Of a DNA stretch of 58,196 nucleotides, positions 1-58,196 are shown piece after piece. Below the pieces are notes generated by a model. The model did not search any database. It worked only from the letters and a program-made list of their open reading frames with translations, and was not told the DNA's origin. The stretch spans positions 1 through 58,196 of the forward strand of contig JASHSS010000159.1 in the NCBI GenBank assembly GCA_030038565.1, in the 5' to 3' direction. Every line of letters begins with the position of its first letter. Positions within the stretch are counted from its first letter, which is position 1. The stretch comes from Bryobacteraceae bacterium (GTDB lineage: Bacteria; Acidobacteriota; Terriglobia; Bryobacterales; Bryobacteraceae). The position numbers and the translations under genes were made by a program.

Positions 1-1137
1 CTGCACTTGCACGCCCCGCTGCATGCGGTAATCCGCTTCGGCAAGAGGGCCGAGGAGCGGCTGATCCCCGTGAAACTGGGCGCTCGGCTGACCGAGATCG
101 GCACGCTGGATACGTGGTGCGAATCCAAAGTCAGCGACAATCGCTGGCGCCTCGAATTTCAATTGCGCAAAGCGGCGGCCGAGCAGCCCGCCGGGCGCAA
201 GGCCGCGGCGGTGGTTTCGGAGACCGCCGTGAAGAACTCGCTGGCCCTCCTGGAGGCGGTCTTTTCGCCCACCGCGAAATCGCCTATCGCGCCGGAGGAA
301 GTCCCCGCCAAACTGGAGCAGGCCATGGGGCTGGGCAAGAACAGCTGGCCGCTTTCGGTCATCCGCCAACTGGCGGACGCCTTCCTGGCGTCGGCGGACG
401 GGCGCAAGAAGAGCCCTTCGTACGAAGCGCGCTGGCTGAATTTGTGCGGCTTCTCGATGCGCCCGGGGTTCGGCTATCCGGGCGACGATTTCCGCATCGA
501 GCAGGCACGCCGGGTCTACTCGGCCGGCCTCACGTACCCCAACCAGGTGCAGTGCGAAATCGACTGGTGGATTTTCTGGGGACGCCTGGCGGGCGGCTTG
601 AACCGCAATCAGCAGGCGGATATCTACCAGCGCCTGGCGGGGTTCCTGCTGCCGCGGGGCAACAAAAAGCCACAGCGCCTGAATCACGCGCTGCTGCGCG
701 AGATGTGGCGCACGGCCGCCAGCCTGGAATGGCTGCCCATCGGCACCAAGACCGAACTGGGCGAGGCGCTCCTCAAGCGCGTCAAAGCCGGCGATTACAA
801 GGAAAGCGAACTGTGGTGCCTGGCGCGGCTGGGCGCGCGCAAGCTGTTCTATGGCCCCATCAACCTGGTGCTGCCGCCCGCCACCGTGACGCGCTGGGTG
901 GAGACGCTGGTGAAGCTGCCGGCGGCGGGCGAGGCCGTGGCGAGCATGGCGCGCCAGACCGAAGACCCCACCCGCGACCTGCCGCGCGCCACCGTCTCCG
1001 CCGTGCGCGCGAAGCTGGAAGGGTTGCCGCACGCCGATCGGCTGCTGGCCCGGCTGGATGGCGAGGCGGAGGACGACAGCACGCTGGGGCGCATTTTCGG
1101 AGAAGAACTGCCATCCGGGCTGGTGCTGGCCGGGTAG
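1..1137 (+). CDS. conserved hypothetical protein, C-terminal part (5' end outside window)
   Basis: The frame is open from the window edge to TAG at 1135-1137, with GC-rich third codon positions. Segments such as ARWLNLCGFSMRPGFGYPGDDFRIEQ recall, from memory only, the C-terminal extension of long Hsp70-like proteins. No catalytic motif is visible. Confidence 0.55.
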   Translation: MHLHAPLHAVIRFGKRAEERLIPVKLGARLTEIGTLDTWCESKVSDNRWRLEFQLRKAAAEQPAGRKAAAVVSETAVKNSLALLEAVFSPTAKSPIAPEEVPAKLEQAMGLGKNSWPLSVIRQLADAFLASADGRKKSPSYEARWLNLCGFSMRPGFGYPGDDFRIEQARRVYSAGLTYPNQVQCEIDWWIFWGRLAGGLNRNQQADIYQRLAGFLLPRGNKKPQRLNHALLREMWRTAASLEWLPIGTKTELGEALLKRVKAGDYKESELWCLARLGARKLFYGPINLVLPPATVTRWVETLVKLPAAGEAVASMARQTEDPTRDLPRATVSAVRAKLEGLPHADRLLARLDGEAEDDSTLGRIFGEELPSGLVLAG

Positions 1138-1160
1138 GATTCTGCGATATACTGCCACCC

Positions 1161-1724
1161 ATGCGAATCCGCCGACGAACGCTGCTCCGGTGGGTTGCCG
1201 GTGTGGGCGGCCTGCTGCGTCTTCCGCGCGTCCGTTCATGGGCGCAAGCCGCGGATTTTCCGGCCGATCAGAACGATACGCTGCACGCGCTGGCGGCGGT
1301 GGTGTTGCCGGCCGAACTGGGCGCCGCGGGAATCCGACGGACGGCCGATGCGTTCGCCGGCTGGGTCCGGGGCTACCACGCCGGCGCGGAAATGGATCAC
1401 GGGTACGGCAACACGCGGCTGCGCTCAAAGGGGACGAACCCGGCCGCGGGTTATCTGCGCCAGTTGCAGGCGCTTCACCCGGCGCTCGCCTCGGGAGACC
1501 TGGAGGCGCAGCGGCAGGCGGTGACCGCCGCGCTGGAGCAGGCCCGGATCGCGGATTTGCCGCGAAGTCCCGACGGGCGCCAGGTGGCCGCCGATCTGAT
1601 GGCGTTTTATTTCCGGTCCAGCGAGGCCAACGACCTGTGTTACCGGGCGGCCATCGGGCGCGACCTGTGCCGCGGCCTGGACGGCTCCGAGAAGGCCCCC
1701 GCGCCGCTCGAAGGGCCCGCCTGA
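1161..1724 (+). CDS. Tat-signal small subunit, gluconate 2-dehydrogenase subunit 3-like
   Basis: An in-frame ATG lies inside track ORF 114..1724. The N-terminus MRIRRRTLLRWVAGVGGLL carries a twin-arginine motif. Its stop overlaps the start of the GMC gene (TGATG), the usual partner arrangement. Confidence 0.7.
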   Translation: MRIRRRTLLRWVAGVGGLLRLPRVRSWAQAADFPADQNDTLHALAAVVLPAELGAAGIRRTADAFAGWVRGYHAGAEMDHGYGNTRLRSKGTNPAAGYLRQLQALHPALASGDLEAQRQAVTAALEQARIADLPRSPDGRQVAADLMAFYFRSSEANDLCYRAAIGRDLCRGLDGSEKAPAPLEGPA

Positions 1725-3313
1725 TGCCGCGCTACGAATCGGATGTTTGCATCATCGGGGGCGGCATCACGGCGGCCATGCTGGCGCTCAAGCTCTCCGA
1801 ATTGCGCCCGGAACTGTCGGTCACCGTCGTCGAGGCCGGCAAACGGCTCTTCGACGCGGAGAACCGCATGGCCTATCGCCAGCGCAGCATCGAATACGCC
1901 GAGAATCCGTGGCCCGGCGATTTCATCGCCGACCAGGCGGCCCAGGGCATCATCTCGCGCACCATGGCGGTGGGCGGATCGGCGCTGCACTGGGGCGGGA
2001 CGTGCAACCGGTTTTCCCAGGAAGATCTGCGTCTCCAATCGATGTTCGGGCTTTACACCGATTGGCCCCTGGAGTGGGCTGAACTGGAGAAGTTTTACTG
2101 CGAGGCGGAGCGGCGGCTGGGAGTCTCGGGCGAGCCGAGTCCCTTCGCCGAAGACCGCCGCTCCGAGCCGTATCCCATGCCCGCCATGGCCATGACGCAC
2201 AACCTGATCGAGCTGCGGAAATGGGCCGAACAGAGCGGCATTCCCTTTCAAACCACCCCCCAGGCCAAGAATACCCAGCCTTACGACGGCCGCGCCAAAT
2301 GTATCCGCTGCAATACGTGTACGATTTGCCCTACGGGCGCGCGCTATTCACCGGATTACACCTTCCGCCGCCTGCTGGGGCGCGGGAATTTCGCCCTGCA
2401 CGACCAGACCCTGGTTCGCAAGCTCTCGCTCGAGGAAACCAAATCCACGGTGCAGTCTGCCGAGGCGGTGGCTTATGCGAAACCGGAGGAGCCCGTGGAA
2501 TACCGGGCGGGAGTCTTCGTGTTGGCCTCGGGCTATTGCTGGAGTCCCCACCTGCTGCTGCTTTCGCGCTCGCCGCGTTTTCCCAACGGGCTGGCCAACC
2601 GTTCCGGGCTGGTGGGCCGCTACATGTGCGGGCACGCCTTCCAGAGCGCCATGATCGAGATCGACGCCCGGATTTATCCCGGCATGAACGAGCAGCATGG
2701 GCTGATTTCCCGCCAGTTCTTCCGCGCGCAGGATCGCGGGCGCTACGTGCGGCACGATTTGCGGGTGTGGGAAAGCGCCGCCGGGCACGAGCCGCGCCTG
2801 CGCTCGGCGGATGGCCGGATACTTCTGGGCGACGGCTTGCTGGCGGATTGGCGGCAACGGGCGCAACGCGGAACCGCGCGGGTGCGGGGATACTACGACG
2901 TGCATCCGGACCGGGAGAGTTCGTTGACCCTCGATCCGTCCGCCAGGAACCGCTTTGGCGACCCGCTGCCCAAAATCGAGCACCGCCTGGATGCCGCCAC
3001 CGAAGCGCGCCGCGGCCTCACCAGGGAGCATTTCCAGCAGCTCTTTCAGAAACTGGCGCAGGCCGGAAACGGCAAGCTGCTGAGCACGGGGGCGGGGAAT
3101 TACCTGGACCATCCGGCCGGCGGCTGCCGCATGGGCACGGACCCGTCTTCCAGCGTGTGCGACAGCTTCGGCCAGACCCACGACCACGAGAACCTGTTTG
3201 TAGCCGGGTCGCCGACCTTGCCGAACGCGGGATGCACCAACGGCACCCTGACTTTCGTGGCCCTGACGCTGCGCTCCGCGGAACGCATTGCGGCGCGCTT
3301 CCCCAGGCGATAG
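1724..3313 (+). CDS. GMC family FAD-dependent oxidoreductase
   Basis: The internal start MPRYESDVCIIGGGITAAMLA gives a GxGxxA dinucleotide fold. The C-terminal YLDHPAGGCRMG...NLFVAGSPTLPNAG resembles the GMC active-site region. The upstream part of track ORF 1058..3313 is off-frame overlap. Confidence 0.85.
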   Translation: MPRYESDVCIIGGGITAAMLALKLSELRPELSVTVVEAGKRLFDAENRMAYRQRSIEYAENPWPGDFIADQAAQGIISRTMAVGGSALHWGGTCNRFSQEDLRLQSMFGLYTDWPLEWAELEKFYCEAERRLGVSGEPSPFAEDRRSEPYPMPAMAMTHNLIELRKWAEQSGIPFQTTPQAKNTQPYDGRAKCIRCNTCTICPTGARYSPDYTFRRLLGRGNFALHDQTLVRKLSLEETKSTVQSAEAVAYAKPEEPVEYRAGVFVLASGYCWSPHLLLLSRSPRFPNGLANRSGLVGRYMCGHAFQSAMIEIDARIYPGMNEQHGLISRQFFRAQDRGRYVRHDLRVWESAAGHEPRLRSADGRILLGDGLLADWRQRAQRGTARVRGYYDVHPDRESSLTLDPSARNRFGDPLPKIEHRLDAATEARRGLTREHFQQLFQKLAQAGNGKLLSTGAGNYLDHPAGGCRMGTDPSSSVCDSFGQTHDHENLFVAGSPTLPNAGCTNGTLTFVALTLRSAERIAARFPRR

Positions 3314-3321
3314 GCGAGCCT

Positions 3322-4812
3322 ATGCGAACCCTCGTCCTAATTCTGCTCGCCGCTTTGCCGGCCGCTTTGTGCGCGCAGCCGGTGTATTTCCCCGGCGCGC
3401 AATGGCGCACGGCTACGCCCGAATCGCAGGGCGTGGATTCCACGGCGCTCCTGTCTGCGCTCGGCCAGGTCACGGAAAACCACCTGGGGGTCCACAGTCT
3501 TCTGGTCATCCGACACGGGTACGTCATCGCCGACGCTTACTTTTTCCCCTATTCCCCCACGGCGCCCCACGATCTGGCTTCGGTGACGAAGACCATCACT
3601 TCCACGCTGACCGGTATCGCCGTGGGCCAGGGCCTGGTCAAGCTGAGTGACCGGGTGCTCGGGTTCTTTCCCAACCAGGGACCCGCGGAGCCGGGCGCGG
3701 CCAGGGAGCGCATGACCCTGGGCGACCTGGTGCGCATGGAATCCGGTCTGGATTGCGGCTACGCGCCCGGCGAACAGGAACTGGAGCAGATGAAACGCTC
3801 GCCGGATTGGGTGCGCTTTGCACTGGGCCTCCCGGTGAAGTACGATCCCGGCACGCACTCGGCGTATTGCAGTCCCGGCTATCATCTGCTCGGCTCGGCG
3901 CTGGCCGCCGCCGCCGGCGAAAGCGAGGGAGACTTCGCGGCGAAGGTCCTGTTCGGTCCTCTCGGCATCCGCGACGTGATGTGGGCTGTCGACCCCCAGG
4001 GCCGCAATCACGGCTGGGGCGACTGCCATCTCTTCCCTGCGGACCTGGCCCGCATCGGGTATCTTTTTCTGCACCAGGGAGCCTGGAACGGCCGCCAGAT
4101 CGTGCCGCGCGATTGGGTGGCGCTCTCGACCGCTCTGCCCAAGGCGCCGCGCGGCGAAGCCGGAGGGATGGGCTACGAGTGGAATGCGTCCACGGGGCCC
4201 AGCGGGCTCCAGTTCGGTGGAACCGGGCGCGGCGGGCAAAGCCTGATTGTCTGGCCCGATCTCGACATGGTCGTGGTCAGCATGGCTGGCGGCAACACCG
4301 GCCAGATTGCGCGATCGGTGCGGGAGGCGGTGAAATCGGATGGGGCGTTGCCTGCCGATCCCCAAGCCGTCCGGCGGCTGCAAGCCGGGATTGCGGCCGC
4401 CGGGCGCCCGCCCGCGCCGGAGCCAACCGCGGCTTTGCCGGCGCTGGCGACGTCCATCTCCGGAGCGGTTTACGAATTCCCGGTCAATTCCTCACGCCTG
4501 GACAGCCTGTCGCTCAGTTTCCCGAACCGCAACGAGGCCAGCGTCACGGTGAAGTATTACGGCCAGGCATTCACCTTCCCGGTTGGCCTCGACCGCGTCT
4601 ACCGCCTCAGCGCGACCGGGCCGATGGGCCTGCCCGGGGGAGCCTGGGGCAAGTGGACTTCGGACCGCGAATTCCTTCTGGATTTGAATTTTGTCGCCAA
4701 CATCAATCACTACACGCTGGCGATCGTTTTCCAGGGCGACCGCATCGAGGTTACCGCCGACGAAGCTTCCGGACTGATCCGCAAGGGCCATCTGACAGGA
4801 GTCAGAAAGTGA
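3322..4812 (+). CDS. serine hydrolase, beta-lactamase/transpeptidase-like family, secreted
   Basis: Signal peptide MRTLVLILLAALPAALCAQ and an S-x-x-K motif (SVTKTITS). The start is chosen inside track ORF 2221..4812, 8 nt after the GMC stop. Confidence 0.85.
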   Translation: MRTLVLILLAALPAALCAQPVYFPGAQWRTATPESQGVDSTALLSALGQVTENHLGVHSLLVIRHGYVIADAYFFPYSPTAPHDLASVTKTITSTLTGIAVGQGLVKLSDRVLGFFPNQGPAEPGAARERMTLGDLVRMESGLDCGYAPGEQELEQMKRSPDWVRFALGLPVKYDPGTHSAYCSPGYHLLGSALAAAAGESEGDFAAKVLFGPLGIRDVMWAVDPQGRNHGWGDCHLFPADLARIGYLFLHQGAWNGRQIVPRDWVALSTALPKAPRGEAGGMGYEWNASTGPSGLQFGGTGRGGQSLIVWPDLDMVVVSMAGGNTGQIARSVREAVKSDGALPADPQAVRRLQAGIAAAGRPPAPEPTAALPALATSISGAVYEFPVNSSRLDSLSLSFPNRNEASVTVKYYGQAFTFPVGLDRVYRLSATGPMGLPGGAWGKWTSDREFLLDLNFVANINHYTLAIVFQGDRIEVTADEASGLIRKGHLTGVRK

Positions 4813-4899
4813 AGCCGGCGGTTGCGTCAGTTGGTAAAAGTTGCAGGAAGGAGTCGTGAGGTGGATCGGGGATGCCGGGGCGAATATCCAGCCTCGGAA

Positions 4900-5577
4900 C
4901 TAAAAGACCCCCGGCAGCAATCGCCAGCGCACCTGATGGCAATATTCGACATACCCGGACAAACTCTCTGCCAGAAATCGCTCTTCATCGAAAAGCCGCC
5001 AGATGAATGCGAACGTCGTGAGTGCGGATGCGAGAAGGCCCCGGTAGGAACCAAGTGCCAGCGGAGTCCCAAAAAAAGTCAGCAACAGTCCTGAATACAT
5101 CGGATGCCGCACAAGCGCATACGGTCCCGTGGAGATCACTTCCTGGTCCTGGGAGAGTTCGATTTTCGCAGAGGCAAATGTATTTTCTTTGGCGACACGG
5201 AAAACGACATAATAACCGAGCGCCAGGAGAACATCACCGGCCACGGTTGCGTAGAGCGGGACGTGTGACCATCCGAACCGATGGTCTAAGGCGGGCAAGA
5301 CCAGCGTGCCGAAGAATCCGACTGAGACAATCAGCATGGCGATCTTCTGTGCTACCCTCTTCTCCGATAACGGTCCACCGCTGGATCGACGCCTGAGCAG
5401 GGCGGGATCTTTTCTCATCAGGTAGGCCGTCATCAAAGTGGAAGCCGAAACGACAATGGTCAGGTAGACCCACGCCTGCCAGTAATCAATCGTATCTGCG
5501 GGAAGAAAGAGAAGCAGCCCCATCACCAGCACAACGGTGGCGACACGGAGCCATGTCTTGGCTTCGAAACTCTTCAC
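4900..5577 (-). CDS. isoprenylcysteine carboxyl methyltransferase (ICMT)/phospholipid methyltransferase family membrane protein
   Basis: Multi-TM protein with the ...YALVRHPMYSGLLLTFFGTPLALGS... motif typical of the ICMT family. GTG start. Confidence 0.75.
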   Translation of the reverse strand: MKSFEAKTWLRVATVVLVMGLLLFLPADTIDYWQAWVYLTIVVSASTLMTAYLMRKDPALLRRRSSGGPLSEKRVAQKIAMLIVSVGFFGTLVLPALDHRFGWSHVPLYATVAGDVLLALGYYVVFRVAKENTFASAKIELSQDQEVISTGPYALVRHPMYSGLLLTFFGTPLALGSYRGLLASALTTFAFIWRLFDEERFLAESLSGYVEYCHQVRWRLLPGVF

Positions 5578-5986
5578 GGATGCGCCCCGACGCTAACGGG
5601 TAGTGTACCGCCGCTCACAGTTCAGCGCCGGGGTGAGAATCAGATCTGGAGCCGGAGACGGCCTTTGTGGACGGCATGCATGTGCGCGCGGTTTGTGACC
5701 ATCTACAAGCCACAGCTCAAGGCCGTATCCGGAATCTGGATCATCAACATCCCACCTGGTCATGCCAATCGCTGCTGCCCAGGTCTTTTGGCCGGTGTGG
5801 GTCTGGATCGGGCATCCAGAAACCGGATGGCTCTTCCGCTTCCAGAATACCCGCACCGGTTGCCGCGTTGTGGTGCCCGTGGACGGCCGCCTGATGCTAA
5901 CAGGAGGCCTAAAGGGATTTGGTGGCCGTCATATTGCAGGGATATACCATATCCCCCTCCGGATGTGAAGATCAAGTAGCTTCAGG

Positions 5987-8900
5987 TCACCAACCGATGC
6001 GGACCTCCAACTGAATATTGCGGGAAGTGGCGGCGGTCGTAGCTGCACCAAAGCCTGCGTTCGCCGGCAGCGAGCGGCCGGAGTTTACGACCCCATTGGT
6101 GTACTCGGGGTTTTCCAAGGTCATGCTCGCCGGGTTATTGAAGGTAGCTGTAGTTGACCGGCCGGTGATGGGCTCGGCGTTTACTGCGTTGAAAATGTCC
6201 GTCCGGAACTCGAAGGTTTTGGCTTCTCTGAATTTCCAGAAGTGGAACCTGCGCACAACCGACACGTCCGGGATTATCTGGGGACAGTATCGCAGGTAAT
6301 TGCGCCCCGACTCCAGTTGGACGCTGCCGTAGCCCGGCCCTGTTACAGCATTTTCATTGAACCCGTCAAGCCGGGTGCCACACCCGCTGCCGAGATTGGC
6401 GCCCAGAATCGGGGCACCGGCAAAGTCCGGAGAACCGGTTATTTCGGTGTTGGTTCCGTTGGTTTGGTAGGAGTAACCGAGAGTATAGGCCGCTCCCGAC
6501 TGCGCCGTCAGAACCGAGGAAATCTGCCAATCCTTCGTGAGCTGGTGCACGAAACCGCCCCTGTCTGTAATGCCCGGGACGAACCAGGTTATGTTGGCCT
6601 TGAGGAAATTCGGTATCTTATCCAGGGTCGAATTCAGGGCCTCGTATTGCCCCTCATCGGACCGCAGCACGAGTGCGCCGTTCTGTAGCGTGTACCGTTG
6701 GATCAGGCCGGTGTTGCCCTTGAGCTCGATCCCGCGCGTATAGTTGGCCACGAAAGAGACGTTGTCCCTCAGCCGCCGGGTCACGCTCAACTGGATCGAG
6801 TGATACACGTCATAGAACTTCGTCGCGTTTTCCGCGATGGATTGAAGGCCTGGGTACGGCCGAAGCAGATTCGTCGTGTAAGACGTCGCCCCTGGAACGG
6901 TCGAAGTGCCGAGGGTCGGGTCCTGATACTGCGGCAGATAGGCCGTGCCGAGGGGCACCTGGTTCTCGAGTTGTTGCGATCCTCCCTGCGTCGCCCCAAA
7001 CCGGTTATACGCGTAGTAGCCCACATAGGACAGATCCATGACCATCTGGCCGGGCAGAGCTTTCTGGAAACCGGCATTCCACTGGAGGTTCGACGGGATT
7101 TTCGCGTTGTATTGGATAACAACCATCTGCCCCACCGGCTGCGGGCTCAGCCCCGCCTGGCCGATCGTCTGCAACTGCCCATAGTACAGGTTCTGATCCG
7201 TAACCGGTGTGCCGTTGGCGGCCACCACGCCCACGTTGCCCGGCGTCGAGAATACCGTGTTCCCGTCGGGACGGTCGTAGAACAGCCCCGTCCCGCCGCG
7301 GATCACCCAACCCGAGTTCCCCTTAACGTCCCACGCAAACCCGGCCCGCGGTCCGACGACCAAGGGCGACCAGGTGTAGTTCGTGTTGGCGATCCCGTGG
7401 CCCGCCTGAACAATCCCGTTCAGCGGATTGCCCACGCCCGGAATCGGGGTTCCGATCAACACCTGCGAGTTCGCGCCGCCCGACGTGATGACCTGTCCGG
7501 TGAGCGGATTCAGTGCGTCGCGTGTGTTGCCGGAGCATACCGTGGCGCCATTGGCGCAACCCGCGGTGTAGAGCACCTGCGAGTTTGCCCTTGAGAATTG
7601 GTTAGGGAAGAAGTTCGACTCCTGGTCAAATTGATCATATTGCGGCGTCATATGTGTGAACCGCATCCCGTAATCCAGGGTCAGGTGCTTGGTCACTTTC
7701 CAGTTGTCCTGGATGTAACCCTCCACGTTGTTATAGAGAAAGCTGCCTTCGACGTAGGTCGACTGCTGCAGGTACTGATCGAAGACCCCCAGGACCGCGT
7801 TCGAGAAACTGAACCCGCTGTCGAGGGGGTTGTTCGAGTCATTGCCGAAGTTCACGTAGCCCTGCCAGTACAAGTTCGAGACACCGCCGGCGCCCGTGTT
7901 CTGCGCTTTCCAACTGTGGTTGAGATAGGCCCCCATTTTGAGGGTGTGCTGCTCCCAGATCTTCGTCAAGCTGCCTGCTACGTCCTGCGTGTGGTTGACG
8001 TTCAAGTAGCTGGGGAAGATCAGGCTCGGCGGGCCGTTTGTAACCAGGCTGCCCCAGCCCCAGGCCGGCGGCATGTTCAACTCGCCGTTGCTATATTCCG
8101 GGGCCTTGCTTCCTTGGGCCTGCAGGACTCCGTAGGCGTAATAACCCGTATCCAGCTTGCCTGCATCCGGATACAAGTTCGGGAAGGCGCCCAGCGTATT
8201 GTTGCGGTTGGCCGCCGCATCCGCGAGGACGCCGGCGGGCGACCCGCCGCCCGCCAACTGGTTCTTGATCGTGCCGTAGGTCCCCTCGATGACCAACGTC
8301 GGGGAAATGACCAAGTCGACAGTAGCCGTAACGTTGTAAATGATGGGAATCGGAGTGTAATTATCGTTGAAGCCGGGGATTGTGCCCGGAATCACCACCG
8401 GGCGCTGGGTCTGCTCGCTTAACGCGGAGTTGAAGCGCAGTTTCGATGTCGGCGCGTAGTCGAGGTGGACAACCGGTTGCGTTGTTAACTGAAAGTACGA
8501 GGCCCCCTGTTCCGCATAATTGTAGGACAACCCCGGCGTTGACGGCAGATTCGGCAGCGGGTATTGGTTGAGCACCGCGACGCCCGGAGCATACAAACGA
8601 CTTTGCGGAATGATGTTGCCTGGGAAAGGCGCATTGTTGGTATTGTCAATGATCGCACCGATCGGCGCGCCTTGATTGTTGAGGCTCTGGGAGAAGTTGC
8701 CGGCCCGCTCGAGCGCCGTCGGCAAACGCAAAAAATTGCCTGTGTTGACAACTGTATTCGCCGGCCGGAACTCGTCCGCGACGAAGAAGAACAGTTTGTT
8801 TTTCCCGTTGATAACATGCGGGATCCACACCGGCCCCCCTATGGTGAAGCCGTAGGTGTCCGAGTAGCTATACGCCTGTGGGGTGCCGTTCTTCTGATTC

Positions 8901-9685
8901 GCCCACGACCTGGAATTCCAGTTCGAGCTCGTCCAAATACCGTAGGCCGCCCCATGTACTGAGTTCGTGCCGCTCTTGGTCACGGCCGTGACCTGGACGC
9001 CGCTCGCTCTGCCGTATTCCGCCTGATAGCTCAGCGTAATGGCTTTCACTTCACCGATCGACTCGATGTTCAGGCTCAGCATCTGGCCGTTGTTACCCGT
9101 GTCCATGGCTGAGACGCCGTTCATCATGAAGTTGTTCTCGTCCTGCGTGTCGCCAATCCGTGAGATGCCGCTCGTCTGCCCGGGACCAACGCCGGGAGTA
9201 AAGGCCACCGCATTCGCGAAGTTCGAGTGGCCGATTGGCATGCTTTCGATCGCAACCTGTTCGATAGCGGCAGAGCGCTCACCGCTTTGCGTCTGTACCG
9301 GTGTCGCTTCGGCGGTTACCGTAACCGTTTCGGTGTTTCCGCCTACTGCGAGCGTAATGAGCGGAACGCCCACATGATCACCGCCGGTAACCAGGATCCC
9401 CGTTATCCGCGAGATCTTGAATGCGGGAGCGGTGGCCTCGACGGTGTACGTGTCGGCCGTGATATCCGCGAAGACGTAGTCCCCTTCTTTGTTAGTGACG
9501 ACCGCGGCGCTCCTGTTCCCGTGCACTTCGCTGATGAGGACGACATGCACGTTGGGAACCACGCCTCCCGATGAATCGGCGACTCGTCCTGTTACCGTGC
9601 CGGTTGTAACCTGCGCCAGTGCTACCAGCGGCAACAAGGCCGCAGCGAAGCCGGCAAAAAAGATGCGGCAAGTTAAACGTATCAT
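5987..9685 (-). CDS. TonB-dependent receptor with N-terminal carboxypeptidase-regulatory-like domain
   Basis: The start is at the internal ATG (9685), preceded by GGAAAGGTGGAAGA. Signal peptide MIRLTCRIFFAGFAAALLPLVALAQ, then the TGTVTGRVADSSGGVVPNVHVVL CarboxypepD_reg-like motif. About 1230 aa of beta-rich sequence ends in an aromatic residue (...RIGW). Confidence 0.85.
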   Translation of the reverse strand: MIRLTCRIFFAGFAAALLPLVALAQVTTGTVTGRVADSSGGVVPNVHVVLISEVHGNRSAAVVTNKEGDYVFADITADTYTVEATAPAFKISRITGILVTGGDHVGVPLITLAVGGNTETVTVTAEATPVQTQSGERSAAIEQVAIESMPIGHSNFANAVAFTPGVGPGQTSGISRIGDTQDENNFMMNGVSAMDTGNNGQMLSLNIESIGEVKAITLSYQAEYGRASGVQVTAVTKSGTNSVHGAAYGIWTSSNWNSRSWANQKNGTPQAYSYSDTYGFTIGGPVWIPHVINGKNKLFFFVADEFRPANTVVNTGNFLRLPTALERAGNFSQSLNNQGAPIGAIIDNTNNAPFPGNIIPQSRLYAPGVAVLNQYPLPNLPSTPGLSYNYAEQGASYFQLTTQPVVHLDYAPTSKLRFNSALSEQTQRPVVIPGTIPGFNDNYTPIPIIYNVTATVDLVISPTLVIEGTYGTIKNQLAGGGSPAGVLADAAANRNNTLGAFPNLYPDAGKLDTGYYAYGVLQAQGSKAPEYSNGELNMPPAWGWGSLVTNGPPSLIFPSYLNVNHTQDVAGSLTKIWEQHTLKMGAYLNHSWKAQNTGAGGVSNLYWQGYVNFGNDSNNPLDSGFSFSNAVLGVFDQYLQQSTYVEGSFLYNNVEGYIQDNWKVTKHLTLDYGMRFTHMTPQYDQFDQESNFFPNQFSRANSQVLYTAGCANGATVCSGNTRDALNPLTGQVITSGGANSQVLIGTPIPGVGNPLNGIVQAGHGIANTNYTWSPLVVGPRAGFAWDVKGNSGWVIRGGTGLFYDRPDGNTVFSTPGNVGVVAANGTPVTDQNLYYGQLQTIGQAGLSPQPVGQMVVIQYNAKIPSNLQWNAGFQKALPGQMVMDLSYVGYYAYNRFGATQGGSQQLENQVPLGTAYLPQYQDPTLGTSTVPGATSYTTNLLRPYPGLQSIAENATKFYDVYHSIQLSVTRRLRDNVSFVANYTRGIELKGNTGLIQRYTLQNGALVLRSDEGQYEALNSTLDKIPNFLKANITWFVPGITDRGGFVHQLTKDWQISSVLTAQSGAAYTLGYSYQTNGTNTEITGSPDFAGAPILGANLGSGCGTRLDGFNENAVTGPGYGSVQLESGRNYLRYCPQIIPDVSVVRRFHFWKFREAKTFEFRTDIFNAVNAEPITGRSTTATFNNPASMTLENPEYTNGVVNSGRSLPANAGFGAATTAATSRNIQLEVRIGW

Positions 9686-10149
9686 TCTTCCACCTTTCCG
9701 TTGGTCAGCTCTATCCGAAGGCGCCAGCAAGGCCACACCCGCGAATGGCTTGATACAAGCGTGCAAACGCCTCGGCGGCGGGTCGTGAATACCGGCCGCG
9801 GTCCGCTCCGACGCTCAAGCACACAGATAGCGGCGGGTTCACGCCGATGGCGAGCGTTGTCAATTCACTGGCCGAACAAATGAGATCCCCTCGGCCCCCG
9901 CTCCATCCTGGACAAACCCATGATTCAGACGAACCGAGTCAACCCAACGACCTTGCCGGTAATTTGCTCATTCAGGTCCCCTCCTGTCGCTTTGGAAATG
10001 AGCCAGGCCCCGTTCGTGCGAGGGTAGCTTCGCCCGGCCCTGTGACCGTGTGTCGCCATCCCTGGATGGGATGCGATGTTATCACTTTTGTCAAATCATG
10101 TAAACCATGTAGATGTAACAATTCCCCTCCGATGGGAATTCACTTGATT

Positions 10150-11445
10150 CAGGTCGCCGTACCATCCAGTCCTCCGGCCGCAGACTGCTGACCGGCCCGA
10201 AGTCCGCCAGCGCTTCGAATGTGAGGCACGCGCTCTCTCCGCGCTCAACCATCGCCACCTCTGCACACCCCACGACGTCGGCCGCGAAGGCCCGCGCGAC
10301 AACCTCGTCATGGAGTTCAACCCAGGGCGAAACTCTGTGCGAGCGTCTCAAGCACGGCCCGCTGCCGCTCGACCAGGCCCTGTGCATCGCCAGCGAAGTG
10401 GCCGAGGCGCTCGATCGCGCTCACCGCACCGGCAATTATCCATCGCGATTTCAAGCCCGGCAATATCATGCTCACCTAAGGACAGGTCCAAGGTGCGGGA
10501 TTTCGGCCTGGCCAAGAAGCGCGCCAATCGCCGGGTACCGCTCTGAGGGGCTCGGTGATGCGGACCTTCACTTCGCCGCTCACCGGGGAAGGCTCGATTT
10601 TCGGCACGCTGCAATACATGGCGCCGGAACAGTTGGAGGGTCAGGATGCCGACGCGCGCTGCGATATCTCCTCTTTCGGCATAGTTCTTTATGAAATGGT
10701 CGCCGCGAGGAGTCCCTTCGAAGGGCAGAATGCGGCCGCCATTTTGGAGCGCGACCCGCCTGCTCCCGGCGATATCGCTCCGCCCGCGCTGGACCGTCTG
10801 GTATGCCGCTGTCTCGCCAAAGATCCCGAGGATCGCTGGCAATCGGCCTGCGATCTGATGGACGAACTGCCATGGATTGCCAGCGTTCCTGCGGCAACCG
10901 CCCCGGCGTCGCCGCAAACCAGCGGGACCGATAGCATTTGGCGCTCTTGCGCCCGAAACCGAAAGAGCTGCCGCTTGTGCGGTTCCAGGTGGCGCCCCCG
11001 GCGCAATTGGGAGCATAGGCGGCCATCCGATATCGCCGGACGGGCGGCGAATCCTCTTCTTCACTTATTTGAAAGATCAGTCCCAGCTCTGGATTCGTTC
11101 TCTCGACTGGTTGACGCCAGTCCCTTGCCTGGCACTGAGGGGATCGGAATGTTTGTGGCTTTCTGGTCGCCCGACAGCCGGTCCATCGCCTTTTTCGCCG
11201 ATGGCAAGCTGAAGAGGATATAAATCAGCGGACCCTCTGGCTGGGGGCCGGTTGCCGCGCAGTGCAACGTTGCGGTGGGCGCGGGCGGAACATGGAGCCA
11301 GGATGGTGTGATCGTGTTTTGAGGCCGGCCAGGACGGACTCTACCGGCTGCCTGCCAGCAAGGGAACTCCGGTGCCGCTCACCCGGCTGGACCTCTCCAA
11401 AAAGGAAAGGGCACATGTCTATCCCAGGTTCCCGGTGGCTATCAC
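10150..11445 (+). pseudogene. decayed Ser/Thr protein kinase fused to TolB/WD40-like beta-propeller
   Basis: Kinase motifs are spread over three frames. They include VAV..VLRPQTADRPEVRQRFE, LVMEF, GETLCERLKHGPLPLDQALCIASEVAEALDRAH and IIHRDFKPGNIMLT followed by TAA. KVRDFGLAKK, GTLQYMAPEQL, DISSFGIVLYEM and CLAKDPEDRW are also present. Propeller-like SPDGRRILFF, FWSPDSRSIAFFADGKL and GLYRLPASKGTPVPLTRLD follow in yet other frames. The Gly-loop N-lobe is missing and the 3' end is truncated at the neighbouring gene. Confidence 0.7.
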
Positions 11446-11459
11446 CAATGTAGACGGCC

Positions 11460-12071
11460 TTAGTGATCGTACATGACGTGTCTGGCGTATTCTTCTTGCA
11501 CCTTGGGGTCCTCGGCATAGCTCTGATGCAGGATCCAAATGCCTTCGTTGTTGGCGACGAAAATCAAACCCCGGCGATCATCACGCGTCATCGCGGTTAC
11601 TTCTTTGAATTCCCGCGCCACCTTGGGGTGGAGCGGATCGGAGAAATCCATAACGCGCACGGTCTGGCCTTTGGCAACCGGTGTAGGGGTCTCGACGCCG
11701 TCGGTGACCAGCGCGGCGGTTCCGGCCACTGCGTACAGGTTCGCCGATGCGTCTGTTAGGGCAGCGGGCAATTCGGCGACCACTACCGGGTGCGCAGTGT
11801 GAGTCACATCAAGCAGGGTAAGTTGACCGCCGCCGTGCTCGGCATAGAGGTAAGAGCTGCTGTAATGCTGCGTGACAATGAAGTGGGTCACTGCGCCGCC
11901 GGTCAACGGAATGTGGCCCACAACCTGAATTTCGTCTTGCGGCTCGTTTGGGGCCGGCTTGGGCTTCTTGCCTTTGGCTTGTGCGGCCGAAACGGCAAGC
12001 GAAGCCGCGGCGATCAGCACAAACGAAGTAGAAACACGATGGGTTCGCATAGAGGGTCTCCTGAGGCTCAT
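11460..12071 (-). CDS. secreted hypothetical protein with LVIVD-repeat-like motifs, last gene of the RND operon
   Basis: Signal peptide ...FVLIAAASLAVSAAQA. Repeated motifs LTLLDVTHTAHPVVV, VRVMDFSDPLHPKV and GLIFVANNEGIWIL. The ATG overlaps the RND gene stop (ATGA at 12068-12071). Confidence 0.55.
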   Translation of the reverse strand: MSLRRPSMRTHRVSTSFVLIAAASLAVSAAQAKGKKPKPAPNEPQDEIQVVGHIPLTGGAVTHFIVTQHYSSSYLYAEHGGGQLTLLDVTHTAHPVVVAELPAALTDASANLYAVAGTAALVTDGVETPTPVAKGQTVRVMDFSDPLHPKVAREFKEVTAMTRDDRRGLIFVANNEGIWILHQSYAEDPKVQEEYARHVMYDH

Positions 12072-15000
12072 TCGAAAGTTTCTCCGGGCTCGCGGCCGGC
12101 ATTCACCAAAGCGAATCCGGCCGGCGCCAGGAACACGGTAAACACCACGGAAGCGGCGAGACCGCCGATCAGCGCGCGCGCCAGAGGCGCATACGACTCG
12201 CTGCCTTCGCCTAATTTCAAAGCCATTGGCAGCAGGCCGATTATCGTCGCCAGCGATGTCATGAGAATGGGCCGCAAGCGCACGCGGCAGGACTCCACAA
12301 TGGCTTCGGTGGAACTGTGTCCCTCGGCCATCAGATGGCGCGCAAACTCGACAATCAGGATGCTGTTGGACATCGCGATGCCAGCCAGCATGATCACTCC
12401 CATCAGCGACATCACGTTCAACGTGGTGCCTGTCAACACCAGCGTCACCAGCACTCCGGCGATCCCTGGCGGCAGCGCCAGAAGGATGATGAAGGGGTCG
12501 GTGAGCGATCGGAATTGCGCAACCAGAATCAGAAACAGCAACACCACAGAAAGCACCAGGCCAATGGCGAAGCTGCGGAACGACGCATCCATGGCCTCGG
12601 CGCTGCCCCGCAATGTCACGCTGATGCCGGAGGGAACCTCCTCGCGCGCAATCGCTCGGCGCGCGACATCGGCCGCGGCTCCCAGATCTTCGCTGGCCGG
12701 CCTGGCGTAGATGTCCAGCTTGCGTCGAATCTGGTAATGGTCCACTTCAGTGGGGGCCTCGGTGCGCTGGATATCGGCAATCATGTCGAGGCGCGTCGGC
12801 TGGCCGACACCATCGGCGTGCAGCGGGATGGAGCGCAGATCGCGGATCGAGCGGACCTGGTTTTCGGGATACTGCACTGTCAGAAAGTAGTTGTTGCCGT
12901 TGCGCGGGTCGATCCAGAGATTGGGCGCGATCATCTGGTTGGAGGTGAGCGAAGTAATCACGTTCGTCAGGACCTCGCGTTCGGTGAGGCCCAACTTGGC
13001 GGCATGCAGCCGATCGACGTTGATGCGCAGCGAGGGGTAATCCAGATCCTGCGGCATAAACACGTCCGCGATGCGGCGCGACTCGCGAAGGCTCGCCGCG
13101 ATGTTCTGGGCGATCCGGTTGTCGGCATCCAGGTTCGATCCCACAATCTGCACGTCGAGCGGCGCCGGAGCGCCCATGCTGACCACGGCATCCACCAGGC
13201 TGCCCGTGGAGAAGTACGTTGCAATCTCGGGCATCCGGCCGGCGATGCGGCTCTTGAGTTCGCGAATGTATTGGTAACTGCCGATGCGGTGATCGGGCTT
13301 GAGGCCCACCTGCACGAAGCCGGTGTGCATGGCGGCGTTGCTCGTGTAGACAGCCGAAAAGCCGTTATCCACGCCGATGTTGTCTACGAGAATGCCGAGA
13401 TCGTCGGGGCGAACCGTCTGGCGTACTAACTCCTCCAGACGGGCAGCCTCACGCTCGGTAACACCCAGTCGCGTGCCCGAGGGAGCTTTGAAGGTAATGA
13501 TGAACTGGCCCGCATCGGTTTGCGGGAAATAGGAGAATCCCAGTCGCGTGTAGAGAAGCAGGCTTGAGCCGAAGGCGACGAAGAACAGCGCCAGAGGGAC
13601 GGCCGGCGCACGGAGCGCCCGTTGCACCGCAATTTCGTAAACCGAAAGCATGCGGCGGAAACCGGCGTTGAAGGAGTTTTGAAATCGCGCGCCGGCGCGC
13701 GACAGAACCGATTCGGCGTGCACTTCGTCTTCGCCGCTGTGGTGCACCTTCAGAAATCGCGCGCAGAACAACGGCACCACCGTCATGGCCACGAAATAGG
13801 AAGCGAACAGCGATACCACCACCGCCAGCGCCATCGCTGAAAACAGAAACTTGCTGACGCCGGCGAGGAGCGTGACCGGGAAGAACACCACCGCAGTAGT
13901 AAGCGTGGAAGCCAGCACCGGTAGCGCAACTTCCCTGCCGCCCTTCTCCGCGGCGACCTTCGGCGGCTCGCCGATCTCCAGCCGGCGATAAATGTTCTCC
14001 AGCACCACCACCGAGTTATCGATCAGCCGCGAGAGCGCCAGCGCCAGTCCGCCGAGCACCATGGAATTAATCGACGACCCGCCCAGTTGCAGAACGAAGA
14101 ATGTGGCGCACACCGAAAGCGGAATCGAAAAGAAGACCGCCGTCGTAGCGCGCAGGCTGCCTAGAAAGAGCAGGATCATGAGACAGGTGAGGAACAGGCC
14201 GATGGCGCCCTCATGTAGCAGGGTCTCGATTGCGGTACGCACGAAGCGCGATTGATCGAACACCACGCCCGTGCGCATGGCCTCCGGCACATCCACCAGG
14301 TGTCCGACCGTCTTGCGGATTCCATCGACGATGGCGATGGTGTTGGAATCGCCGCCCTGCTTCATGACCGGGAGGTAGACCGAGCGCTGCCCATTGACGT
14401 GGACCACGTTGTACTGCAGCGCGTGCCCATCGGTGAGCTGGCCGATATCCGACATCAGCACCGGGTTTTCGCCGTTCATCTTCACCGGATATTGGCTGGC
14501 ATTGTGCAGATCGAACTGCGCGTTGGAGTAAATGTTGTAATCGAGATTGCCGATCTGCACGTCGCCGGCGGGGAGAATCACATTGGCCTGATTCAGCGCG
14601 CGGACCACATCCATGGGGCTGATCTGCCGCGCCTCGAGCTTCAGGGGGTCAACATAGAATTGAATCTGCCGCCAGGGCCCTCCGAAGGGCTGTGGAATGG
14701 ACGCGCCGGGAACTCCGGCCAATTGGTTGCGAACGAAATTCTGGGCGATGTCTTTGAGGGCGCCGTCAGTCATTCCTTGGCCATTCATCGTGACCAGGCA
14801 GACCGGCAGACTTGAGGCATCCGATTTCAGCACCACCGGCGGCAGCGTTCCCGGCGGCAGATCCTTCATGTCGGAAACGGCCAGGTTGGCGATAGTCGCG
14901 GCGTCGATATCCGCATTCGTCCCGGTTTGAAAATACACGCGGATGATGCTGACCCCATTCAACGAGCGGGATTCGATGTGATCGATTCCGCTGGCCAGCG

Positions 15001-15208
15001 TAAAGAAGCGCTCGAGGTGATAGGTAATATCGCCTTCGATCTGCTCGGGCGGCATGCCCGAATAAAACGTGGCCACCACCACCACCGGGATATTCATCGC
15101 CGGAAACATGTCCACCGGCATCTGGACCACGCTGACCGCGCCCAGAATGGCCACGATGAGGCAGGCCACTACGATCAGGTAAGGCGTTTGAATGGCGAAT
15201 CGCGACAT
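12068..15208 (-). CDS. efflux RND transporter permease subunit (AcrB/HAE-type)
   Basis: 1046 aa with a 12-TM architecture. The N-terminus MSRFAIQTPYLIVVACLIVAILGAVSVVQMPVDMFPAMNIPVV is typical of RND pumps. Substrate is not assignable. Confidence 0.95.
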   Translation of the reverse strand: MSRFAIQTPYLIVVACLIVAILGAVSVVQMPVDMFPAMNIPVVVVATFYSGMPPEQIEGDITYHLERFFTLASGIDHIESRSLNGVSIIRVYFQTGTNADIDAATIANLAVSDMKDLPPGTLPPVVLKSDASSLPVCLVTMNGQGMTDGALKDIAQNFVRNQLAGVPGASIPQPFGGPWRQIQFYVDPLKLEARQISPMDVVRALNQANVILPAGDVQIGNLDYNIYSNAQFDLHNASQYPVKMNGENPVLMSDIGQLTDGHALQYNVVHVNGQRSVYLPVMKQGGDSNTIAIVDGIRKTVGHLVDVPEAMRTGVVFDQSRFVRTAIETLLHEGAIGLFLTCLMILLFLGSLRATTAVFFSIPLSVCATFFVLQLGGSSINSMVLGGLALALSRLIDNSVVVLENIYRRLEIGEPPKVAAEKGGREVALPVLASTLTTAVVFFPVTLLAGVSKFLFSAMALAVVVSLFASYFVAMTVVPLFCARFLKVHHSGEDEVHAESVLSRAGARFQNSFNAGFRRMLSVYEIAVQRALRAPAVPLALFFVAFGSSLLLYTRLGFSYFPQTDAGQFIITFKAPSGTRLGVTEREAARLEELVRQTVRPDDLGILVDNIGVDNGFSAVYTSNAAMHTGFVQVGLKPDHRIGSYQYIRELKSRIAGRMPEIATYFSTGSLVDAVVSMGAPAPLDVQIVGSNLDADNRIAQNIAASLRESRRIADVFMPQDLDYPSLRINVDRLHAAKLGLTEREVLTNVITSLTSNQMIAPNLWIDPRNGNNYFLTVQYPENQVRSIRDLRSIPLHADGVGQPTRLDMIADIQRTEAPTEVDHYQIRRKLDIYARPASEDLGAAADVARRAIAREEVPSGISVTLRGSAEAMDASFRSFAIGLVLSVVLLFLILVAQFRSLTDPFIILLALPPGIAGVLVTLVLTGTTLNVMSLMGVIMLAGIAMSNSILIVEFARHLMAEGHSSTEAIVESCRVRLRPILMTSLATIIGLLPMALKLGEGSESYAPLARALIGGLAASVVFTVFLAPAGFALVNAGREPGETFE

Positions 15209-15213
15209 ACCAG

Positions 15214-16443
15214 TCAGGGCCTCGTGAATTCCGCGGAAAGGACGGGCTGGACGCGCTCGCCCTGTTTCAATCCGGCGCGCGATCCGACAATGACCGAATC
15301 GCCATCGGCCAGATGGCCAGAGCGGATCTCGATGCGCTGCGCGTTTTCGAGGCCTAGCACCACCGGAACGATGTCGATCGCGCCCGAAGGCGTGACGGTG
15401 AACACGCGCGAAACTCCGCCGCTCGAATCCACGGCTTCCACAGGCACCGAGAGGACGTGTTTGCGTTGCTCCGTCATCAGGTCCACTTCCGCATACATAC
15501 CCGCCACCAGTTCCAGATTGGAGTTGGGCACATCAACTTCGGTTTTCATCGTGCGTGTCGAGGCGTCCACCTTGTCGGCGAAGCGCGCCACCCGGCCCGG
15601 GAAGCTCCGATGGAGAGCCCCGACTTTGACCTCCACTGGCTCGCCCAGGCGAACCAGCGGGACCGCCGATTCCGGAACCGGCAGCGCCAGCCGCAGCAGG
15701 CCGTTGCGCGAAAGCCGGACCACCGGCATGGCTTGCGTTTGCGAGGAAGTTCCGGCTTGGATTAACGAGCCGGTGTTGGCGTAACGCTTGGTGATCACGC
15801 CGGTGAACGGCGCGGTGATGGTGGCATACTGCAAGAGCGTTTTGAGCCGCGACTGTTCGGCCTGCGCCACGCGGATGCGCTGCTGGCACGCGGCGACATG
15901 TGATTTCGCGGCAGAGACCTGCGCCTCAGATACGAGGTCCCGCGAGTGGCCTTCATCCACTTCCTGTTGCGGCACGAGGCCCGGCTCGCGCTTCGAAACA
16001 TTCAGGATCCGCGAGTACGAAAGGTGCGCGAGGTCGTGAGCCGATTCGGCCCGCTGCACGTCGTCGCGCGCCGTGGCCAATTCCGCGCCCGCTTCCTCGA
16101 TGGCCGCCGACGCTCGCGCGAGGTCGTCTTGCATCTCGGGGATTTCGAGAGTGGCGAGCAGTTGCCCCTCGCGCACGCGATCGCCGATATCGACTTTGAT
16201 TTCGCGAATGTACCCGGACACTTTGGCCATCACGTCGACTTCTTCGAACGGTTCGAACTCGGCCGTCAGCACGAGGCCCGAAGAAAGGTCCGCGCGGCCG
16301 GCTTTGGCGACCGCCACGGTGCGCAGTTCGCCGGGGGGGAGAGCCGTCGTCGCCCCGCCGCGCGAGCATGATGTGAGTGGCAGAAGGGAGACAGCGGCGG
16401 CCGATATGGCAATCGTCCGCGAATTCCGTACCAGGTTCTTCAT
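15214..16443 (-). CDS. efflux RND periplasmic adaptor (membrane fusion protein), lipoprotein
   Basis: Lipobox LPLTSC and HlyD/MFP-like coiled-coil and beta-barrel regions. It lies 5 nt upstream of the RND gene, and its ATG overlaps the TolC stop. Confidence 0.9.
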   Translation of the reverse strand: MKNLVRNSRTIAISAAAVSLLPLTSCSRGGATTALPPGELRTVAVAKAGRADLSSGLVLTAEFEPFEEVDVMAKVSGYIREIKVDIGDRVREGQLLATLEIPEMQDDLARASAAIEEAGAELATARDDVQRAESAHDLAHLSYSRILNVSKREPGLVPQQEVDEGHSRDLVSEAQVSAAKSHVAACQQRIRVAQAEQSRLKTLLQYATITAPFTGVITKRYANTGSLIQAGTSSQTQAMPVVRLSRNGLLRLALPVPESAVPLVRLGEPVEVKVGALHRSFPGRVARFADKVDASTRTMKTEVDVPNSNLELVAGMYAEVDLMTEQRKHVLSVPVEAVDSSGGVSRVFTVTPSGAIDIVPVVLGLENAQRIEIRSGHLADGDSVIVGSRAGLKQGERVQPVLSAEFTRP

Positions 16444-17732
16444 CGCAGAACTCCCGTTTGGTAGTCGAGTGCCGCGCGGCGGCTCAGGTATTCGTACTTG
16501 GCGGACGCCGCGGCAATCTCGGCCGAGGTCTGGTTCAACTGTGCCTGGTTCAGCTCCACTATGCTGCCCAGCGCGGCATCGTAGCGCGCCTGCGCCAGCC
16601 GCAGCGATTCATTCGCCTGCGCCACCAGACGCGCGGTCACGTCGAGACGAAGAAATGCGTCATGAGCTTCGAACCACGCGACCCGCACGTCGCGGGCGAT
16701 CCTCACGGCCAGATCGTCGGCGGTTTTGTGAGCTGCTGCCGCGTCCGATTCGGCTTCTTCCCGCCGTGCCTTGAAGAGACCGCCGTTCAACACCGGGATG
16801 CTGATGTTGACCGCGGCGGCGCTGTAGGTGCGGGGCAGGCGATCGTCGCGAACCGGCGCGGCGCCGGCCACGGCAATCGCATTGACCGAGGGATTACGCA
16901 AGTCTTTCTCGGCTTCGGCGTAGCTTTCGAGAGCTTCGCGATTGTATTCGAGCGCGTTCAAATCGGGGCGCCGGCGCATGGCCTCTGCGATCATTTCGTT
17001 CACATCCGGGCTGAGCGCTTCGGGCAGAGGCTCGTCCGTGATCGAGTATGGCTGGTCGCCGGAATAGCCCATCGCAGCCGATAATTCCGCGTGGCTGGCC
17101 CTGGCCTGGTCCTCGGCGCGGTTCAAGTCCAACTCCGCCTGCGACACGTTTACTTGCGCGAAGCTCACGTCGAGCGTGGAGCGTAGAGCGCTTTGGGCCA
17201 GAGCCGTTACCTGCCGCAACGTAAGCCGGCGGAGGTCGAGCGTGGCTCGCGCCACCTTCAGCACTGACTCCGCCGCGAGCGCCTGGTAATACGTCTGCCG
17301 CACTTCGAGGAGCACCTCGGCGCGCGTGCTGACTACCTGGCTATCCGCAGAAGCGGTGCGCAGCCGCGCGCTTCGTTCGAGGTTGGAAGTGCGCCCGAAA
17401 TCCGCGATCAGTTGGTTCGCCATGAACCCGGACGAACCGCGGCTGTACAAGCTCGAAGTGGTGACCGCGCCCGCAGACAGCACCGCTCCGCGATCCGAGC
17501 CGGCGCCGGTGACATTCACGTTGACGGTTGGCAGGTACGCCGATCGGATTTCCTGAACGGCGAATCCGTTCGCCTGCGCCTGGAACTGCGCGGCGGCGAT
17601 GCGCGGATGATTGCGCAGCGCGGTCTGCTCGGCCTCGGAAAGCGAGAGTGGAGGTTGCGCCCATGCAGCGCCAAACGCAGCCGCGCAAGCCAACCCAACC
17701 GAGCGCCACGCATAGGCAGGCCGGCTCTTCAT
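16440..17732 (-). CDS. TolC family outer membrane efflux protein
   Basis: Signal peptide, then two OEP repeats (LSLSEAEQTALRNHPRIAAA..., ...ARYDAALGSIVELNQAQ...). Confidence 0.9.
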   Translation of the reverse strand: MKSRPAYAWRSVGLACAAAFGAAWAQPPLSLSEAEQTALRNHPRIAAAQFQAQANGFAVQEIRSAYLPTVNVNVTGAGSDRGAVLSAGAVTTSSLYSRGSSGFMANQLIADFGRTSNLERSARLRTASADSQVVSTRAEVLLEVRQTYYQALAAESVLKVARATLDLRRLTLRQVTALAQSALRSTLDVSFAQVNVSQAELDLNRAEDQARASHAELSAAMGYSGDQPYSITDEPLPEALSPDVNEMIAEAMRRRPDLNALEYNREALESYAEAEKDLRNPSVNAIAVAGAAPVRDDRLPRTYSAAAVNISIPVLNGGLFKARREEAESDAAAAHKTADDLAVRIARDVRVAWFEAHDAFLRLDVTARLVAQANESLRLAQARYDAALGSIVELNQAQLNQTSAEIAAASAKYEYLSRRAALDYQTGVLR

Positions 17733-18070
17733 TGGGCCGTTCCGGTTGTGGCCTTCAGAACCACGGTTTCATGAGCTTCGATGAGACCGTCGGTTACCAG
17801 CTCGATCAGCGCCGGAAGAAAACGATCGAGATTTCGCTGCTCGTCGATAAACTCGATCCGCAGCGGCATGTGCCCCGGCGAATGGATGCCGGTATCGTCG
17901 TGTAAGCGATGATGCGAGCCGAAGCCTGTTTCGGGCCGCAGCAGCGTAGCTCCCGCCACTCCTTCACGGAGCAGCAAGGCGAGAATCTCGCGGCTCAGGA
18001 AATCGCTTCGGGAGCTGGTGTCTTCGTTCAGGTGAATCGTGACTTTCTTAGCAGGACCGGGGTGCAGCAT
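17729..18070 (-). CDS. DUF190 (PII-like fold) domain protein, first gene of the RND operon
   Basis: 113 aa. KKVTIHLNEDTSS...LLREGVAGATLLRPETGFGSHHRLH...PLRIEFIDEQRNLDRFL matches the DUF190 pattern as I recall it. Its stop overlaps the TolC ATG (ATGA). Confidence 0.7.
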   Translation of the reverse strand: MLHPGPAKKVTIHLNEDTSSRSDFLSREILALLLREGVAGATLLRPETGFGSHHRLHDDTGIHSPGHMPLRIEFIDEQRNLDRFLPALIELVTDGLIEAHETVVLKATTGTAQ

Positions 18071-18145
18071 CGCTTCTGTTTCGGTTGTAGCATCGGAAGA
18101 GGAGCTTTTCTCCTGAAGACTTGCTGATATCTTGAGCCGCCGGAA

Positions 18146-18173
18146 TGTCAGGAAAATATCAGGATCGTGTCAG
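18146..18173. promoter_or_regulatory. three direct repeats T(G/A)TCAGGA phased at 11 bp; candidate OmpR-family response-regulator box
   Basis: TGTCAGGA at 18146, TATCAGGA at 18157 and TGTCAG at 18168, so the period is exactly 11 bp. The site is in the 139-bp divergent region between the DUF190-RND operon and the response-regulator gene. Confidence 0.4.
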
Positions 18174-18209
18174 TTGCAAAAACCCTTCGGCGCTCCTATA
18201 AATGAAATC

Positions 18210-18896
18210 GTGAACATCCTTGTGGTCGAGGACGAACGGAAAATGGCGCAGGCCCTGCAAGACGGCCTGGAAGCCGACGGCTACACGGTCCGCGTTGCCT
18301 ATACCGGCGAAGAGGGCTTTTACCTGATTCAAGCGCAAGCTTTCGATCTGGCGATTCTGGACGTTATGCTGCCCGGCCACGACGGGTTCGAGATTCTTGC
18401 TACGCTGCGGCGGCGCGGCGTGAGAACCCCGGTGCTGCTGCTCACTTCGCGCGATGCGGTGGAAGATCGTGTGCGCGGCCTCGATCTCGGCGCAGACGAT
18501 TACCTGGTAAAGCCGTTCGCTTTTCCCGAGTTGCTGGCGCGCATCCGCATGCTCTTGCGCAGAGGCCAGCCGGTTTCTTCCGCGCGCTTGAAACTGGCGG
18601 ACCTCGAAATGGACCTCGCGCAGCGTCTGGTGGTTCGGGCCGGCCAGAAGCTCGACCTGACCGCGCGCGAATTCGATCTGCTGGAATACTTCTTTTCGAA
18701 CAATGGGCGGGTGGTTTCGCGCGAAATGCTGGCGCGCGATGTATGGAAGGAGACCGCCCGGCAGACTCCGCTCGATAACGTCATCGATGCGCAAATGGTG
18801 CGTCTGCGCCGCAAGGTCGATGGGCAATCGGAGCACCGCCTGTTGCACACCGTGCGCGGCGTCGGCTTCGTCCTTCGAGAGGGCAACGAGACCTGA
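18210..18896 (+). CDS. OmpR-family response regulator, CusR/CopR-like
   Basis: GTG start giving VNILVVEDERKMAQAL. Receiver Asp in LAILDVMLPG, then LTSRDAVEDRVRGLDLGADDYLVKPFAFPELLARI and a winged-helix C-terminus. Confidence 0.9.
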   Translation: MNILVVEDERKMAQALQDGLEADGYTVRVAYTGEEGFYLIQAQAFDLAILDVMLPGHDGFEILATLRRRGVRTPVLLLTSRDAVEDRVRGLDLGADDYLVKPFAFPELLARIRMLLRRGQPVSSARLKLADLEMDLAQRLVVRAGQKLDLTAREFDLLEYFFSNNGRVVSREMLARDVWKETARQTPLDNVIDAQMVRLRRKVDGQSEHRLLHTVRGVGFVLREGNET

Positions 18897-20347
18897 TGCG
18901 GCTGCGGCCCACACATCTGCGCGCCCGCTTGACGTTCTGGTACGTCTCCGTACTGGCGGCTCTGCTGGCGCTCGGTTGGGCTGGAACCTGCACGCTCCTG
19001 TTTCTCCAACTGCGCAGCCAAGTCGATCGCTTCGCCATCGAGGAAATCGAAACCGTGGAGGGCCTGTTCTACTTCGATGCCGCAGGCGCACTGCAAATGC
19101 GCGAGAACTACCACAACCATCCCGAATCAAAGGAAGTGATCGACCGGTATGTGGAGGTGCTTTCGCCGGAGGGCGCGGTTTTGTTCCGCAATGAAAAGTT
19201 GGGGCGCCGCCCACTCGGCGGAGCGCCTTTCGCCGGCGAGGGTGTGGGCGGATATTCGCAGAGGACTGCGCGGCTCTCCGATGGAACGCGCCTGCGCCTG
19301 GTGAGCCGCGTGCATTCGCTCGATGGGCGAGCCTTGCTCATTCGGCTGGCCCACAGTGAAGAGCCGCTATACGCAGGACTGGACGAGTTATTACTGGCTT
19401 CGCTGCTCGTCTTGCCAGTCGTGTTGCTCACGGCGGGGGTTGCGGGCTACGTCCTGGCGTGGCGCGCGTTGAAACCGATCGAAAGGATGGCGCGGCACGC
19501 CGAGGAGATCACCGCCGAGCGGCTGGACGCGCGCCTGCCGGACGATGATACTGACGATGAACTCGGACAACTGGCGCGCGTCTTCAACGAAACCCTGGCG
19601 CGGCTGGAGCGGGCTTTCGAGCAGCTTCGGCGCTTTACATCGGACGCTTCGCATGAATTGCGGACGCCGCTGGCCATGATCCGCAGTGTCGGTGAGGTCG
19701 GCTTGCAAAAGGATGGCTCGCGCGAGGAGTATCGCGACATCATCGGGAGCATGCTGGAGGAGGTCAACCGGCTCAGTTCGCTGATCGACAACCTGTTGAC
19801 CATCTCGCGTGCGGATTCCGGCCACCTGCAGCTTCATAAGGCCGCAGTCCCGGTGATGGCTCTGGCGCGCGAGGCGGCGGGGCTTTTCGAGATTCTGATG
19901 GAGGAGAAATCGCAGCGGCTTACTCTGGACGGCGATGAGACGGCCCAGGCGGAAGGCGATCGCCTGTTCTTGCGGCAGGCTCTGGTCAATATCCTTCACA
20001 ATGCCGTGAAGTACTCGCCGGTTGGAGAGACCATCGCCCTGCATGTACGACGCGATGACGGCAGGGTGTTGGTGGAGATTCAGGATCACGGGCCGGGTAT
20101 ACCTGCCGAGGACCATCAAAAAGTCTTCGACCGGTTCTACCGCGTGGACAAAGCGCGCTGGCGCGAATCAGGCGGCGCGGGTCTGGGCCTCGCGATTGCC
20201 AAGTGGGCCGTCGAGGCGCACGGCGGCACGCTGACGCTGGAAAGCAAACTCGGCGAGGGATCGTCATTTCGGATCAGTTTACCGGGGGCTGGTCTTGATG
20301 GACCTTTTCCGCCCGCTGTTCCTGCCCATGCGTCCGGATTCACATAG
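18896..20347 (+). CDS. sensor histidine kinase, CusS/CopS-like (two TM, HAMP, HisKA, HATPase_c)
   Basis: The ATG overlaps the response-regulator stop. H-box FTSDASHELRTPLAMI, N-box NILHNAVKYSP, G-boxes DHGPGIP and GGAGLGLAIAK. Confidence 0.9.
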   Translation: MRLRPTHLRARLTFWYVSVLAALLALGWAGTCTLLFLQLRSQVDRFAIEEIETVEGLFYFDAAGALQMRENYHNHPESKEVIDRYVEVLSPEGAVLFRNEKLGRRPLGGAPFAGEGVGGYSQRTARLSDGTRLRLVSRVHSLDGRALLIRLAHSEEPLYAGLDELLLASLLVLPVVLLTAGVAGYVLAWRALKPIERMARHAEEITAERLDARLPDDDTDDELGQLARVFNETLARLERAFEQLRRFTSDASHELRTPLAMIRSVGEVGLQKDGSREEYRDIIGSMLEEVNRLSSLIDNLLTISRADSGHLQLHKAAVPVMALAREAAGLFEILMEEKSQRLTLDGDETAQAEGDRLFLRQALVNILHNAVKYSPVGETIALHVRRDDGRVLVEIQDHGPGIPAEDHQKVFDRFYRVDKARWRESGGAGLGLAIAKWAVEAHGGTLTLESKLGEGSSFRISLPGAGLDGPFPPAVPAHASGFT

Positions 20348-20395
20348 TTGAACGGCCGTCGGCGCCGATGCTGGGAGAGCGTTTCATTCCTCCGG

Positions 20396-21355
20396 ATGCC
20401 GCTGAAGAAACTGGCCGCGTTTCTTGGCGTCGGTCTTCTCGCGGGTTTCGAACGGGAATGGTCGCGCAAAGACCTGGGAGTGCGCACATTCGCTCTCACC
20501 GCGCTGCTCGGAACGCTGAGCGCGATGATTTCCGGGACGTTTGCGCTTGCCGCCCTGGCAGCGGTCGGCGTGGTGATATTGCTGGTCAACATCCGGACTT
20601 TACGGTTGCAGAGGACGCTGGAAATCACCACGTCGGTTTCGCTGCAATCCGGGCTAAGCAGCTTCGCCGGCGCCTTGCGTCCTGGGGAAATCCGGAGTGC
20701 GATCCTGCTGGGCCTGATCGTTTGTGATTTATCCGCTGATGCCTGATCGCTTCATAGACGCATGGAAACTGATCAATCCGCTGGGATCCTGGATTACCTT
20801 GGTCGCGATCGCTGCGATCGGGTTCGCAAATTGTGTGCTGCTGCGGTTGTATGGTGGCGGCGGCCTTCTTTTTACAGCAGTCCTCGGTGGATTGGTCAAC
20901 AGCAGCGCAACAGTAGCCGCCGGGATTGCGGTTCTTCCAATCGCGGTAATGAGTGGCGGCGCCTTCGCACTGGGGTGGTTCAGCCACTCATCGGCGGAAT
21001 TGAACCACGATCTGAAGCTCTCCTCGCCGGTCTCGATCCGCAAAGTGTTGTCCTTTGGAGAATTGTTACTGGCGATCAAAGTGGCGGGCGCCCTTCTATT
21101 GGGGGACTTGTGAGCAGCGCGAGCACCACTGCCGCGGCGGCATTGCTGGCGGCTCATGGCGAAACGTCGGCATACATCGCCGGTTTGGCGACGATCGTCA
21201 CCTCGGCCGCGAGCGCTGCCTCGAATCTTCCCGTGATCAATCGGGTGACCGGAAGCTTGCCGCTTATAAGGCGGTTGATGCTCTCGACAGCCGTCATCGT
21301 CGTGGCCGGACCAGGGATTACTGCAAGCGAAATCCTGCTCGACAACTTTCACTGA
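20396..21355 (+). pseudogene. decayed MgtC/SapB + DUF4010 family membrane protein
   Basis: The family sequence is split over three frames. Frame 1 carries GLLAGFEREWSRKDLGVRTFALTALLG. Near 20715-20725 it shifts to FVIYPLMPDRFIDAWKLINP...GGLVNSSATVAAG. Near 21105-21115 it shifts again to VSSASTTAAAALLA...NLPVINRV. The total length is shorter than I expect for the family. Confidence 0.6.
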
Positions 21356-21404
21356 TTTGATGCTGGGGGAGCCTTTAAACATGCGTGCTAGGATAACCAT
21401 TCAC

Positions 21405-22919
21405 ATGAAACGTATTCTTGTTCTTGTTTTGCTGTGTTTGCTGGTAAGCTCCGCCGCACCCAGAAGGCCAAAGCTTGTGGTGGCGGTGATCTTCGATCAA
21501 TTCCGATACGATTATCTGACGCGTTTCCGCACTGAATACCATGCCGGATTCGACCGCTTGTGGACGCAGGGGGCCGTGTTCAGCAATGCGCGGTATGAGC
21601 ACTATCCGACTGTGACTGCGGTGGGGCATAGCACGTATCTCACCGGTGCGACACCTGCCATCAGCGGCATTGTCGGGAACTCCTGGTACGACCGCACCGA
21701 GGGAAAGTCAGTCACAAGTGTGGTCGATAGCGGTACGAAGCTGGTGGGAAGCGACGGGGAGGGTTCGTCCCCGCGGAGATTGCTCGTGGACACGGTGGGT
21801 GATGAGTTGCGCAAAGCTAGCGGCGGGAAGTCGCACGTGATCGGAATCTCGCACAAGGACCGGGCCGCCATTTTGCCGGCCGGGCACTCCGCTGACGCTG
21901 CCTATTGGTTCCTCGATTCCACCGGCGGATTCGTCACCAGCGACTATTACCTGAGCCAACTGCCTGCCTGGGTGCGCGATTTCAACGCGTCCCATCCATG
22001 CCAGGCTTACGCCGGGGAGAAATGGCTCGGCCATACGCTTCCAGCATCCGGCGGAAAACTATGCGAAGCGGTAACCGCCAGTCCGTTCGGCAACGACTTG
22101 ATGGAACACTTCGCCGAGCGTGCCATCGAAGCGGAACAACTCGGCAGACATGACGCCACCGACCTGATGGCCCTCAGCTTCTCTTCCAACGATGTGGTGG
22201 GTCACCAATACGGGCCCGATTCGCACGAGGTGCACGAAATGTGCGTGACCTCCGACCGTGTACTTGGAAGGCTGATCGCCGCGCTCGATCGACAGGTCGG
22301 ATCGGACGGCTATGTTCTCGTGGTCAGCGCCGATCATGGAGTAGCGCCGACCCCGGAAGCCAACGCCACCCTCAAGATGCCTGGCGGACGGTTGACCGGA
22401 CACCCAATAGAAAAGGCTGTCGAAGCCGCTCTCGGCAAGCGGTATGGCGATGCCAAGTGGGTGACGAACGCCGGCGAAACGGGTTTGTACCTGAACCTGG
22501 AAGAGATCGAATCGAAGAAACTCGACCGCGCCGAAGTAGACCGTGTGGCCGCGAACGCTGCCATGACGCTGCCCCAAGTATTTCGCGTCTATACTCGCGA
22601 GCAGTTGCTCAACGGTCAGTTCCAGGACGATTCCATAGGGCGGCGGGTGCTGAACGGCTTCTTCGCTCAGCGTAGTCCGGATATAGAAGTGGTGCTGGAT
22701 CCTTATTGGATCACCGGTTCCTCAGGCGCTTCGCACAGTACGCCCTTCGGCTATGACACTCACGTGCCGGTCGCATTTCTAGGGGCCACGATCCGTCCCG
22801 GGCGTTACGACGAGCCTGTTACGATCAACGACGTAGCTCCGACACTGGCAACACTGCTGGCGATCGAGACGCCCGCAGGGTCCGTGGGACGAGCGCTTTC
22901 AGAGATCTTCGCGCAATAG
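21405..22919 (+). CDS. secreted alkaline phosphatase family protein (PafA-like, AP/NPP superfamily)
   Basis: Signal peptide MKRILVLVLLCLLVSSA. Motifs VVAVIFDQFRYDYLTRF, YPTVTAVGHSTYLTGA and VVSADHG. Confidence 0.85.
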   Translation: MKRILVLVLLCLLVSSAAPRRPKLVVAVIFDQFRYDYLTRFRTEYHAGFDRLWTQGAVFSNARYEHYPTVTAVGHSTYLTGATPAISGIVGNSWYDRTEGKSVTSVVDSGTKLVGSDGEGSSPRRLLVDTVGDELRKASGGKSHVIGISHKDRAAILPAGHSADAAYWFLDSTGGFVTSDYYLSQLPAWVRDFNASHPCQAYAGEKWLGHTLPASGGKLCEAVTASPFGNDLMEHFAERAIEAEQLGRHDATDLMALSFSSNDVVGHQYGPDSHEVHEMCVTSDRVLGRLIAALDRQVGSDGYVLVVSADHGVAPTPEANATLKMPGGRLTGHPIEKAVEAALGKRYGDAKWVTNAGETGLYLNLEEIESKKLDRAEVDRVAANAAMTLPQVFRVYTREQLLNGQFQDDSIGRRVLNGFFAQRSPDIEVVLDPYWITGSSGASHSTPFGYDTHVPVAFLGATIRPGRYDEPVTINDVAPTLATLLAIETPAGSVGRALSEIFAQ

Positions 22920-23127
22920 GTGCCCGCCTTGCCGTCTTCCAAAGGAGCAGTTTAGGGTAGCGGTTTGCTGACGCGCTCTAGAGGCGCGGTTTGCACTTTC
23001 GCGGATCAGCCTACGGGCCCATCTCCTCCGTAACTTCACCGCGGTCTCTCGACCGAGAACGTCGCTGACTCGTGGTGAGGCGCTATTGCATCTGAGCGCC
23101 AGATATTAAGGTCACTCCGCGGGATTC

Positions 23128-23362
23128 CGGTTCGCCTAGACGAATCAACTTGACATCCTCCGGTGCGAAGCCGAGCTTCCCTTATTGCATCTTCACGTGG
23201 TCATCCGCACCCCAGTATGCCTTCATGATCCTACCTTTGGGAGTGTCGGACTATGGCTGCCAAAACATGCGTGATCCCGTGCGCCAAGGTGTAGCCCAGC
23301 AGACAGCCTCCGATGTAAGGCTCAGTTTGGTTCACTCGATCGAGGAAGACCACCACATGTAT
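23128..23362 (-). pseudogene. remnant of a small HExxH-type metallopeptidase-like gene
   Basis: The minus strand reads VVFLDRVNQTEPYIGGCLLGYTLAHGITHVLAAIVRHSQ, where HExxH is degraded to HGITH. After a +1 shift it reads RIMKAYWGADDHVKMQ-TAA-GKLGFAPEDVKLIRLG. There is no start codon and the remnant abuts the acyltransferase fragment. Confidence 0.35.
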
Positions 23363-23365
23363 TGA

Positions 23366-23551
23366 TAGGCGCCGCTGATGGTGACGCCGCCGAACAGCGT
23401 GGCGCATTCCGGGCGCGCGCCGGCGTAGCGCCCGATGCTCTTCGACGGCAGCAGCAGCGGCGCGTACTGCTTCTGGTATTCCGGGCGGATGAACGAGCGC
23501 CCCAGTCCGAGCGCCGGTCCGATGCGGTCGAACAGGTCCGCGCGGAACCGG
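23366..23551 (-). pseudogene. 186-nt internal fragment copy of the OlsF-like acyltransferase gene
   Basis: It aligns to 25117..25302 without gaps, with 7 mismatches by hand count. It encodes RFRADLFDRIGPALGLGRSFIRPEYQKQYAPLLLPSKSIGRYAGARPECATLFGGVTISGAY. Homology stops abruptly on both sides. Confidence 0.8.
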
Positions 23552-23733
23552 GAATAGGGCGCCGCCGGCCTGGCCCCCGTCACATCGAGCGTATGGCCCC
23601 CAGATAACCACACCGGAAGCCGTCGGACAGGCGGCAACAAAGCGATCTGTGCGGCGGCGGTGAAATCGGCGATGCGAGCGGCGTCCTGGCCGAGAAGTTC
23701 GGCGGCGGCCAGCGTCCCCGCTCCGCGCCAACC

Positions 23734-24726
23734 CTACCGGTCGCGGCTGGCCGGGGCGGCCGCCCGCGTGGCCTCCGCCAGCCTGGCTTGCGCCTCGGCC
23801 CGTGTGGGCTGATTGCCCTCGGGTTCCTGGCTGCAGTACTCCGCCAGGTACCTCGCGGCGCGCGCCGCGTCGTGGCCGGCGGCGAGCAAGCGGTCCGCGG
23901 CGCGATAGTAGGGGGTCAGATCGTCGGGGACATGGCTCTGGGCGGCTTCCAGGAGCGCATCGAGTTCGCCCCAGGAACGGCGCGCGGCATACACCTCCGC
24001 CAGGATGGAGTAGCCCGCCACGCGGCCCGGGTCCAGGGCAATCGCATCGCGGCCCTGCTGCGCGGCCAGGTCCAGGTTCAGGTGTTGAGGCGCAAGCTCG
24101 TAAGCCGCCAGCGCTTCGCGCGCGCGGAAACTGGCCGGCCCCGCCTCGACGGCTTTTCTCAGCAAGTCCTCAATCCGGCTGCTCTCCTTGCGGTATTCCG
24201 CCAACCGGGCTTCCGCCAGCCAGCCTTCCGGGCGATCGATGGCGGCGATGCGCGCGGCGGTCGAGCGGGCCTTCTCCTGGTCGCCGCCGGCAATTCCCGG
24301 GGCTAGCAGGTAGAACTCCAGCTGGTCGCGGAGCGCCTGCACGTCGGCCGGATCGAGCGCCAGGGCGGTATCGATCTCGCGCTGGAACCGCCGCGCCAGC
24401 AGCAGTTGCCGGACCACATTGGCCTGCTGCGCCATCACTCCAATCACCTCGGCCATCTGGCGGTGGTACCTGGCTACCTGGGGCGCCAGTGCGACGGCCC
24501 TTTCGGCCAGCCTGGGCGGCGTTTGGCGGTCGCCGAAGGCATTGCGGATCTGCGACAGAAGAAAGTTCGCCAGCGGATCGTCGGGGGCCTCGCGGTAGCG
24601 CGCTTCCACGATCGCGCGGGCGCGCTTCCAGTGGCCTTTGGCGATCAGGTTCTCCGCAGGGGTCAGCGCCCAGGCGGCCGGCGGCGCCAGCACCCACAGC
24701 GCCAAAAGCGCGAGCCGCAGGGTCAC
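23734..24726 (-). CDS. secreted TPR-like repeat protein
   Basis: Signal peptide MTLRLALLALWVLAPPAAWA, then an Ala/Arg/Leu-rich helical-repeat sequence. The GTG start overlaps the stop of the upstream acyltransferase (GTGA). Confidence 0.7.
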   Translation of the reverse strand: MTLRLALLALWVLAPPAAWALTPAENLIAKGHWKRARAIVEARYREAPDDPLANFLLSQIRNAFGDRQTPPRLAERAVALAPQVARYHRQMAEVIGVMAQQANVVRQLLLARRFQREIDTALALDPADVQALRDQLEFYLLAPGIAGGDQEKARSTAARIAAIDRPEGWLAEARLAEYRKESSRIEDLLRKAVEAGPASFRAREALAAYELAPQHLNLDLAAQQGRDAIALDPGRVAGYSILAEVYAARRSWGELDALLEAAQSHVPDDLTPYYRAADRLLAAGHDAARAARYLAEYCSQEPEGNQPTRAEAQARLAEATRAAAPASRDR

Positions 24727-26528
24727 TTCCGGGCCGCGTGCCAGGCGGCGAAAGCGGCGGCCGCGGGCTTGCCCATGAAGCGTTCCAGGGTGGCCGCCGG
24801 AGCGGTACGCAGATCCACCATGATGAGCGCATCGAGGGCGTCGGAAAAGCCGCGGTCCACGTTGAACGCCAGAAGGCGTCCGCCGGTCTTGAGGTACTGC
24901 TTCACCAGGATCGGAATGCCCTTGCCATCGGATTCCATTTCGGCGATCAGGCCCGAGAGTTCGTCCAGGTCACCGGGTACGCGCGTCACCACCCCGGTGC
25001 GGCGGAATACGCGCCCGGCGGGGCGATAGGGGCGCCGCGGCGCGACCAGCGGCGCCAGTTCGCCGGCCCGGCGCTTCTCCAGAAATTGCACCATCAGGTG
25101 CTGTGACACCGGGTGGTAGGCGCCGCTGATGGTGACGCCGCCGAACAGCGTGGCGCATTCCGGGCGCGCGCCGGCGTAGCGCCCGATGCCCTTCCACAGC
25201 AGCAGCAGCGGCGCGTACTGCTTCTGGTATTCCGGGCGGATGAATGAACGCCCCAGTTCGAGCGCCGGTCCGATGCGGTCGAACAGGTCCGCGCGAAACC
25301 GGAAAAGCGTGCTGGTGTAGAGGCCGCGAATGCCATGGCGCGGCAGAATATCGGGGGTCGGCCCCAGCCGGTAGGCGCCCACCACCTCGCCAGCGGCGCG
25401 GTTCCACAGCACCAGGTGCTGGTAATAGCGGTCGAACCGGTCCAGGTCGATGGCACGGCCGGTGCCCTCGCCCACGCCGCGAAAGGCGATCTCGCGGAGG
25501 CGGCCGATTTCGCGCAACACCGCTGGGAATTCGCCGGCCGCGCCCAGAAAGACCGCCAGGTCGCCCGCTTCCGCGAGGATTCGGCCGGCAGGCAAGGCTG
25601 CGATGTCGCGCGCGACTTCGGCGGGCGGGGCGGGGGCGGCGATAGGAGCTTTGCGCGGGAACATCAGCAGGGGGTGAAAGCGGTTCGCCGCGGCGTGCCC
25701 GCCCGTTTCCAAAAGGTAGGTGCGGCAGCGCAGATACTCGATCGCCTGGCGGCCGCTCTCGAAGCATTCGAGCGTGGCGGGCGCCACCGGGCGGCCGATG
25801 CGGATTTCCACCCGGTGGCCTCGCTTGTTCAGCAGTTCGCGCGGCAGACTGGCCGTCCGCAGGCTGGGATGCACCGCCCCTGCCAGCTGAAATCCCATGC
25901 CGTTAGCCCCGGCGAAGAAGATGGGCACCGCCGCGGCTCCGGCGCGCTGCGCCACCCGCGCGATGGAAGGATGCCACGGCGGATCGGCCACCGCGCCGGT
26001 TCTGAAATCCACGTGGGCCACTTCGCCGGCCGGAAACGTGGCCAGCAGGCCGCCCGCAGCCATCCACGCGCGGCACTCGCGGAGCGCCGCGGCATTTCCC
26101 CCAATGGTGCCCTTGCGGCCGAACGGATCGATGAAAATACAGCGCTCCGCCAACTCCGGAATGCCTGCCAGCAGGGAGTTCGCCAGAATCCGGACATCCG
26201 GCCGGATCTTCGGCAACACCACCGCCAGGATGGCGCCCTCCAATAATCCAAACGGATGATTGGCCACGGCCAGCACCCCGCCGGTGCGCGGGATGTGCTG
26301 GATTTCCGCGCTGTCCAGTCGCCAGGTGATGCCCAACAACGCCAGCAGCCTCTCCAGGGTTTCCGCCGGATGGCCGGCTGCGCGCGCGCACCGGTAAGCC
26401 TCCCACAACCGGTCGAACCAGAAAAGCTTCTGGATCGCCGGCTCCATGGGGTTCAGAATGCTTCGCAAAGGCTCACCGAGGAGCCGCGAAACCGAAAGCG
26501 CGGCGGGCCTTTCTAATTCAGCTTGCAT
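24723..26528 (-). CDS. bifunctional acyltransferase: N-terminal PlsC-like O-acyltransferase + C-terminal OlsB/GNAT-like N-acyltransferase (OlsF-like aminolipid synthase candidate)
   Basis: 601 aa. The N-terminal half has GGVLAVANHPFGLLEG (acyltransferase His box) and LATFPAGEV. The C-terminal half has REIAFRGVGEGTGRAIDLDRFDRYYQHLVLWN...GAYRLG...LELGRSFIRPEYQ, typical of COG3176/OlsB-type GNAT acyltransferases. Confidence 0.75.
   Translation of the reverse strand: MQAELERPAALSVSRLLGEPLRSILNPMEPAIQKLFWFDRLWEAYRCARAAGHPAETLERLLALLGITWRLDSAEIQHIPRTGGVLAVANHPFGLLEGAILAVVLPKIRPDVRILANSLLAGIPELAERCIFIDPFGRKGTIGGNAAALRECRAWMAAGGLLATFPAGEVAHVDFRTGAVADPPWHPSIARVAQRAGAAAVPIFFAGANGMGFQLAGAVHPSLRTASLPRELLNKRGHRVEIRIGRPVAPATLECFESGRQAIEYLRCRTYLLETGGHAAANRFHPLLMFPRKAPIAAPAPPAEVARDIAALPAGRILAEAGDLAVFLGAAGEFPAVLREIGRLREIAFRGVGEGTGRAIDLDRFDRYYQHLVLWNRAAGEVVGAYRLGPTPDILPRHGIRGLYTSTLFRFRADLFDRIGPALELGRSFIRPEYQKQYAPLLLLWKGIGRYAGARPECATLFGGVTISGAYHPVSQHLMVQFLEKRRAGELAPLVAPRRPYRPAGRVFRRTGVVTRVPGDLDELSGLIAEMESDGKGIPILVKQYLKTGGRLLAFNVDRGFSDALDALIMVDLRTAPAATLERFMGKPAAAAFAAWHAARK
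25117..25302 (-). repeat. source copy of the duplicated 186-nt segment (inside the OlsF-like CDS)
   Basis: See 23366..23551. Confidence 0.8.
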
Positions 26529-26971
26529 GACATCGGGCGTCTCGATTCAGCCTCGCGCCGTGGGCGTTTCAGGGCGATGAAAAGAGTATGAATTTTGCGG
26601 CGGCATCCCGGGCGAAGCATGCGGGGGCGGGCCAGCGGCCCGGTAGCGTGACGGATCGTGAATCCACGGTCACACCGGCGAGACTGCGCCTCCAGGACCA
26701 CCGGTGAGCGCCTCGCGGAGGCGCGCGTCGACGATATGCAATTTAGGCGGCAGTTTCCGACGCGGCCTCCGGCAAACTGGATTGCGCAGCCGGCTTCCAC
26801 GTCCGTGGTGTCCATTCGGGCATGCGTCTCCCCCGTGTGTTGCGCGATCGGTATAACGGGGGTCCAGCCGTTCACGGCTGCGCTAAGCTGAAACCGGGTA
26901 CCGAAATCTGATTACCGGTTCGCGGGATTCCCGGGCTGCTCTCTCGTTCCGGAAACCGAATCTTATCGGAT

Positions 26972-26989
26972 CTGTAACCGAACTGCGTT
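26972..26989 (+). promoter_or_regulatory. Pho-box-like direct repeat CTGTAAC-CGAA-CTGCGTT
   Basis: It has the 7+4+7 layout of the E. coli Pho box (CTGTCAT-AAAA-CTGTCAC) and lies 29-46 nt upstream of the NPP-family gene start. It is embedded in several (T/A)A(A/C)CCGA repeats between 26892 and 27019. Confidence 0.25.
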
Positions 26990-27017
26990 CCCGCCGGTGG
27001 TATCACAAGGGTAACCG

Positions 27018-28004
27018 ATGGGAAGAATCGCAACCCTGTTTCTCTATTCCGCGATGGCCGCGAACGCCCAACACGTGATCGTCTTCGGGATCGACGGGCT
27101 GAGCGTCGACGGGGTCAACCGCGCCCACGCGCCACGTCTACACCAAATGATGCAGGATTCCGCATGGACCTTGGAAGCCCGCGGCGTCATGCCCACGCTG
27201 AGCAGTCCCAACTGGTCGTCCATGATCGACGGCGCCGGTCCGGAGCAGCACGGCATCACCTCCAACGGCTACCTCAAGCCCATGGCCGAACTGGAACCGG
27301 TCTGCCGCGACGAGGCGGGCATTTTTCCCACCGTTTTCGAGGTTCTGCGCCACGAACGCCCGGCCGCCGATATCGCCATCTTCCACGATTGGCCGGGTTT
27401 CGCCAACCTGGTCGAGAAATCGGCTCCGGATGTGCTCCGGCATGAGCACGGCGCCCCCAGAACCGTCGAGGCCGCCCTACGCTACTGGCGCGAGAAACAC
27501 CCCGAACTGATGTTCCTGCAACTCGACAACGTGGACCATGCCGGGCACGCCTCGGGCTGGTCCAGCCGGGAGTACCTGCGGGAGGTGGAGAACGACGACG
27601 CACTGCTGGGCCAGGTGCTCGATATGCTCCAGGAAACCCCTGTGGGCGAATCCACCTTTCTGCTGGTCACCTCCGACCATGGCGGCAAAGGGCGCAATCA
27701 CGGCAAGAATTCGCTCGAGGAAATCCTGATTCCGTGGATTCTGCACGGCCCCGACGTGGCCGCCGGACGTCTCGTGGCGGCGGTTTACACCTTCGACACG
27801 GCCGCCACCATTGCCTGGATTCTGGGTGTCGCGCCGCACCAGTGCTGGATCGGTCGTCCGGTGATGGCCGCCTTTCAGCCGGCCGGCATCACCGCTCGCA
27901 GCGGGTCCGGGCAGGGATCGTGCGCCGGGACCGTCATCGCCACCCCCGCCGCCGGAGCGTTTGGCGCGCCGCTGGCGGCTCATTCGGGAGACCGTCGGAA
28001 TTGA
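27018..28004 (+). CDS. secreted nucleotide pyrophosphatase/phosphodiesterase (NPP)-alkaline phosphatase superfamily enzyme
   Basis: Signal-like N-terminus MGRIATLFLYSAMAANAQ. Metal and nucleophile motifs VFGIDGLS, MPTLSSPNWSSMIDGAGPEQHGI, LQLDNVDHAGHASG and LVTSDHGG. Confidence 0.85.
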   Translation: MGRIATLFLYSAMAANAQHVIVFGIDGLSVDGVNRAHAPRLHQMMQDSAWTLEARGVMPTLSSPNWSSMIDGAGPEQHGITSNGYLKPMAELEPVCRDEAGIFPTVFEVLRHERPAADIAIFHDWPGFANLVEKSAPDVLRHEHGAPRTVEAALRYWREKHPELMFLQLDNVDHAGHASGWSSREYLREVENDDALLGQVLDMLQETPVGESTFLLVTSDHGGKGRNHGKNSLEEILIPWILHGPDVAAGRLVAAVYTFDTAATIAWILGVAPHQCWIGRPVMAAFQPAGITARSGSGQGSCAGTVIATPAAGAFGAPLAAHSGDRRN

Positions 28005-29209
28005 AGCCGATCCTGGACTTCATCTACATCGATTCCGGCGGAGGCCACCGCGCCGCGGCCACGGCCCTGATGGAAGTGATTCGCCGCCAGCAGCGGCCCT
28101 GGGAACTGCGCATGCTCTCGATCCAGGACCTGCTGAATTCGATCGACGTGATCCGCAAGTCCACCGGGATCCAGTTTCAGGAAATCTACAACATCATGCT
28201 GCGCCGCGGCTGGACTCTCGGCACGGAGCAGATCATCCCCGTGATGCACGCCATGATCCGGCTGTTTCACCGCGACGAGGTCCGCGTGCTCACCAGCCAC
28301 TGGAGCGCCTCTCCGCCCGATATGGTGGTGTCGCTGATACCGCACTACAACCGAGCCATTCGCCAGGCTCTGGACCGGATCGCGATGGGCCGCGGGGGCG
28401 CGCCGCCGCTGGTGACCATCCTGACCGATATCGCCGATCATCCGCCGCACTTCTGGATCGAGCCGCAGGACCAGTACGTAGTCTGCGGATCGGCGCGCGC
28501 CGCCGGGCAGGCGCGGGACATCGGATTGCCTCCCTCGCGCATCCTGCGCGTCTCCGGAATGATCCTCAACCCGCGGTTCTACGAGCCGCTGCCGGTGGAC
28601 CGCGCCGCAGAACGCATCCGCCTGGGTCTCCGCCCCGATTTGCCCACCGGCCTGGTGCTGTTCGGCGGCCAAGGCTCCATGGAAATGGTGAAGATCGCCC
28701 GCGCGATCGATCGCTCGCCGGTCGAAACGCAGTTGATCCTGCTCTGCGGCCGTCACCCGGAAGTCGCCCGCGAATTGCGCGCCATGCCGCACCGCATTCC
28801 CCTGTTCGTCGAAGGCTTCACGCGCGAAATTCCCTACTACATGTCGTTGGCCGATTACTTCATCGGCAAACCCGGCCCCGGCTGCCTGAGCGAAGCCCTG
28901 GCCATGCACCTGCCGGCCATCGTCGAGCGCAACGCCTGGACTCTGGCGCACGAGCGCTACAACGCGGACTGGCTTCTGGAGCAGGGCGCCGGCCTGGTCA
29001 TCGGCAGCTTCTCGGGGATCGCCGGCGCGGTGCGCCAGCTCCTTTCGCCCGACGAATACCCGCGCTACCGGCAGGCCGCCGCCGCCACCCGCAATGACGC
29101 CGTTTTCGAAATCCCCGCATTGCTCGACGGCATCCTGCGCCAGCCGCCGGTTGGCGTAACCGCGGCCCAACAAAACCTGCCCAACCGCACCCGCCTGCAC
29201 TTACAATAA
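28001..29209 (+). CDS. MGDG-synthase-like / GT28-family diacylglycerol glycosyltransferase
   Basis: ILDFIYIDSGGGHRAAATAL, typical of the MGDG synthase/UgtP N-terminus, and a C-terminal ADYFIGKPGPGCLSEALAMHLPAI GT-B motif. The only in-frame start near the conserved N-terminus is TTG at 28001, which overlaps the upstream stop (TTGA) and is preceded by GGGAGA. Confidence 0.75.
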   Translation: MKPILDFIYIDSGGGHRAAATALMEVIRRQQRPWELRMLSIQDLLNSIDVIRKSTGIQFQEIYNIMLRRGWTLGTEQIIPVMHAMIRLFHRDEVRVLTSHWSASPPDMVVSLIPHYNRAIRQALDRIAMGRGGAPPLVTILTDIADHPPHFWIEPQDQYVVCGSARAAGQARDIGLPPSRILRVSGMILNPRFYEPLPVDRAAERIRLGLRPDLPTGLVLFGGQGSMEMVKIARAIDRSPVETQLILLCGRHPEVARELRAMPHRIPLFVEGFTREIPYYMSLADYFIGKPGPGCLSEALAMHLPAIVERNAWTLAHERYNADWLLEQGAGLVIGSFSGIAGAVRQLLSPDEYPRYRQAAAATRNDAVFEIPALLDGILRQPPVGVTAAQQNLPNRTRLHLQ

Positions 29210-29215
29210 GTAGCG

Positions 29216-30199
29216 GTGAACATCGCTATCATCGGCTTCGGCTTCATGGGCGCCACGCATCTGGAGGCGCTCCGCGCGGCGCCCGGCGCGCGCCTGGCGG
29301 GCGTGGTCACCCGCAATGCTGCGCGCGATGCCCCCAAACTGCCCGCGGGCGTTGGCTGCCTGACGCTCGAAGCGGCCCTGGCGGATGCCTCCATTGACGC
29401 CGTGGATATCTGCCTGCCCACGCATCTGCACGCCCGCGTGGCGATCGATGCGCTGCGCGCCGGTAAGCACGTGCTGGTGGAAAAGCCCATGGCGCTGGAT
29501 CTCGCGAGCGCCGAAGCCATGGCCGCGGAAGCCGAGCGCCAGGGCCGCATTCTCATGACCGCCCAGGTGCTGCGCTTCTGGCCGGCGTATGTGGCGCTCC
29601 GCGAGACGCTCGTGGCTAACCAGTTCGGCCCCGTGCGCCACGCCCGTTTCGAGCGTCGCGCGGCCGTGCCCGCCTGGGGGCCCTGGCTCAAAGATCCCGC
29701 GCTCAGCGGCGGAGGCGCCTTCGACCTGCTGATCCACGATGTGGATATGTGCCTGCATCTTTTCGGCCCGCCTTCGGGCGTGGCCGCTGTGGAACACGTG
29801 GATGCCATTGCCGGCTCCAGCCTGCTGGACGCGCAACTCTACTACCCCGGCATGGTGGCGCACATCTCCGGCGGCTGGCAGCATCCCGGGGCATTCCCTT
29901 TTCGCATGGAATACACCGTGACCTTCGAGCGGGCTACTGCCGAGTACAGCTCCATGGGGCGCCCCGCCACGCTTTACTGCGCCCACGAAACCCGCCCGCT
30001 CGAAACCGGTGCGGGCGACGCCGCGGCCGCCGCGTACGCCGGCGAAATCGCTTATTTCGCAGACTGCTGCCGGACGGGCCGCGCGCCCCGGCTTTGCCCC
30101 CCGCGCGAATCGGCCGCCGCGGTGGCCCTCACGCTGCTGCTCCTCGAGGCCAGCCATGAGAATGGAGAGAAAATCGATGCACCGTTTGGAACCGCTTGA
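29216..30199 (+). CDS. Gfo/Idh/MocA family NAD(P)-dependent oxidoreductase
   Basis: The GTG start gives VNIAIIGFGFMGATHLEAL, a Rossmann fold. EKPMAL motif. It begins 6 nt after the glycosyltransferase stop. Confidence 0.9.
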   Translation: MNIAIIGFGFMGATHLEALRAAPGARLAGVVTRNAARDAPKLPAGVGCLTLEAALADASIDAVDICLPTHLHARVAIDALRAGKHVLVEKPMALDLASAEAMAAEAERQGRILMTAQVLRFWPAYVALRETLVANQFGPVRHARFERRAAVPAWGPWLKDPALSGGGAFDLLIHDVDMCLHLFGPPSGVAAVEHVDAIAGSSLLDAQLYYPGMVAHISGGWQHPGAFPFRMEYTVTFERATAEYSSMGRPATLYCAHETRPLETGAGDAAAAAYAGEIAYFADCCRTGRAPRLCPPRESAAAVALTLLLLEASHENGEKIDAPFGTA

Positions 30200-31016
30200 A
30201 CCAGGAGTGATGTTCTGGGCCGAAAGAGATTCGCTTGAGGGAATTGCCGCCATGGGCGTGCGCTGCGGCCAGTTGGGCCTGCCCGGCGAGATGCCGCTGG
30301 CGCCTGCCGCGGCCGAAACCTGGCGCCAGGATCTGGATCGCGCCGGCTTCACCCTGGTGACCGTGTTCGCGGCCTACGCGGGCGAAAGCTACGCCGATAT
30401 CCCCACCGTCCAGCGCACCGTCGGTTTCATCCCGCCGGCGACCCGCGCTGAGCGCGAGCGCCGCACCCTGGAGGTGAGCGACTTCGCCGCGCGCCTGGGC
30501 GTCCCCTCGATTGCCTGCCACATCGGGTTCGTACCCGAAGACCGCGCCCACCCCGATTACGCCGCCGTGCGCGACGTGGTTCGCCGCGTGGCGGACCATG
30601 CCGCGTTCCACGGCCAGACCTTCGCCCTGGAAACCGGCCAGGAACCCGCCCGAATCCTGCTGCGCTTCATGGATGACGTGGGCCGCCCCAATCTGCGCAT
30701 CAATTTCGATCCCGCCAACATGATTCTCTACGGCACCGGCGACCCCATCGAGGCCCTGCGCACGCTCGCGCCGCGCGTGGCTTCGGTGCATTGCAAGGAT
30801 GGCGACTGGCCGCCTGCCGGCGCCGCCGGCGCGCTGGGATCCGAACGCCCACTGGGCCACGGCTCCGTAGGGATGGCGCGATTCGTCTCCACGCTCAAAG
30901 ACATCGGCTTCACCGGCCCGCTGAACGTGGAACGCGAAACCGAAGACCAGCCCGCGCGTTTGCACGATATCGCCGCCGCCATCGGGCTGCTGCGCGAACT
31001 GGTGGGGCGAAGCTGA
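30177..31016 (+). CDS. sugar phosphate isomerase/epimerase (xylose isomerase-like TIM barrel)
   Basis: The ATG at 30177 is preceded by GGAGAG and overlaps the end of the Gfo gene by 23 nt. ...ACHIGFVPED...FALETGQE...NFDPANMILYG is characteristic of AP_endonuc_2/IolE-like TIM barrels. Confidence 0.85.
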   Translation: MHRLEPLEPGVMFWAERDSLEGIAAMGVRCGQLGLPGEMPLAPAAAETWRQDLDRAGFTLVTVFAAYAGESYADIPTVQRTVGFIPPATRAERERRTLEVSDFAARLGVPSIACHIGFVPEDRAHPDYAAVRDVVRRVADHAAFHGQTFALETGQEPARILLRFMDDVGRPNLRINFDPANMILYGTGDPIEALRTLAPRVASVHCKDGDWPPAGAAGALGSERPLGHGSVGMARFVSTLKDIGFTGPLNVERETEDQPARLHDIAAAIGLLRELVGRS

Positions 31017-31145
31017 AGAAAGCCTGAGCCGAGCAGATGGCTCGCCTGCGGCGACGCTTGCCGGCCGTCCGTATTCTATCGCCCTTTTCCGGCGACCCGG
31101 CGCTTGATTCGGGCCGCTATACAATAGGCCCAGGGGAGGTTTCCT

Positions 31146-31718
31146 ATGCGATTCCCAAGAGCGTCCTGTGCGCTCGTCCTGCTTTCAACCGCGGCCCTGG
31201 TAGCCCAAACCGATCAACCGGTCTTCCATCCCGAAGTGCCCTACGTGCCCACTACCCCGGAAGGCGTGCACGCGATGTTGAAGCTTGCCGACGTGAAGAA
31301 AACCGACGTGGTTTACGACCTCGGCTGCGGCGATGGCCGGATCGTGGTCGCGGCCGCCAAAGACTTCGGCGCGCATGCCGTGGGCATCGACATCGATCCC
31401 CAGCGCATCAAGGAGGCCCGTGAGAACGCCCGCAAAGCCGGTGTGGAAAACCTGGTGCGCTTCGAGGAGAACGATCTCTTCAAAGCCGACCTTCACGACG
31501 CCACCGTGGTGACTCTCTTCCTGCTCACCAGCGTGAACTTAAAACTCCGCCCCAAGCTGCTCGCGGAATTGCGGCCCGGCGCGCGGGTGGTCTCCAATAC
31601 TTTCGAAATGGGCGATTGGAAGCCGGACAAGGAAATCACCGTGGGCAGCCAGGAGGATGGATCCTACTGGAGCCACCACCTGCTTCTGTGGGTCGTTCCC
31701 CCGCGGGATGCCAAGTGA
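31146..31718 (+). CDS. class I SAM-dependent methyltransferase with N-terminal signal/anchor sequence
   Basis: MRFPRASCALVLLSTAALVAQ, then motif I VVYDLGCGDGRIVV and post-I GIDID. Confidence 0.85.
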   Translation: MRFPRASCALVLLSTAALVAQTDQPVFHPEVPYVPTTPEGVHAMLKLADVKKTDVVYDLGCGDGRIVVAAAKDFGAHAVGIDIDPQRIKEARENARKAGVENLVRFEENDLFKADLHDATVVTLFLLTSVNLKLRPKLLAELRPGARVVSNTFEMGDWKPDKEITVGSQEDGSYWSHHLLLWVVPPRDAK

Positions 31719-31729
31719 CGGCCGGAGTA

Positions 31730-32362
31730 TTACTGCACCTTGCCGATCACGATCATCCCGAGACTGAGATCGCCGATCTTTACATACAGCACCTGGTCCG
31801 AATCTCCCTCTGCGGTCACTGAGGGAAAAGCCGCTCCCGCGGCCGGCTGCTCCAGCGAATACACCGCCGGATGCGAAGTGCCGGATGCCTTGGTGCTCAT
31901 TGTCACCAACGCCTGGTAATCCGGAAGCGCGGCCGGGTCCGGGTCCGCCGCAATTGGCGTCAGCAGGGCGAAGTCGCGCTGCGGCGCCACGCCCTGGTGC
32001 GAGCCATCCACCGGGTAGTCGCTGTAGCGCAGGGTGTACAGGCCGGCTTGGATGGTCTGCCCGCGGCGGTCGTATCCGCGGCCCGGAAAGCGCAGCACGC
32101 CGAGCAGCGTGCCTTGCGCAATCGGGAAAACAATGGCGTCGTCCGGCCTGGCGCTCTTGGGAATCGATGCGCGAAACCAGATCTCCACCCAGGCGCCTTC
32201 CGGCCCCGCCACGCGGTAGCCTTTCGGCCCCAGGACCCCTGCATAAGCCGCGGGAACTCCCGGCGGCGGACTATCGATGGTCTCGACTTTGTAGCTCCCG
32301 GCGAAGAGCCTGGCTGCCGCCAGCAAGGCGAGCGCCGGCAGGACCGGGAATGCCTTCGTCAT
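31730..32362 (-). CDS. secreted hypothetical protein
   Basis: The internal ATG gives the signal peptide MTKAFPVLPALALLAAARLFAG. The ATG overlaps the stop of the upstream small ORF (ATGA). GC-rich third positions. Confidence 0.6.
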   Translation of the reverse strand: MTKAFPVLPALALLAAARLFAGSYKVETIDSPPPGVPAAYAGVLGPKGYRVAGPEGAWVEIWFRASIPKSARPDDAIVFPIAQGTLLGVLRFPGRGYDRRGQTIQAGLYTLRYSDYPVDGSHQGVAPQRDFALLTPIAADPDPAALPDYQALVTMSTKASGTSHPAVYSLEQPAAGAAFPSVTAEGDSDQVLYVKIGDLSLGMIVIGKVQ

Positions 32363-32574
32363 AACTCCACGAAGCACTCGCGGGCCGGGCTGCACTCGAT
32401 TTCATCGACTGCCTTCCCATCCGGACCGAGGCATTGATAAGTGTGCTGGCACCAGAAGGATCGATCGTTGCTGGGCTGGACCGTAGAGTCCCAGACCGTC
32501 TCGATGTACATCCCCTTCCAGCGCAGCTTCTCGCAGCGGCTCGCGCCGGGTTCCGTCAAATCGTGCCTTTCCAT
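32359..32574 (-). CDS. small Cys-containing hypothetical protein (71 aa)
   Basis: MERHDLTEPGASRCEKLRWKGMYIETVWDSTVQPSNDRSFWCQHTYQCLGPDGKAVDEIECSPARECFVEL. It starts 2 nt after the FAD-subunit stop and ends in an ATGA overlap. Only the last 71 codons of track ORF 32359..33198 are credible. Confidence 0.5.
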   Translation of the reverse strand: MERHDLTEPGASRCEKLRWKGMYIETVWDSTVQPSNDRSFWCQHTYQCLGPDGKAVDEIECSPARECFVEL

Positions 32575-32576
32575 GG

Positions 32577-33554
32577 CTACGCCTTTCCCTTCACCGCCTC
32601 CAGCAGCGCGCGTTTCACCGCTACCGAGGCCAGTTGCACCTTGTAGGCGTTCCGGCTGAGCGGCTGCGCGTCTTCCACCGCCGCCTTGCCGGCTGCTTCC
32701 GCCGAGGCCGCAGTGATGGTCTTGCCGGCCAGGGCTTTTTCGGCGGCCGCCGCCTCCCACGGAATCGGCGCCACGTGGCCCATCACCACCTTGGCGCCGG
32801 CCACGACGCTGCCCTTCATGGTGAGCGCCACCGATGCCGCCGCCAGAGGCCAGTCCAGCGCCTCCTTCTGCCGCACTTCGTAAGTCGCGCTGTGTACCGC
32901 CGGGGCGGGCACCAGGATCTCGCTCAGGATTTCGTCCGGCCGCAACACGATCTCGCGCGTGTTCTCGTCCTTGGGCGCCACGAAGAAGCTCTTCACCGCA
33001 ACCTCGCGGCTGCCCTTGGCCGAAACCAGCTTCACCCGCGCGCCCATCGCCACCAGCGCCGGACCCAGGCTGGAGGCGCTCACGAAATATGCCGGCCCTC
33101 CGCCGAAGATGGCGTGATAATGGTTCTCGCCATCCGGCACCAGCGGCTTGCCGTTGTCCGTCGCCAGCAGGCCGAAGCCGCCGCGGAAATACCAGCACCG
33201 CGGGCGCTGGCAGAGGTCGCCGCCCACCGTTCCCATGTGCCGGATCTGGGGGCTCGGAATGCCCGCGGCCGCGTCCGCCAGGGCTTTGTACGAGGCCCGC
33301 ACCTCGGCATTCCTGGCCAGTTCGTCCATGGTCACCAGCGCGCCGATGCGCAGCCCGCCGGCGGATGCCCGGATGCCCTCCAGTTCCTGGATGTTCTTGA
33401 TGTTCACCAGGCGCTTGGGGGTGTGGATGTAGTCCTTCATCAGGCTGATCAGGTCCGTGCCGCCGGCCAGCACGTCGGTCTGGCCGCGTTGCGGCGCGAG
33501 CAGCGCGACCGCTTCCTGCAGCGTGGAAGGATTGGCATACTCGAAGGCTTGCAT
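32577..33554 (-). CDS. xanthine dehydrogenase family FAD-binding subunit (CoxM/PaoB-like)
   Basis: MQAFEYANPSTLQEAVALL...GGTDLISLMK...IRHMGTVGGDLCQRPRCWYFR. Confidence 0.9.
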   Translation of the reverse strand: MQAFEYANPSTLQEAVALLAPQRGQTDVLAGGTDLISLMKDYIHTPKRLVNIKNIQELEGIRASAGGLRIGALVTMDELARNAEVRASYKALADAAAGIPSPQIRHMGTVGGDLCQRPRCWYFRGGFGLLATDNGKPLVPDGENHYHAIFGGGPAYFVSASSLGPALVAMGARVKLVSAKGSREVAVKSFFVAPKDENTREIVLRPDEILSEILVPAPAVHSATYEVRQKEALDWPLAAASVALTMKGSVVAGAKVVMGHVAPIPWEAAAAEKALAGKTITAASAEAAGKAAVEDAQPLSRNAYKVQLASVAVKRALLEAVKGKA

Positions 33555-35719
33555 CAGACGGTCCTCCCTTCGAGCGCGGCCAGCACGTGCTCGGGCGTCA
33601 TGGGAATGTTCGGCACGCGCACGCCGATGGCGTTAGCCACGGCATTGCCGATGGCGGCGCAAATCGCCACCGCCGGCGGTTCACCCAGGCCCACCACGCC
33701 GCGCTTGTCGTTCTCCGGCCGGATATCCAGGTGCACCACAATATCCCCGATGTCCCCGATCCCGGCCAACTTGTAAAACTCCATGTTCGGGTTCAGCATT
33801 CGCCCGGTCTGGCCGTCCATGAAGCGCTGCTCGTAGAGCGCCGTGCTGATGCCCTGCGAAATGGCGCCGTAACACACGCTCTCCGCCAGGCGCGGGTTGA
33901 TGATCAGCCCGCAATCCTGCACCGCCACGTAGCGGTTGACCTTCACCACGCCGGTCTCGATGTCCACCGAAACATCCGCCATCTGCACTCCGGCCACGCC
34001 GCCCGCCATCAGCCCCATCGGATTGCGGGGATTGGTTTCGCCTATCTCGGAGATCACCCCGCTGGCGGGAATCCTGCGGCAGGCCGCCTGCCAGGTAATG
34101 CTCTTCGCGGGAGTGCCTTTCACCCGGATGCGGCCCTCGGCGGCCTCCAGTTGGTCGGCTGTCGTGCCCAGCGTCTGCGCCGCCAGTTCATACAGCTTGG
34201 CCAGCGCATTCATGGAGGCCTTGCGGGTGGAAGACGAAACGCCGCCCACCGTCGTGGAACCGCCCGAAGCGCTGTCCGGCGGCAGGTCGTTGGAACCGAT
34301 CGCCAGCTTGATGGCGCCGATCGGCAGTCCCAGCGTCTCGGCGGCCACCTGGAGAATAATGGTGCGCGTTCCGGTGCCCAGATCCTGGGTGCCGATGTCC
34401 ACGTTCACCGATCCATCGGCATGCAGCGTCACGCGGCACTGGCTCTGATGGCCCAGACCGGCCCACGCGTTGAAGCCTATGCCAAGCCCGCGTTTCATCG
34501 GTCCAGGACCGGATTCGCCGCGCGGATGCCACAGCTTCTTCCAGCCGGCCAGTTCCGCCGCCTTGTCGAAGTGGAACAGGTACGTGTCGCGCCGCGCCTC
34601 GGGGGTGTAGCGGGCGTTGATCTTGAAGACCTCCAGCGGATCCAGTCCCGCCTTAGCCGCAAAATCTTCCACCGCCCCGCAGGTCATGTAGGACGCCTGC
34701 TGGTTGTTGGGAGCCCGCCACGCCCGCGAAGGCCCGATGTTGGTGGAGACCGCCGTGTGATTCATCCGCTGGTTGGGAATGCCGGTAATGATATACGGCA
34801 GCGGTGGCGAGCCGCCGCCGGTGAAGCCGCCGGTCCCCCAGGTCCGCGACTCCCACGCCGTGATGGTGCCGTCCCTCTTGCCGCCGATCTTGATCCAGCC
34901 GTAAGCCGACGGACGGTTTCCCGCGATTTTCTGGTCTGTGGCGCGGTCGAGGAACAGCTTGACGGGCCTGCCGCCGGCCTTCTGGGAAAGCCGCGCGGCC
35001 ACCTCGCCCCAGGCATCCGGCGAGAACTTGCTGCCGAAGCCTCCGCCCACGTGATCCTGCCGCACATGAATATTGGCCGCCGGCACTTTCAGGTTGGGCG
35101 CCAGGGAGCCGGCGTAGTGCGTCACATCCTGCGTGGACACCCAGCACTGTAGCTGCGAGTCGTCGCCCTGGCCCTTCCACTGCGTGACCGAGCCGTGGGT
35201 CTCCAGGCACACGTGGTTGATCACCGGAATTCCGTAGTGCCCCTCGGAAGTCACCTCGGCTTCCTGGAAGGCCTTGTCCGGGTCGCCGGTGAGCCTTTCA
35301 CCCGCCGCCTTGGCGCGCGCTCCGGCCTTGCTCAGGTCGGTTTCGTTTACCAGGTGCGGCAGGACTTCGTATTGCACCTTGATCTTGCGCACGGCGTCCC
35401 AGGCGATCTCCGTGCTGGTGGCCGCCACTGCCGCGATCTCCGCGCCGGCCCACTGTATCTCCGTGCCGGCGGGAGCGGCCACGTGCACGGCCATCACGCC
35501 CTTGGTGCTCTCCGCCTCGCTGGTGTCCACGCTCAGCACCCGCGCGTGGGCGTGCGGGCAGGTTTGGTAGGCGCCGAACAACAGATCCCGGCTAAGGTAA
35601 TCCGAAGAGTACTTGGCGCGTCCGCTGGCCTTCGCCGGCCCATCCACGCGCTTGTAGGGCTGGCCGATCACCTTGCGCTGGTCCATCGGCGGCCAGCTAT
35701 AGTCGGGGGTATTAGCCAT
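33554..35719 (-). CDS. xanthine dehydrogenase family molybdopterin-binding subunit (PaoC/CoxL-like)
   Basis: 721 aa with aldehyde oxidase/xanthine dehydrogenase a/b-hammerhead and Moco-binding motifs (GGGFGSK, ...GQIEG-like AISQGISTAL). Confidence 0.95.
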   Translation of the reverse strand: MANTPDYSWPPMDQRKVIGQPYKRVDGPAKASGRAKYSSDYLSRDLLFGAYQTCPHAHARVLSVDTSEAESTKGVMAVHVAAPAGTEIQWAGAEIAAVAATSTEIAWDAVRKIKVQYEVLPHLVNETDLSKAGARAKAAGERLTGDPDKAFQEAEVTSEGHYGIPVINHVCLETHGSVTQWKGQGDDSQLQCWVSTQDVTHYAGSLAPNLKVPAANIHVRQDHVGGGFGSKFSPDAWGEVAARLSQKAGGRPVKLFLDRATDQKIAGNRPSAYGWIKIGGKRDGTITAWESRTWGTGGFTGGGSPPLPYIITGIPNQRMNHTAVSTNIGPSRAWRAPNNQQASYMTCGAVEDFAAKAGLDPLEVFKINARYTPEARRDTYLFHFDKAAELAGWKKLWHPRGESGPGPMKRGLGIGFNAWAGLGHQSQCRVTLHADGSVNVDIGTQDLGTGTRTIILQVAAETLGLPIGAIKLAIGSNDLPPDSASGGSTTVGGVSSSTRKASMNALAKLYELAAQTLGTTADQLEAAEGRIRVKGTPAKSITWQAACRRIPASGVISEIGETNPRNPMGLMAGGVAGVQMADVSVDIETGVVKVNRYVAVQDCGLIINPRLAESVCYGAISQGISTALYEQRFMDGQTGRMLNPNMEFYKLAGIGDIGDIVVHLDIRPENDKRGVVGLGEPPAVAICAAIGNAVANAIGVRVPNIPMTPEHVLAALEGRTV

Positions 35720-36359
35720 GTTTCCCTCCCTGCTGGATCGCCTTGGCGGCTTCCATCGCGGCCTTGCGGATGCCCATATATGCCCCGCAGCGGCACAGGT
35801 TGCCTCCCAGCCCGTGTTTGACTTCCTCCACGGTGGGGTTGGGATGCTCGTCCAGGAAGCCTTTCATGGCCATCACGAATCCGGACGTGCAATAACCGCA
35901 CTGCTGCCCGTCGTTGTTCCAAAAGGCCTGCGAAATCGGGTGCAGTTGCCCCGGAGCCGCCAGGCCCTCGATGGTTTCGATGTTCTTGCCTTGCGCGTCG
36001 ATGGCCAGCACCGAGCAACTGTAGACGGTCTTGCCGTTCATGATGACCGTGCAGCCGCCGCACGTGCCGCGGTCGCAAACCCGCTTGGATCCGGTCATGC
36101 CGAGGTGTTCCCGCAGGGCATTGCTCAGGGTCACCCGCGGTTCCACCGTGAGAGTGACCGGTTTACCGTTGATGTGGAGCGTAATGGGAACCGCGCCGGG
36201 GCCCACCACGCTCGCGGGAGTAGTTCCCGCACCGGCGTTTTTTTCCAGCAGGCCGGTCCCCAGCGCGCCGCCGCCGATGCCCACGCCGCGCATAAACCCG
36301 CGGCGTGAAAATCCGGAAGTCGGCTTCGCTGGGGGATCGGGATCTTTTTTGGAGTTCAC
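35712..36359 (-). CDS. (2Fe-2S)-binding subunit with Tat signal (PaoA-like)
   Basis: Twin-arginine motif SRRGFMRGVGIGGGAL. Cys clusters CDRGTCGGC and CGYCTSG...CRCG. Confidence 0.9.
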   Translation of the reverse strand: MNSKKDPDPPAKPTSGFSRRGFMRGVGIGGGALGTGLLEKNAGAGTTPASVVGPGAVPITLHINGKPVTLTVEPRVTLSNALREHLGMTGSKRVCDRGTCGGCTVIMNGKTVYSCSVLAIDAQGKNIETIEGLAAPGQLHPISQAFWNNDGQQCGYCTSGFVMAMKGFLDEHPNPTVEEVKHGLGGNLCRCGAYMGIRKAAMEAAKAIQQGGKHG

Positions 36360-36694
36360 CAGACACCTCTCTTTTAAATAGTTACAGTTCTTAAACTCCT
36401 AAATATGTCGATACTATAGCAAAAAAGGCGCCCGAATCACACCGAATCACACTGCCCCCCGCACCACCCGGGTACGCCCGCGGCCCGGGCGTGCGATAGT
36501 GGGATGATCGTGGCCACGGCCAAACGGCCTCGCGCGGCCGAATGCTCCGGGGAGCGGACGGTCACCGGCGCCGAAGGAGTTCCGCGCCGGGCGCACGCGA
36601 ATCCACTGTAATGCCGCCCAGGGCAGTGGAGCATCGTGTAAAATGCCGGAAGGAATCTCACGAGGTGTAAGTTGCACCTGGAAGGAGCAAACCT

Positions 36695-37342
36695 TTGTTA
36701 AGTTCGAGAGACGATTGGCGAAAAATAAAAGAGAAGTACGGCATCCCGGACGGAATCTGCAGCTTCAGCATGGGCGAGCGTGTGGATGGCTGGAAGAAGA
36801 AGGACGAGGCGGCCAAGAACGCCAAAGATTTCGCGGCCCGCGTAACTGCCGCCGAGGCGCTGCTGAAGGACATGAAAACGTATGAAGAAGCACTAAAAAA
36901 GGCCAAGCCTGCCAAGTTCAAGGGTAAGAATTCCGGCGAACAGACCAAAAACCAGCAGGATGCGGAGCATGCCTTCCAGAAGGAACTGACCGATCTGGAG
37001 AACCTCAAGAATAACTATCACCGGCTGGCCAATCCCATGCACGAACTTCAGGCCCAACTCAAAAAGGCCCGCCAGACGCTGGCCGGCATCCAGAAGACCG
37101 ATTTAGCCGCCTTGACCAAGTTTTATGGCCAGGAAATCCGCAACAATGTGGGATTGCCCGTAATCGCGGTAGGGAAACTCAATACGGATCCCAAAATCAA
37201 ACTGGCCCTGGACGCTTACACCAAACAGGGCGAAGTTTTGAACGCCCTGTGCAACTCCAGCAAGGATAAGGATCCGAAGCAGATCTGGGCGGCTTGCCAA
37301 CTGGCCCTGGCGGGTCTGGCTTTCGGGATCGGAGCGGATTAG
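36695..37342 (+). CDS. Lys/Asn/Glu-rich helical hypothetical protein
   Basis: The TTG start is preceded by GGAAGGAG 6 nt upstream. The 215 codons have GC-rich third positions. No signal peptide, and a hydrophobic C-terminal tail (IWAACQLALAGLAFGIGAD). Confidence 0.6.
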   Translation: MLSSRDDWRKIKEKYGIPDGICSFSMGERVDGWKKKDEAAKNAKDFAARVTAAEALLKDMKTYEEALKKAKPAKFKGKNSGEQTKNQQDAEHAFQKELTDLENLKNNYHRLANPMHELQAQLKKARQTLAGIQKTDLAALTKFYGQEIRNNVGLPVIAVGKLNTDPKIKLALDAYTKQGEVLNALCNSSKDKDPKQIWAACQLALAGLAFGIGAD

Positions 37343-37434
37343 TTTTCAACCCGGTTCGATTGTCCGGCCCGTTACCCCGGCCGCGTTCCGGACGCACCGT
37401 GCGGCGCGCGGCTGGACTATACTAATTCATTAGT

Positions 37435-39825
37435 ATGGTCCGCGATTTCCAATGGGCGTTGCGCTGGCTGCGCAAAAATCCCCGCTTCACCGCCATCGTC
37501 GTTGCGATTCTGGCGCTGGGCATCGGCGCCAATACCGCCGTCTTCAGCATTGTCGATGCCGTGCTTCTGCGCGTGCGGCCGTACGAAGCCTCCGGCCGGC
37601 TGGTGCGCGTCGATGAGACCAAGAACGACCGGCCGATTGCGGGCCTGTCCGCGATCGACTACCTGCGCTGGCGCGACCGGAGCGACCTGTTTCGGGAAAG
37701 CGCCGGCATTCAGCGCGACACCTTTACGGTCACCGGCGCCGGCGAACCGGACCAGGTGACGGTCCAGCGCGTTTCGCCCGGGCTGTTCGCGATGCTCGGT
37801 GTGCGCGCGCAGTTGGGCCGCACGCTGGCGCCGTCCGACGAGCAGAATGCGCCACGCGCCGCGGTGCTCAGCGACCGGCTGTGGCGGCGGATGTTCCACG
37901 CCGATCCGGGCGTCATCGGACGCTCCCTGGTTGTGGAGCCGGACGTTTATACGGTGGTTGGCGTGATGCCCCCGGAATTCGAGTTCCCGGATGCCAATAC
38001 GGAAATGTGGGTCCCGTTGCACATCAACGCCGGCTCCGGGGGCTTGATGCGGGTGGCGGCGCTGCTTCAGCCGGGGGTCCCGGTGGAGCGGGCGCACGGC
38101 GCTCTGGCAATCCTGGCCCAGCAGTTGCAACAGGAGGATCGCAAGGGCAATGCAGGCCTGCAATTCACCGTCACGCCGTGGCGCGATGAGCCGGCCCGCA
38201 GTTACCAACTGACTCTGTTGTTCGTTCTGGCGGCGGTGGGGCTGGTCCTGCTGATCGCCTGCGCCGACACCGGCGGACTGCTGCTCGGCCGCGCCGTCGA
38301 ACGGCAGAAGGAAATGGCCATCCTTGCTTCGCTGGGCGCCGGATTCTGGCGCGTGATGCGCCAGCGGCTGGCCGAAAGCCTGGTGCTGGCGGTGGCGGGG
38401 AGCGCCGCCGGAATCGCCCTGGCGCACTTCGCCTTGCAGTTTCTGGTGAAGCGATTGGCCGCGCTGCCGATCGTGCTTCCGCACATGCGCGCCGCCTCGC
38501 TGGATGGACGCGTGCTGGCGTTCAATGCCATCCTGTGCCTGGCGCTGTCCGGCCTGTTCAGCCTGGCGCCGGTTTTGCTGGCCTCCCAAACCGACTTGCA
38601 GGCGGTGTTGCGCGGTGGGTTGGCGGGCGGCGGGGTGAAGCGGTCCACACGCCTGTTCGCCGTGTTAATCGCCGCGGAAGGGGCCTTTGCTTTTCTGCTG
38701 CTGGTGGGTTCGGGACTGATGATTCGCAGTTTGATCCGGCTTGAGCAATCCGACCACGGCTTTCATCCCGATCACGTACTTACGCTGCGAGTACCCATTG
38801 GTAACATGTTCGGGGCGCCTACTGGTAAGTACAGTACTAAGCCGCGGCAGATGGCTTACCTGCACGACTTACTCCAACGAATAAACCGCGTGCCCGGCAT
38901 ACGGGCCGTGGCGGTCGTCAATAACCTGCCGCTTTCGGGAGTTAACACAGCGGTCGATTTCAAGGGCCTCGATGGCAAGCGCCTGCTGCTGGCCACCCGC
39001 AACATCAGCCCGGGCTATTTCGCCGCCATGGGCATTCCGCTGCTCGCCGGCCGCGCGTTTACAGAGGCCGACCAGGCGGGCGCGCCCGGCGTCGTGATTG
39101 TCAACCAATACCTGGCCCGCCAGTTATTCGGCGAACGCAACCCGGTGGGGTTGCCCCTGCCCGAGGACCGGCCGGGGACTCTACCGACCATCGTGGGAGT
39201 GGTCAAGGATTCGGCGCAGATGAGTTACGACCAGCCGGCCAAGGGCGAAATGTACATTCCTTACCAGCAGATGCTCTTCGGCGCTTTCATGTCCACGGTG
39301 GTGGTGCGGACAGTCGGCGATCCGCTGACCTTGGTTAACTCGCTGCGCCGGGCGGTGTGGGATGTAGACGCCAACCAACCGGTGGTCAAAGTGGAGACCA
39401 TGCAGGATGTGGTGGACGATTCCATCTGGCGTCCACGCTTTTCCGCCTGGGTGTTCTCCGTGCTGGGCGCCCTGGCCTTGCTGCTGACCGCGGCGGGAGT
39501 GTACGGGGTGGTCGCCTACACCACTGCCCGGAGGGTGCGCGAGGTGGGCATCCGGGTGGCTTTGGGAGCCCGGCCCTGGCAGGTGGCTTTGATGGTCTTG
39601 GGGGATGCCCTGAAACCGCTGGCGATCGGCCTGGCCCTCAGCCTGATTGCCGCGCTGATGCTGTCGCGCTGGCTGGCGAGCCTCCTGTACGAGATCGGCG
39701 CCGGCGACCCCGCAACTTACGTGGGTGTCGCTATCCTGTTGCTAGGGATTGGGTTGGCGGCCAGTTCGGGACCGGCTTGGAGGGCCGCTTTGGGAGATCC
39801 CATGCAGGCCTTACGCGCCGAGTAG
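37435..39825 (+). CDS. ADOP-family duplicated FtsX/MacB-type ABC transporter permease
   Basis: 796 aa. The N-terminus MVRDFQWALRWLRKNPRFTAIVVAILALGIGANTAVFSIVDAVLL has two MacB_PCD + FtsX halves, as in the TIGR03434 description. Confidence 0.9.
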   Translation: MVRDFQWALRWLRKNPRFTAIVVAILALGIGANTAVFSIVDAVLLRVRPYEASGRLVRVDETKNDRPIAGLSAIDYLRWRDRSDLFRESAGIQRDTFTVTGAGEPDQVTVQRVSPGLFAMLGVRAQLGRTLAPSDEQNAPRAAVLSDRLWRRMFHADPGVIGRSLVVEPDVYTVVGVMPPEFEFPDANTEMWVPLHINAGSGGLMRVAALLQPGVPVERAHGALAILAQQLQQEDRKGNAGLQFTVTPWRDEPARSYQLTLLFVLAAVGLVLLIACADTGGLLLGRAVERQKEMAILASLGAGFWRVMRQRLAESLVLAVAGSAAGIALAHFALQFLVKRLAALPIVLPHMRAASLDGRVLAFNAILCLALSGLFSLAPVLLASQTDLQAVLRGGLAGGGVKRSTRLFAVLIAAEGAFAFLLLVGSGLMIRSLIRLEQSDHGFHPDHVLTLRVPIGNMFGAPTGKYSTKPRQMAYLHDLLQRINRVPGIRAVAVVNNLPLSGVNTAVDFKGLDGKRLLLATRNISPGYFAAMGIPLLAGRAFTEADQAGAPGVVIVNQYLARQLFGERNPVGLPLPEDRPGTLPTIVGVVKDSAQMSYDQPAKGEMYIPYQQMLFGAFMSTVVVRTVGDPLTLVNSLRRAVWDVDANQPVVKVETMQDVVDDSIWRPRFSAWVFSVLGALALLLTAAGVYGVVAYTTARRVREVGIRVALGARPWQVALMVLGDALKPLAIGLALSLIAALMLSRWLASLLYEIGAGDPATYVGVAILLLGIGLAASSGPAWRAALGDPMQALRAE

Positions 39826-39829
39826 ACCC

Positions 39830-40063
39830 TCACTTGCCGCCCGACCGCTTCTCGATCGCCATGCGAGCGTCCTCTGCCGGGCCGGCGTCTTTGCGCGGCC
39901 TGCCCCGGCGCCTTGGCACTGACGGGGCTTCGGCCGTGCCTCGCTGCTTCTGCGCGGCCAGCCGCTCCAGGCTGGCTATGGCCGTATCGATATTCTCCAA
40001 CTCCAGACGCAATTGGGCCAGGACTTTCGCGAGATCCACGGCAGCTCCTGAATCTTCATCCAC
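39830..40063 (-). CDS. small coiled-coil protein with AT-hook-like RRGRPRK
   Basis: 77 codons with a GTG start and GC-rich third positions. No clear Shine-Dalgarno sequence. Confidence 0.45.
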   Translation of the reverse strand: MDEDSGAAVDLAKVLAQLRLELENIDTAIASLERLAAQKQRGTAEAPSVPRRRGRPRKDAGPAEDARMAIEKRSGGK

Positions 40064-40096
40064 CGCAAACGGGGTACCAAAATCGGGCCGGAACAG

Positions 40097-40609
40097 CTAC
40101 ACCGCGCGGCTGAAAAGCCCGTCCTCCGCCGCACCCGACGTTTCCGCATTTGCTTGCAACGAATCCAGCGACTCCAGTACTTTCTCGAGTAAGCTGTCGG
40201 TCTGGGAAACGGTGGTTTTCAATACCTCGATCGAGTGCGCTTGGGTAGTGAGGCGATCGTCCAGCGAGACCATGGTCTTGGTAAGCAGTTGTTCCATGGC
40301 CGAAACGATCTGAGACGTGGAGGGGATCGCCGCAAGTTTCCCTGAGTGCTCTTCAAGCCGCGATTCGATCTGCCCCAAGCGTGCCGCCGTGGCGGTCTCC
40401 TGAGCGGCCAACCGGCTTTCCAGATTACTGACGGAGCGCCTCAATTCCTGGGCCGCTGCGGAACTTAGCGGGCCGGCGCCACTTACACCGGAAGCCCCGT
40501 TCTCCGTGGTTTCCGGTTGCCCCGGCGTCTTTCGTGAGACGAGAACGCCGGTGATCGCTCCCGCCAGGAATAGGGCAATTCCCGGAATGTAATCTATCGT
40601 CTTTTGCAT
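40097..40609 (-). CDS. N-terminally membrane-anchored coiled-coil hypothetical protein
   Basis: One TM (IPGIALFLAGAITGVLV), then heptad-like LESRLAAQE...IESRLEEH... Confidence 0.6.
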   Translation of the reverse strand: MQKTIDYIPGIALFLAGAITGVLVSRKTPGQPETTENGASGVSGAGPLSSAAAQELRRSVSNLESRLAAQETATAARLGQIESRLEEHSGKLAAIPSTSQIVSAMEQLLTKTMVSLDDRLTTQAHSIEVLKTTVSQTDSLLEKVLESLDSLQANAETSGAAEDGLFSRAV

Positions 40610-40654
40610 CGGTGTTTTACTTATAATACTTTACTGAGTTCGATGCAAGCAGCC

Positions 40655-40674
40655 AATCCGGTCTAATCCGGTCT
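40655..40674. repeat. perfect tandem 10-mer AATCCGGTCT x2 in a divergent promoter region
   Basis: Read directly at 40655-40664 and 40665-40674. Confidence 0.5.
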
Positions 40675-40708
40675 ATATGTTCCTATATACCTTCCCATAA
40701 CCGGCGAA

Positions 40709-40723
40709 ACGTACCAGGTACGT
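40709..40723. promoter_or_regulatory. perfect 15-bp palindrome ACGTACC-A-GGTACGT, candidate operator
   Basis: Read directly. It lies 74 nt upstream of the kinase start. Confidence 0.3.
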
Positions 40724-40796
40724 GTACTACTCGCTGATTCGATTGAAATACTGTCATCCTGGCTAGGATAGATCCTCTGGAATAGGAGACGTCTGA

Positions 40797-41735
40797 TTGC
40801 AGTGGGGATCCGAGCCCGGGTGTGTTCCCCGGCGGGTTTTGTCGTCCATCAATCCGAGCAGCGGACCTGGCCAGTTTTGGCGGCCCGCACCTCTAGCGGC
40901 GGGAAGTATGGGGCCCTCTTCCGGTCGAGCTGAGCCTGCTCCGCAGCCCTCCGACAGGGCCGCCACAACGAGCCTGATCAGTCTCCAGAATCGTTTCATC
41001 CAGCGCTACTTCCGGCTTCAGCAGGTGGAGCGCAAACTGCTCCGGCGAGCACGCCACCGGAAGCCCGGCGCGGGGCGGAAGGCGATGGAGCAGATTGAAC
41101 TGGAGCGCCAGCGGCTGGGGCGTGATCTGCACACCGGAGTCGGCCAGATGCTGGCGGCCACCCGGCTGCAATTGGAAATCATCGATTCGCAGATGCCCTC
41201 GCCTCCCGCCGCCGTCCGGCAGGCGCTGGACCGCGTAGCAGCGCTGGCAGGCCAGGCGCTCGACCAGGTGCGGTCGCTTTCGCGACGCCTGCATCCCCCC
41301 GAATGGCAGCGCTTGAGCCTGGCCGACGCCCTCGGCCAGCTTTGGGAACTGAGCGGCCTGCCACAGCGCACCCAGGCCGCCATTTCCATCGCTCCAGGAA
41401 TTCCCGAACCCGAACTGGAGGTTAAGATCCTAATCTACCGCGCCGCGCAAGAGGCCCTTTCCAACATCACCCGGCACTCCCGCGCCACTTCCGTCAGCCT
41501 GTCGCTCGAGACGCGCCGTAACCGGCTCGCGCTCACCGTGCATGACAATGGAATAGGATTCGACGTAGCCGCCTTGCTGAATGCACCGGCCAACCTGAGC
41601 CGCGGACTTGGGCTGCGCACCATTCGCGAGCAGGCCTCCGCCATCGGCGCTGATTTTGCCGTGCACAGCGGTCCGGATGGAACTACACTGGAGGCTTCTG
41701 TTCCAATAAGAGAGGTCACCGGCAGTTCCGACTGA
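40797..41735 (+). CDS. soluble histidine kinase, HisKA_3 (NarX/DesK-type) + HATPase_c, no recognisable sensor domain
   Basis: H-box ERQRLGRDLHTGVGQMLAA. N and G boxes ALSNITRHS, HDNGIGF and GLGLRTIRE. The TTG at 40797 is preceded by AGGAG 8 nt upstream. Alternative ATGs are at 40908 and 41085. Confidence 0.75.
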   Translation: MQWGSEPGCVPRRVLSSINPSSGPGQFWRPAPLAAGSMGPSSGRAEPAPQPSDRAATTSLISLQNRFIQRYFRLQQVERKLLRRARHRKPGAGRKAMEQIELERQRLGRDLHTGVGQMLAATRLQLEIIDSQMPSPPAAVRQALDRVAALAGQALDQVRSLSRRLHPPEWQRLSLADALGQLWELSGLPQRTQAAISIAPGIPEPELEVKILIYRAAQEALSNITRHSRATSVSLSLETRRNRLALTVHDNGIGFDVAALLNAPANLSRGLGLRTIREQASAIGADFAVHSGPDGTTLEASVPIREVTGSSD

Positions 41736-41747
41736 AGGAGCGTGTGC

Positions 41748-42407
41748 ATGCAGGAATCCCCCCAATCCACGGTAGTCGTGGCCGACGATCAAGCCATCGT
41801 GCGGGAAGGTTTTGCGGCGCTCTGTACGGGAGCGGGCATGCAGGTAATCGCGGAATGCCCCGATGGCGCAGCCGCCTTGCAGGCGATCGCCACGTTCGAA
41901 CCCGATTTCGCCATCCTGGATCTGCACATGCCGGTGATGACCGGTGTGGACGTGGTGCGCCGGCTGCGCACCGCGGGATGCGCCACCAAGTTGCTGATCC
42001 TCTCCATCAGCCGTGAGGAGAACTGCGTGATGGAGGCCCTGCGCGCGGGCGCCGATGCCTACCTTTTGAAAGACGGTCCCTTCCGGCATCTCGTGGACGC
42101 CCTCAATTTCATCCGCGAGGGCGGCGTGTACGTGTCACCGCTGCTGCGCGGAGCCGGCCTGTTTACCAAGCCGGACCGCGCCGCCGAAGATCCTCTGGCG
42201 GCCCTCAGCCCGCGCGAAATGGAGGTCTTCTCCTATCTGGTCAGCGGGCTGCGCGCCAAGGACATCGCCGACCGGCTGGAGATCAGCCCCAAAACCGTGG
42301 ATACCTATCGCGCCAGCCTGATGCGGAAGTTGAATGTCCACGACCTGGTGGGCCTGGTGAAATTCGCCATCGAGCGGAATCTCACGAGCACTTCCGCGCC
42401 GCGTTGA
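41748..42407 (+). CDS. NarL/LuxR-family response regulator
   Basis: VVVADDQAIVREGF...FAILDLHMP receiver domain. The C-terminus LSPREMEVFSYLVSGLRAKDIADRLEISPKTVDTYR is a LuxR HTH. Confidence 0.9.
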   Translation: MQESPQSTVVVADDQAIVREGFAALCTGAGMQVIAECPDGAAALQAIATFEPDFAILDLHMPVMTGVDVVRRLRTAGCATKLLILSISREENCVMEALRAGADAYLLKDGPFRHLVDALNFIREGGVYVSPLLRGAGLFTKPDRAAEDPLAALSPREMEVFSYLVSGLRAKDIADRLEISPKTVDTYRASLMRKLNVHDLVGLVKFAIERNLTSTSAPR

Positions 42408-42576
42408 ACGGGATGCACGGAGCCTTGGGCCGTTTGGCCTTCTCGTAGTTTTGTAACGAAACGATGAGTTCGTCCACAGCGGCCTTGCGTAAGTAGAGGC
42501 GTTCCAGCGCCCGTCGCCGCATTTCGTAGACATCCAGCCGATAGTGAGGGGCGACCTCGTACAGTGGCATCAGCAT
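42382..42576 (-). CDS. small hypothetical protein (64 aa)
   Basis: GC-rich third positions. It overlaps the response-regulator 3' end by 26 nt in convergent orientation. Weak RBS. Confidence 0.4.
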   Translation of the reverse strand: MLMPLYEVAPHYRLDVYEMRRRALERLYLRKAAVDELIVSLQNYEKAKRPKAPCIPFNAARKCS

Positions 42577-42668
42577 TATCCTATGTATTCGGAGATACCC
42601 TAGGGAGAAAACCTAGAATACCGAGGAGATCCCATTAAATCAAGACCGAAATAAAGGATTTTAATATC

Positions 42669-42684
42669 TTTTTTTGGGGGGGGG
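42669..42684. repeat. homopolymer junction T7G9
   Basis: tttttttggggggggg read directly. Intergenic, about 80 nt upstream of the MarR start. Confidence 0.9.
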
Positions 42685-42737
42685 AGCGTGTCACCGCATT
42701 TCTCTCGGTGGGGCACTTCCCGCCCTTCTTTCGCGAA

Positions 42738-42757
42738 ATATCGTAGTGCGATATAAT
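42738..42757 (+). promoter_or_regulatory. inverted repeat ATATCG-N5-CGATAT overlapping a perfect TATAAT box
   Basis: TATAAT at 42752-42757 ends 6 nt before the GTG start of the MarR gene, which implies a leaderless or near-leaderless transcript. The IR is a plausible MarR autoregulatory operator. Confidence 0.35.
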
Positions 42758-42763
42758 TAAAGG

Positions 42764-43192
42764 GTGCCCGACACCGAAGACCTGACCGACTCCGACTACC
42801 GTTCTCTGGGCGCCTTCCGCTATCAGATCCGCCGTTTCCAGCACTTCAGCGAACAGGCCGCCAAAGCGGAGGGTCTGGAGCCACAGCAACATCAGATGCT
42901 GCTGGCGATCCGCGCCCTAGAACAGCCCACGGCTACGCCCACCATCGGGCAACTGGCCGAACACCTCTTCGTGCGCCATCACACCGCCGTCGGGATGATC
43001 GACCGCCTGGCCGGCCACGGTTTGGTGGAACGCCTCCGCGGAGAGGACGACCGGCGCCAGGTGCGCGTCCGTCTGACCCCCAGCGGTTGCGAGAAGTTGC
43101 ACCACCTGTCGCGGATCCACCGCCGGGAATTGCGTCAAAGCGTACCGGCGCTGGTGGAAACGCTCCACAGCCTTTTGGAGCAACGCGCATGA
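42764..43192 (+). CDS. MarR family transcriptional regulator
   Basis: LTDSDYRSLGAFRYQIRRF...QHQMLLAI...TIGQLAEHLFVRHHTAVGMIDRLAGHGLVERLRGEDDRRQVRVRLT is a winged-HTH MarR signature. Confidence 0.85.
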   Translation: MPDTEDLTDSDYRSLGAFRYQIRRFQHFSEQAAKAEGLEPQQHQMLLAIRALEQPTATPTIGQLAEHLFVRHHTAVGMIDRLAGHGLVERLRGEDDRRQVRVRLTPSGCEKLHHLSRIHRRELRQSVPALVETLHSLLEQRA

Positions 43193-45009
43193 AGGAAGCC
43201 AGATTGGCCGATAAATACAACAGTCCGGCGGAGCGGCTGGGGGATTTCACCACTTCCTGGCGGGTCCTCTGGATCTCCTCCCTGGCGATCGGGATCGGCC
43301 TGGTGAGCGCGTATATCGCCCTGGCACTGCTGCGCCTGATCGGCTTATTCACCAACCTGTTCTTCTTCGGGCGCTGGAGCACGGCGCTGGTTTCGCCCGC
43401 GGCGAACCGGCTGGGGTGGTGGGAAGTGGCTATTCCCGTGGGTGGCGCGCTGGTCATCGGCCTGATGGCGCGCTACGGTTCGGAGCGCATCCGGGGCCAC
43501 GGCATCCCGGAAGCCATTGAAGCCATTCTGATCAACGGCAGCAAGGTAGAGCCGCGGGTCGCCATTCTGAAGCCGCTTTCGAGCGCGATTTCCATCGGAT
43601 CGGGCGGGCCTTTCGGCGCCGAAGGTCCCATCATCATGACCGGTGGGGCTTTCGGCTCGATGATCGCGCAACTGTTCCGTCTCTCGGCCACCGAACGCAA
43701 GACGCTGCTGGTGGCGGGAGCCGCCGGCGGCATGTCGGCCACATTTGCCTCGCCCGTGGCGGCCGTGCTGCTGGCGGTCGAGTTGCTGTTGTTCGAATGG
43801 AAACCGCGCAGCCTCGTCCCGGTGGCTCTGGCCAGCATAACGGCGGGCGCCGCGCGCCGTTACCTGTTGGGCTCGGGCCCCCTGTTCCCGGTGCCTCCGC
43901 ACCCCGTCTTTATCGGCCCCCAGGGCCTGCTTGGGTGCGTCGTAACAGGAGTCCTGGCCGGCGCCCTGTCGGCTCTGCTGACCCTGGCCGTGTATGCGGC
44001 CGAGGACGTGTTCCGCCTGCTTCCCATTCACTGGATGTGGTGGCCCGCCCTGGGCGGCCTGGCGATCGGATTCGGCGGGCTGATTTTCCCGCAGGCTCTG
44101 GGCGTGGGCTACGACACCATCGCCGCGCTCCTTCAGGGCGAAGTCCCGCGCGCCATGATCCTGGGCATTCTGCTGGTCAAATCGGCCATTTGGGCGATCT
44201 CGCTCGGTTCCGGCACGTCTGGAGGCGTGCTGGCGCCCTTGCTCATGATGGGCGGGGCGCTGGGCGGCATCCTCTCCATGTTTTTGCCGCATGAAGGCAC
44301 GGGGTTCTGGCCGCTGGTGAGCATGGGCGCCATTCTCGGCGGCACCATGCGCTCGCCCTTCACCGGGGTGGTCTTCGCCCTCGAACTGACGCACGACGTG
44401 AACATGCTGCTGCCGCTCCTCCTGGCGGTCACCATCGCACACCTCTTTACCGTGCTCACCCTGCGGCGTTCGATCCTCACCGAGAAGGTGGCCCGCCGGG
44501 GGTATCACCTGAGCCGCGAATATGCCGTGGATCCCCTGGAGATTCTCTTTGTCCGCGAGGTGATGCGGTCGAACATCGTGGCGCTGCCCGGATCCATGAC
44601 CAGCGCCCGTGCGGCCGACCTCACCACCAATGATGGCCGCCGCGGCCAATATCTCTATCCGGTGGTGGACCAGGCGCGACGGCTGCTAGGAGTGATCACC
44701 CGCGGCAGTCTGCGCAAATTGCTCGCCAACTGGCCCTCGCCCGACCGTTCTCTAGCCGACCTGGCTCGCCAGGATCCGGTAGTGGCCTATCCCGATGAGT
44801 CCCTGCGGGCGGTGGTCTACCGCATGGCTGAAACCGGGCTGACTCGTTTCCCGGTGGTGGAACGCTCCGACGAGCGCCGCCTGGCCGGCATGGTGTCGCT
44901 GGACGACCTTCTGCGCGCCCGCACCCGCGCCCTCGAGGAGGAACGCCACCGCGAACGCGTGCTACGCATCCGCCTGCCGTTCCAGGCTCGGCACACCGCC
45001 CCAAAGTGA
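43189..45009 (+). CDS. ClC family voltage-gated chloride channel/antiporter with C-terminal CBS pair
   Basis: The ATG overlaps the MarR stop (ATGA). Motifs GSGGPFGAEGP and GTSGGVLAPLL, then CBS-like ...VMRSNIVAL... and ...LTRFPVVER.... Confidence 0.9.
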   Translation: MKEARLADKYNSPAERLGDFTTSWRVLWISSLAIGIGLVSAYIALALLRLIGLFTNLFFFGRWSTALVSPAANRLGWWEVAIPVGGALVIGLMARYGSERIRGHGIPEAIEAILINGSKVEPRVAILKPLSSAISIGSGGPFGAEGPIIMTGGAFGSMIAQLFRLSATERKTLLVAGAAGGMSATFASPVAAVLLAVELLLFEWKPRSLVPVALASITAGAARRYLLGSGPLFPVPPHPVFIGPQGLLGCVVTGVLAGALSALLTLAVYAAEDVFRLLPIHWMWWPALGGLAIGFGGLIFPQALGVGYDTIAALLQGEVPRAMILGILLVKSAIWAISLGSGTSGGVLAPLLMMGGALGGILSMFLPHEGTGFWPLVSMGAILGGTMRSPFTGVVFALELTHDVNMLLPLLLAVTIAHLFTVLTLRRSILTEKVARRGYHLSREYAVDPLEILFVREVMRSNIVALPGSMTSARAADLTTNDGRRGQYLYPVVDQARRLLGVITRGSLRKLLANWPSPDRSLADLARQDPVVAYPDESLRAVVYRMAETGLTRFPVVERSDERRLAGMVSLDDLLRARTRALEEERHRERVLRIRLPFQARHTAPK

Positions 45010-45063
45010 GGCAACCGGGCGGCAACTCGCGAAGCGCAGCAGCCGCAAACGCCGCCGAGGGAC

Positions 45064-45095
45064 CCGGCTGGGCGGCGATTGGCCGCGCCAGCCGG
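45064..45095. terminator. GC-rich hairpin between convergent genes
   Basis: CCGGCTGGGCGGC-GATTG-GCCGCGCCAGCCGG gives a 13-bp stem with one bulge. No clear T-tract. Confidence 0.45.
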
Positions 45096-45109
45096 CTCCC
45101 TGGCCAGCC

Positions 45110-45733
45110 CTAATTGCCCAAGGTAATGCCGTCGCTCGACAGCGTATTCAGGATGATGTTCATCGGGTCCAGCGACTGGTTTTGCGCCGAATAGGCTGCC
45201 GACGCCCCGAATAACTGGCTCAAGCTGGCGGTCGTGGTGGTGCTGGAAGTCGAATTGGTCGAACTGGTCGAACCGCTCGAACCTGTGGCGCTGCTGGAGC
45301 TACTCGAAGACGAACTGGCCGCATCATGATGGTGATGGTGGTGCCCGCTCATGGCTTCCGCCAGATCGGAAACGTTGGGAAGCTGGTTGCTGGTCGACGC
45401 GTTTGTGAAATCGGTCGAAAGCGTGCTGAGTTCCTGCGCCTGGGTGGTGTTCCCGTTTGCCTGGGCGGTCTGCGACGCCGTTTGCAGGTTGGCCGCAATC
45501 TGCTGGGTTACCTGCGAATACTGGGTCGGGTTGGTCTGCTCAAGCTGTTGCAGCGTGCTCATCAACTGAGCGAATGGGGAAAGCTGCGGCGAGCCATCCT
45601 GCGGAATCCCGGTGGACGAGCTGGTCCCGCCGGTGCCGGCCGTGTTCTGAAACGAGTTCAGCGCGGACATGGCTGCGTTGGTCAGCGACTGGATGTATGG
45701 GTTGGCAATGTTGGAAAGCGCATTGACGTTCAT
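45110..45733 (-). CDS. Ser/Thr/Gln/Asn-rich low-complexity protein with His6 and Ser9 runs
   Basis: 207 codons with an ATG start. ...LSPFAQLMSTLQQLEQTNPTQYSQVTQQIAANLQ...SGHHHHHHDAASSSSSSSSSATG.... No signal peptide. Confidence 0.6.
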   Translation of the reverse strand: MNVNALSNIANPYIQSLTNAAMSALNSFQNTAGTGGTSSSTGIPQDGSPQLSPFAQLMSTLQQLEQTNPTQYSQVTQQIAANLQTASQTAQANGNTTQAQELSTLSTDFTNASTSNQLPNVSDLAEAMSGHHHHHHDAASSSSSSSSSATGSSGSTSSTNSTSSTTTTASLSQLFGASAAYSAQNQSLDPMNIILNTLSSDGITLGN

Positions 45734-45873
45734 GCCGCTCTCGGAGGCAGTTTCGAGGCCATCCGGAAGCGACTCAAAACAAAGGAAGAGCAGCCGAATC
45801 GTGCGACAGTTTTCTGCCGCTGCGACAGAATCCTGGCGCGCGCGTGTTACGCTGTATTTCAGCCCTGAATCAG

Positions 45874-46797
45874 ATGCGAAACGTCATCATTATAGGATCC
45901 GGTTGCGCCGGCAATACCGCCGCGATTTATACCGCGCGCGCCAATCTCAAGCCGTTGGTGATTGGTGGTCACGAAGCCGGCGGCCAGCTTTCCCTTACCA
46001 CCCTGGTGGAGAACTTCCCAGGTTTCCCCGAGGGCATCAACGGACCCGACCTGGTCGAAAACATGAAGAAGCAGGCCGAGTATTTCGGCGCCGAGTACCT
46101 GCACGGCTCGGTCACCGATACCGACTTTTCGGCCCGTCCGTTCCGCCTGAACGTGGAAGGCGAGTGGATGGAAACCCGCACCGTGATCATTGCCTCGGGC
46201 GCTTCGGCGCGGTGGTTGGGGCTCGAATCCGAGCAGCGCCTGATCGGCCACGGGGTAAGCTCCTGCGCCACGTGCGACGGGTTTTTCTATCGTGGAAAAA
46301 AGATCATGGTGGTGGGCGGCGGCGATTCGGCCATGGAAGAGGCCAATTTCCTCACCCGCTTCGGCAGTGAAGTGACCCTGGTGCACCGCCGCGATGAGTT
46401 TCGCGCCTCCAAAATCATGCTCGACCGCGCACGCCGCAATCCCAAGATCCAATTCGTCACCAACGCCGCCGTCGAACACATCTTCGATGTCTCCCAGAAC
46501 GTGGTCACCGGCGTGCGCCTGCGCAACCTGAAAACCGGCGAGGTCTGGGAGCGCGACGTGGACGGGTTCTTCGTGGCCATCGGCCACATCCCTAACACCA
46601 AGATCTTCAAAGGCCAGATCGAAACCGACCCGGACGGCTACATCCTCTCCAAAGGCGGCGCGCGCACCAACATCCCCGGCGTTTTTTACGCCGGCGATGT
46701 GCAGGACCGCGTTTACAAGCAGGCCATCACCGCCTCCGGCGCCGGTTGCATGGCGGCCATCGAAGCCGAACGTTACCTGGAAGCGGAAGGACACTGA
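45874..46797 (+). CDS. trxB: thioredoxin-disulfide reductase
   Basis: MRNVIIIGSGCAGNTAAIY, redox-active CATCDG and GGGDSAMEEA. Confidence 0.9.
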   Translation: MRNVIIIGSGCAGNTAAIYTARANLKPLVIGGHEAGGQLSLTTLVENFPGFPEGINGPDLVENMKKQAEYFGAEYLHGSVTDTDFSARPFRLNVEGEWMETRTVIIASGASARWLGLESEQRLIGHGVSSCATCDGFFYRGKKIMVVGGGDSAMEEANFLTRFGSEVTLVHRRDEFRASKIMLDRARRNPKIQFVTNAAVEHIFDVSQNVVTGVRLRNLKTGEVWERDVDGFFVAIGHIPNTKIFKGQIETDPDGYILSKGGARTNIPGVFYAGDVQDRVYKQAITASGAGCMAAIEAERYLEAEGH

Positions 46798-46802
46798 CAC
46801 CC

Positions 46803-47189
46803 ATGATCGAGCGCATTTTTCCTCCGGGAGCGCCTCAGCCGCGCGGTCCCTATTCGCCGGCCGTGCGGGCAGGCGATACCATCTACGTGGCCGGGCAGGT
46901 TCCCATCGATCCGGTGAGCGGGCAGGTCGTGCTGGGCGATGTGCAAAGCGAAACCCGCCAGGTGCTCACCAATATCCAGAACATCCTGGCCGGCTGCGGC
47001 GCCACCATGGCCGACGTGGTACGCTGCGGCGTGTATCTCACCAACGCCGGCGATTTCCAGGCTATGAATGAGGTCTACGCCGAATTCTTCGGCGCCTCCA
47101 AGCCGGCCCGCACCACTATCATCGTGGCTGCGCTGCCGCTGAAGGAAGCCAAGATCGAGATCGACGCGGTGGCTTACAAGCCACGCTAA
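46803..47189 (+). CDS. ridA: RidA/YjgF family reactive-intermediate deaminase
   Basis: PQPRGPYSPAVRAGDTIYVAGQVPIDP...ARTTIIVAALPLKEAKIEIDAVA. Confidence 0.85.
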   Translation: MIERIFPPGAPQPRGPYSPAVRAGDTIYVAGQVPIDPVSGQVVLGDVQSETRQVLTNIQNILAGCGATMADVVRCGVYLTNAGDFQAMNEVYAEFFGASKPARTTIIVAALPLKEAKIEIDAVAYKPR

Positions 47190-47296
47190 TCGGACGCCAC
47201 GCCACGGCCCGATGCGTGCGCCGTCTCGCGGCGTCATGCGGAACCTGTTCCGTCTCAGGCTGCGATAGCCCGGATCTACGCCTTCGTGCCGGTGAA

Positions 47297-48832
47297 CTAA
47301 CTGCCCTCCAGCCTTTCCAGAAAGCGCTCGTCCACTTTGGCTTTGACCGTCCGCCGGTCCAGCCCCAGCTGCCGCGCGGCCGCCTCGTAACTGCCCGTCC
47401 GGCTATAGATCAGGGTCACGTAACCCGCCAGTAATTGGTCGGCGGTCAGGCGTCCTCCGAGGATTTCTCCGGTAAACTCCTCCAAAACCCCGGCGGCTAC
47501 CGTTCCCGAAGGCCGGTAATCGCGCCGGATCAGAACGTTCTTCACGCACTGCTCCAGTTCCCGGTAATTCCCCGGCCAGGCGTAGGCGGGCCCCAGGTTG
47601 GCTTCGATCCAGCGCATCACTTCAGCGGCCAGTTCGTCGCCCTCCGCGCCCGCTACGCGCCGGGCCATGTAGCCCACCAGCTCGCTGAGCACCCCGGGAG
47701 AATCCGCCAGTTGCTCCGCCAGGGAGGGCGTGGTCACCTGGTCCGAGCACAAGCGGTAATAGAGATCCTCACGGAACTGTCCTTTTCTCATCAGCTCCGC
47801 CAGGTTGCGGTTGGTGGCCGTAATCAGTTTGCCGCGAAACTCCAGCGGCGCGGTATCGCCCACCGGATGGAACGCCCGCGTCTCGATTACTCGCAACAGC
47901 TTCACCTGAATGGCCGGGTCCAGTTCGCCCAGCTCATCCACGAATACCGATCCCAATTCGGGGCAGGTCTCCAGCCATCCCTTGCGGTCGGCGATTGCCC
48001 CGGTAAACGATCCGCGGCGGTGCCCGAACAGTTCCGATTCCACGAGCGCCGGCGATAGCGCCGAAATATTGATGGGGAAAAACGACTTCGCGCCGTCGTT
48101 CGCGAACGCCAGCTTCTGTTCGTCGAAAGGCGCGTATCGCGATTCGGCGATGGACCGCGCAGCCAGTTCCTTGCCCGTCCCCGAAGGCCCCGTGATGAGC
48201 GTGGCGAACTCGCCCATGCGCGCGTACAGGGTGCGCCGGTAACGCCGCATATCGTGGGTGAAGATGGATTGCCAGATAGCCCCGCGCAGCCGCGCCGCGG
48301 CCAGCGAGCTGCCGATGATGTCGCGGAAGACCAGCTCGAAGGCCCGCTGAATCTGGCGGAAACAGGCGAAGGTGTGGCGTGGATCGTGGCCCGTTGGAAA
48401 GCTCACGCCCTCGATCCGGAACCAGTGCCGCCAGTCCGCCAGGAACTGATTGTAGAAGCGCCAGCGCGAGGGGTTGGGCGAATCCGCGCGGGGACCGAAT
48501 CCGGCCTCGAAGAAGTGGGCGTAATACCGCGTGAAGAGGAACAGCATTACGGCGTCTTCGTACAGCACCAGTTCGGCTTCCCCGGCCGCCGATTCCGCCA
48601 GGCGCCTGCGCAGATCCTCTGCCAGCGGCTCCACCACCTGCTGCACGCGGACCACATTGGTGCGCGTACCCTGCTGCCCGGCGCGGTAGCTCCACACCGG
48701 TTCGCCCTCCTGGAATGCCTCGCCCAGGACCGCGCGCTCCAATTCCACGCGCTCCGGCAGAAAGGGATTGGCATACCCGAGCCGGGAAATCGATTCGAGC
48801 AGCGCCCGCTCGCTGGGGGAAAGAAATGCCAT
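47297..48832 (-). CDS. sigma-54-dependent transcriptional activator (AAA+ bEBP) with a non-receiver N-terminal domain
   Basis: Walker A GPSGTGKELAAR, GSFTGA (a GAFTGA variant), Walker B VFVDELGEL, WPGNYRELE, and a C-terminal HTH SYEAAARQLGLDRRTV. The start is chosen at the internal ATG (MAFLSPSERALL). Confidence 0.85.
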   Translation of the reverse strand: MAFLSPSERALLESISRLGYANPFLPERVELERAVLGEAFQEGEPVWSYRAGQQGTRTNVVRVQQVVEPLAEDLRRRLAESAAGEAELVLYEDAVMLFLFTRYYAHFFEAGFGPRADSPNPSRWRFYNQFLADWRHWFRIEGVSFPTGHDPRHTFACFRQIQRAFELVFRDIIGSSLAAARLRGAIWQSIFTHDMRRYRRTLYARMGEFATLITGPSGTGKELAARSIAESRYAPFDEQKLAFANDGAKSFFPINISALSPALVESELFGHRRGSFTGAIADRKGWLETCPELGSVFVDELGELDPAIQVKLLRVIETRAFHPVGDTAPLEFRGKLITATNRNLAELMRKGQFREDLYYRLCSDQVTTPSLAEQLADSPGVLSELVGYMARRVAGAEGDELAAEVMRWIEANLGPAYAWPGNYRELEQCVKNVLIRRDYRPSGTVAAGVLEEFTGEILGGRLTADQLLAGYVTLIYSRTGSYEAAARQLGLDRRTVKAKVDERFLERLEGS

Positions 48833-48938
48833 GCAGAGAACATTTATTGTACAGGCGGGCGCTGTCCTCCCTAAACTCAACCCCACACCGGCGCGGGCGC
48901 GCCCCGCATCGGACCCGGCTGCCCGCTAAAATAGAACG

Positions 48939-51194
48939 GTGCGATTTTTCCCCCTCCTGGTTCTGGTGCTGCCATTGGCCCAGGCCCAGGACGCCGGCGA
49001 AGTTCGCGGCCTGGTGGTGGACGGACGCGGCGGCGAGGCTCTTTCCAACGTCAGCGTTCAACTGGTCGGGGGAGCTTATCGCACCACTTCCGATAGCGCC
49101 GGACGCTTCCGCATCCCCGGTGTGGCGGCCGGCGATTACGTGCTCAACGTCTCCACGGTGGGCTACCACCTGGTCAAGCGGCCCTTCCACCTGAATCCCG
49201 GCGAGACCAAGGATTTCGAGGTGGTGCTCAACTCCGATACGCTGCGCCAGACCACCACCGTGGACGTCCAGGCGGGCCCTTTCGAAACCGCACGCCAGGA
49301 CAGCCCGGACACCCTGGTGCTGGCCGGCAACGACGCCAAAAACCTTGGCAGCGTGTTGGCCGACGATCCTCTCCGCGCCGTCCAAAACCTCCCCGGCGTC
49401 AGTTCCAACAACGATTTCGATGCCCGCTTTTCGCTCCGCGGCGCCGATTTCAGCCGCATCGGCCTGTACCTGGACGACGTCCTCCTGCACGCGCCCTTCG
49501 ACATGCTTCAGGGGGAGAACGCACAGGCTTCGGCGACCGCCTTCAATGGCGACATGGTGGAGGAGATGGAACTTCACGAAGGCGCCTGGCCGGAGCGCTA
49601 TGAAGACCGAACCGCTGGAATTCTCGACGTCCATACCCGCGACGGCAACCGCGATAACTTCACCATACGCGCTTCGGCAAGCGCCTCCAACGCCGGGGTG
49701 ATGGCCGAAGGCCCCCTGGGCAAAAGCAAGCGCGGTTCCTGGATTTTCGGCGTGCGCAAGAGCTACCTGCAATATATCTTCGCGCGCACCTTCCCCAATA
49801 CCACCGTGATCTTCGGCTTCGAAGACGCCCAGGGGCGCTTAACTTATGATTTGACCCCACACAACACCGTCACTCTGTATGTGCTGGAAAGTTACTCCAC
49901 CCTGGGCCGCTCGAATCTCTCTACCCTGGGCGTCAATTCGTTGAGCGGCGCGGCGTATCACTATACCTTTGCTAACCTGGGCTGGCGCTATTCCCCGGGG
50001 GAGAAGTTCTTAGTCTCCACCCACGCCGCCTGGATGCGCGAGAAATACGACGACACCAATCCCACCAGTCATCCCCTCGCCAACGGTTTCTACGGCGAAT
50101 GGGTAGCCAACAGCAACGCCACGTGGTACTGGAATTCGCGCACCCTGCTCGATTTCGGCACCTCCTTGCGCCAGATTCGTGAATCGGGAGATACCATCCA
50201 GTACAACAACGTGGTCACGAATCTTCAGTTACTGGACCACTCCAACGGAGACGCGCTCCATGCCGGCGGTTACGCCCAACAGTCCTGGACCGGGTTGGAG
50301 GGGCACCTGCATCTTTCGGCCGGCGCCCGCTGGGACCACTTCTCGATCGGCCAGTCCGCTCCGATTTCCGCGCAAGCCTCGGCTGCCTTCGTTCTGGGGC
50401 CTTCGACGCGCTTTCAGCTTGGCTGGGGCCAATACGCCCAATACCAGGAACTGGCGCTGCTCACCTCGCCACTCGGCGGCCACGGCTTGCTGCCATCGCG
50501 TTCGAACCAGGCCATTGCGGCGGTCGAGCAGCGCCTGGGTTCGCGCACCCGATTGCGCCTGGAATACTACAACCGCGCCGATCGCGACCTGGCCTTTCAG
50601 CCGCTGGATTACCCGCGCCTGTTATGGCCCAGTCTGAAAGTCTTCGCTCCGCCGCTCAACCCGCCATATGTCAATTCCGAACGCGGTTACTCGCGGGGCG
50701 CCGAGGTGTTCCTCCAGCGCAGCAGCGCCAATCGCTTCACCGGGTGGATCTCTTACGCCTACGGCCACGCCGAAATGACGGACGGAATCACGCTCTCGCA
50801 TTTCCCATCCGATTACGACCAGCGCCACACCGTCAACATATACGGCGGCTACCGGATTAAGCCCACCGTGAATCTGAGCCTGCGTTCCAGTTATGGCAGC
50901 GGCTTCCCCATTCCCGGCTATCTGACTAAGGTGGGTTCTTTGTATTACCTCACCCTTGTGCGCAATCAGTTACGTATGCCCGCTTACTCCCGCACCGACT
51001 TGCGCGTCAACAAATCCTGGACCAAGGCCAGGTGGAAGCTCACGCTCTATGGCGAAGTCGTGAATCTGACCAATCGCACGAACTACGTCTTCGACAGCTT
51101 CAATGGCTATAACGCCACGACCCACCAGGCCTACCTGACTCTCGACACCATGTTCCCCATCCTGCCTTCGGCGGGGATCGTCTTCGAAAAGTAG
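48939..51194 (+). CDS. TonB-dependent receptor with CarboxypepD_reg-like N-terminal domain
   Basis: Signal peptide, then EVRGLVVDGRGGEALSNVSVQL...RIPGVAAGDYVLNVS, a plug (NDFDARFSLRGADFSRIGLYLDDV) and a beta-barrel. Confidence 0.85.
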   Translation: MRFFPLLVLVLPLAQAQDAGEVRGLVVDGRGGEALSNVSVQLVGGAYRTTSDSAGRFRIPGVAAGDYVLNVSTVGYHLVKRPFHLNPGETKDFEVVLNSDTLRQTTTVDVQAGPFETARQDSPDTLVLAGNDAKNLGSVLADDPLRAVQNLPGVSSNNDFDARFSLRGADFSRIGLYLDDVLLHAPFDMLQGENAQASATAFNGDMVEEMELHEGAWPERYEDRTAGILDVHTRDGNRDNFTIRASASASNAGVMAEGPLGKSKRGSWIFGVRKSYLQYIFARTFPNTTVIFGFEDAQGRLTYDLTPHNTVTLYVLESYSTLGRSNLSTLGVNSLSGAAYHYTFANLGWRYSPGEKFLVSTHAAWMREKYDDTNPTSHPLANGFYGEWVANSNATWYWNSRTLLDFGTSLRQIRESGDTIQYNNVVTNLQLLDHSNGDALHAGGYAQQSWTGLEGHLHLSAGARWDHFSIGQSAPISAQASAAFVLGPSTRFQLGWGQYAQYQELALLTSPLGGHGLLPSRSNQAIAAVEQRLGSRTRLRLEYYNRADRDLAFQPLDYPRLLWPSLKVFAPPLNPPYVNSERGYSRGAEVFLQRSSANRFTGWISYAYGHAEMTDGITLSHFPSDYDQRHTVNIYGGYRIKPTVNLSLRSSYGSGFPIPGYLTKVGSLYYLTLVRNQLRMPAYSRTDLRVNKSWTKARWKLTLYGEVVNLTNRTNYVFDSFNGYNATTHQAYLTLDTMFPILPSAGIVFEK

Positions 51195-51228
51195 GTTACT
51201 CGCAGGAGCACGGAAGCCCCTTCCAGGC

Positions 51229-51429
51229 CCGGTGCGGGCGCGGAGCCACGCGGCGCTTGGAGCGGGCGCCCGGACGGAGATGCACTGCCGCCCCGTGCGG
51301 GCCGGGGACGGGACGTCGCGGGGCTCGGGCGCCCAGGGTAGATCCACTTCCGACCCGTGCGCCACCCGAACCACGCGGCGCTTGGCGCGGGACCCGAGGC
51401 GTAGGTGCACCGCCGCCGATGCGAGCCGG
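51229..51429. repeat. degenerate ~62-63-bp tandem repeat, about 3 copies, GC-rich, intergenic
   Basis: Units start at 51229, 51292 and 51354 with CC(G/C)GTGCG. Units 1 and 3 share CCACGCGGCGCTTGG(A/C)GCGGG...G(A/G)TGCAC(T/C)GCCGC. Confidence 0.5.
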
Positions 51430-51447
51430 CCACTAAAGGGGCGGGGA

Positions 51448-52341
51448 TTACTCCACCAGCGTCCAGGAATTGTCCGGGTCGAATCGCGTGATCGGCACGG
51501 GCGGCTTACCGGGAACGGGCTGGATGTCCTTTTGATAAACCACGCCTTCCTGGTTCACGATGAAAGTGTGAATTCCGGTGACTCCATACTCCGCCGGCCA
51601 GGCCACCAGGCCGAATCCGCCAATCAGCTTGCCCTTGACCAGGTAATTGTGCTCGCCTCCCGGTGCATTCGGCCCCTGGCCATCGAGAACCCGGAAATAA
51701 TAACCGTGGTAGGGTTTGGCGTCGCCCTTGCGGCTGCCGTCCCACGCGGCTTCGGCGAAGCGTTCGGGAATGAGCGGCTCGCTGGATCCCTTCCAGTACA
51801 GGCCATCCTGGCTGCCGGGTGTGCTCTTCAGCCGCGGAGTGTACTCCAGTAAACCGTCCCGGTCGCGATCCTCGGACGCGTATTTCATCTGGGCGGCTAC
51901 ATACCCGTGGCAAATCTCGATGGCGTCGAGTTCATCGGCCCCGATGTGCCGCGCCCGCATTTCGACCGGAGTTTGAGAAGCGTCAAAACTCCATTTGCCG
52001 TTGACTTTGACGATCGGCACCGGAAAGGGCCAGTCCTCGTCGCCGATCGAGAGGACAGCCCGGTTGGGGTTCATGGGAGAGATTTCGAGGTGGTGCTTGT
52101 CGCGCGCGAGGCGCGCGAATTCGGATTGCTCGTTGCGATCCTGCTCGGGCTTACCGGAAGTCAGAATGCCTTTCGCCTGTGGACCGACGATGGCCTCGAG
52201 GCGTCCGGCATCGTGCCCGGCGGCCGCATCGATCAGGGCCTGCGCGGCCGCCTCGGCCGAATCGAAACGTTCCTGGGCCATGGCGGCCGTGGCGCAAACC
52301 ATCGCCGCTGCCGCATATATACTGCACAATCTACCTGTCAT
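51448..52341 (-). CDS. DUF2950 family secreted protein
   Basis: Signal peptide. ...KPYHGYYFRVLDGQGPNAPGGEHNYLVKGKLIGGFGLVAWPAEYGVTGIHTFIVNQEGVVYQKD matches my recollection of DUF2950. Confidence 0.8.
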   Translation of the reverse strand: MTGRLCSIYAAAAMVCATAAMAQERFDSAEAAAQALIDAAAGHDAGRLEAIVGPQAKGILTSGKPEQDRNEQSEFARLARDKHHLEISPMNPNRAVLSIGDEDWPFPVPIVKVNGKWSFDASQTPVEMRARHIGADELDAIEICHGYVAAQMKYASEDRDRDGLLEYTPRLKSTPGSQDGLYWKGSSEPLIPERFAEAAWDGSRKGDAKPYHGYYFRVLDGQGPNAPGGEHNYLVKGKLIGGFGLVAWPAEYGVTGIHTFIVNQEGVVYQKDIQPVPGKPPVPITRFDPDNSWTLVE

Positions 52342-52344
52342 GGA

Positions 52345-53553
52345 CTATCGCCTCCCGCCGCCAAATCCGCCCGGGTGTCCGCCGCCGAAACCACCCATGC
52401 GCGCGCCCCCGCCGAATCCCCCAAAGCTGCGCTGCGCGCCCATGCTGCCAAAGCCGCGGTCGCTTTGCATGCGCGCCATCCCGCCATTGTGATACCCGCC
52501 GAAAACGCTGTGATTGTTTGTAAAGCCGCGCTGCTCGAATCCCGGACTTCCGAAGCGCTGCTGGGCCGGCATCGCCGCGCGGTTGAACGTCTCGCCGCGC
52601 CCGCCGAATCCGCCTTCACGGCCGACGGCGCCTCCGCGCGCGAACCGCTCGGCCACACCGGCATTGGCATACGGCACTCCCAGCCGATGGTAGGGATTGT
52701 GCATCCACACGGAATTGCCCAACATCCCTCCGCCGTAACCGTGGAAACCGAACCGATGGAAAAAGGAGCCATCGTTGTAAATAGTCCCGCCCCACCAGTT
52801 CGGGGACCATCCCCAACCGCCCCAGCCCCAGCCGCCCCAGCCTCCGAAATAGAGACCCAGGTCGATGCCCGGAAACCATCCGAAGCCAACATCGATACCG
52901 GGGTACAACAGCGCCGGATAGGCCCCCCAAACCGTTGGTCCCCAAACGTAGGCTGGGTTGTAATTGGGGACGTACCATTCATCCGGGTTAGCCGGCTCGA
53001 TGGTGATCGCGGGCTGCCCGTTCTCCTCCCGGGTGGTGACGGTCTCCTGCGGGGTGGAGTGCAAAATGCCCTTGGCCTCGGCCTGCGACCGCATACGCTG
53101 CACGGCCTGCATCACATCCGCCTGCTGGGCCAGGAAGGCATTACCAAGCTGGGTGGTCCAATTAATATTCGCGCTCAAGCGGCCGAGCACGTCAGGAAAC
53201 GCCACCAGGCCCTGGATGCTGGGGTCCCAGTTCTGCTCCTTGGCTTTATCCATGAGCTTGGAAGGTTTCCAATGGGAGTGGTCGTGCAGCCATTGTTCCG
53301 CTTCCGCGATCTCCATAGGGTAAGTCGAAGCTGCCAAAACCTCGGCCACCAGAGGGTCGGGATACAGGGCGATCGGCGCTACCAGGTCGTCCAACTGCTG
53401 AGGCGGGAGCGGCGCCGCCGGAGGGGGTGCGGCCTGAGAATATCCCGCGGCGGCCGCGCAGACGAACAATAGAACCGTGAAAAACGCCCCGCGGCAACGG
53501 TTTTCCGGATATAAGGACAACCATCGCACGGGGGCCGAAACTGGATTCACCAC
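52345..53553 (-). CDS. DUF3300 family protein with Gly-rich C-terminal tail
   Basis: LDDLVAPIALYPDPLVAEVLAASTYPMEIAEAEQWL. The GTG start is preceded by GAGGAG. The tail reads FGGFGGGARMGGFGGGHPGGFGGGRR. Confidence 0.8.
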   Translation of the reverse strand: MVNPVSAPVRWLSLYPENRCRGAFFTVLLFVCAAAAGYSQAAPPPAAPLPPQQLDDLVAPIALYPDPLVAEVLAASTYPMEIAEAEQWLHDHSHWKPSKLMDKAKEQNWDPSIQGLVAFPDVLGRLSANINWTTQLGNAFLAQQADVMQAVQRMRSQAEAKGILHSTPQETVTTREENGQPAITIEPANPDEWYVPNYNPAYVWGPTVWGAYPALLYPGIDVGFGWFPGIDLGLYFGGWGGWGWGGWGWSPNWWGGTIYNDGSFFHRFGFHGYGGGMLGNSVWMHNPYHRLGVPYANAGVAERFARGGAVGREGGFGGRGETFNRAAMPAQQRFGSPGFEQRGFTNNHSVFGGYHNGGMARMQSDRGFGSMGAQRSFGGFGGGARMGGFGGGHPGGFGGGRR

Positions 53554-54048
53554 GATATACTCCTCAATAAAGGCGATGCCTGGGCAAGCCTATCCCCACG
53601 GCCCGGCGGGAAACGGGAATTGCCTACGCTCCGCAGGCAGCCCTTTGGGTACTACGCTCCAACATAGTGCATTTTTAAAGCCCATCCCATCGGTTGAGGA
53701 GAGTATTCCGCGGCTTATCTGCGAAGTAGATGCGAACTCGAAGTGCGGCATCGCACGGAATCCGGCCAGGCATCGAGTCAACTTATCGGCGGACGAGTCG
53801 GCTGGTCGACACTACCGGGCACGGAACAACTTCCGGACAACTTGGGCAGTCCTTCGGGCCGACCGCGGGACCTCTGCCACAGCCTGGTGGGTCAGCTCGG
53901 GACGCGCCCCCTGGAATTACCGGTCAGGGAGAAACGCTGGCAACGCCAAAACAACGCCAACGCCCCGCTTGCAGGTTCCATTTCATTGCGGGTATGATTC
54001 AAGGGTCTGTGTTCTACCGGCCTTTGGGATAATCGGGGCCTAATACCC

Positions 54049-56172
54049 ATGGCACATTTTCTCGCCAATTTGTTCTCGAGCGATTTCATCGCCCATCGGA
54101 TGTGCTACCGGAACGATGCCGGAGTTCTCTGGCTGAACGTTATTTCGGATTCGCTCACCGCTCTGGCCTATTACCTCATTCCGCTGCTGCTCTTTTACTT
54201 CATACGGCGGCGCAGGGATGTCGGGTTCCGGTGGATTTTCGCGGCCTTCGCTATTTTCATCCTGGCCTGCGGCACCACCCATGCGTTGGGCGCCCTCACC
54301 GTGTGGGTTCCGGTCTACCGGCTGGAAGGCGGGGTGAAAGCGATTACCGCGCTCGCCTCGCTGACCACATTTTTCCTGTTGGTCCGAATGATGCCGGAGA
54401 TCCTGGCTTTGCCCAGTCCCGCGCGGCTCGCGGCAGTGAACCGGCAACTCGCGGACGAGATTGAGGAGCGCCGCGCCGCCGAGACCGAAGTCCGCCGGAT
54501 GAACGAGGAACTCGAAGAGCGGGTCTTGCGGCGCACGGCGCAACTGACGGAAAGCGAAGGATCCTTCCGCCAACTCGCCGACGCTCTGCCCCAGATGGTA
54601 TGGATGGCCGGTTCGGACGGCCGAATAGAATACCTGAACCGCCAGTGGAGCGAGTACGCAGGAATCCTGCCCGGCGAAGCGGGTAGCCCCTCGTCGTGGA
54701 CCTCCATCGTACACACCGCGGACGCGCCCATGGCCGCGGAGCGCTGGCAGGCTTCGGTTGAAACGGGCGATCCCTTCGACGGCGAGTACCGGCTGCTGGG
54801 CAAAGACGGCGGCTACCGCTGGTTTCTGGGCCGCAGCCGGCCGGTGCTGGGCGAACACGGCAAGATTCTCCGCTGGTTCGGCACCTTCACGGATATCGAT
54901 GGCCAGAAGCGGGCGGCGGAAGAACTGAGCCATGCTCTGGAGGAATTGCGCATTGAAATGCGCCGCCGGCGTGACGTCGAGGATCAGTTGCTCCAGGCCC
55001 AGAAGATGGAAGCGATAGGCCGGCTGGCGGGCGGGGTGGCCCACGATTTCAATAACCTGCTGACGGTAATCCTGGGGTATAGCGAACTGCTGCGCGAGGA
55101 GAGCGCCGGGAACCCCACGGCGCTGGAGTTCGTCTCGGAGATCCGCAAATCCGCCGATCGCGCGTCATCCCTCACCAACCAGTTGCTGGCCTTCAGCCGC
55201 CGCCAGGTCTCCGTGCCCCGGGTGCTCGATCTGAACGAAGTGGTGTTGCAAATCGAGAAGATGCTCCACCGCATCATCGGCGAGGACGTCCAGCTAAACC
55301 TGCGGCTGGCCGATGGCTTGCCGTTCGTCAAGGTGGACCCCAGCCACATTGACCAGGTGATTATGAACCTGGCGGTGAATTCACGCGACGCCATGCCTCA
55401 GGGAGGCCGATTGACTCTGGAAACCGCGGCTGTGCGCTGGTCCAGCGAGTATGGGGATGGGCATCCCAACCTGCCGGCCGGCGATTACGTCATGCTGGCG
55501 GTGAGCGACAACGGCTGCGGCATGGATGCGGTGACGCGCGGGCGGCTGTTCGAGCCGTTTTTCACCACCAAGGAGAAAGGCAAGGGCACCGGCCTGGGCC
55601 TGTCGATCGTCTATGGCATAGTGAGGCAATCGGGCGGCGACATTCTGGTGTATAGCGAACCCGGCCAGGGCACGGTGTTCAAGATCTACCTGCCGGCCGC
55701 CGCCGGAGGGCCGGAGGGCGCCCCGGCCCCAACCGAGCCAGCCCGCCCCGAGACTGCGGGCGCGAACACCGCGGAAGGCCCAGCCGGCCCGCCACAGGCT
55801 GCCAAAACCATCCTGCTGGTGGAGGACGAAGTCCAGGTGCGCAGCCTGACCCGGACCATGCTGTCCAAGCTCGGCTACCAGGTGATCGACGCCGGTTCGG
55901 CGGCCGAGGCGCTGGAATTGCTCGACCGCACCAGCGAGCCGATCTCGCTGCTGCTGGTCGATATTGTGATGCCGGAGATGAGCGGCCCGCAACTGGCTCA
56001 GCGGGTGCTGGCCTTGCGCCCGGCAATTCCTGTGCTGTTCATGTCCGGCTACACCGACGGCATGGTGGAGCAGGGCCTGCTCGACTCCGGCACGCCGTTC
56101 ATCCAGAAGCCGTTTACGGCCGAAGGTTTGGCGCAGCGGGTGCGCGAGGCGCTGGCCGGCAGCGAGGGATAG
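54049..56172 (+). CDS. hybrid sensor histidine kinase/response regulator with ETR1-like (ethylene-binding-domain-like) membrane N-terminus, PAS, HisKA, HATPase_c and REC
   Basis: 3-TM N-terminus [50 protein letters not shown] ([27 protein letters not shown]). H-box [18 protein letters not shown] and [12 protein letters not shown] (ILLVEDE...[13 protein letters not shown]). Confidence 0.9.
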
Positions 56173-56278
56173 CCGGCAGGAAGCGCGGAACCCACGGCAG
56201 TCCAGCCCCCGCCGCGTCGCCCGCGTTCCCGCGGTACCGGTGGCCGCGTCTCAAAACATCGGCTGGTATGATAGAAAA

Positions 56279-57292
56279 ATGACGTTTCGCAACAGCTTTT
56301 TGTGCCTCTGTCCACTGGTTTGCCTGATGGCACAGACCCCGCCGTCCCAGTCGGCTCCCCCAGCGCCTCCCACCACCGGTTCGGCCCCGGCTTCGGTGCA
56401 GCCCGCGCCGGCTACCGTGCGGCCGCCCGGAATGCAGAATCTGCCCTTTGGACATCCCACGGCGACGCCCCCTCCCCCGCCTCCCACGGTTCCCCCCGAT
56501 CGCGTCGTGATTACGGTGGGAGATGTGAAGATCACGGCCGCCCAGTTCGATCAAATCCTGGGCCTCTTGCCTCCCCAGTCTCAAGTGCAAGCTCGCACCG
56601 CCACCGGCCGCAAACAGTTTGGCGATGCCGTGGTTAGGATTCTGGCGCTATCCGACGAGGGCCGGCGGCGCAAGCTCGATCAAACGGACGCTTTCCAGAT
56701 GCAGCTCAAATTTGCGCAGGACAACCTGCTGGCCGGGATGACGTCGATCGAGGTGGGCAAGGAAATCAAGCTGGACGATGACGAGTTGCACAAGTATTAC
56801 GACGCGCACCTGACCGAATACGAGCAGGCGCATGCCCAGCACATTCTCATTCGGGTGAAGGGTTCGCCCTCTCCGCTGCCTCCCGGGCGCGCCGACTTGA
56901 GCGACGCCGAGGCGCTCGCCAAGGCGCAGGAGATCCGCCAGAAGCTCGAAGGGGGCGCGGATTTTGCCGCCCTGGCCAAAGACGAATCCTACGATACCTC
57001 GAACGCCTCCAAAGGCGGCGACCTGGGAGAGATGCGCCACGGACAGATGGTCGGACCCTTCGATCAGGCCGTGTTTGCCATGAAACCGGGCGAGATCAGC
57101 CAGCCGGTGAAAACCCAGTTCGGCTATCACATCATCAAGCTGGAATCCAGGGAGACCAAGACCTTCCTCGAAGTGAAGCCCGAACTGGAGCGCCGCCTGA
57201 AACCGGAAATGACCCAAAAGGCCATCGAAGATATTGTGAAGAAGGATAACCCGGTGATGGATCCCGAGTTCTTCATGACGGCCAGCAAGTAA
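56279..57292 (+). CDS. secreted parvulin-type peptidyl-prolyl isomerase (SurA/PrsA-like)
   Basis: Signal peptide MTFRNSFLCLCPLVCLMAQ, a Pro-rich linker and the PPIC domain HAQHILIRV...GGDLGEMRHGQMVGPFDQAVF...GYHIIKLE. Confidence 0.85.
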   Translation: MTFRNSFLCLCPLVCLMAQTPPSQSAPPAPPTTGSAPASVQPAPATVRPPGMQNLPFGHPTATPPPPPPTVPPDRVVITVGDVKITAAQFDQILGLLPPQSQVQARTATGRKQFGDAVVRILALSDEGRRRKLDQTDAFQMQLKFAQDNLLAGMTSIEVGKEIKLDDDELHKYYDAHLTEYEQAHAQHILIRVKGSPSPLPPGRADLSDAEALAKAQEIRQKLEGGADFAALAKDESYDTSNASKGGDLGEMRHGQMVGPFDQAVFAMKPGEISQPVKTQFGYHIIKLESRETKTFLEVKPELERRLKPEMTQKAIEDIVKKDNPVMDPEFFMTASK

Positions 57293-57295
57293 GCC

Positions 57296-57610
57296 GTGCG
57301 CACCCGCAAGCTGACTATCGCGTGCCCTACCTGCGGGTCGGGCGAAGTGTTTTACAGTTGCACACCCGGCTGTTGCTTCAACCACGTCTGCGCGGAATGC
57401 GGCACCACCTTTGAACCGGTTACCCAAGCGGCCGGCGGCACGCTCGCGGGAGTTGTGCCGCCCGACCCCCTGCCGGAGGCCGCCGACCCCACCGTGGCCT
57501 GCGCGCGGTGCGATTCGACCGCCGTCTACATGACCGGCGAGGGCGCCCTGGTGTGCGCCAAATGCGGCGCCCTCCTACGCCTGGAGCTGACCGAAATCGC
57601 TCCCGGCTAA
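57296..57610 (+). CDS. double zinc-ribbon-like Cys-rich protein
   Basis: CPTCGS...CAECG and CARCDS...CAKCG pairs. The GTG start is 4 nt after the PPIase stop. Confidence 0.5.
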   Translation: MRTRKLTIACPTCGSGEVFYSCTPGCCFNHVCAECGTTFEPVTQAAGGTLAGVVPPDPLPEAADPTVACARCDSTAVYMTGEGALVCAKCGALLRLELTEIAPG

Positions 57611-57615
57611 CCAGC

Positions 57616-58164
57616 CTACTGGTTCTTGTGGGCCAGCCGGCTGCAGGCAGTTTCGGCGCCGCTGGGGTCGATGGCTACGCTGCCTTCCTCGATATGGATG
57701 ATCTTGCCTTCTTTGTCGATCACGAATGTAGCCCGGTTGGCCACTCCCGCCTGGGGGATCAGCACGCCGTAAGACTTGGACACCTCCCGGTTCGCGAAAT
57801 CGCTCAATAGCGGGAAGGAAGCATTCACCTTGGCGGCGAACTCTTTCAACGAGAAGGTGTTGTCCGTGCTGATTCCGAAGATCCTGGTTTCCGCGGTGTC
57901 AAACTTCGAATTCGCAATACCAGCCTGGTATGCCAATAGTTCCTTCGTTCAACCACCGCTGAAAGCCGCCGGGAAGAACGCCAGGACGACGTTGTCCTTC
58001 CCCCGGAACTCGGAAAGCGTGACCTTCCCGCCCGCGGTGGACGGCAAGGTGAAATCCGGCGCCATATCGCCCTCTTTGAGCTGGGTGTGCGGCGGCTGGA
58101 TATTTTGAGCCAGAAGGTTGACGGACAGGATTGCCCCGGCAACCGCGAATTGTAGGAATCGCAT
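57616..58164 (-). CDS. secreted AhpE/PrxQ-like peroxiredoxin with in-frame TGA (candidate selenocysteine) at the peroxidatic position
   Basis: Track ORFs 57949..58164 and 57616..57936 are in the same frame and are separated only by TGA at 57949-57951. The joined protein reads ...[44 protein letters not shown]...IFGISTDN...FPLLSDF...GVANRATFVIDKEG. Signal peptide MRFLQFAVAGAILSVNLLAQ. RBS GGGAGGG. Confidence 0.65.
57914..57933 (-). promoter_or_regulatory. candidate bacterial SECIS hairpin
   Basis: The minus-strand RNA GCAUACCA-GGC-UGGUA(U)UGC begins 15 nt after the UGA. The apical loop has GG, and an outer CGAA/UUCG pairing can extend the stem. Confidence 0.4.
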
Positions 58165-58196
58165 ATTCCCTCCCGTGACGTTAGCTTACCATTCCC

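Follow-up and report, generated by a model that had tools for sequence, protein, structure and literature searches.

A conserved, jointly regulated gene set of a soil acidobacterium that most likely replaces phosphate-containing membrane lipids by sugar- and amino-acid-based ones

Do two divergent operons of a Bryobacteraceae bacterium, one with a candidate aminolipid synthase and the other with a candidate glycolipid synthase, work as a single system for membrane lipids free of phosphorus, and what would switch it on? An initial annotation had taken some 10 kb of the window (the whole stretch of DNA analysed, 58,196 nt) for one locus of phosphate stress and lipid remodelling. This interpretation is partly supported. 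The unit of OlsF-like, TPR, NPP-like and GT28 genes recurs in relatives and has a common promoter element, but membership of the PafA and Gfo/TIM genes is not supported. We favour, with a probability of roughly 45%, a Bryobacterales two-operon regulon for phosphorus-free membrane lipids, in which an OlsF-like aminolipid pathway and an NPP-like/GT28 glycosyl-diacylglycerol pathway would both be triggered by phosphate limitation. The features concerned are listed below.

21357/21405-22919, plus strand: secreted PafA-like alkaline phosphatase with a Phosphodiest domain, a neighbour only
23734-24726, minus strand: secreted TPR protein with weak TPR_14/TPR_17 matches and a signal-peptide-like N-terminus
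24723-26528, minus strand: OlsF-like bifunctional acyltransferase, 601 aa, with Acyltransf_2 (73-275) and Acetyltransf_5 (344-445)
26565-26595, minus strand: box-O, a cis-element found with a weight matrix from OlsF and TPR promoters
26957-26981, plus strand: box-G, a cis-element found as a weight-matrix match
27018-28004, plus strand: secreted NPP-type phosphoesterase of the alkaline-phosphatase superfamily (APl), Phosphodiest 101.6 bits
28001-29209, plus strand: GT28 MGDG-synthase-like glycosyltransferase, 402 aa, with Glyco_tran_28_C
29216-30199, plus strand: Gfo/Idh/MocA oxidoreductase with Pfam and NCBIfam matches
30177-31016, plus strand: xylose-isomerase-like TIM barrel with AP_endonuc_2

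All the genes, domains and start/stop overlaps named in the initial annotation were found in the sequence, the genes as open reading frames at these coordinates. Read directly, the OlsF-like stop and the TPR start form a GTGA overlap (24723-24726) that couples their translation, and the NPP-like and glycosyltransferase genes are joined by a TTGA overlap (28001-28004). A 6-nt gap (29210-29215) precedes the Gfo gene, which overlaps the TIM gene by 23 nt because the TIM ATG lies at 30177 and the Gfo stop at 30199. The 601-aa start of the OlsF-like protein and the TTG start of the glycosyltransferase (402 aa) are consistent with the lengths and coverage of their homologues. Upstream, a two-component system (18132-20347) of the heavy-metal CusRS type, not PhoBR, adjoins an RND efflux system.

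Predicted products of the two operons

The OlsF-type architecture ascribed to 24723-26528 was recovered in full. Pfam places a PlsC-like O-acyltransferase in the N-terminal part and an OlsB/GNAT-like N-acyltransferase in the C-terminal part, and residues 53-585 align to positions 50-569 of 570 in the NCBIfam OlsF model NF052615, at 358 bits for an equivalog cut-off of 620 bits. Homologues at 59-81% identity bear Bryobacteraceae-type names wherever the source gives a name. The protein is predicted to be the synthase of a phosphorus-free acyloxyacyl aminolipid; it would N-acylate and then O-acylate an amino acid, yielding an aminolipid of the ornithine-lipid type. According to a review, neither OlsF activity nor the presence of ornithine lipids is backed by functional data in Bryobacterales (PMC12971839). 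The TPR protein, whose N-terminus MTLRLALLALWVLAPPAAWA was judged signal-peptide-like by eye, would be periplasmic. As a partner of the module it is conserved: its gene follows OlsF or immediately precedes the glycosyltransferase at 14 of 61 species loci, and takes such positions also in L076, L077 and L086.

The glycosyltransferase showed full-length phmmer matches to Arabidopsis MGD1 (E 2e-22) and to 9wde, a processive diacylglycerol glucosyltransferase. Its AF2 model (pLDDT 85) matched MGD1 in Foldseek (E 4e-20, TM 0.81-0.84) nine orders of magnitude ahead of the next fold, and the GGGH motif is invariant. Sequence and model together predict a diacylglycerol glycosyltransferase making glycosyl-diacylglycerol.

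Among solved structures, the Xanthomonas NPP is closest to the NPP-like protein (E 5e-15); all metal ligands align between the two, with Ser in place of the nucleophile Thr. The residues of the metal site and of the nucleophile position are invariant in 30 homologues, and the AF2 model (pLDDT 77.6) has an NPP as its top fold match (TM 0.65). The protein carries a signal peptide, and its Cys residues are conserved. We propose that it supplies diacylglycerol in the manner of a phospholipase C; alternatively, it may be a phosphodiesterase of the periplasm. As a supplier, this exported bimetallo enzyme would strip the phospho-head group from glycerophospholipids at the periplasmic face, and the freed diacylglycerol would flip across the membrane. 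A GT28 enzyme of the MGD1/UgtP type at the cytoplasmic face would then transfer a sugar from a UDP-sugar to form glycosyl-diacylglycerol, while the phosphate ester set free would be open to scavenging.

Conserved linkage and promoter elements

Linkage was assessed at 61 species-representative loci with a glycosyltransferase at least 50% identical, a phosphoesterase being counted if it lay within 5 kb. Such a gene was present at 48 of the 61 loci: NPP-like at 28, a PHP-like-motif orphan at 13, PAP2 at 5 and PlcP/LpxH-like at 3, with two types at one locus (L046). These four families are mutually unrelated, and the genes beyond the module vary from locus to locus. The NPP-like gene lies directly upstream of the glycosyltransferase at all 28 of its loci. 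The proposal that an NPP-type enzyme occupies the PlcP position is upheld by the PlcP/LpxH-like, PAP2 or orphan proteins found elsewhere beside the same glycosyltransferase family. Of the proposed NPP-GT-Gfo-TIM quartet, the first half is kept at these 28 loci; Gfo and TIM are limited to the closest relatives. The OlsF-like, TPR, NPP-like and GT28 genes recur together in several arrangements across Bryobacterales, TPR and OlsF alone in at least four. The conserved core consists of two divergent operons, OlsF-like and TPR on the minus strand and NPP-like and GT28 (27018-29209) on the plus strand. By eye, a metallophosphoesterase-like coding sequence was also seen upstream in L055.

Both operons carry versions of the cis-element TTCAY-N6-GTWAY(-N5-TGAAAC). 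Box-O, AAATTCATACTCTTTTCATCGCCCTGAAACG, comprises three phased half-sites 37-67 nt upstream of the OlsF-like ATG and scores 35.9 bits on its matrix. In 1.5 Mb, every match of at least 28 bits precedes an OlsF or TPR operon, also at loci outside the training set, and 27 matches compare with 0 in block-shuffled DNA. Box-G, CGAATCTTATCGGATCTGTAACCGA (YTTAY-N6-GTAAC), precedes the NPP-like ATG by 37-61 nt; at 27.8 bits it is the sole strong match within the 58-kb window, and 47 matches of at least 20 bits were obtained against 0 in shuffled DNA. In nearly all Bryobacterales loci it heads the glycosyltransferase operon, whether this begins with the NPP-like gene, with a small ORF or with the glycosyltransferase gene, and it also occurs in L083-L087, outside matrix training. 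The box was found upstream of OlsF without a nearby glycosyltransferase (L076, L077), and the orphan-protein promoters, too, have the TGTAACC core. The two operons have one promoter element in common, and a single OmpR/PhoB-type tandem-repeat operator, of which box-O and box-G would be copies, may switch both on together.

The same lipid module and regulon would also accommodate a co-regulated periplasmic enzyme, phosphodiesterase or phosphatase, that gains phosphate from external esters or from head groups set free, with diacylglycerol coming from elsewhere. We consider this role of the NPP-like enzyme rather unlikely. The NPP-like and glycosyltransferase genes overlap tightly by start and stop and stay paired in 28 species, the lipid-acting PAP2 and PlcP/LpxH-like enzymes hold the same position in other lineages, and the family is small and confined to Bryobacterales-type organisms where sources name its members, which does not suit a general scavenging family. 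Nevertheless, the signal peptide and the conserved Cys residues are in favour of scavenging, the source annotates one homologue as an exported protein, and the nearest solved relatives are nucleotide pyrophosphatases/phosphodiesterases. Two points further count against a diacylglycerol supplier: the enzyme bears no lipid-specific signature, its nearest solved relatives hydrolysing nucleotides, and in L084 the gene stands behind box-G without a following glycosyltransferase, as it does in L085.

The phosphate signal and the remaining explanations

The trigger of both operons would most likely be phosphate limitation, although the link of the module to phosphate is indirect. A non-acidobacterial locus (L074) combines PlcP-like, GT, GH1, OlsB, OlsA and NPP-type genes with PhoB-PhoU-PstBAC (pstCAB-phoU-phoB), a TPR-ppk1 operon lies behind a box-O of 30.3 bits in L002, and in L039, L040, L041 and L045 PhoU-domain genes are found no more than about 6 kb away from the glycosyltransferase. 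The two half-sites, TTCAY and GTAAC, have a spacing of 11 bp and are each one base off the Pho half-site consensus GTCAY, cited in a study in which PlcP-Agt operons carry Pho boxes (PMC8528852). Serratia olsF has an upstream Pho box and Vibrio olsF is PhoBR-dependent (PMC12971839), and Desulfovibrio olsF and agt mutants grow poorly under phosphate limitation (PMC5193443). On the contrary, three of the four PhoU-like genes near the glycosyltransferase have no box, no pst, phoU or phoBR genes are present in the window, where the adjacent two-component system is of the CusRS type, and matches to the E. coli Pho-box consensus stay at chance level.

It is unlikely that the same lipids are made constitutively or on another signal (such as acid, temperature or envelope stress), with the box bound by a non-PhoB regulator of the OmpR family. 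Low pH, heat and low salt also induce ornithine lipids (PMC12971839), peat and bog samples are the source of many related genomes, the window is without pho genes and the box is unlike the canonical CTGTCAT repeat. However, a phosphoesterase partner drawn from four families fits best if phosphate release or phospholipid breakdown is the purpose, and the pst-phoU-phoB neighbourhood of L074, the ppk1 gene behind a box in L002 and the PhoU-domain neighbours also speak for phosphate.

Another acceptor for the glycosyltransferase, such as a hopanoid, a long-chain alcohol or the aminolipid of the module, appears improbable, as does a glycolipid anchor like the one that UgtP makes for lipoteichoic acid; in either case the NPP-like enzyme would be a head-group transferase or hydrolase of that route. 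The diacylglycerol-using MGD1 is the top sequence and fold match by a wide margin, followed by 9wde, and characterised members of the PlcP-like and PAP2 partner families make diacylglycerol. Yet the glycosyltransferase scores far under the UgtP equivalog cut-off, and four loci have a squalene-hopene-cyclase-like ORF 2 kb downstream. In addition, cyanobacterial homologues (41-44% identity) are located in polyketide (PKS) and UDP-galactopyranose-mutase clusters; the acceptor of the family is therefore not fixed, which counts against the lipid regulon that we favour.

The genes flanking the core fare differently. The Gfo protein, a sugar or inositol dehydrogenase-like oxidoreductase, has iolG as its top model (105 bits against a cut-off of 355) and generic sugar dehydrogenases as solved relatives. 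The TIM barrel (AP_endonuc_2, E 4e-32) is closest to 3tva (E 9e-70), whose function is unassigned. Gfo adjoins the glycosyltransferase only in L003, L004 and L005, and TIM lies beside the module only in L003 and L005. The modified glycolipid head group once suggested is without comparative backing, since both follow only glycosyltransferases at least 85% identical, and in L005 a group II intron remnant lies between the glycosyltransferase and the pair. In the window they would be passengers on the same transcript, or at most an extension peculiar to the clade. The PafA-like protein (480 bits on NF042991, cut-off 650) has no homologue in any related locus and no upstream box in window scans with both matrices; it is an independent neighbour whose membership of the module is not supported. 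That the entire 10 kb including PafA, Gfo and TIM forms one phosphate-stress locus with a modified head group is very improbable: Gfo and TIM are tightly packed behind the glycosyltransferase here and in L003, and unrelated AP_endonuc_2 genes lie near the module in L019, L083 and L086, but the pair is limited to three close relatives, TIM gained no assignable function from its solved relatives and PafA is unlinked.

Comparison with known lipid-renovation systems

OlsF of Serratia proteamaculans, Flavobacterium johnsoniae and Vibrio cholerae (VC0489) has the same two-domain order as the window protein, which matches its model end to end while scoring under the equivalog cut-off. An upstream Pho-type box has precedent for this bifunctional ornithine/lysine lipid synthase, but the Bryobacterales gene is in every case coupled to one for a secreted TPR protein; the available part of the review does not mention this pair (PMC12971839).

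In the PlcP-Agt systems of Sinorhizobium, SAR11, Phaeobacter and Pseudomonas aeruginosa (PA3219-PA3218), as here, a single operon under a tandem-repeat operator holds a phosphoesterase gene and, directly after it, the gene of a diacylglycerol glycosyltransferase, and the predicted output is glycosyl-diacylglycerol in place of phospholipid. The window's phosphoesterase is, however, an exported NPP-type enzyme of the alkaline-phosphatase superfamily rather than a metallophosphoesterase, its glycosyltransferase is an MGD1-like GT28 and not Agt, which belongs to GT4, and its operator is TTCAY-N6-GTAAC instead of CTGTCAT-N4-CTGTCAT.

In phosphate-starved plants, the non-specific phospholipases C NPC4/NPC5 and the type-B MGDG synthases MGD2/MGD3 form a galactolipid route. 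There too, a phosphoesterase with the alkaline-phosphatase-superfamily fold feeds diacylglycerol to a GT28 MGDG synthase, and the window's glycosyltransferase is most similar to plant MGD1. Yet NPC enzymes belong to the PF04185 phosphoesterase branch and not to the NPP branch, the plant genes do not form an operon, and the window's enzyme is exported. In Firmicutes, the extracytoplasmic LtaS, also of this superfamily, frees diacylglycerol from phosphatidylglycerol at the outer face and the cytoplasmic GT28 UgtP then uses it, so the proposed NPP-like/GT28 topology is workable. LtaS is anchored in the membrane by multiple spans and makes a glycerol phosphate polymer, whereas the NPP-like enzyme has a signal peptide only and no sign of teichoic acid genes was seen.

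Finally, in L054, L056 and L074 the partner of the window's GT28 family is indeed a PlcP/LpxH-like metallophosphoesterase, as in PlcP-Agt. The module may represent lipid renovation of the PlcP-Agt/OlsF type with a different type of phosphate-cleaving enzyme.

Gene content of the window

All of the genes listed in the initial annotation were found in the window sequence with their stated domains, and the GTGA and TTGA overlaps as well as the 6-nt gap were seen by direct reading of the sequence. The GC content of the window is 59-70%, and the names given to homologues point to Bryobacteraceae (Acidobacteriota). The genes concerned are the following:

21405-22919 (+), PafA-like phosphatase, matching model NF042991 at 480 bits (cut-off 650)
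23734-24726 (-), secreted TPR protein (domain call)
24723-26528 (-), OlsF-like protein of 601 residues, Acyltransf_2 plus Acetyltransf_5, matching the OlsF model end to end
27018-28004 (+), NPP-like phosphoesterase of 328 residues with a Phosphodiest domain
28001-29209 (+), GT28-type glycosyltransferase (GT)
29216-30199 (+), Gfo/Idh/MocA oxidoreductase (Gfo; domain call)
30177-31016 (+), TIM barrel (TIM), AP_endonuc_2

The OlsF-like protein carries on one polypeptide a PlsC-type O-acyltransferase domain (Acyltransf_2, residues 73-275) followed by an OlsB-like GNAT domain (Acetyltransf_5, 344-445), and its residues 53-585 align with positions 50-569 of the 570 in the OlsF model NF052615. The score of 357.9 bits is under the 620-bit equivalog cut-off and the protein is therefore classed as a homologue, not an equivalog, of OlsF. 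A review names OlsF homologues in Bryobacterales, for which it states no functional evidence, and describes olsF as being under Pho control in Serratia and in Vibrio (PMC12971839). A 192-nt direct repeat with 95% identity (23363-23554 and 25114-25305) was also observed, in which a 63-residue GNAT piece of the OlsF-like protein (residues 410-472) is copied between the PafA-like and TPR genes while the remainder of the OlsF-like gene has no duplication. A second OlsB-like gene was rejected since the copy spans 63 residues only; either the relic of a gene fragment or an artefact of assembly could account for it.

The glycosyltransferase contains Glyco_tran_28_C (24.4 bits, cut-off 22) and shows a full-length alignment to Arabidopsis MGD1 (8-371, E 2e-22) and also to a processive diacylglycerol glucosyltransferase. 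In the same way, its AF2 model (pLDDT 85) was matched by Foldseek to MGD1 with a TM of 0.81-0.84 and an E-value of 4e-20, the next folds being MurG and CalG at about 1e-11. The GGGH motif (G13-G14-G15-H16) is invariant. PRK13609 reached 69 bits for a cut-off of 500, so that there was no equivalog-level match to a diacylglycerol glycosyltransferase.

In the NPP-like enzyme, PF01663 (Phosphodiest) scores 101.6 bits. Alignment with the Xanthomonas NPP (E 5e-15) showed that the metal ligands D26, D173, H177, D220, H221 and H228 are kept and that S62 aligns with the nucleophile threonine; these ligands and S62 are invariant in 30 homologues. In the full NPP core an insertion shapes the nucleotide pocket; the enzyme is about 60 residues shorter than the Xanthomonas NPP. 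Its AF2 model (pLDDT 77.6, low-confidence segments 81-92 and 225-231) is closest to NPPs at a TM of only 0.65, followed in the fold search by the YejM periplasmic domain and sulfatases. Its N-terminus is signal-peptide-like and one homologue is annotated as exported. Of the candidates that were scored, only 815 proteins reached E <= 0.001, and among the 120 matches listed the sources that give names use Bryobacterales-type names.

Several other features of the window were recorded. At 20348-21355 (+), a gene for an MgtC and DUF4010 membrane protein is broken over at least three reading frames, which reflects either a pseudogene or assembly indels. Directly downstream of the GT operon, 31146-31718 (+) encodes a SAM-dependent methyltransferase, which has an N-terminus resembling a signal peptide and whose top model is an archaeal protein-lysine methyltransferase (162 bits, under the cut-off of 200); it was not conserved beside the module in related loci. 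Finally, 54049-56172 (+) encodes a hybrid histidine kinase with an N-terminal ETR1_N ethylene-receptor domain (E 9e-36), then PAS, HisKA, HATPase and receiver domains.

Conservation of the module and its phosphoesterases

One genome per GTDB species was scanned with the GT, giving 72 loci, in 61 of which the encoded GT has an identity of at least 50%. Neighbours were counted by tblastn and ORF clustering on the base of these 61 loci.

Neighbours of the GT gene in related loci
NPP-like gene directly upstream of GT: 28/61
TPR gene, either following OlsF or immediately upstream of GT: 14/61
OlsF-like gene divergent from GT operon: 8/61
OlsF-like gene as partial N-terminal matches only: 3 more (L020, L030, L070)
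GH1 gene adjoining GT: 8/61
Gfo/TIM near GT: L004 and L005 only, of 61

The L007 copy of the NPP-like gene is frameshifted. Reciprocal look-up found OlsF followed by TPR alone (L076, L077), OlsF divergent from the NPP-like/GT pair (L079, L080), NPP-like followed by GT (L083, L086) and the NPP-like gene alone (L084). The genes outside the module vary from locus to locus, which argues that the kept linkage is more than residual synteny.

The initial annotation had proposed a check of synteny for the NPP-GT-Gfo-TIM quartet, of which the NPP-like/GT pair proved conserved whereas Gfo/TIM was confined to the closest relatives. The operon of Gfo/TIM with GT is found in this clade only: L003 also has Gfo/TIM, and the GTs of L003, L004 and L005 are at least 85% identical to that of the window. 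Gfo has its top relatives among generic dehydrogenases of sugars or inositol, and TIM has its own in 3tva, a TIM barrel entry with no assigned function; a role in head-group modification or breakdown is possible but unsupported. In L019, L083 (2790-3614) and L086 (3106-3978), another TIM-barrel gene of AP_endonuc_2 type is present upstream of the module, accompanied by an ORF of 159 residues and a gene with a Macro domain. It was dismissed as a counterpart of the window TIM, with which it has no detectable sequence similarity.

The PafA-like protein, with 480 bits in two stretches for a cut-off of 650, is likewise classed as PafA-like and not as an equivalog, and its gene was absent from all related loci compared. 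Phosphate reportedly has no effect on PafA enzymes, and the gene is thus no evidence for a Pho locus. Of the lipid locus originally proposed, the core formed by the OlsF-like/TPR and NPP-like/GT genes was retained, while the membership of PafA and the head-group idea for Gfo/TIM found no support.

Other neighbours of GT homologues were also observed. In two genomes, L001 (12396-15224) and L005 (3190-4211), GT is directly followed by an inserted reverse-transcriptase gene of a group II intron or by what is left of one, in L005 a remnant between GT and Gfo/TIM. In L030, L036, L066 and L070, a 741-residue ORF about 2 kb downstream of GT is squalene-hopene-cyclase-like by repeat motifs only. Cyanobacterial loci (L058-L068, L075) encode GT homologues of 41-44% identity, frequently two per locus, within clusters that also encode a polyketide synthase, a protein with a TubC docking domain, an SDR, a GMC oxidoreductase, a UDP-galactopyranose mutase and an MFS transporter, a content that suggests a galactofuranose-bearing polyketide glycolipid.

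Across the 61 loci, the GT is paired with a phosphoesterase in 48, and the partner belongs to different families. An orphan 370-residue protein is encoded in 13 loci (L014, L017, L021, L027, L035, L038, L040, L044, L046, L047, L069, L071 and L073), always near GT and nearly mutually exclusive with the NPP-like gene, both being found only in L046. It has no Pfam match and no PDB sequence match, whether searched as a single sequence or as a 12-sequence profile. Its invariant pattern (H-x-H, D-H-D, E, H, H, D-x-H) appears by inspection to resemble the metal sites of the PHP family. In parallel, a PAP2 lipid phosphatase gene is divergent from GT in five Terriglobia-type loci, and a PlcP/LpxH-like metallophosphoesterase lies directly upstream of GT in L054, L056 and L074 only; a similar metallophosphoesterase-like coding sequence was judged by eye in L055. 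The earlier suggestion that an NPP-type enzyme takes the place of PlcP agrees with this occupation of the same position by other families.

Swapping among four families is what would be expected of a partner with a single step to carry out, open to several folds. Characterised PAP2 and PlcP enzymes share the production of diacylglycerol from phospholipid or phosphatidate, and this is the main argument for the proposal, made by analogy, that the NPP-like enzyme would feed GT with diacylglycerol, its sequence itself proving no lipid specificity. NPP6 and NPP7 are lipid phosphodiesterases. Moreover, LtaS and UgtP provide a precedent in which an exported enzyme releases diacylglycerol and a GT28 enzyme in the cytoplasm receives it.

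A putative operator and a possible phosphate link

Alignment of NPP-like promoters yielded a 25-nt element, box-G, with the consensus CAAACTTTCATCGCATCGTAACG. It lies at 26957-26981 in the window (27.8 bits), where it is the sole strong match in 58 kb, and across loci it precedes the first gene of the GT operon, whichever gene comes first. The OlsF and TPR promoters contain a version with three half-sites, box-O (AAATTCAC-N6-GTTATC-N4-TGAAAC), found in the window at 26565-26595 (-) with 35.9 bits, and the orphan-protein promoters have a TGTAACC core in common. Across 1.5 Mb of DNA from the loci, box-G matched 47 times with at least 20 bits and box-O 27 times with at least 28 bits, and block-shuffled sequence gave no such match to either. 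The boxes also occur in loci left out of matrix building (L002, L004, L015, L020, L083-L087), before OlsF genes far from any GT and before an NPP-like gene without GT. Their presence at unlinked copies and in unused loci argues that the genes form a regulon and are not mere neighbours. No box was found upstream of the PafA-like gene.

The half-sites TTCAY-N6-GTAAC are phased by 11 bp and each is one base off the Pho half-site GTCAY; the GTTCACC units of actinobacterial PHO boxes also resemble them. The phasing and the likeness to GTCAY fit an OmpR/PhoB-type activator of the putative operator but do not identify it. The E. coli Pho-box consensus gave three matches at three mismatches in the window, where 2.4 are expected by chance, and none in L074. 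The 489-nt divergent spacer contained no credible riboswitch or other RNA from Rfam, and scans for sigma-70 promoters and terminators gave matches at chance level. About 11 loci encode large outer-membrane proteins (CarboxypepD_reg plus beta-barrel) close to the module, with box-like sites before two of the genes, in L035 (about 18883-18916 (-), CTGTCAC..TGAAAT..TGAAAT) and L076 (14385-14409 (-), 21.8 bits); these two proteins may be further regulon members.

The evidence for a link to phosphate is indirect and comes from related loci. L074, from a lineage outside Acidobacteriota whose PlcP-like protein is 62-63% identical to Binataceae MAG proteins, has SDR, PlcP-like, GT, GH1, OlsB and OlsA genes in this order, then on the opposite strand an NPP-type enzyme, PhoB, PhoU, PstB, PstA and PstC; the promoter of this NPP-type gene contains GTCAT-N6-GTAAC. 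In L002, a TPR gene followed by ppk1 stands behind a 30-bit box-O. PhoU-domain genes are within about 6 kb of GT in four loci, adjacent to it in L041 and, in L040, sharing an operon with a metallophosphoesterase gene that runs divergently from the gene of the orphan protein; three of the four are without a box, and a box-like site is present for the L040 copy alone. A domain scan of the remainder of the window found no pst or pho genes, and no pstS was found in the 75 loci with an approximate E. coli PstS sequence as query. The two-component system just upstream was rejected as PhoBR, its top models being of the heavy-metal CztR/CztS type with an RND efflux system alongside. Elsewhere, PlcP-Agt operons with Pho boxes are described in Pseudomonas (PMC8528852), and Desulfovibrio olsF and agt mutants have growth defects under phosphate limitation (PMC5193443). 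A literature search for phosphate-dependent lipid remodelling or a phosphate-sparing lipid strategy in Acidobacteria found no paper.

Overall reading and known systems

The furthest-reaching interpretation is a Pho-type lipid renovation in Bryobacterales, a tentative one to which we give a probability of about 0.3. A secreted NPP-family enzyme would act as phospholipase C, an MGD1-like GT28 enzyme would make the glycolipid, and an OlsF-like aminolipid synthase would be obligatorily paired with a periplasmic TPR protein. One previously undescribed operator would control the NPP-like, GT, OlsF-like and TPR genes, and four unrelated phosphoesterase folds, the orphan 370-residue family among them, would have replaced each other beside the same GT over evolution.

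Acidic soils and peat are habitats where Acidobacteria, and Bryobacterales especially, are abundant, and peat and bog samples are the source of many of the related genomes. If the module functions in the proposed way, a major soil phylum would be added to those with phospholipid-to-glycolipid/aminolipid renovation, and an NPP-type enzyme, possibly also the orphan family with its PHP-like motif, to the enzymes that can start it. The module would in addition provide a defined operator for predicting the phosphate regulon of uncultured Acidobacteria and marker genes by which phosphorus stress could be read from metagenomes and metatranscriptomes of soil. As a conserved periplasmic partner, the TPR protein offers a new lead on the handling of phosphorus-free lipids in the envelope.

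The likeness to the PlcP-Agt operon lies in a phosphoesterase gene beside a co-oriented GT gene, here with a TTGA overlap at 28001-28004 and as a pair kept in 28 of the 61 loci. On the contrary, the PlcP-Agt phosphoesterase is a PF00149 LpxH-like metallophosphoesterase whereas the window enzyme is of the Phosphodiest/alkaline-phosphatase superfamily, and for the Pho box CTGTCAT-N4-CTGTCAT of that operon, tied there to PhoB-dependent induction, the canonical consensus matches here at chance level and a conserved TTCAY-N6-GTAAC element with 11-bp phasing is present. Judged from sequence, the module would be best described as a lipid renovation of the PlcP-Agt/OlsF kind, built with non-homologous parts and its own putative operator.

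Follow-up and report, generated by a model that had tools for sequence, protein, structure and literature searches.

Ethylene-binding domains (EBDs) consist of three transmembrane helices with seven conserved residues that are needed for ethylene binding (PMC6682694, PMC11819568). In Arabidopsis ETR1, C65 and H69 chelate the copper cofactor (PMC11971883), and D25 establishes polar bonds to H69 and to K91 of helix 3, the latter residue transmitting the signal (PMC11971883, PMC11819568). Bacterial histidine kinases with an EBD and the same seven residues include SynEtr1 (Slr1212) of Synechocystis and GeiEtr1/2 of Geitlerinema; for the cyanobacterial receptors, a single N-terminal Cys has been discussed (PMC6682694). 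Outside cyanobacteria, AzoEtr1 (OH82_RS30505) of Azospirillum brasilense Sp7 has been described (PLoS Genet 2025, PMC11819568). Its first 130 residues bind 14C-ethylene, cells in which the gene is disrupted lose ethylene binding, neither the D35A nor the C75A mutant is functional, and biofilm formation is reduced by ethylene treatment as well as by loss of AzoEtr1 (PMC11819568).

The locus described here lies in a stretch of 58,196 nucleotides from a Bryobacteraceae bacterium, referred to below as the window, and encodes a protein of 707 residues (Table 1). Its EBD was first noticed in a preliminary description made from the nucleotide sequence, which had also read the output part as PAS, HisKA, HATPase and receiver; a Pfam scan finds all four domains. 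Third codon positions of the ORF have a GC content (GC3) of 0.81, matching that of real coding frames in this window of 63% GC.

Table 1. Features of the EBD-PAS hybrid histidine kinase gene; positions are those of the window, residues those of the 707-aa protein
Feature	Residues	Position	Strand	Basis and details
Complete ORF, EBD-PAS hybrid histidine kinase	1-707	54049..56172	+	ATG start, 707 aa + stop
N-terminal tail, predicted extracytoplasmic	1-25	54049..54123	+	Homolog conservation; H16 and C19
ETR1_N EBD homolog, three predicted TM helices	26-121	54124..54411	+	Pfam, hydropathy, AlphaFold2
EBD residue D34	34	54148-54150
EBD residue C74	74	54268-54270
EBD residue H78	78	54280-54282
Further EBD residues	Y41, I44, P45, I71, K97
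Charged helical linker, helix 3 to PAS	124-170	54418..54558	+	AlphaFold2, hydropathy, homolog pattern
PAS domain	173-285	54565..54903	+	PAS_3 2.8e-19; also PAS_4, PAS, PAS_9
HisKA dimerisation/phosphoacceptor domain	324-386	55018..55206	+	His332 55042-55044, H-box AHDFNNLL
HATPase_c catalytic domain	430-551	55336..55701	+	N box NLAVNSRDA, G1 DNGCGM, G2 GTGLGL
C-terminal receiver	588-699	55810..56145	+	E592/D593, phosphoacceptor D638 55960-55962, S666, K687

Residues 10-551 of the protein are collinear with AzoEtr1 (31% identity, E 4e-69 in BLASTP), identity rising to about 49% in the EBD. Both proteins follow a common order of H-x2-C tail, three-helix EBD, charged linker, PAS, HisKA and HATPase, and D35, C75, H79 and K98 of AzoEtr1 correspond to D34, C74, H78 and K97 here. 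We located the A. brasilense Sp7 locus by tblastn against the plasmid and chromid records. A 525-aa ORF found there (positions 2971..4548 of our locus L060) has the published length of AzoEtr1 and runs at its end into an overlapping response-regulator gene. The two systems part on the output side: AzoEtr1 has no fused receiver whereas the 707-aa protein carries its own at the C-terminus, and the overlapping gene of AzoEtr1 encodes a single-domain response regulator whereas none adjoins the 707-aa ORF. They also come from different phyla, AzoEtr1 from the Alphaproteobacteria and the present putative receptor from the Acidobacteriota.

With Arabidopsis ETR1 and the plant receptors of subfamily 1, the protein shares a homologous three-helix EBD including the seven binding residues and the K91 equivalent. 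It also shares with ETR1 the hybrid-kinase layout with a C-terminal receiver. In the plant receptors, however, a GAF domain directly follows the EBD where this protein has PAS, and the tail has only one Cys, C19, in place of the Cys4/Cys6 pair that links the plant dimer by disulfide. Plant receptors reside in the endoplasmic reticulum whereas this one would be located in the cytoplasmic membrane; its kinase core resembles that of bacterial CckA, and a CTR1/EIN2 pathway is not known from bacteria. The cyanobacterial receptors carry GAF/cyanobacteriochrome photosensory modules and integrate light, unlike the 707-aa protein, for which Pfam matched neither a GAF nor a phytochrome-like domain and placed PAS at 173-285 instead. 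GeiEtr2, like our protein, combines EBD, PAS and a C-terminal receiver (PMC6682694).

Assignment of the N-terminus to the EBD family relies on a match of residues 26-121 to Pfam PF25487 (ETR1_N, ethylene receptor 1-like N-terminal domain), with E = 9.4e-36 and 122.4 bits against a cutoff of 27 bits, and covering positions 2-97 of the 97 in the model. Judged by this strong, full-length match to a curated family, the N-terminus is a bona fide ETR1_N member. The three hydrophobic helices that had been proposed at about residues 26-125 are seen again as hydropathy peaks at about 27-51, 57-87 and 94-115 (Kyte-Doolittle, 19-residue windows) and, in an AlphaFold2 model computed from a 34-sequence alignment (mean pLDDT 88.3), as helices 24-54, 61-83 and 90-120, followed by a predicted cytoplasmic helix from 124. 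Loop 1 (RRRRD) is strongly positive and, by the positive-inside rule, would be cytoplasmic, giving an N-out, C-in topology. Such a topology of three helices fits an EBD. For this model, Foldseek retrieved nothing significant from the PDB (best E 2.2), and sequence search of the PDB matched only the kinase and receiver parts, with no solved EBD structure found.

Hydrophobic transmembrane segments can align spuriously, and the preliminary description had been made ahead of any database search; the resemblance could thus have been a chance likeness of hydrophobic helices, or the ORF might not be a real gene. We give this reading practically no credence. The profile E-value above, about 5,245 clusters of the same family matched at E <= 1e-30 (see below) and a full-length ortholog that is 75% identical refute chance, and a real gene is indicated by the GC3 value typical of the coding frames of the window and by all downstream domains being intact.

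The gap-free alignment that had been drawn with helices 1-2 of ETR1, with 21 identities over the 47 positions of residues 32-78, was reproduced. It was further extended to seven plant ethylene-receptor fragments taken from the database, which align over the same residues without relative gaps and show 20-23 identities out of 47. These fragments, several of them named 'ethylene receptor' or 'ethylene response sensor 1', are 85-91% identical to the ETR1 N-terminus used in that alignment and stand in here for full-length Arabidopsis ETR1. Had that ETR1 sequence been wrong, the alignment would have been in doubt, but both the database fragments and the residue numbering support it. The numbering matches that printed for D25, F33, S34, C65, H69, K91, H107 and P110 (PMC11971883, PMC11819568).

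All seven binding residues announced in the preliminary description, the two putative copper ligands Cys74 and His78 and five further ones, do align with those of the plant receptors: D34, Y41, I44, P45, I71, C74 and H78 correspond to ETR1 D25, Y32, I35, P36, I62, C65 and H69, at a constant offset of +9. Y32, I35, P36 and I62 of ETR1 are reportedly among the required residues (Wang et al. 2006). In helix 3 the offset becomes +6, K97 being the equivalent of K91, because the loop between helices 2 and 3 is three residues shorter than in plants. The helix 3 motifs K-(A/V)-(I/L)-T-A and P-(E/D)-(I/L)-L, also foreseen, are found as K97-A-I-T-A and P116-E-I-L. Going by these alignments, the protein keeps the complete set of Cu(I)/ethylene-binding residues of ETR1 and AzoEtr1.

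Conservation of these positions was counted in the 149 best representative homologs from a profile search, aligned to the domain HMM and mutually at most 50% identical. Each of D34, Y41, I44, P45, I71, C74, H78 and K97 is kept in 146-149 of the 149 (at least 98%), K97 being invariant, a pattern which suggests that the binding site is under purifying selection. Upstream of the first helix, the tail sequence FIAHRMCY represents a bacterial motif, 'FMPHGxCY', with H16 present in 146/149 and C19 in 149/149 representatives; C19 aligns with the region of the plant N-terminal Cys pair. This His-x2-Cys motif of the bacterial members falls outside the Pfam model.

In plants the receptors accept other olefins and strained alkenes too, although binding is weaker. 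The domain might be a genuine ETR1_N homolog, Cu(I) site included, and yet respond to another signal, such as propylene, isoprene, acetylene, CO, or copper or redox status. Among thousands of clusters, indeed, binding has been shown only for cyanobacterial members (SynEtr1, Geitlerinema cells) and for AzoEtr1, and the nearly invariant additional His-x2-Cys of the bacterial tail could add metal chemistry. We consider a non-ethylene signal unlikely all the same: every ETR1 ethylene-binding residue is retained and nearly invariant, and each tested EBD with the seven residues bound ethylene (PMC6682694, PMC11819568). An equally doubtful proposal is that the EBD kinases of Acidobacteriota and other non-cyanobacterial groups form a distinct mechanistic branch, in which the tail His-x2-Cys would serve as a second metal or entry site or as a redox switch, and ethylene or another alkene would signal waterlogging or anoxia instead of the presence of a plant host.

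Between helix 3 and PAS, the linker is strongly hydrophilic, and its L/R/E pattern is kept in homologs. Its first part, helix 124-139, ends the AlphaFold2 model with pLDDT >90. The linker is presumably a signalling helix. PAS domains are often the primary sensors of histidine kinases, and this one is well supported by Pfam, so that the three-helix N-terminus might be mainly a membrane anchor or dimerisation element and PAS the true sensor, of redox state, a metabolite or light. Modular reshuffling in the family could be taken in the same sense: close relatives at three loci (L002, L005 and L006) have no PAS domain, and other relatives have several. Yet in those PAS-less proteins the EBD is joined directly to the kinase-receiver module, which makes the EBD an input in itself. 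Moreover, a plain anchor would not keep eight site residues at 98-100% in 149 representatives, and neither an LOV-type NCRFL nor another cofactor motif is present in the PAS sequence. We therefore hold a purely PAS-based sensor to be very improbable. A point against the ethylene reading that we prefer is nevertheless that PAS could carry a second, dominant input.

On the output side, the catalytic residues of kinase and receiver are intact: the phosphoacceptor H332, N444 of the N box, D487-x-G489, G513-x-G515-x-G517, and the receiver residues D593, D638, S666 and K687. The kinase core and receiver are closest to CckA (411 bits with the NCBIfam CckA model; PDB 5idj, the best solved relative, E 4e-58), whereas the sensor part is wholly unlike it. 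Identity as CckA was rejected, the score staying far below the equivalog cutoff of 1000 bits. Nothing points to a role in the cell cycle.

The genomic context offers few clues. Upstream, in divergent orientation, are genes for a DUF3300 protein, a DUF2950 protein and a TonB-dependent-receptor-like protein; downstream, a PpiC-type peptidyl-prolyl isomerase gene is adjacent to the kinase gene and is accompanied by genes for a small zinc-ribbon protein and a peroxiredoxin. Farther upstream, the window encodes a sigma-54 activator, a thioredoxin-reductase-like protein, a ClC channel and a HisKA_3/LuxR two-component pair, as well as a MacB-type permease, a molybdo-hydroxylase, an RND efflux system and an OmpR-type two-component system. 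No response regulator or Hpt gene is adjacent to the kinase gene, and tblastn with its own receiver gave no other match in the window; in Pfam scans, other receiver domains belong only to two distant two-component systems, at 18132-18896 and 41742-42407. Among the ORFs scanned, there was no Hpt, no stand-alone receiver, no copper transporter or delivery protein and no ethylene-related or ethylene-metabolism gene. Such absences count against the ethylene reading preferred here. When six flanking proteins were compared by tblastn with 59 related loci, no matches were obtained, and clustering of the ORFs within 4 kb of the homologs revealed lineage-specific patterns only. Examples are extra histidine kinase genes in some Terriglobia and unrelated genes in Methylobacter. 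Recurring neighbours being absent, no operon partner can be proposed. A promoter and terminator scan around the kinase gene showed nothing above background, and Rfam at gathering thresholds detected no RNA family in the window.

The family itself is far broader than the cyanobacteria and few other phyla mentioned in the preliminary description: the EBD has its own Pfam family with thousands of bacterial members. A profile built from 34 EBDs and run against 1.84 billion representative proteins gave 10,740 matches at E <= 1e-3 and about 5,245 clusters at E <= 1e-30, a cluster being a representative at 50% identity. One of the bacterial homologs (P0136) is already named 'Ethylene receptor 1-like N-terminal domain' protein by one database source. 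Architectures were examined in a sample of 80 proteins, the one described here and 79 from the 149 best profile matches. ETR1_N was found in all 80, HATPase_c in 69, PAS in about 51 and a receiver in 16, and a few members carry GAF or kinases of the HWE, HisKA_2 or HisKA_3 types. EBD followed by PAS and histidine kinase is thus the dominant architecture among the sampled family members, and the layout of our protein is mainstream. That its output differs from plant receptors, as had been pointed out, holds insofar as PAS is present and GAF absent, but PAS with a histidine kinase, with or without receiver, is common in bacterial members.

In a scan of species-representative genomes, relatives are encoded at 59 loci, of which about 32, going by their record titles, are from Acidobacteriota, a count biased by the query. 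The acidobacterial loci come from Bryobacteraceae, Solibacteraceae, Terriglobia and Sulfotelmatobacter, and the remaining ones include Methylobacter, Teredinibacter, Bowmanella, Flavobacterium, Chthoniobacter, Binatus and Bdellovibrionaceae. The closest genomic relatives are soil metagenome-assembled genomes of Bryobacteraceae and Solibacteraceae (Acidobacteriota, Bryobacterales); the best locus, L001, from a Bryobacteraceae soil genome of this kind, encodes the full-length ortholog mentioned above, whose 75% identity extends over 708 aa.

Taken as a whole, the 707-aa protein is probably a bacterial-type ethylene receptor, built as a membrane-bound hybrid sensor histidine kinase and working along the lines proposed below, and it is most likely a Cu(I)-dependent ethylene (alkene) sensor that feeds a phosphorelay. 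The candidate ethylene sensor put forward in the preliminary description is thus supported by the ETR1_N match, the conserved residues and a fitting topology, from which we infer ethylene binding. The protein would sit in the cytoplasmic membrane as a dimer, its N-terminus outside the cell and its C-terminus inside. Cu(I) would be coordinated by C74 and H78 of helix 2, and D34 of helix 1 would position H78 and bridge to K97 of helix 3. After diffusing into the membrane, ethylene or another small alkene like it would bind Cu(I), and the resulting movement of helix 3 would be relayed through the charged helical linker to PAS and then to the DHp/CA core. Autophosphorylation of H332 and phosphotransfer to D638 of the fused receiver would be altered, and the signal could pass from D638 to an unlinked Hpt or response regulator, or to another partner. 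By analogy with AzoEtr1 and the plant receptors, ethylene would most likely switch the active receptor off. The physiological cue may be ethylene derived from soil, peat or roots.

The protein does not represent a new kind, since its domain belongs to a curated Pfam family, reviews and primary papers report putative ethylene receptors from various bacterial phyla, and a proteobacterial EBD-PAS-histidine kinase has been validated. Earlier work has covered the domain family, how it is distributed among bacteria and what it does in one proteobacterium, and no new category is called for. The novelty ascribed to the find in the preliminary description was overrated in this respect: AzoEtr1, with the same EBD-PAS-histidine kinase core, binds ethylene and controls biofilm formation (PMC11819568). 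On the other hand, in the literature that we searched, no paper connects ethylene receptors with Acidobacteria, Solibacter or Bryobacter, so that a receiver-fused member from this phylum is a new and uncharacterised one of a known kind.

Unsurprising as it may be to specialists, this compact EBD-PAS-HK-REC protein is a candidate for binding, structural and biosensor work and for soil ecology. If it does bind ethylene, the Bryobacterales (Acidobacteriota), abundant but poorly cultured bacteria of soil and peat, would join the organisms that perceive this gas. Such perception would favour a view already published, in which ethylene is not strictly a plant hormone but an ancient signal acting between kingdoms and in soil. 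Should the acidobacterial and other non-cyanobacterial EBD kinases form a distinct branch, ethylene would be a general soil gas signal for one of the most abundant soil phyla.

Bacterial proteins that carry an ethylene-binding domain (EBD) share a nearly invariant extracytoplasmic tail motif, F-M-P-H-G-x-C-Y-L-W, placed directly ahead of helix 1 and outside the Pfam ETR1_N model. Among 149 representatives sharing at most 50% identity, the residue equivalent to H16 of the hybrid histidine kinase in the window is kept in 146 and that equivalent to C19 in all 149; the kinase itself carries the version FIAHRMCY. The motif Cys aligns with the Cys4/Cys6 dimerisation region of plant receptors, whereas the His is without counterpart in these receptors, and the ethylene-receptor literature examined states no function for it.

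Location of the tail motif and of genes neighbouring the EBD kinase
Feature	Position in window	Strand	Remarks
Tail motif	54049..54123	+	kinase aa 1-25; also in kinase relatives L001-L059 and in AzoEtr1 of Azospirillum brasilense Sp7 (L060 2971..3050)
DUF3300 + DUF2950 gene pair	51448..53553	-	divergent, upstream of kinase
CarboxypepD_reg/Plug TonB-dependent-receptor-like gene	48939..51194		adjoins DUF3300/DUF2950 pair
Sigma-54 activator	47297..48886	-	528 aa; AAA+ Sigma54_activat domain
AhpC/TSA peroxiredoxin-like gene	57616..58164	-	single in-frame TGA at 57949-57951

The DUF3300 protein (402 aa; its C-terminal tail is Gly-rich) and the DUF2950 protein (297 aa) are encoded by a pair that was not found beside EBD kinases in the related loci. 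For the N-terminal 220 residues of the sigma-54 activator, Pfam gives no hit at E <= 1e-5; they are therefore devoid of a receiver domain and could form an uncharacterised sensory N-terminus.

In the peroxiredoxin-like gene, the TGA is embedded in the context FFPAAFSGG[TGA]TKELLAY. Since the TGA position, with Cys substituted, is the exact alignment partner of the peroxidatic Cys of the solved peroxiredoxin 2ywn (FYPAAFTQVCTKE), the product is probably a selenocysteine-containing peroxiredoxin and not that of a pseudogene. A hairpin with the core AUACCA-GGC-UGGUAU starts about 20 nt 3′ of the UGA; in folding energy it does not stand out (z = -1.3), and Rfam gives no match at this site.

In four loci from Terriglobia/Bryobacteraceae MAGs (L008, L014, L016 and L021), the EBD kinase lies between other large histidine-kinase genes (around positions 5300-11300), the upstream one being 4-32 bp away and, in L016, a second one 4 bp downstream. 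This close flanking suggests multi-kinase operons; the window contains no comparable arrangement.

Three close relatives from Bryobacterales/Candidatus Solibacter MAGs (L002, L005 and L006; 554-601 aa, EBD 62-64% identical) are devoid of the PAS domain. Their EBD and linker are joined straight to the same HisKA-HATPase-receiver module as in the window kinase, showing that in this lineage the PAS domain is a dispensable insert.

Follow-up and report, generated by a model that had tools for sequence, protein, structure and literature searches.

A probable selenocysteine codon in place of the peroxidatic cysteine in an AhpE/PrxQ-like peroxiredoxin of Bryobacterales (Acidobacteriota)

The peroxiredoxin locus and its protein

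The window, the whole stretch of DNA analysed here, comprises 58,196 nucleotides of a Bryobacteraceae genome (the entire contig JASHSS010000159.1, assembly GCA_030038565.1). Near its end, the minus strand contains an open reading frame running from 58164 to 57616, in which the sequence and its translation reveal a single in-frame TGA at 57951-57949. The features of the locus are as follows.

58169..58173, minus strand: GGAGG, a putative Shine-Dalgarno-like sequence 4 nt 5′ of the ATG (direct reading of the sequence)
57616..58164, minus strand: probable selenoprotein CDS, complete, AhpE/PrxQ-like peroxiredoxin, 182 codons with Sec as codon 72, plus TAG (sequence, Pfam, PDB homologues, orthologues)
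58164-58162, minus strand: ATG start (sequence)
58105..58164, minus strand: putative signal peptide of the Sec type, MRFLQFAVAGAILSVNLLAQ, with Ala19 or Gln20 as the probable last residue before cleavage (reading of the sequence)
57949..57972, minus strand: active-site motif P65-A-A-F-S69-G-G-U72, of the form PxxxT/SxxU (translation, structure alignments, orthologues)
57949..57951, minus strand: UGA, probable selenocysteine codon at the peroxidatic position, codon 72 (alignment with AhpE Cys45, orthologue codons)
57914..57933, minus strand: putative bacterial SECIS-type hairpin GCAUACCA-GGC-UGGUA(U)UGC, with an 8-bp stem, one bulged U on the 3′ side and an invariant G in its small apical loop
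57733..57735, minus strand: codon of Arg144, the conserved catalytic Arg of the peroxiredoxin active site (ANRATFV)
57643..57645, minus strand: codon of Cys174 (A-C-S-R), a candidate resolving cysteine (invariant in Sec and Cys orthologues)
57618-57616, minus strand: TAG stop (sequence)
57296..57610, plus strand: Cys-rich zinc-ribbon protein of 104 aa with several Cys pairs, convergent neighbour (weak Pfam zinc-ribbon matches; synteny in at least 17 genomes)
56240..57292, plus strand: PpiC-type peptidyl-prolyl isomerase of 350 aa, convergent with the peroxiredoxin gene (Pfam Rotamase_3, 2e-29; synteny in at least 17 Bryobacterales genomes)

The promoter lies outside the window, as the contig ends only 32 nt upstream of the ATG. 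Beyond the PpiC gene, a hybrid histidine kinase is encoded at 54049-56172 on the plus strand, with PAS, HisKA, HATPase and receiver domains and an N-terminal ETR1_N domain (ethylene-receptor-like, E=9e-36). At one orthologous locus (L006), a divergent valyl-tRNA synthetase gene is located upstream of the peroxiredoxin gene.

The read-through product is a protein of 182 aa. It matches the Pfam family AhpC-TSA (PF00578) at residues 32-157 with E=9e-34 and 116.5 bits against a cutoff of 26, and this match spans the UGA, as does that to Redoxin (E=5e-25). The GC content of third codon positions is approximately 0.76 on both sides of the TGA. A phmmer search against PDB chains places the TGA column at the peroxidatic Cys of both Mycobacterium tuberculosis AhpE (Rv2238c) and the S. 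tokodaii peroxiredoxin 2ywn, with residue 72 of the query opposite Cys45 of AhpE. A sequence-only reading of this DNA had described two same-frame ORFs divided only by the TGA, with the stop falling exactly at the catalytic Cys of a peroxiredoxin and with neither half showing decay, both having GC-rich third positions. The coordinates and layout are as it gave them, and the alignments, the third-position composition and the Pfam match across the join agree with the remainder.

AhpE (PDB 1xxu, 1xvw, 4x0x) and the S. tokodaii Prx/PrxQ (2ywn, 4g2e) are the closest solved structures by sequence, with E-values from 4e-24 to 7e-21. AhpE is among the best matches (E about 1e-21), and the S. tokodaii PrxQ scores above it. 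These proteins share with the window protein the FP.AFT..C(T/Q).E motif and the same catalytic Arg, but they are Cys-based and cytoplasmic and lack both the N-terminal extension and the Cys174 segment; AhpE is a 1-Cys peroxiredoxin. The peroxiredoxin active-site motif PxxxT/SxxC(U) and the conserved catalytic Arg are both present in the window protein, which has Ser69 at the motif position where most orthologues have Thr. Arg144 is invariant in the orthologue alignment (A1) and is aligned with the Arg of GIANRGTFV in AhpE; the catalytic role of this residue is established for peroxiredoxins in general. The codon of Cys174 is TGC or TGT in 81 of 82 Sec forms and in all 23 Cys forms.

The window protein scores 57.5 bits against the PrxU equivalog (NCBIfam NF040737, cutoff 270) and 45.9 bits against Prx-SUH (NF045827, cutoff 298). 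Its motif is SxxU with no Cys at -3, and thus the CxxU of Prx-SUH is absent. As all NCBIfam matches are far under their cutoffs, the protein is outside every curated NCBIfam equivalog.

The solved cytoplasmic homologues lack an equivalent of the N-terminal ~27 residues, and their alignments begin only at residue 25-30. In this N-terminal segment, a single Arg at position 2 precedes a hydrophobic core of residues 3-19 (Kyte-Doolittle 1.8-2.1). The A-Q at 19-20 is conserved, and L17 and Q20 are near-invariant in both Sec and Cys orthologues. As the N-terminus resembles a signal peptide of the Sec pathway, the enzyme is likely to be periplasmic, and the export put forward in the sequence-only reading is plausible.

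Conservation of the UGA codon and the reading frame

With each GTDB species represented by one genome, a scan located approximately 30 Bryobacterales loci with about 51-84% amino acid identity, including that of the isolate KBS 96. A further 80 loci came from metagenomes, searched with a Cys form (P0012) as the seed. The orthologue DNAs from these Bryobacterales genomes and metagenomes number 110, and their peroxidatic (Cp) codon is TGA in 87 and TGC or TGT in 23. The TGA is kept in 31 of 32 Bryobacterales orthologue DNAs, consisting of 29 genome loci and three JGI contigs (L001-L003), and only one of the ~30 genome loci (L029) has another codon, TGC. The peroxiredoxin gene is syntenic with the zinc-ribbon and PpiC PPIase genes in at least 17 genomes; the compared loci are therefore true orthologues.

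The reading frame is intact throughout. All 105 complete orthologue CDSs have a length of 173-199 codons, with no additional stop. Pairwise Nei-Gojobori comparison of the window with Sec orthologues gives a dN/dS of 0.04-0.33 for the codons 3′ of the TGA other than those of the hairpin, and a similar 0.04-0.48 on the 5′ side. These ratios indicate purifying selection on both halves of the gene.

The nucleotides around the codon are also biased. Directly before the UGA (window 57952-57957), two Gly codons are GGU in 62 of 79 and 55 of 82 Sec forms, where the Cys forms have GGC (Fisher p=1e-6 and 2e-4). The Sec forms further favour ACC at -3, ACG or ACC at +1 and GAA at +3. This points to a constraint on the sequence context of the UGA that may act in addition to the hairpin. 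At L007 (7525-7530), UGA-AAU (Asn) replaces the UGA-ACN (Thr) that otherwise follows the Sec codon, giving the motif GGU-N-R-E.

The nearest database proteins are Bryobacteraceae/Solibacter peroxiredoxins of 60-78% identity. Of the top 120 protein matches, 15 have Trp at the Cp column (P0001-P0007, P0011, P0017, P0020, P0025, P0055, P0079, P0106 and P0107). In the first alignment, the five closest JGI entries have Trp at this column and the remaining aligned entries have Cys. The ‘Trp’ codon is TGA in all three entries for which the DNA was checked, and those contigs contain no other stop. The metagenome gene caller apparently used a code in which UGA is read as Trp (code 4).

The hairpin downstream of the UGA

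The hairpin begins exactly 15 nt 3′ of the UGA and lies in sequence coding for A-Y-Q-A-G-I-A. Its segment GC(A/G)UACCAG-(G/U)(C/U)(U/G)-... is near-invariant in the 87 Sec forms, despite being coding (A-Y-Q-A/S-G-I/M-A). A covariation model of these 87 sequences, with alignment columns 28-35 paired to 39-47 and one bulged U, finds the stem paired in 92% of cells, with changes on both sides in six of the eight stem pairs. The paired fraction, the number of covarying pairs and the covariation score were reached by none of 500 shuffles, a statistic which ignores phylogeny, such that the main covarying pairs may stem from few events. When the 3′ arm was slid along the alignment as a control, the pairing fell to 21-58%. 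An alignment of 32 sequences gave no significant covariation, with one covarying pair and 49-57 of 500 shuffles scoring as high.

Several compensatory changes were recorded. A C-G pair becomes U-A through a synonymous TAC to TAT together with a non-synonymous GGT to GAT in six sequences, and an A-U pair becomes U-A through TAC to TTC with GGT to GGA. The last bases of the Ala and Ile codons likewise alternate between A-U and G-C (GCA..AUU and GCG..AUC).

Within the hairpin, synonymous sites are frozen: GGU encodes Gly+10 in 74 of 75 sequences, where 11 other conserved Gly codons are dominated by GGC with a normalised entropy of 0.6-0.9; the two GGU-biased Gly codons just 5′ of the UGA have entropies of 0.41 and 0.49. 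Gln+8 is CAG in 81 of 81, and the third base of this codon is the loop nucleotide G36, which is invariant in the 87 sequences.

The Cys forms mostly have neither the YQ[AS]G[IM] constraint nor the hairpin. The median folding energy of the 26-nt segment is -10.0 kcal/mol in Sec forms versus -6.0 kcal/mol in Cys forms (Mann-Whitney p=6e-10, uncorrected for phylogeny). The hairpin can still be folded at the equivalent place in divergent orthologues such as L150, L152 and L157. The window sequence by itself folds no better than chance (z = -0.76, equalled by 41 of 200 shuffles), and as this single-sequence fold is not significant, the support for the hairpin comes from comparative data and not from energy. 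A search of Rfam returned nothing relevant over the whole contig at the gathering threshold or over 57800-58050 at E<=10, and no match of bacterial SECIS type.

The spacing of the hairpin fits the UGA-to-loop range of 16-37 nt that is reportedly used by bSECISearch. The window hairpin differs from the E. coli fdhF-type SECIS in its unrelated sequence, in a spacer of 15 nt as opposed to 11 nt, and in having the bulged U on the 3′ arm. As hallmarks of bacterial SECIS elements, a position inside the reading frame and a small apical loop in which a G is conserved have been published (PMC1088965). The stem-loop, the apical G and the covariation all agree with a bacterial SECIS, and the hairpin is a putative binding site for SelB.

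The earlier reading had placed a SECIS-compatible hairpin 15 nt after the UGA. It is found at 57933-57914, is conserved with compensatory changes and is lost in most Cys forms, and its invariant loop G and position inside the ORF fit the published hallmarks (PMC1088965). That reading had also named beforehand an alignment with Cys orthologues as a check, and further disruptions in orthologues as a sign of a pseudogene. The alignment places 87 TGA and 23 TGC/TGT codons in one column, and the 105 complete CDSs contain no disruption. Its proposal of a candidate selenoprotein is thereby strengthened by the conservation of the UGA, by selection and by the hairpin comparison.

Two other observations concern the same region. 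A candidate lower stem could form between UGA-A and a downstream UUYGA (K-F-D/E codons), that is, window 57947-57953 with 57898-57904 or A3 columns 9-13 with 52-56. Its pairing is compatible in ~90% of cells; the 5′ arm is the invariant UGA, so covariation is uninformative. A 6-nt (Asn-Ser) insertion at 57905-57910, directly behind the hairpin, occurs in the window copy only and is absent from all other orthologues compared.

Selenocysteine decoding and Sec/Cys interchange

In bacterial selenocysteine decoding, an mRNA hairpin binds the SelB-GTP-Sec-tRNA(Sec) complex and directs the insertion of Sec at a UGA. The genes for this machinery are not on the contig. ARAGORN detected no tRNA gene in its 58,196 bp and no tRNA-Sec in it or in the 29 orthologue loci, and tblastn with E. 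coli SelA, SelB and SelD queries found no homologue in the 58-kb window or the Bryobacterales flanks. With the SelB of S. usitatus as query, more than 120 clusters of full-length SelB were retrieved from Solibacter, Bryobacteraceae and Sulfopaludibacter, with 75-100% identity and every SelB-specific domain present. The metagenome-assembled genome (MAG) GCA_039934035.1 (WGS JBDTMZ01) contains both a TGA orthologue (L018, JBDTMZ010000116.1) and a full-length SelB (P0244, locus L168 on JBDTMZ010000125.1), a link which depends on binning. The earlier reading had given a genome without selABCD or tRNA-Sec as grounds for rejection, and in this sister genome, subject to the binning, that check speaks for Sec decoding. 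Of the SelB entries traced to a MAG, only P0244 was joined to the genome of a TGA orthologue; P0258 belongs to an unrelated MAG. The supplements of PMC1794560 record SelA, SelB and a Sec-FdhA for S. usitatus, a member of the same order. In a Solibacter-like MAG, a 172-aa AhpC-TSA/Redoxin gene (L084, 9393-9911, minus strand) is located ~1.5 kb from selB.

The absence of Sec machinery from the 58-kb contig, together with the sequence-based nature of the evidence for Sec, leaves some room for the UGA being recoded as another amino acid. This could occur through near-cognate insertion of Trp, Cys or Arg stimulated by the hairpin, or through a lineage-wide reassignment of UGA. This is improbable. 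TGA is an ordinary stop in the contig, where it ends many long ORFs, including the Pfam-complete Pyr_redox_2 gene at 45844-46797. No other in-frame TGA in the contig made a convincing selenoprotein candidate when they were scanned, and the peroxiredoxin TGA alone convincingly has coding sequence on both sides. A UGA that falls exactly on the redox Cys and is replaced by Cys codons in some orthologues is characteristic of Sec, and the position and loop G of the hairpin are typical of a bacterial SECIS (PMC1088965). SelB is also common in the order and co-occurs with the TGA orthologue in JBDTMZ01. The Pyr_redox_2 gene (plus strand, ~11 kb from the peroxiredoxin gene) encodes a protein of 317 aa, the size of a thioredoxin reductase, and no functional link is evident.

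Termination at the UGA would produce an exported peptide of 71 aa and a separate product of 106 aa from an internal TTG at 57936. A TTG-start ORF does directly follow the UGA, and gene callers give exactly these two products. However, neither half would hold a peroxiredoxin active site, since the Cp residue is missing from both, and the reading frame continues through this codon in every orthologue, with the Cys forms being single polypeptides. The internal TTG (Leu77, UUG) lies in the 15-nt spacer and is not conserved as a start, its column (25-27) varying between CTG, ACC, CTC and others. Two separate products are thus very improbable. A nonsense-mutated pseudogene or sequencing error, in which a Cys codon TGC/TGT became TGA and the gene is dead, could draw on the Cys found in 105 of the top 120 database proteins and on the storage of the gene as two fragments (71 and 106 aa), but is scarcely credible given the TGA at the same codon in 87 independent orthologues with identity down to ~51% among genome loci and no further disruptions, a dN/dS of 0.04-0.3 on the 3′ side, and an excess of Cys in protein sets that is a gene-calling artefact, the Sec forms being truncated or mistranslated with Trp. 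For practical purposes, the conserved TGA, the lack of extra stops, the low dN/dS and the synteny therefore exclude that the gene is a decaying pseudogene, that the TGA is a sequencing error or that translation ends there.

The reading preferred here, with a probability of about 0.9, is that the UGA is a genuine selenocysteine codon in one intact AhpE/PrxQ-like peroxiredoxin gene of Bryobacterales (Acidobacteriota). The integrity of the gene, the conservation of its UGA, the purifying selection and the conserved, covarying hairpin are direct observations, and from them we infer selenium incorporation and SelB binding. Codon 72 would be decoded as Sec during translation, with the mRNA hairpin 15 nt downstream serving as a bacterial SECIS. 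Through it, SelB-GTP-Sec-tRNA(Sec) would be recruited to the ribosome and compete there with RF2. The N-terminal ~20 residues would act as a Sec-pathway signal peptide, and the enzyme would probably act in the periplasm. According to general peroxiredoxin chemistry, Sec72, activated by Ser/Thr69 and Arg144, would attack H2O2 or an organic hydroperoxide and be converted into a selenenic acid. The C-terminal Cys174 probably resolves this as a selenenylsulfide, which may then be reduced by a thioredoxin-like partner.

Neither the decoding mechanism nor the type of enzyme is new, as UGA/SECIS/SelB decoding and Sec-peroxiredoxins are already well established. Sec-peroxiredoxins with a TxxU motif form an established family (PMC1794560, PMC1088965, PMC13188914), for which the PxxxTxxU motif has been described (PMC13188914, PMC1088965). 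The Sargasso Sea sequences contain 43 genes of this family (PMC1088965), and complete genomes contain 12 (PMC1794560). For PrxU of Eubacterium acidaminophilum, Sec was verified experimentally by Sohling et al. in 2001, as cited in PMC13188914. PrxU (NF040737) also has Sec at the peroxidatic position and the same general chemistry, but it is an AhpC/Prx1-like protein of ~233 aa in another peroxiredoxin subfamily, and the window protein is not its orthologue.

Among the known Sec forms, Prx_2 of Anaeromyxobacter dehalogenans belongs to the ‘Prx (TxxU)’ family in the 2006 catalogue of Zhang, Gladyshev and co-workers (PMC1794560, supplementary file 4). Over 143 aa, its identity with the window protein is 45% (E=1e-38). 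The two share the Pfam family, the position of U in ...AFTxGUT(K/R)EL.AY..., the Arg motif ANRAT(F/Y)V and the C-terminal Cys in ...AIDP.GA.T.C. Anaeromyxobacter belongs to another phylum, whereas the window is from the order Bryobacterales of the Acidobacteriota. The published Prx_2 fragment begins at the mature domain, and thus the signal peptides cannot be compared. The available part of the PMC1794560 supplement contains no sequence with the FPAAF motif and no member of the Bryobacterales clade; for S. usitatus it includes two Sec-FdhA and two further selenoprotein entries. The Bryobacterales Sec-peroxiredoxin is therefore a member of an already established family, from a clade that is missing from the 2006 catalogue and from the NCBIfam models.

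Sec and Cys versions interchange often at this one orthologous, syntenic locus. The Cys (TGC) orthologue L142 (Ga0134099_1000034) has a perfect SECIS-like hairpin, AUACCAGGCUGGUAU, and the Cys forms L093-L104 have a half-decayed one, UACCAGGCUAGU. These hairpins look like fossil SECIS elements remaining after the replacement of Sec by Cys. By Fitch parsimony on a neighbour-joining tree, the sampled clade has a Sec root and no fewer than eight changes from Sec to Cys, a result that is suggestive only, given the biased sampling and the simple tree. It may tentatively be proposed, at slightly less than even odds, that the exported peroxiredoxin was ancestrally Sec-containing in Bryobacterales and changed to Cys on at least about eight separate occasions, leaving fossil hairpins. 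This would be the opposite of the published trend for peroxiredoxins, which runs from Cys to Sec only.

The gene and dozens of its orthologues are wrongly stored in databases, either as fragments of 71 and 106 aa or as full-length proteins with a false catalytic Trp. Annotation as one selenoprotein is warranted for the window gene and its TGA orthologues. A common soil order of Acidobacteriota would accordingly use selenium in a probably periplasmic enzyme of peroxide defence. If the ancestral Sec state is true, abundant aerobic soil acidobacteria would depend on a periplasmic selenoenzyme for defence against peroxide, and the clade would be a natural series in which to ask when Sec pays over Cys.
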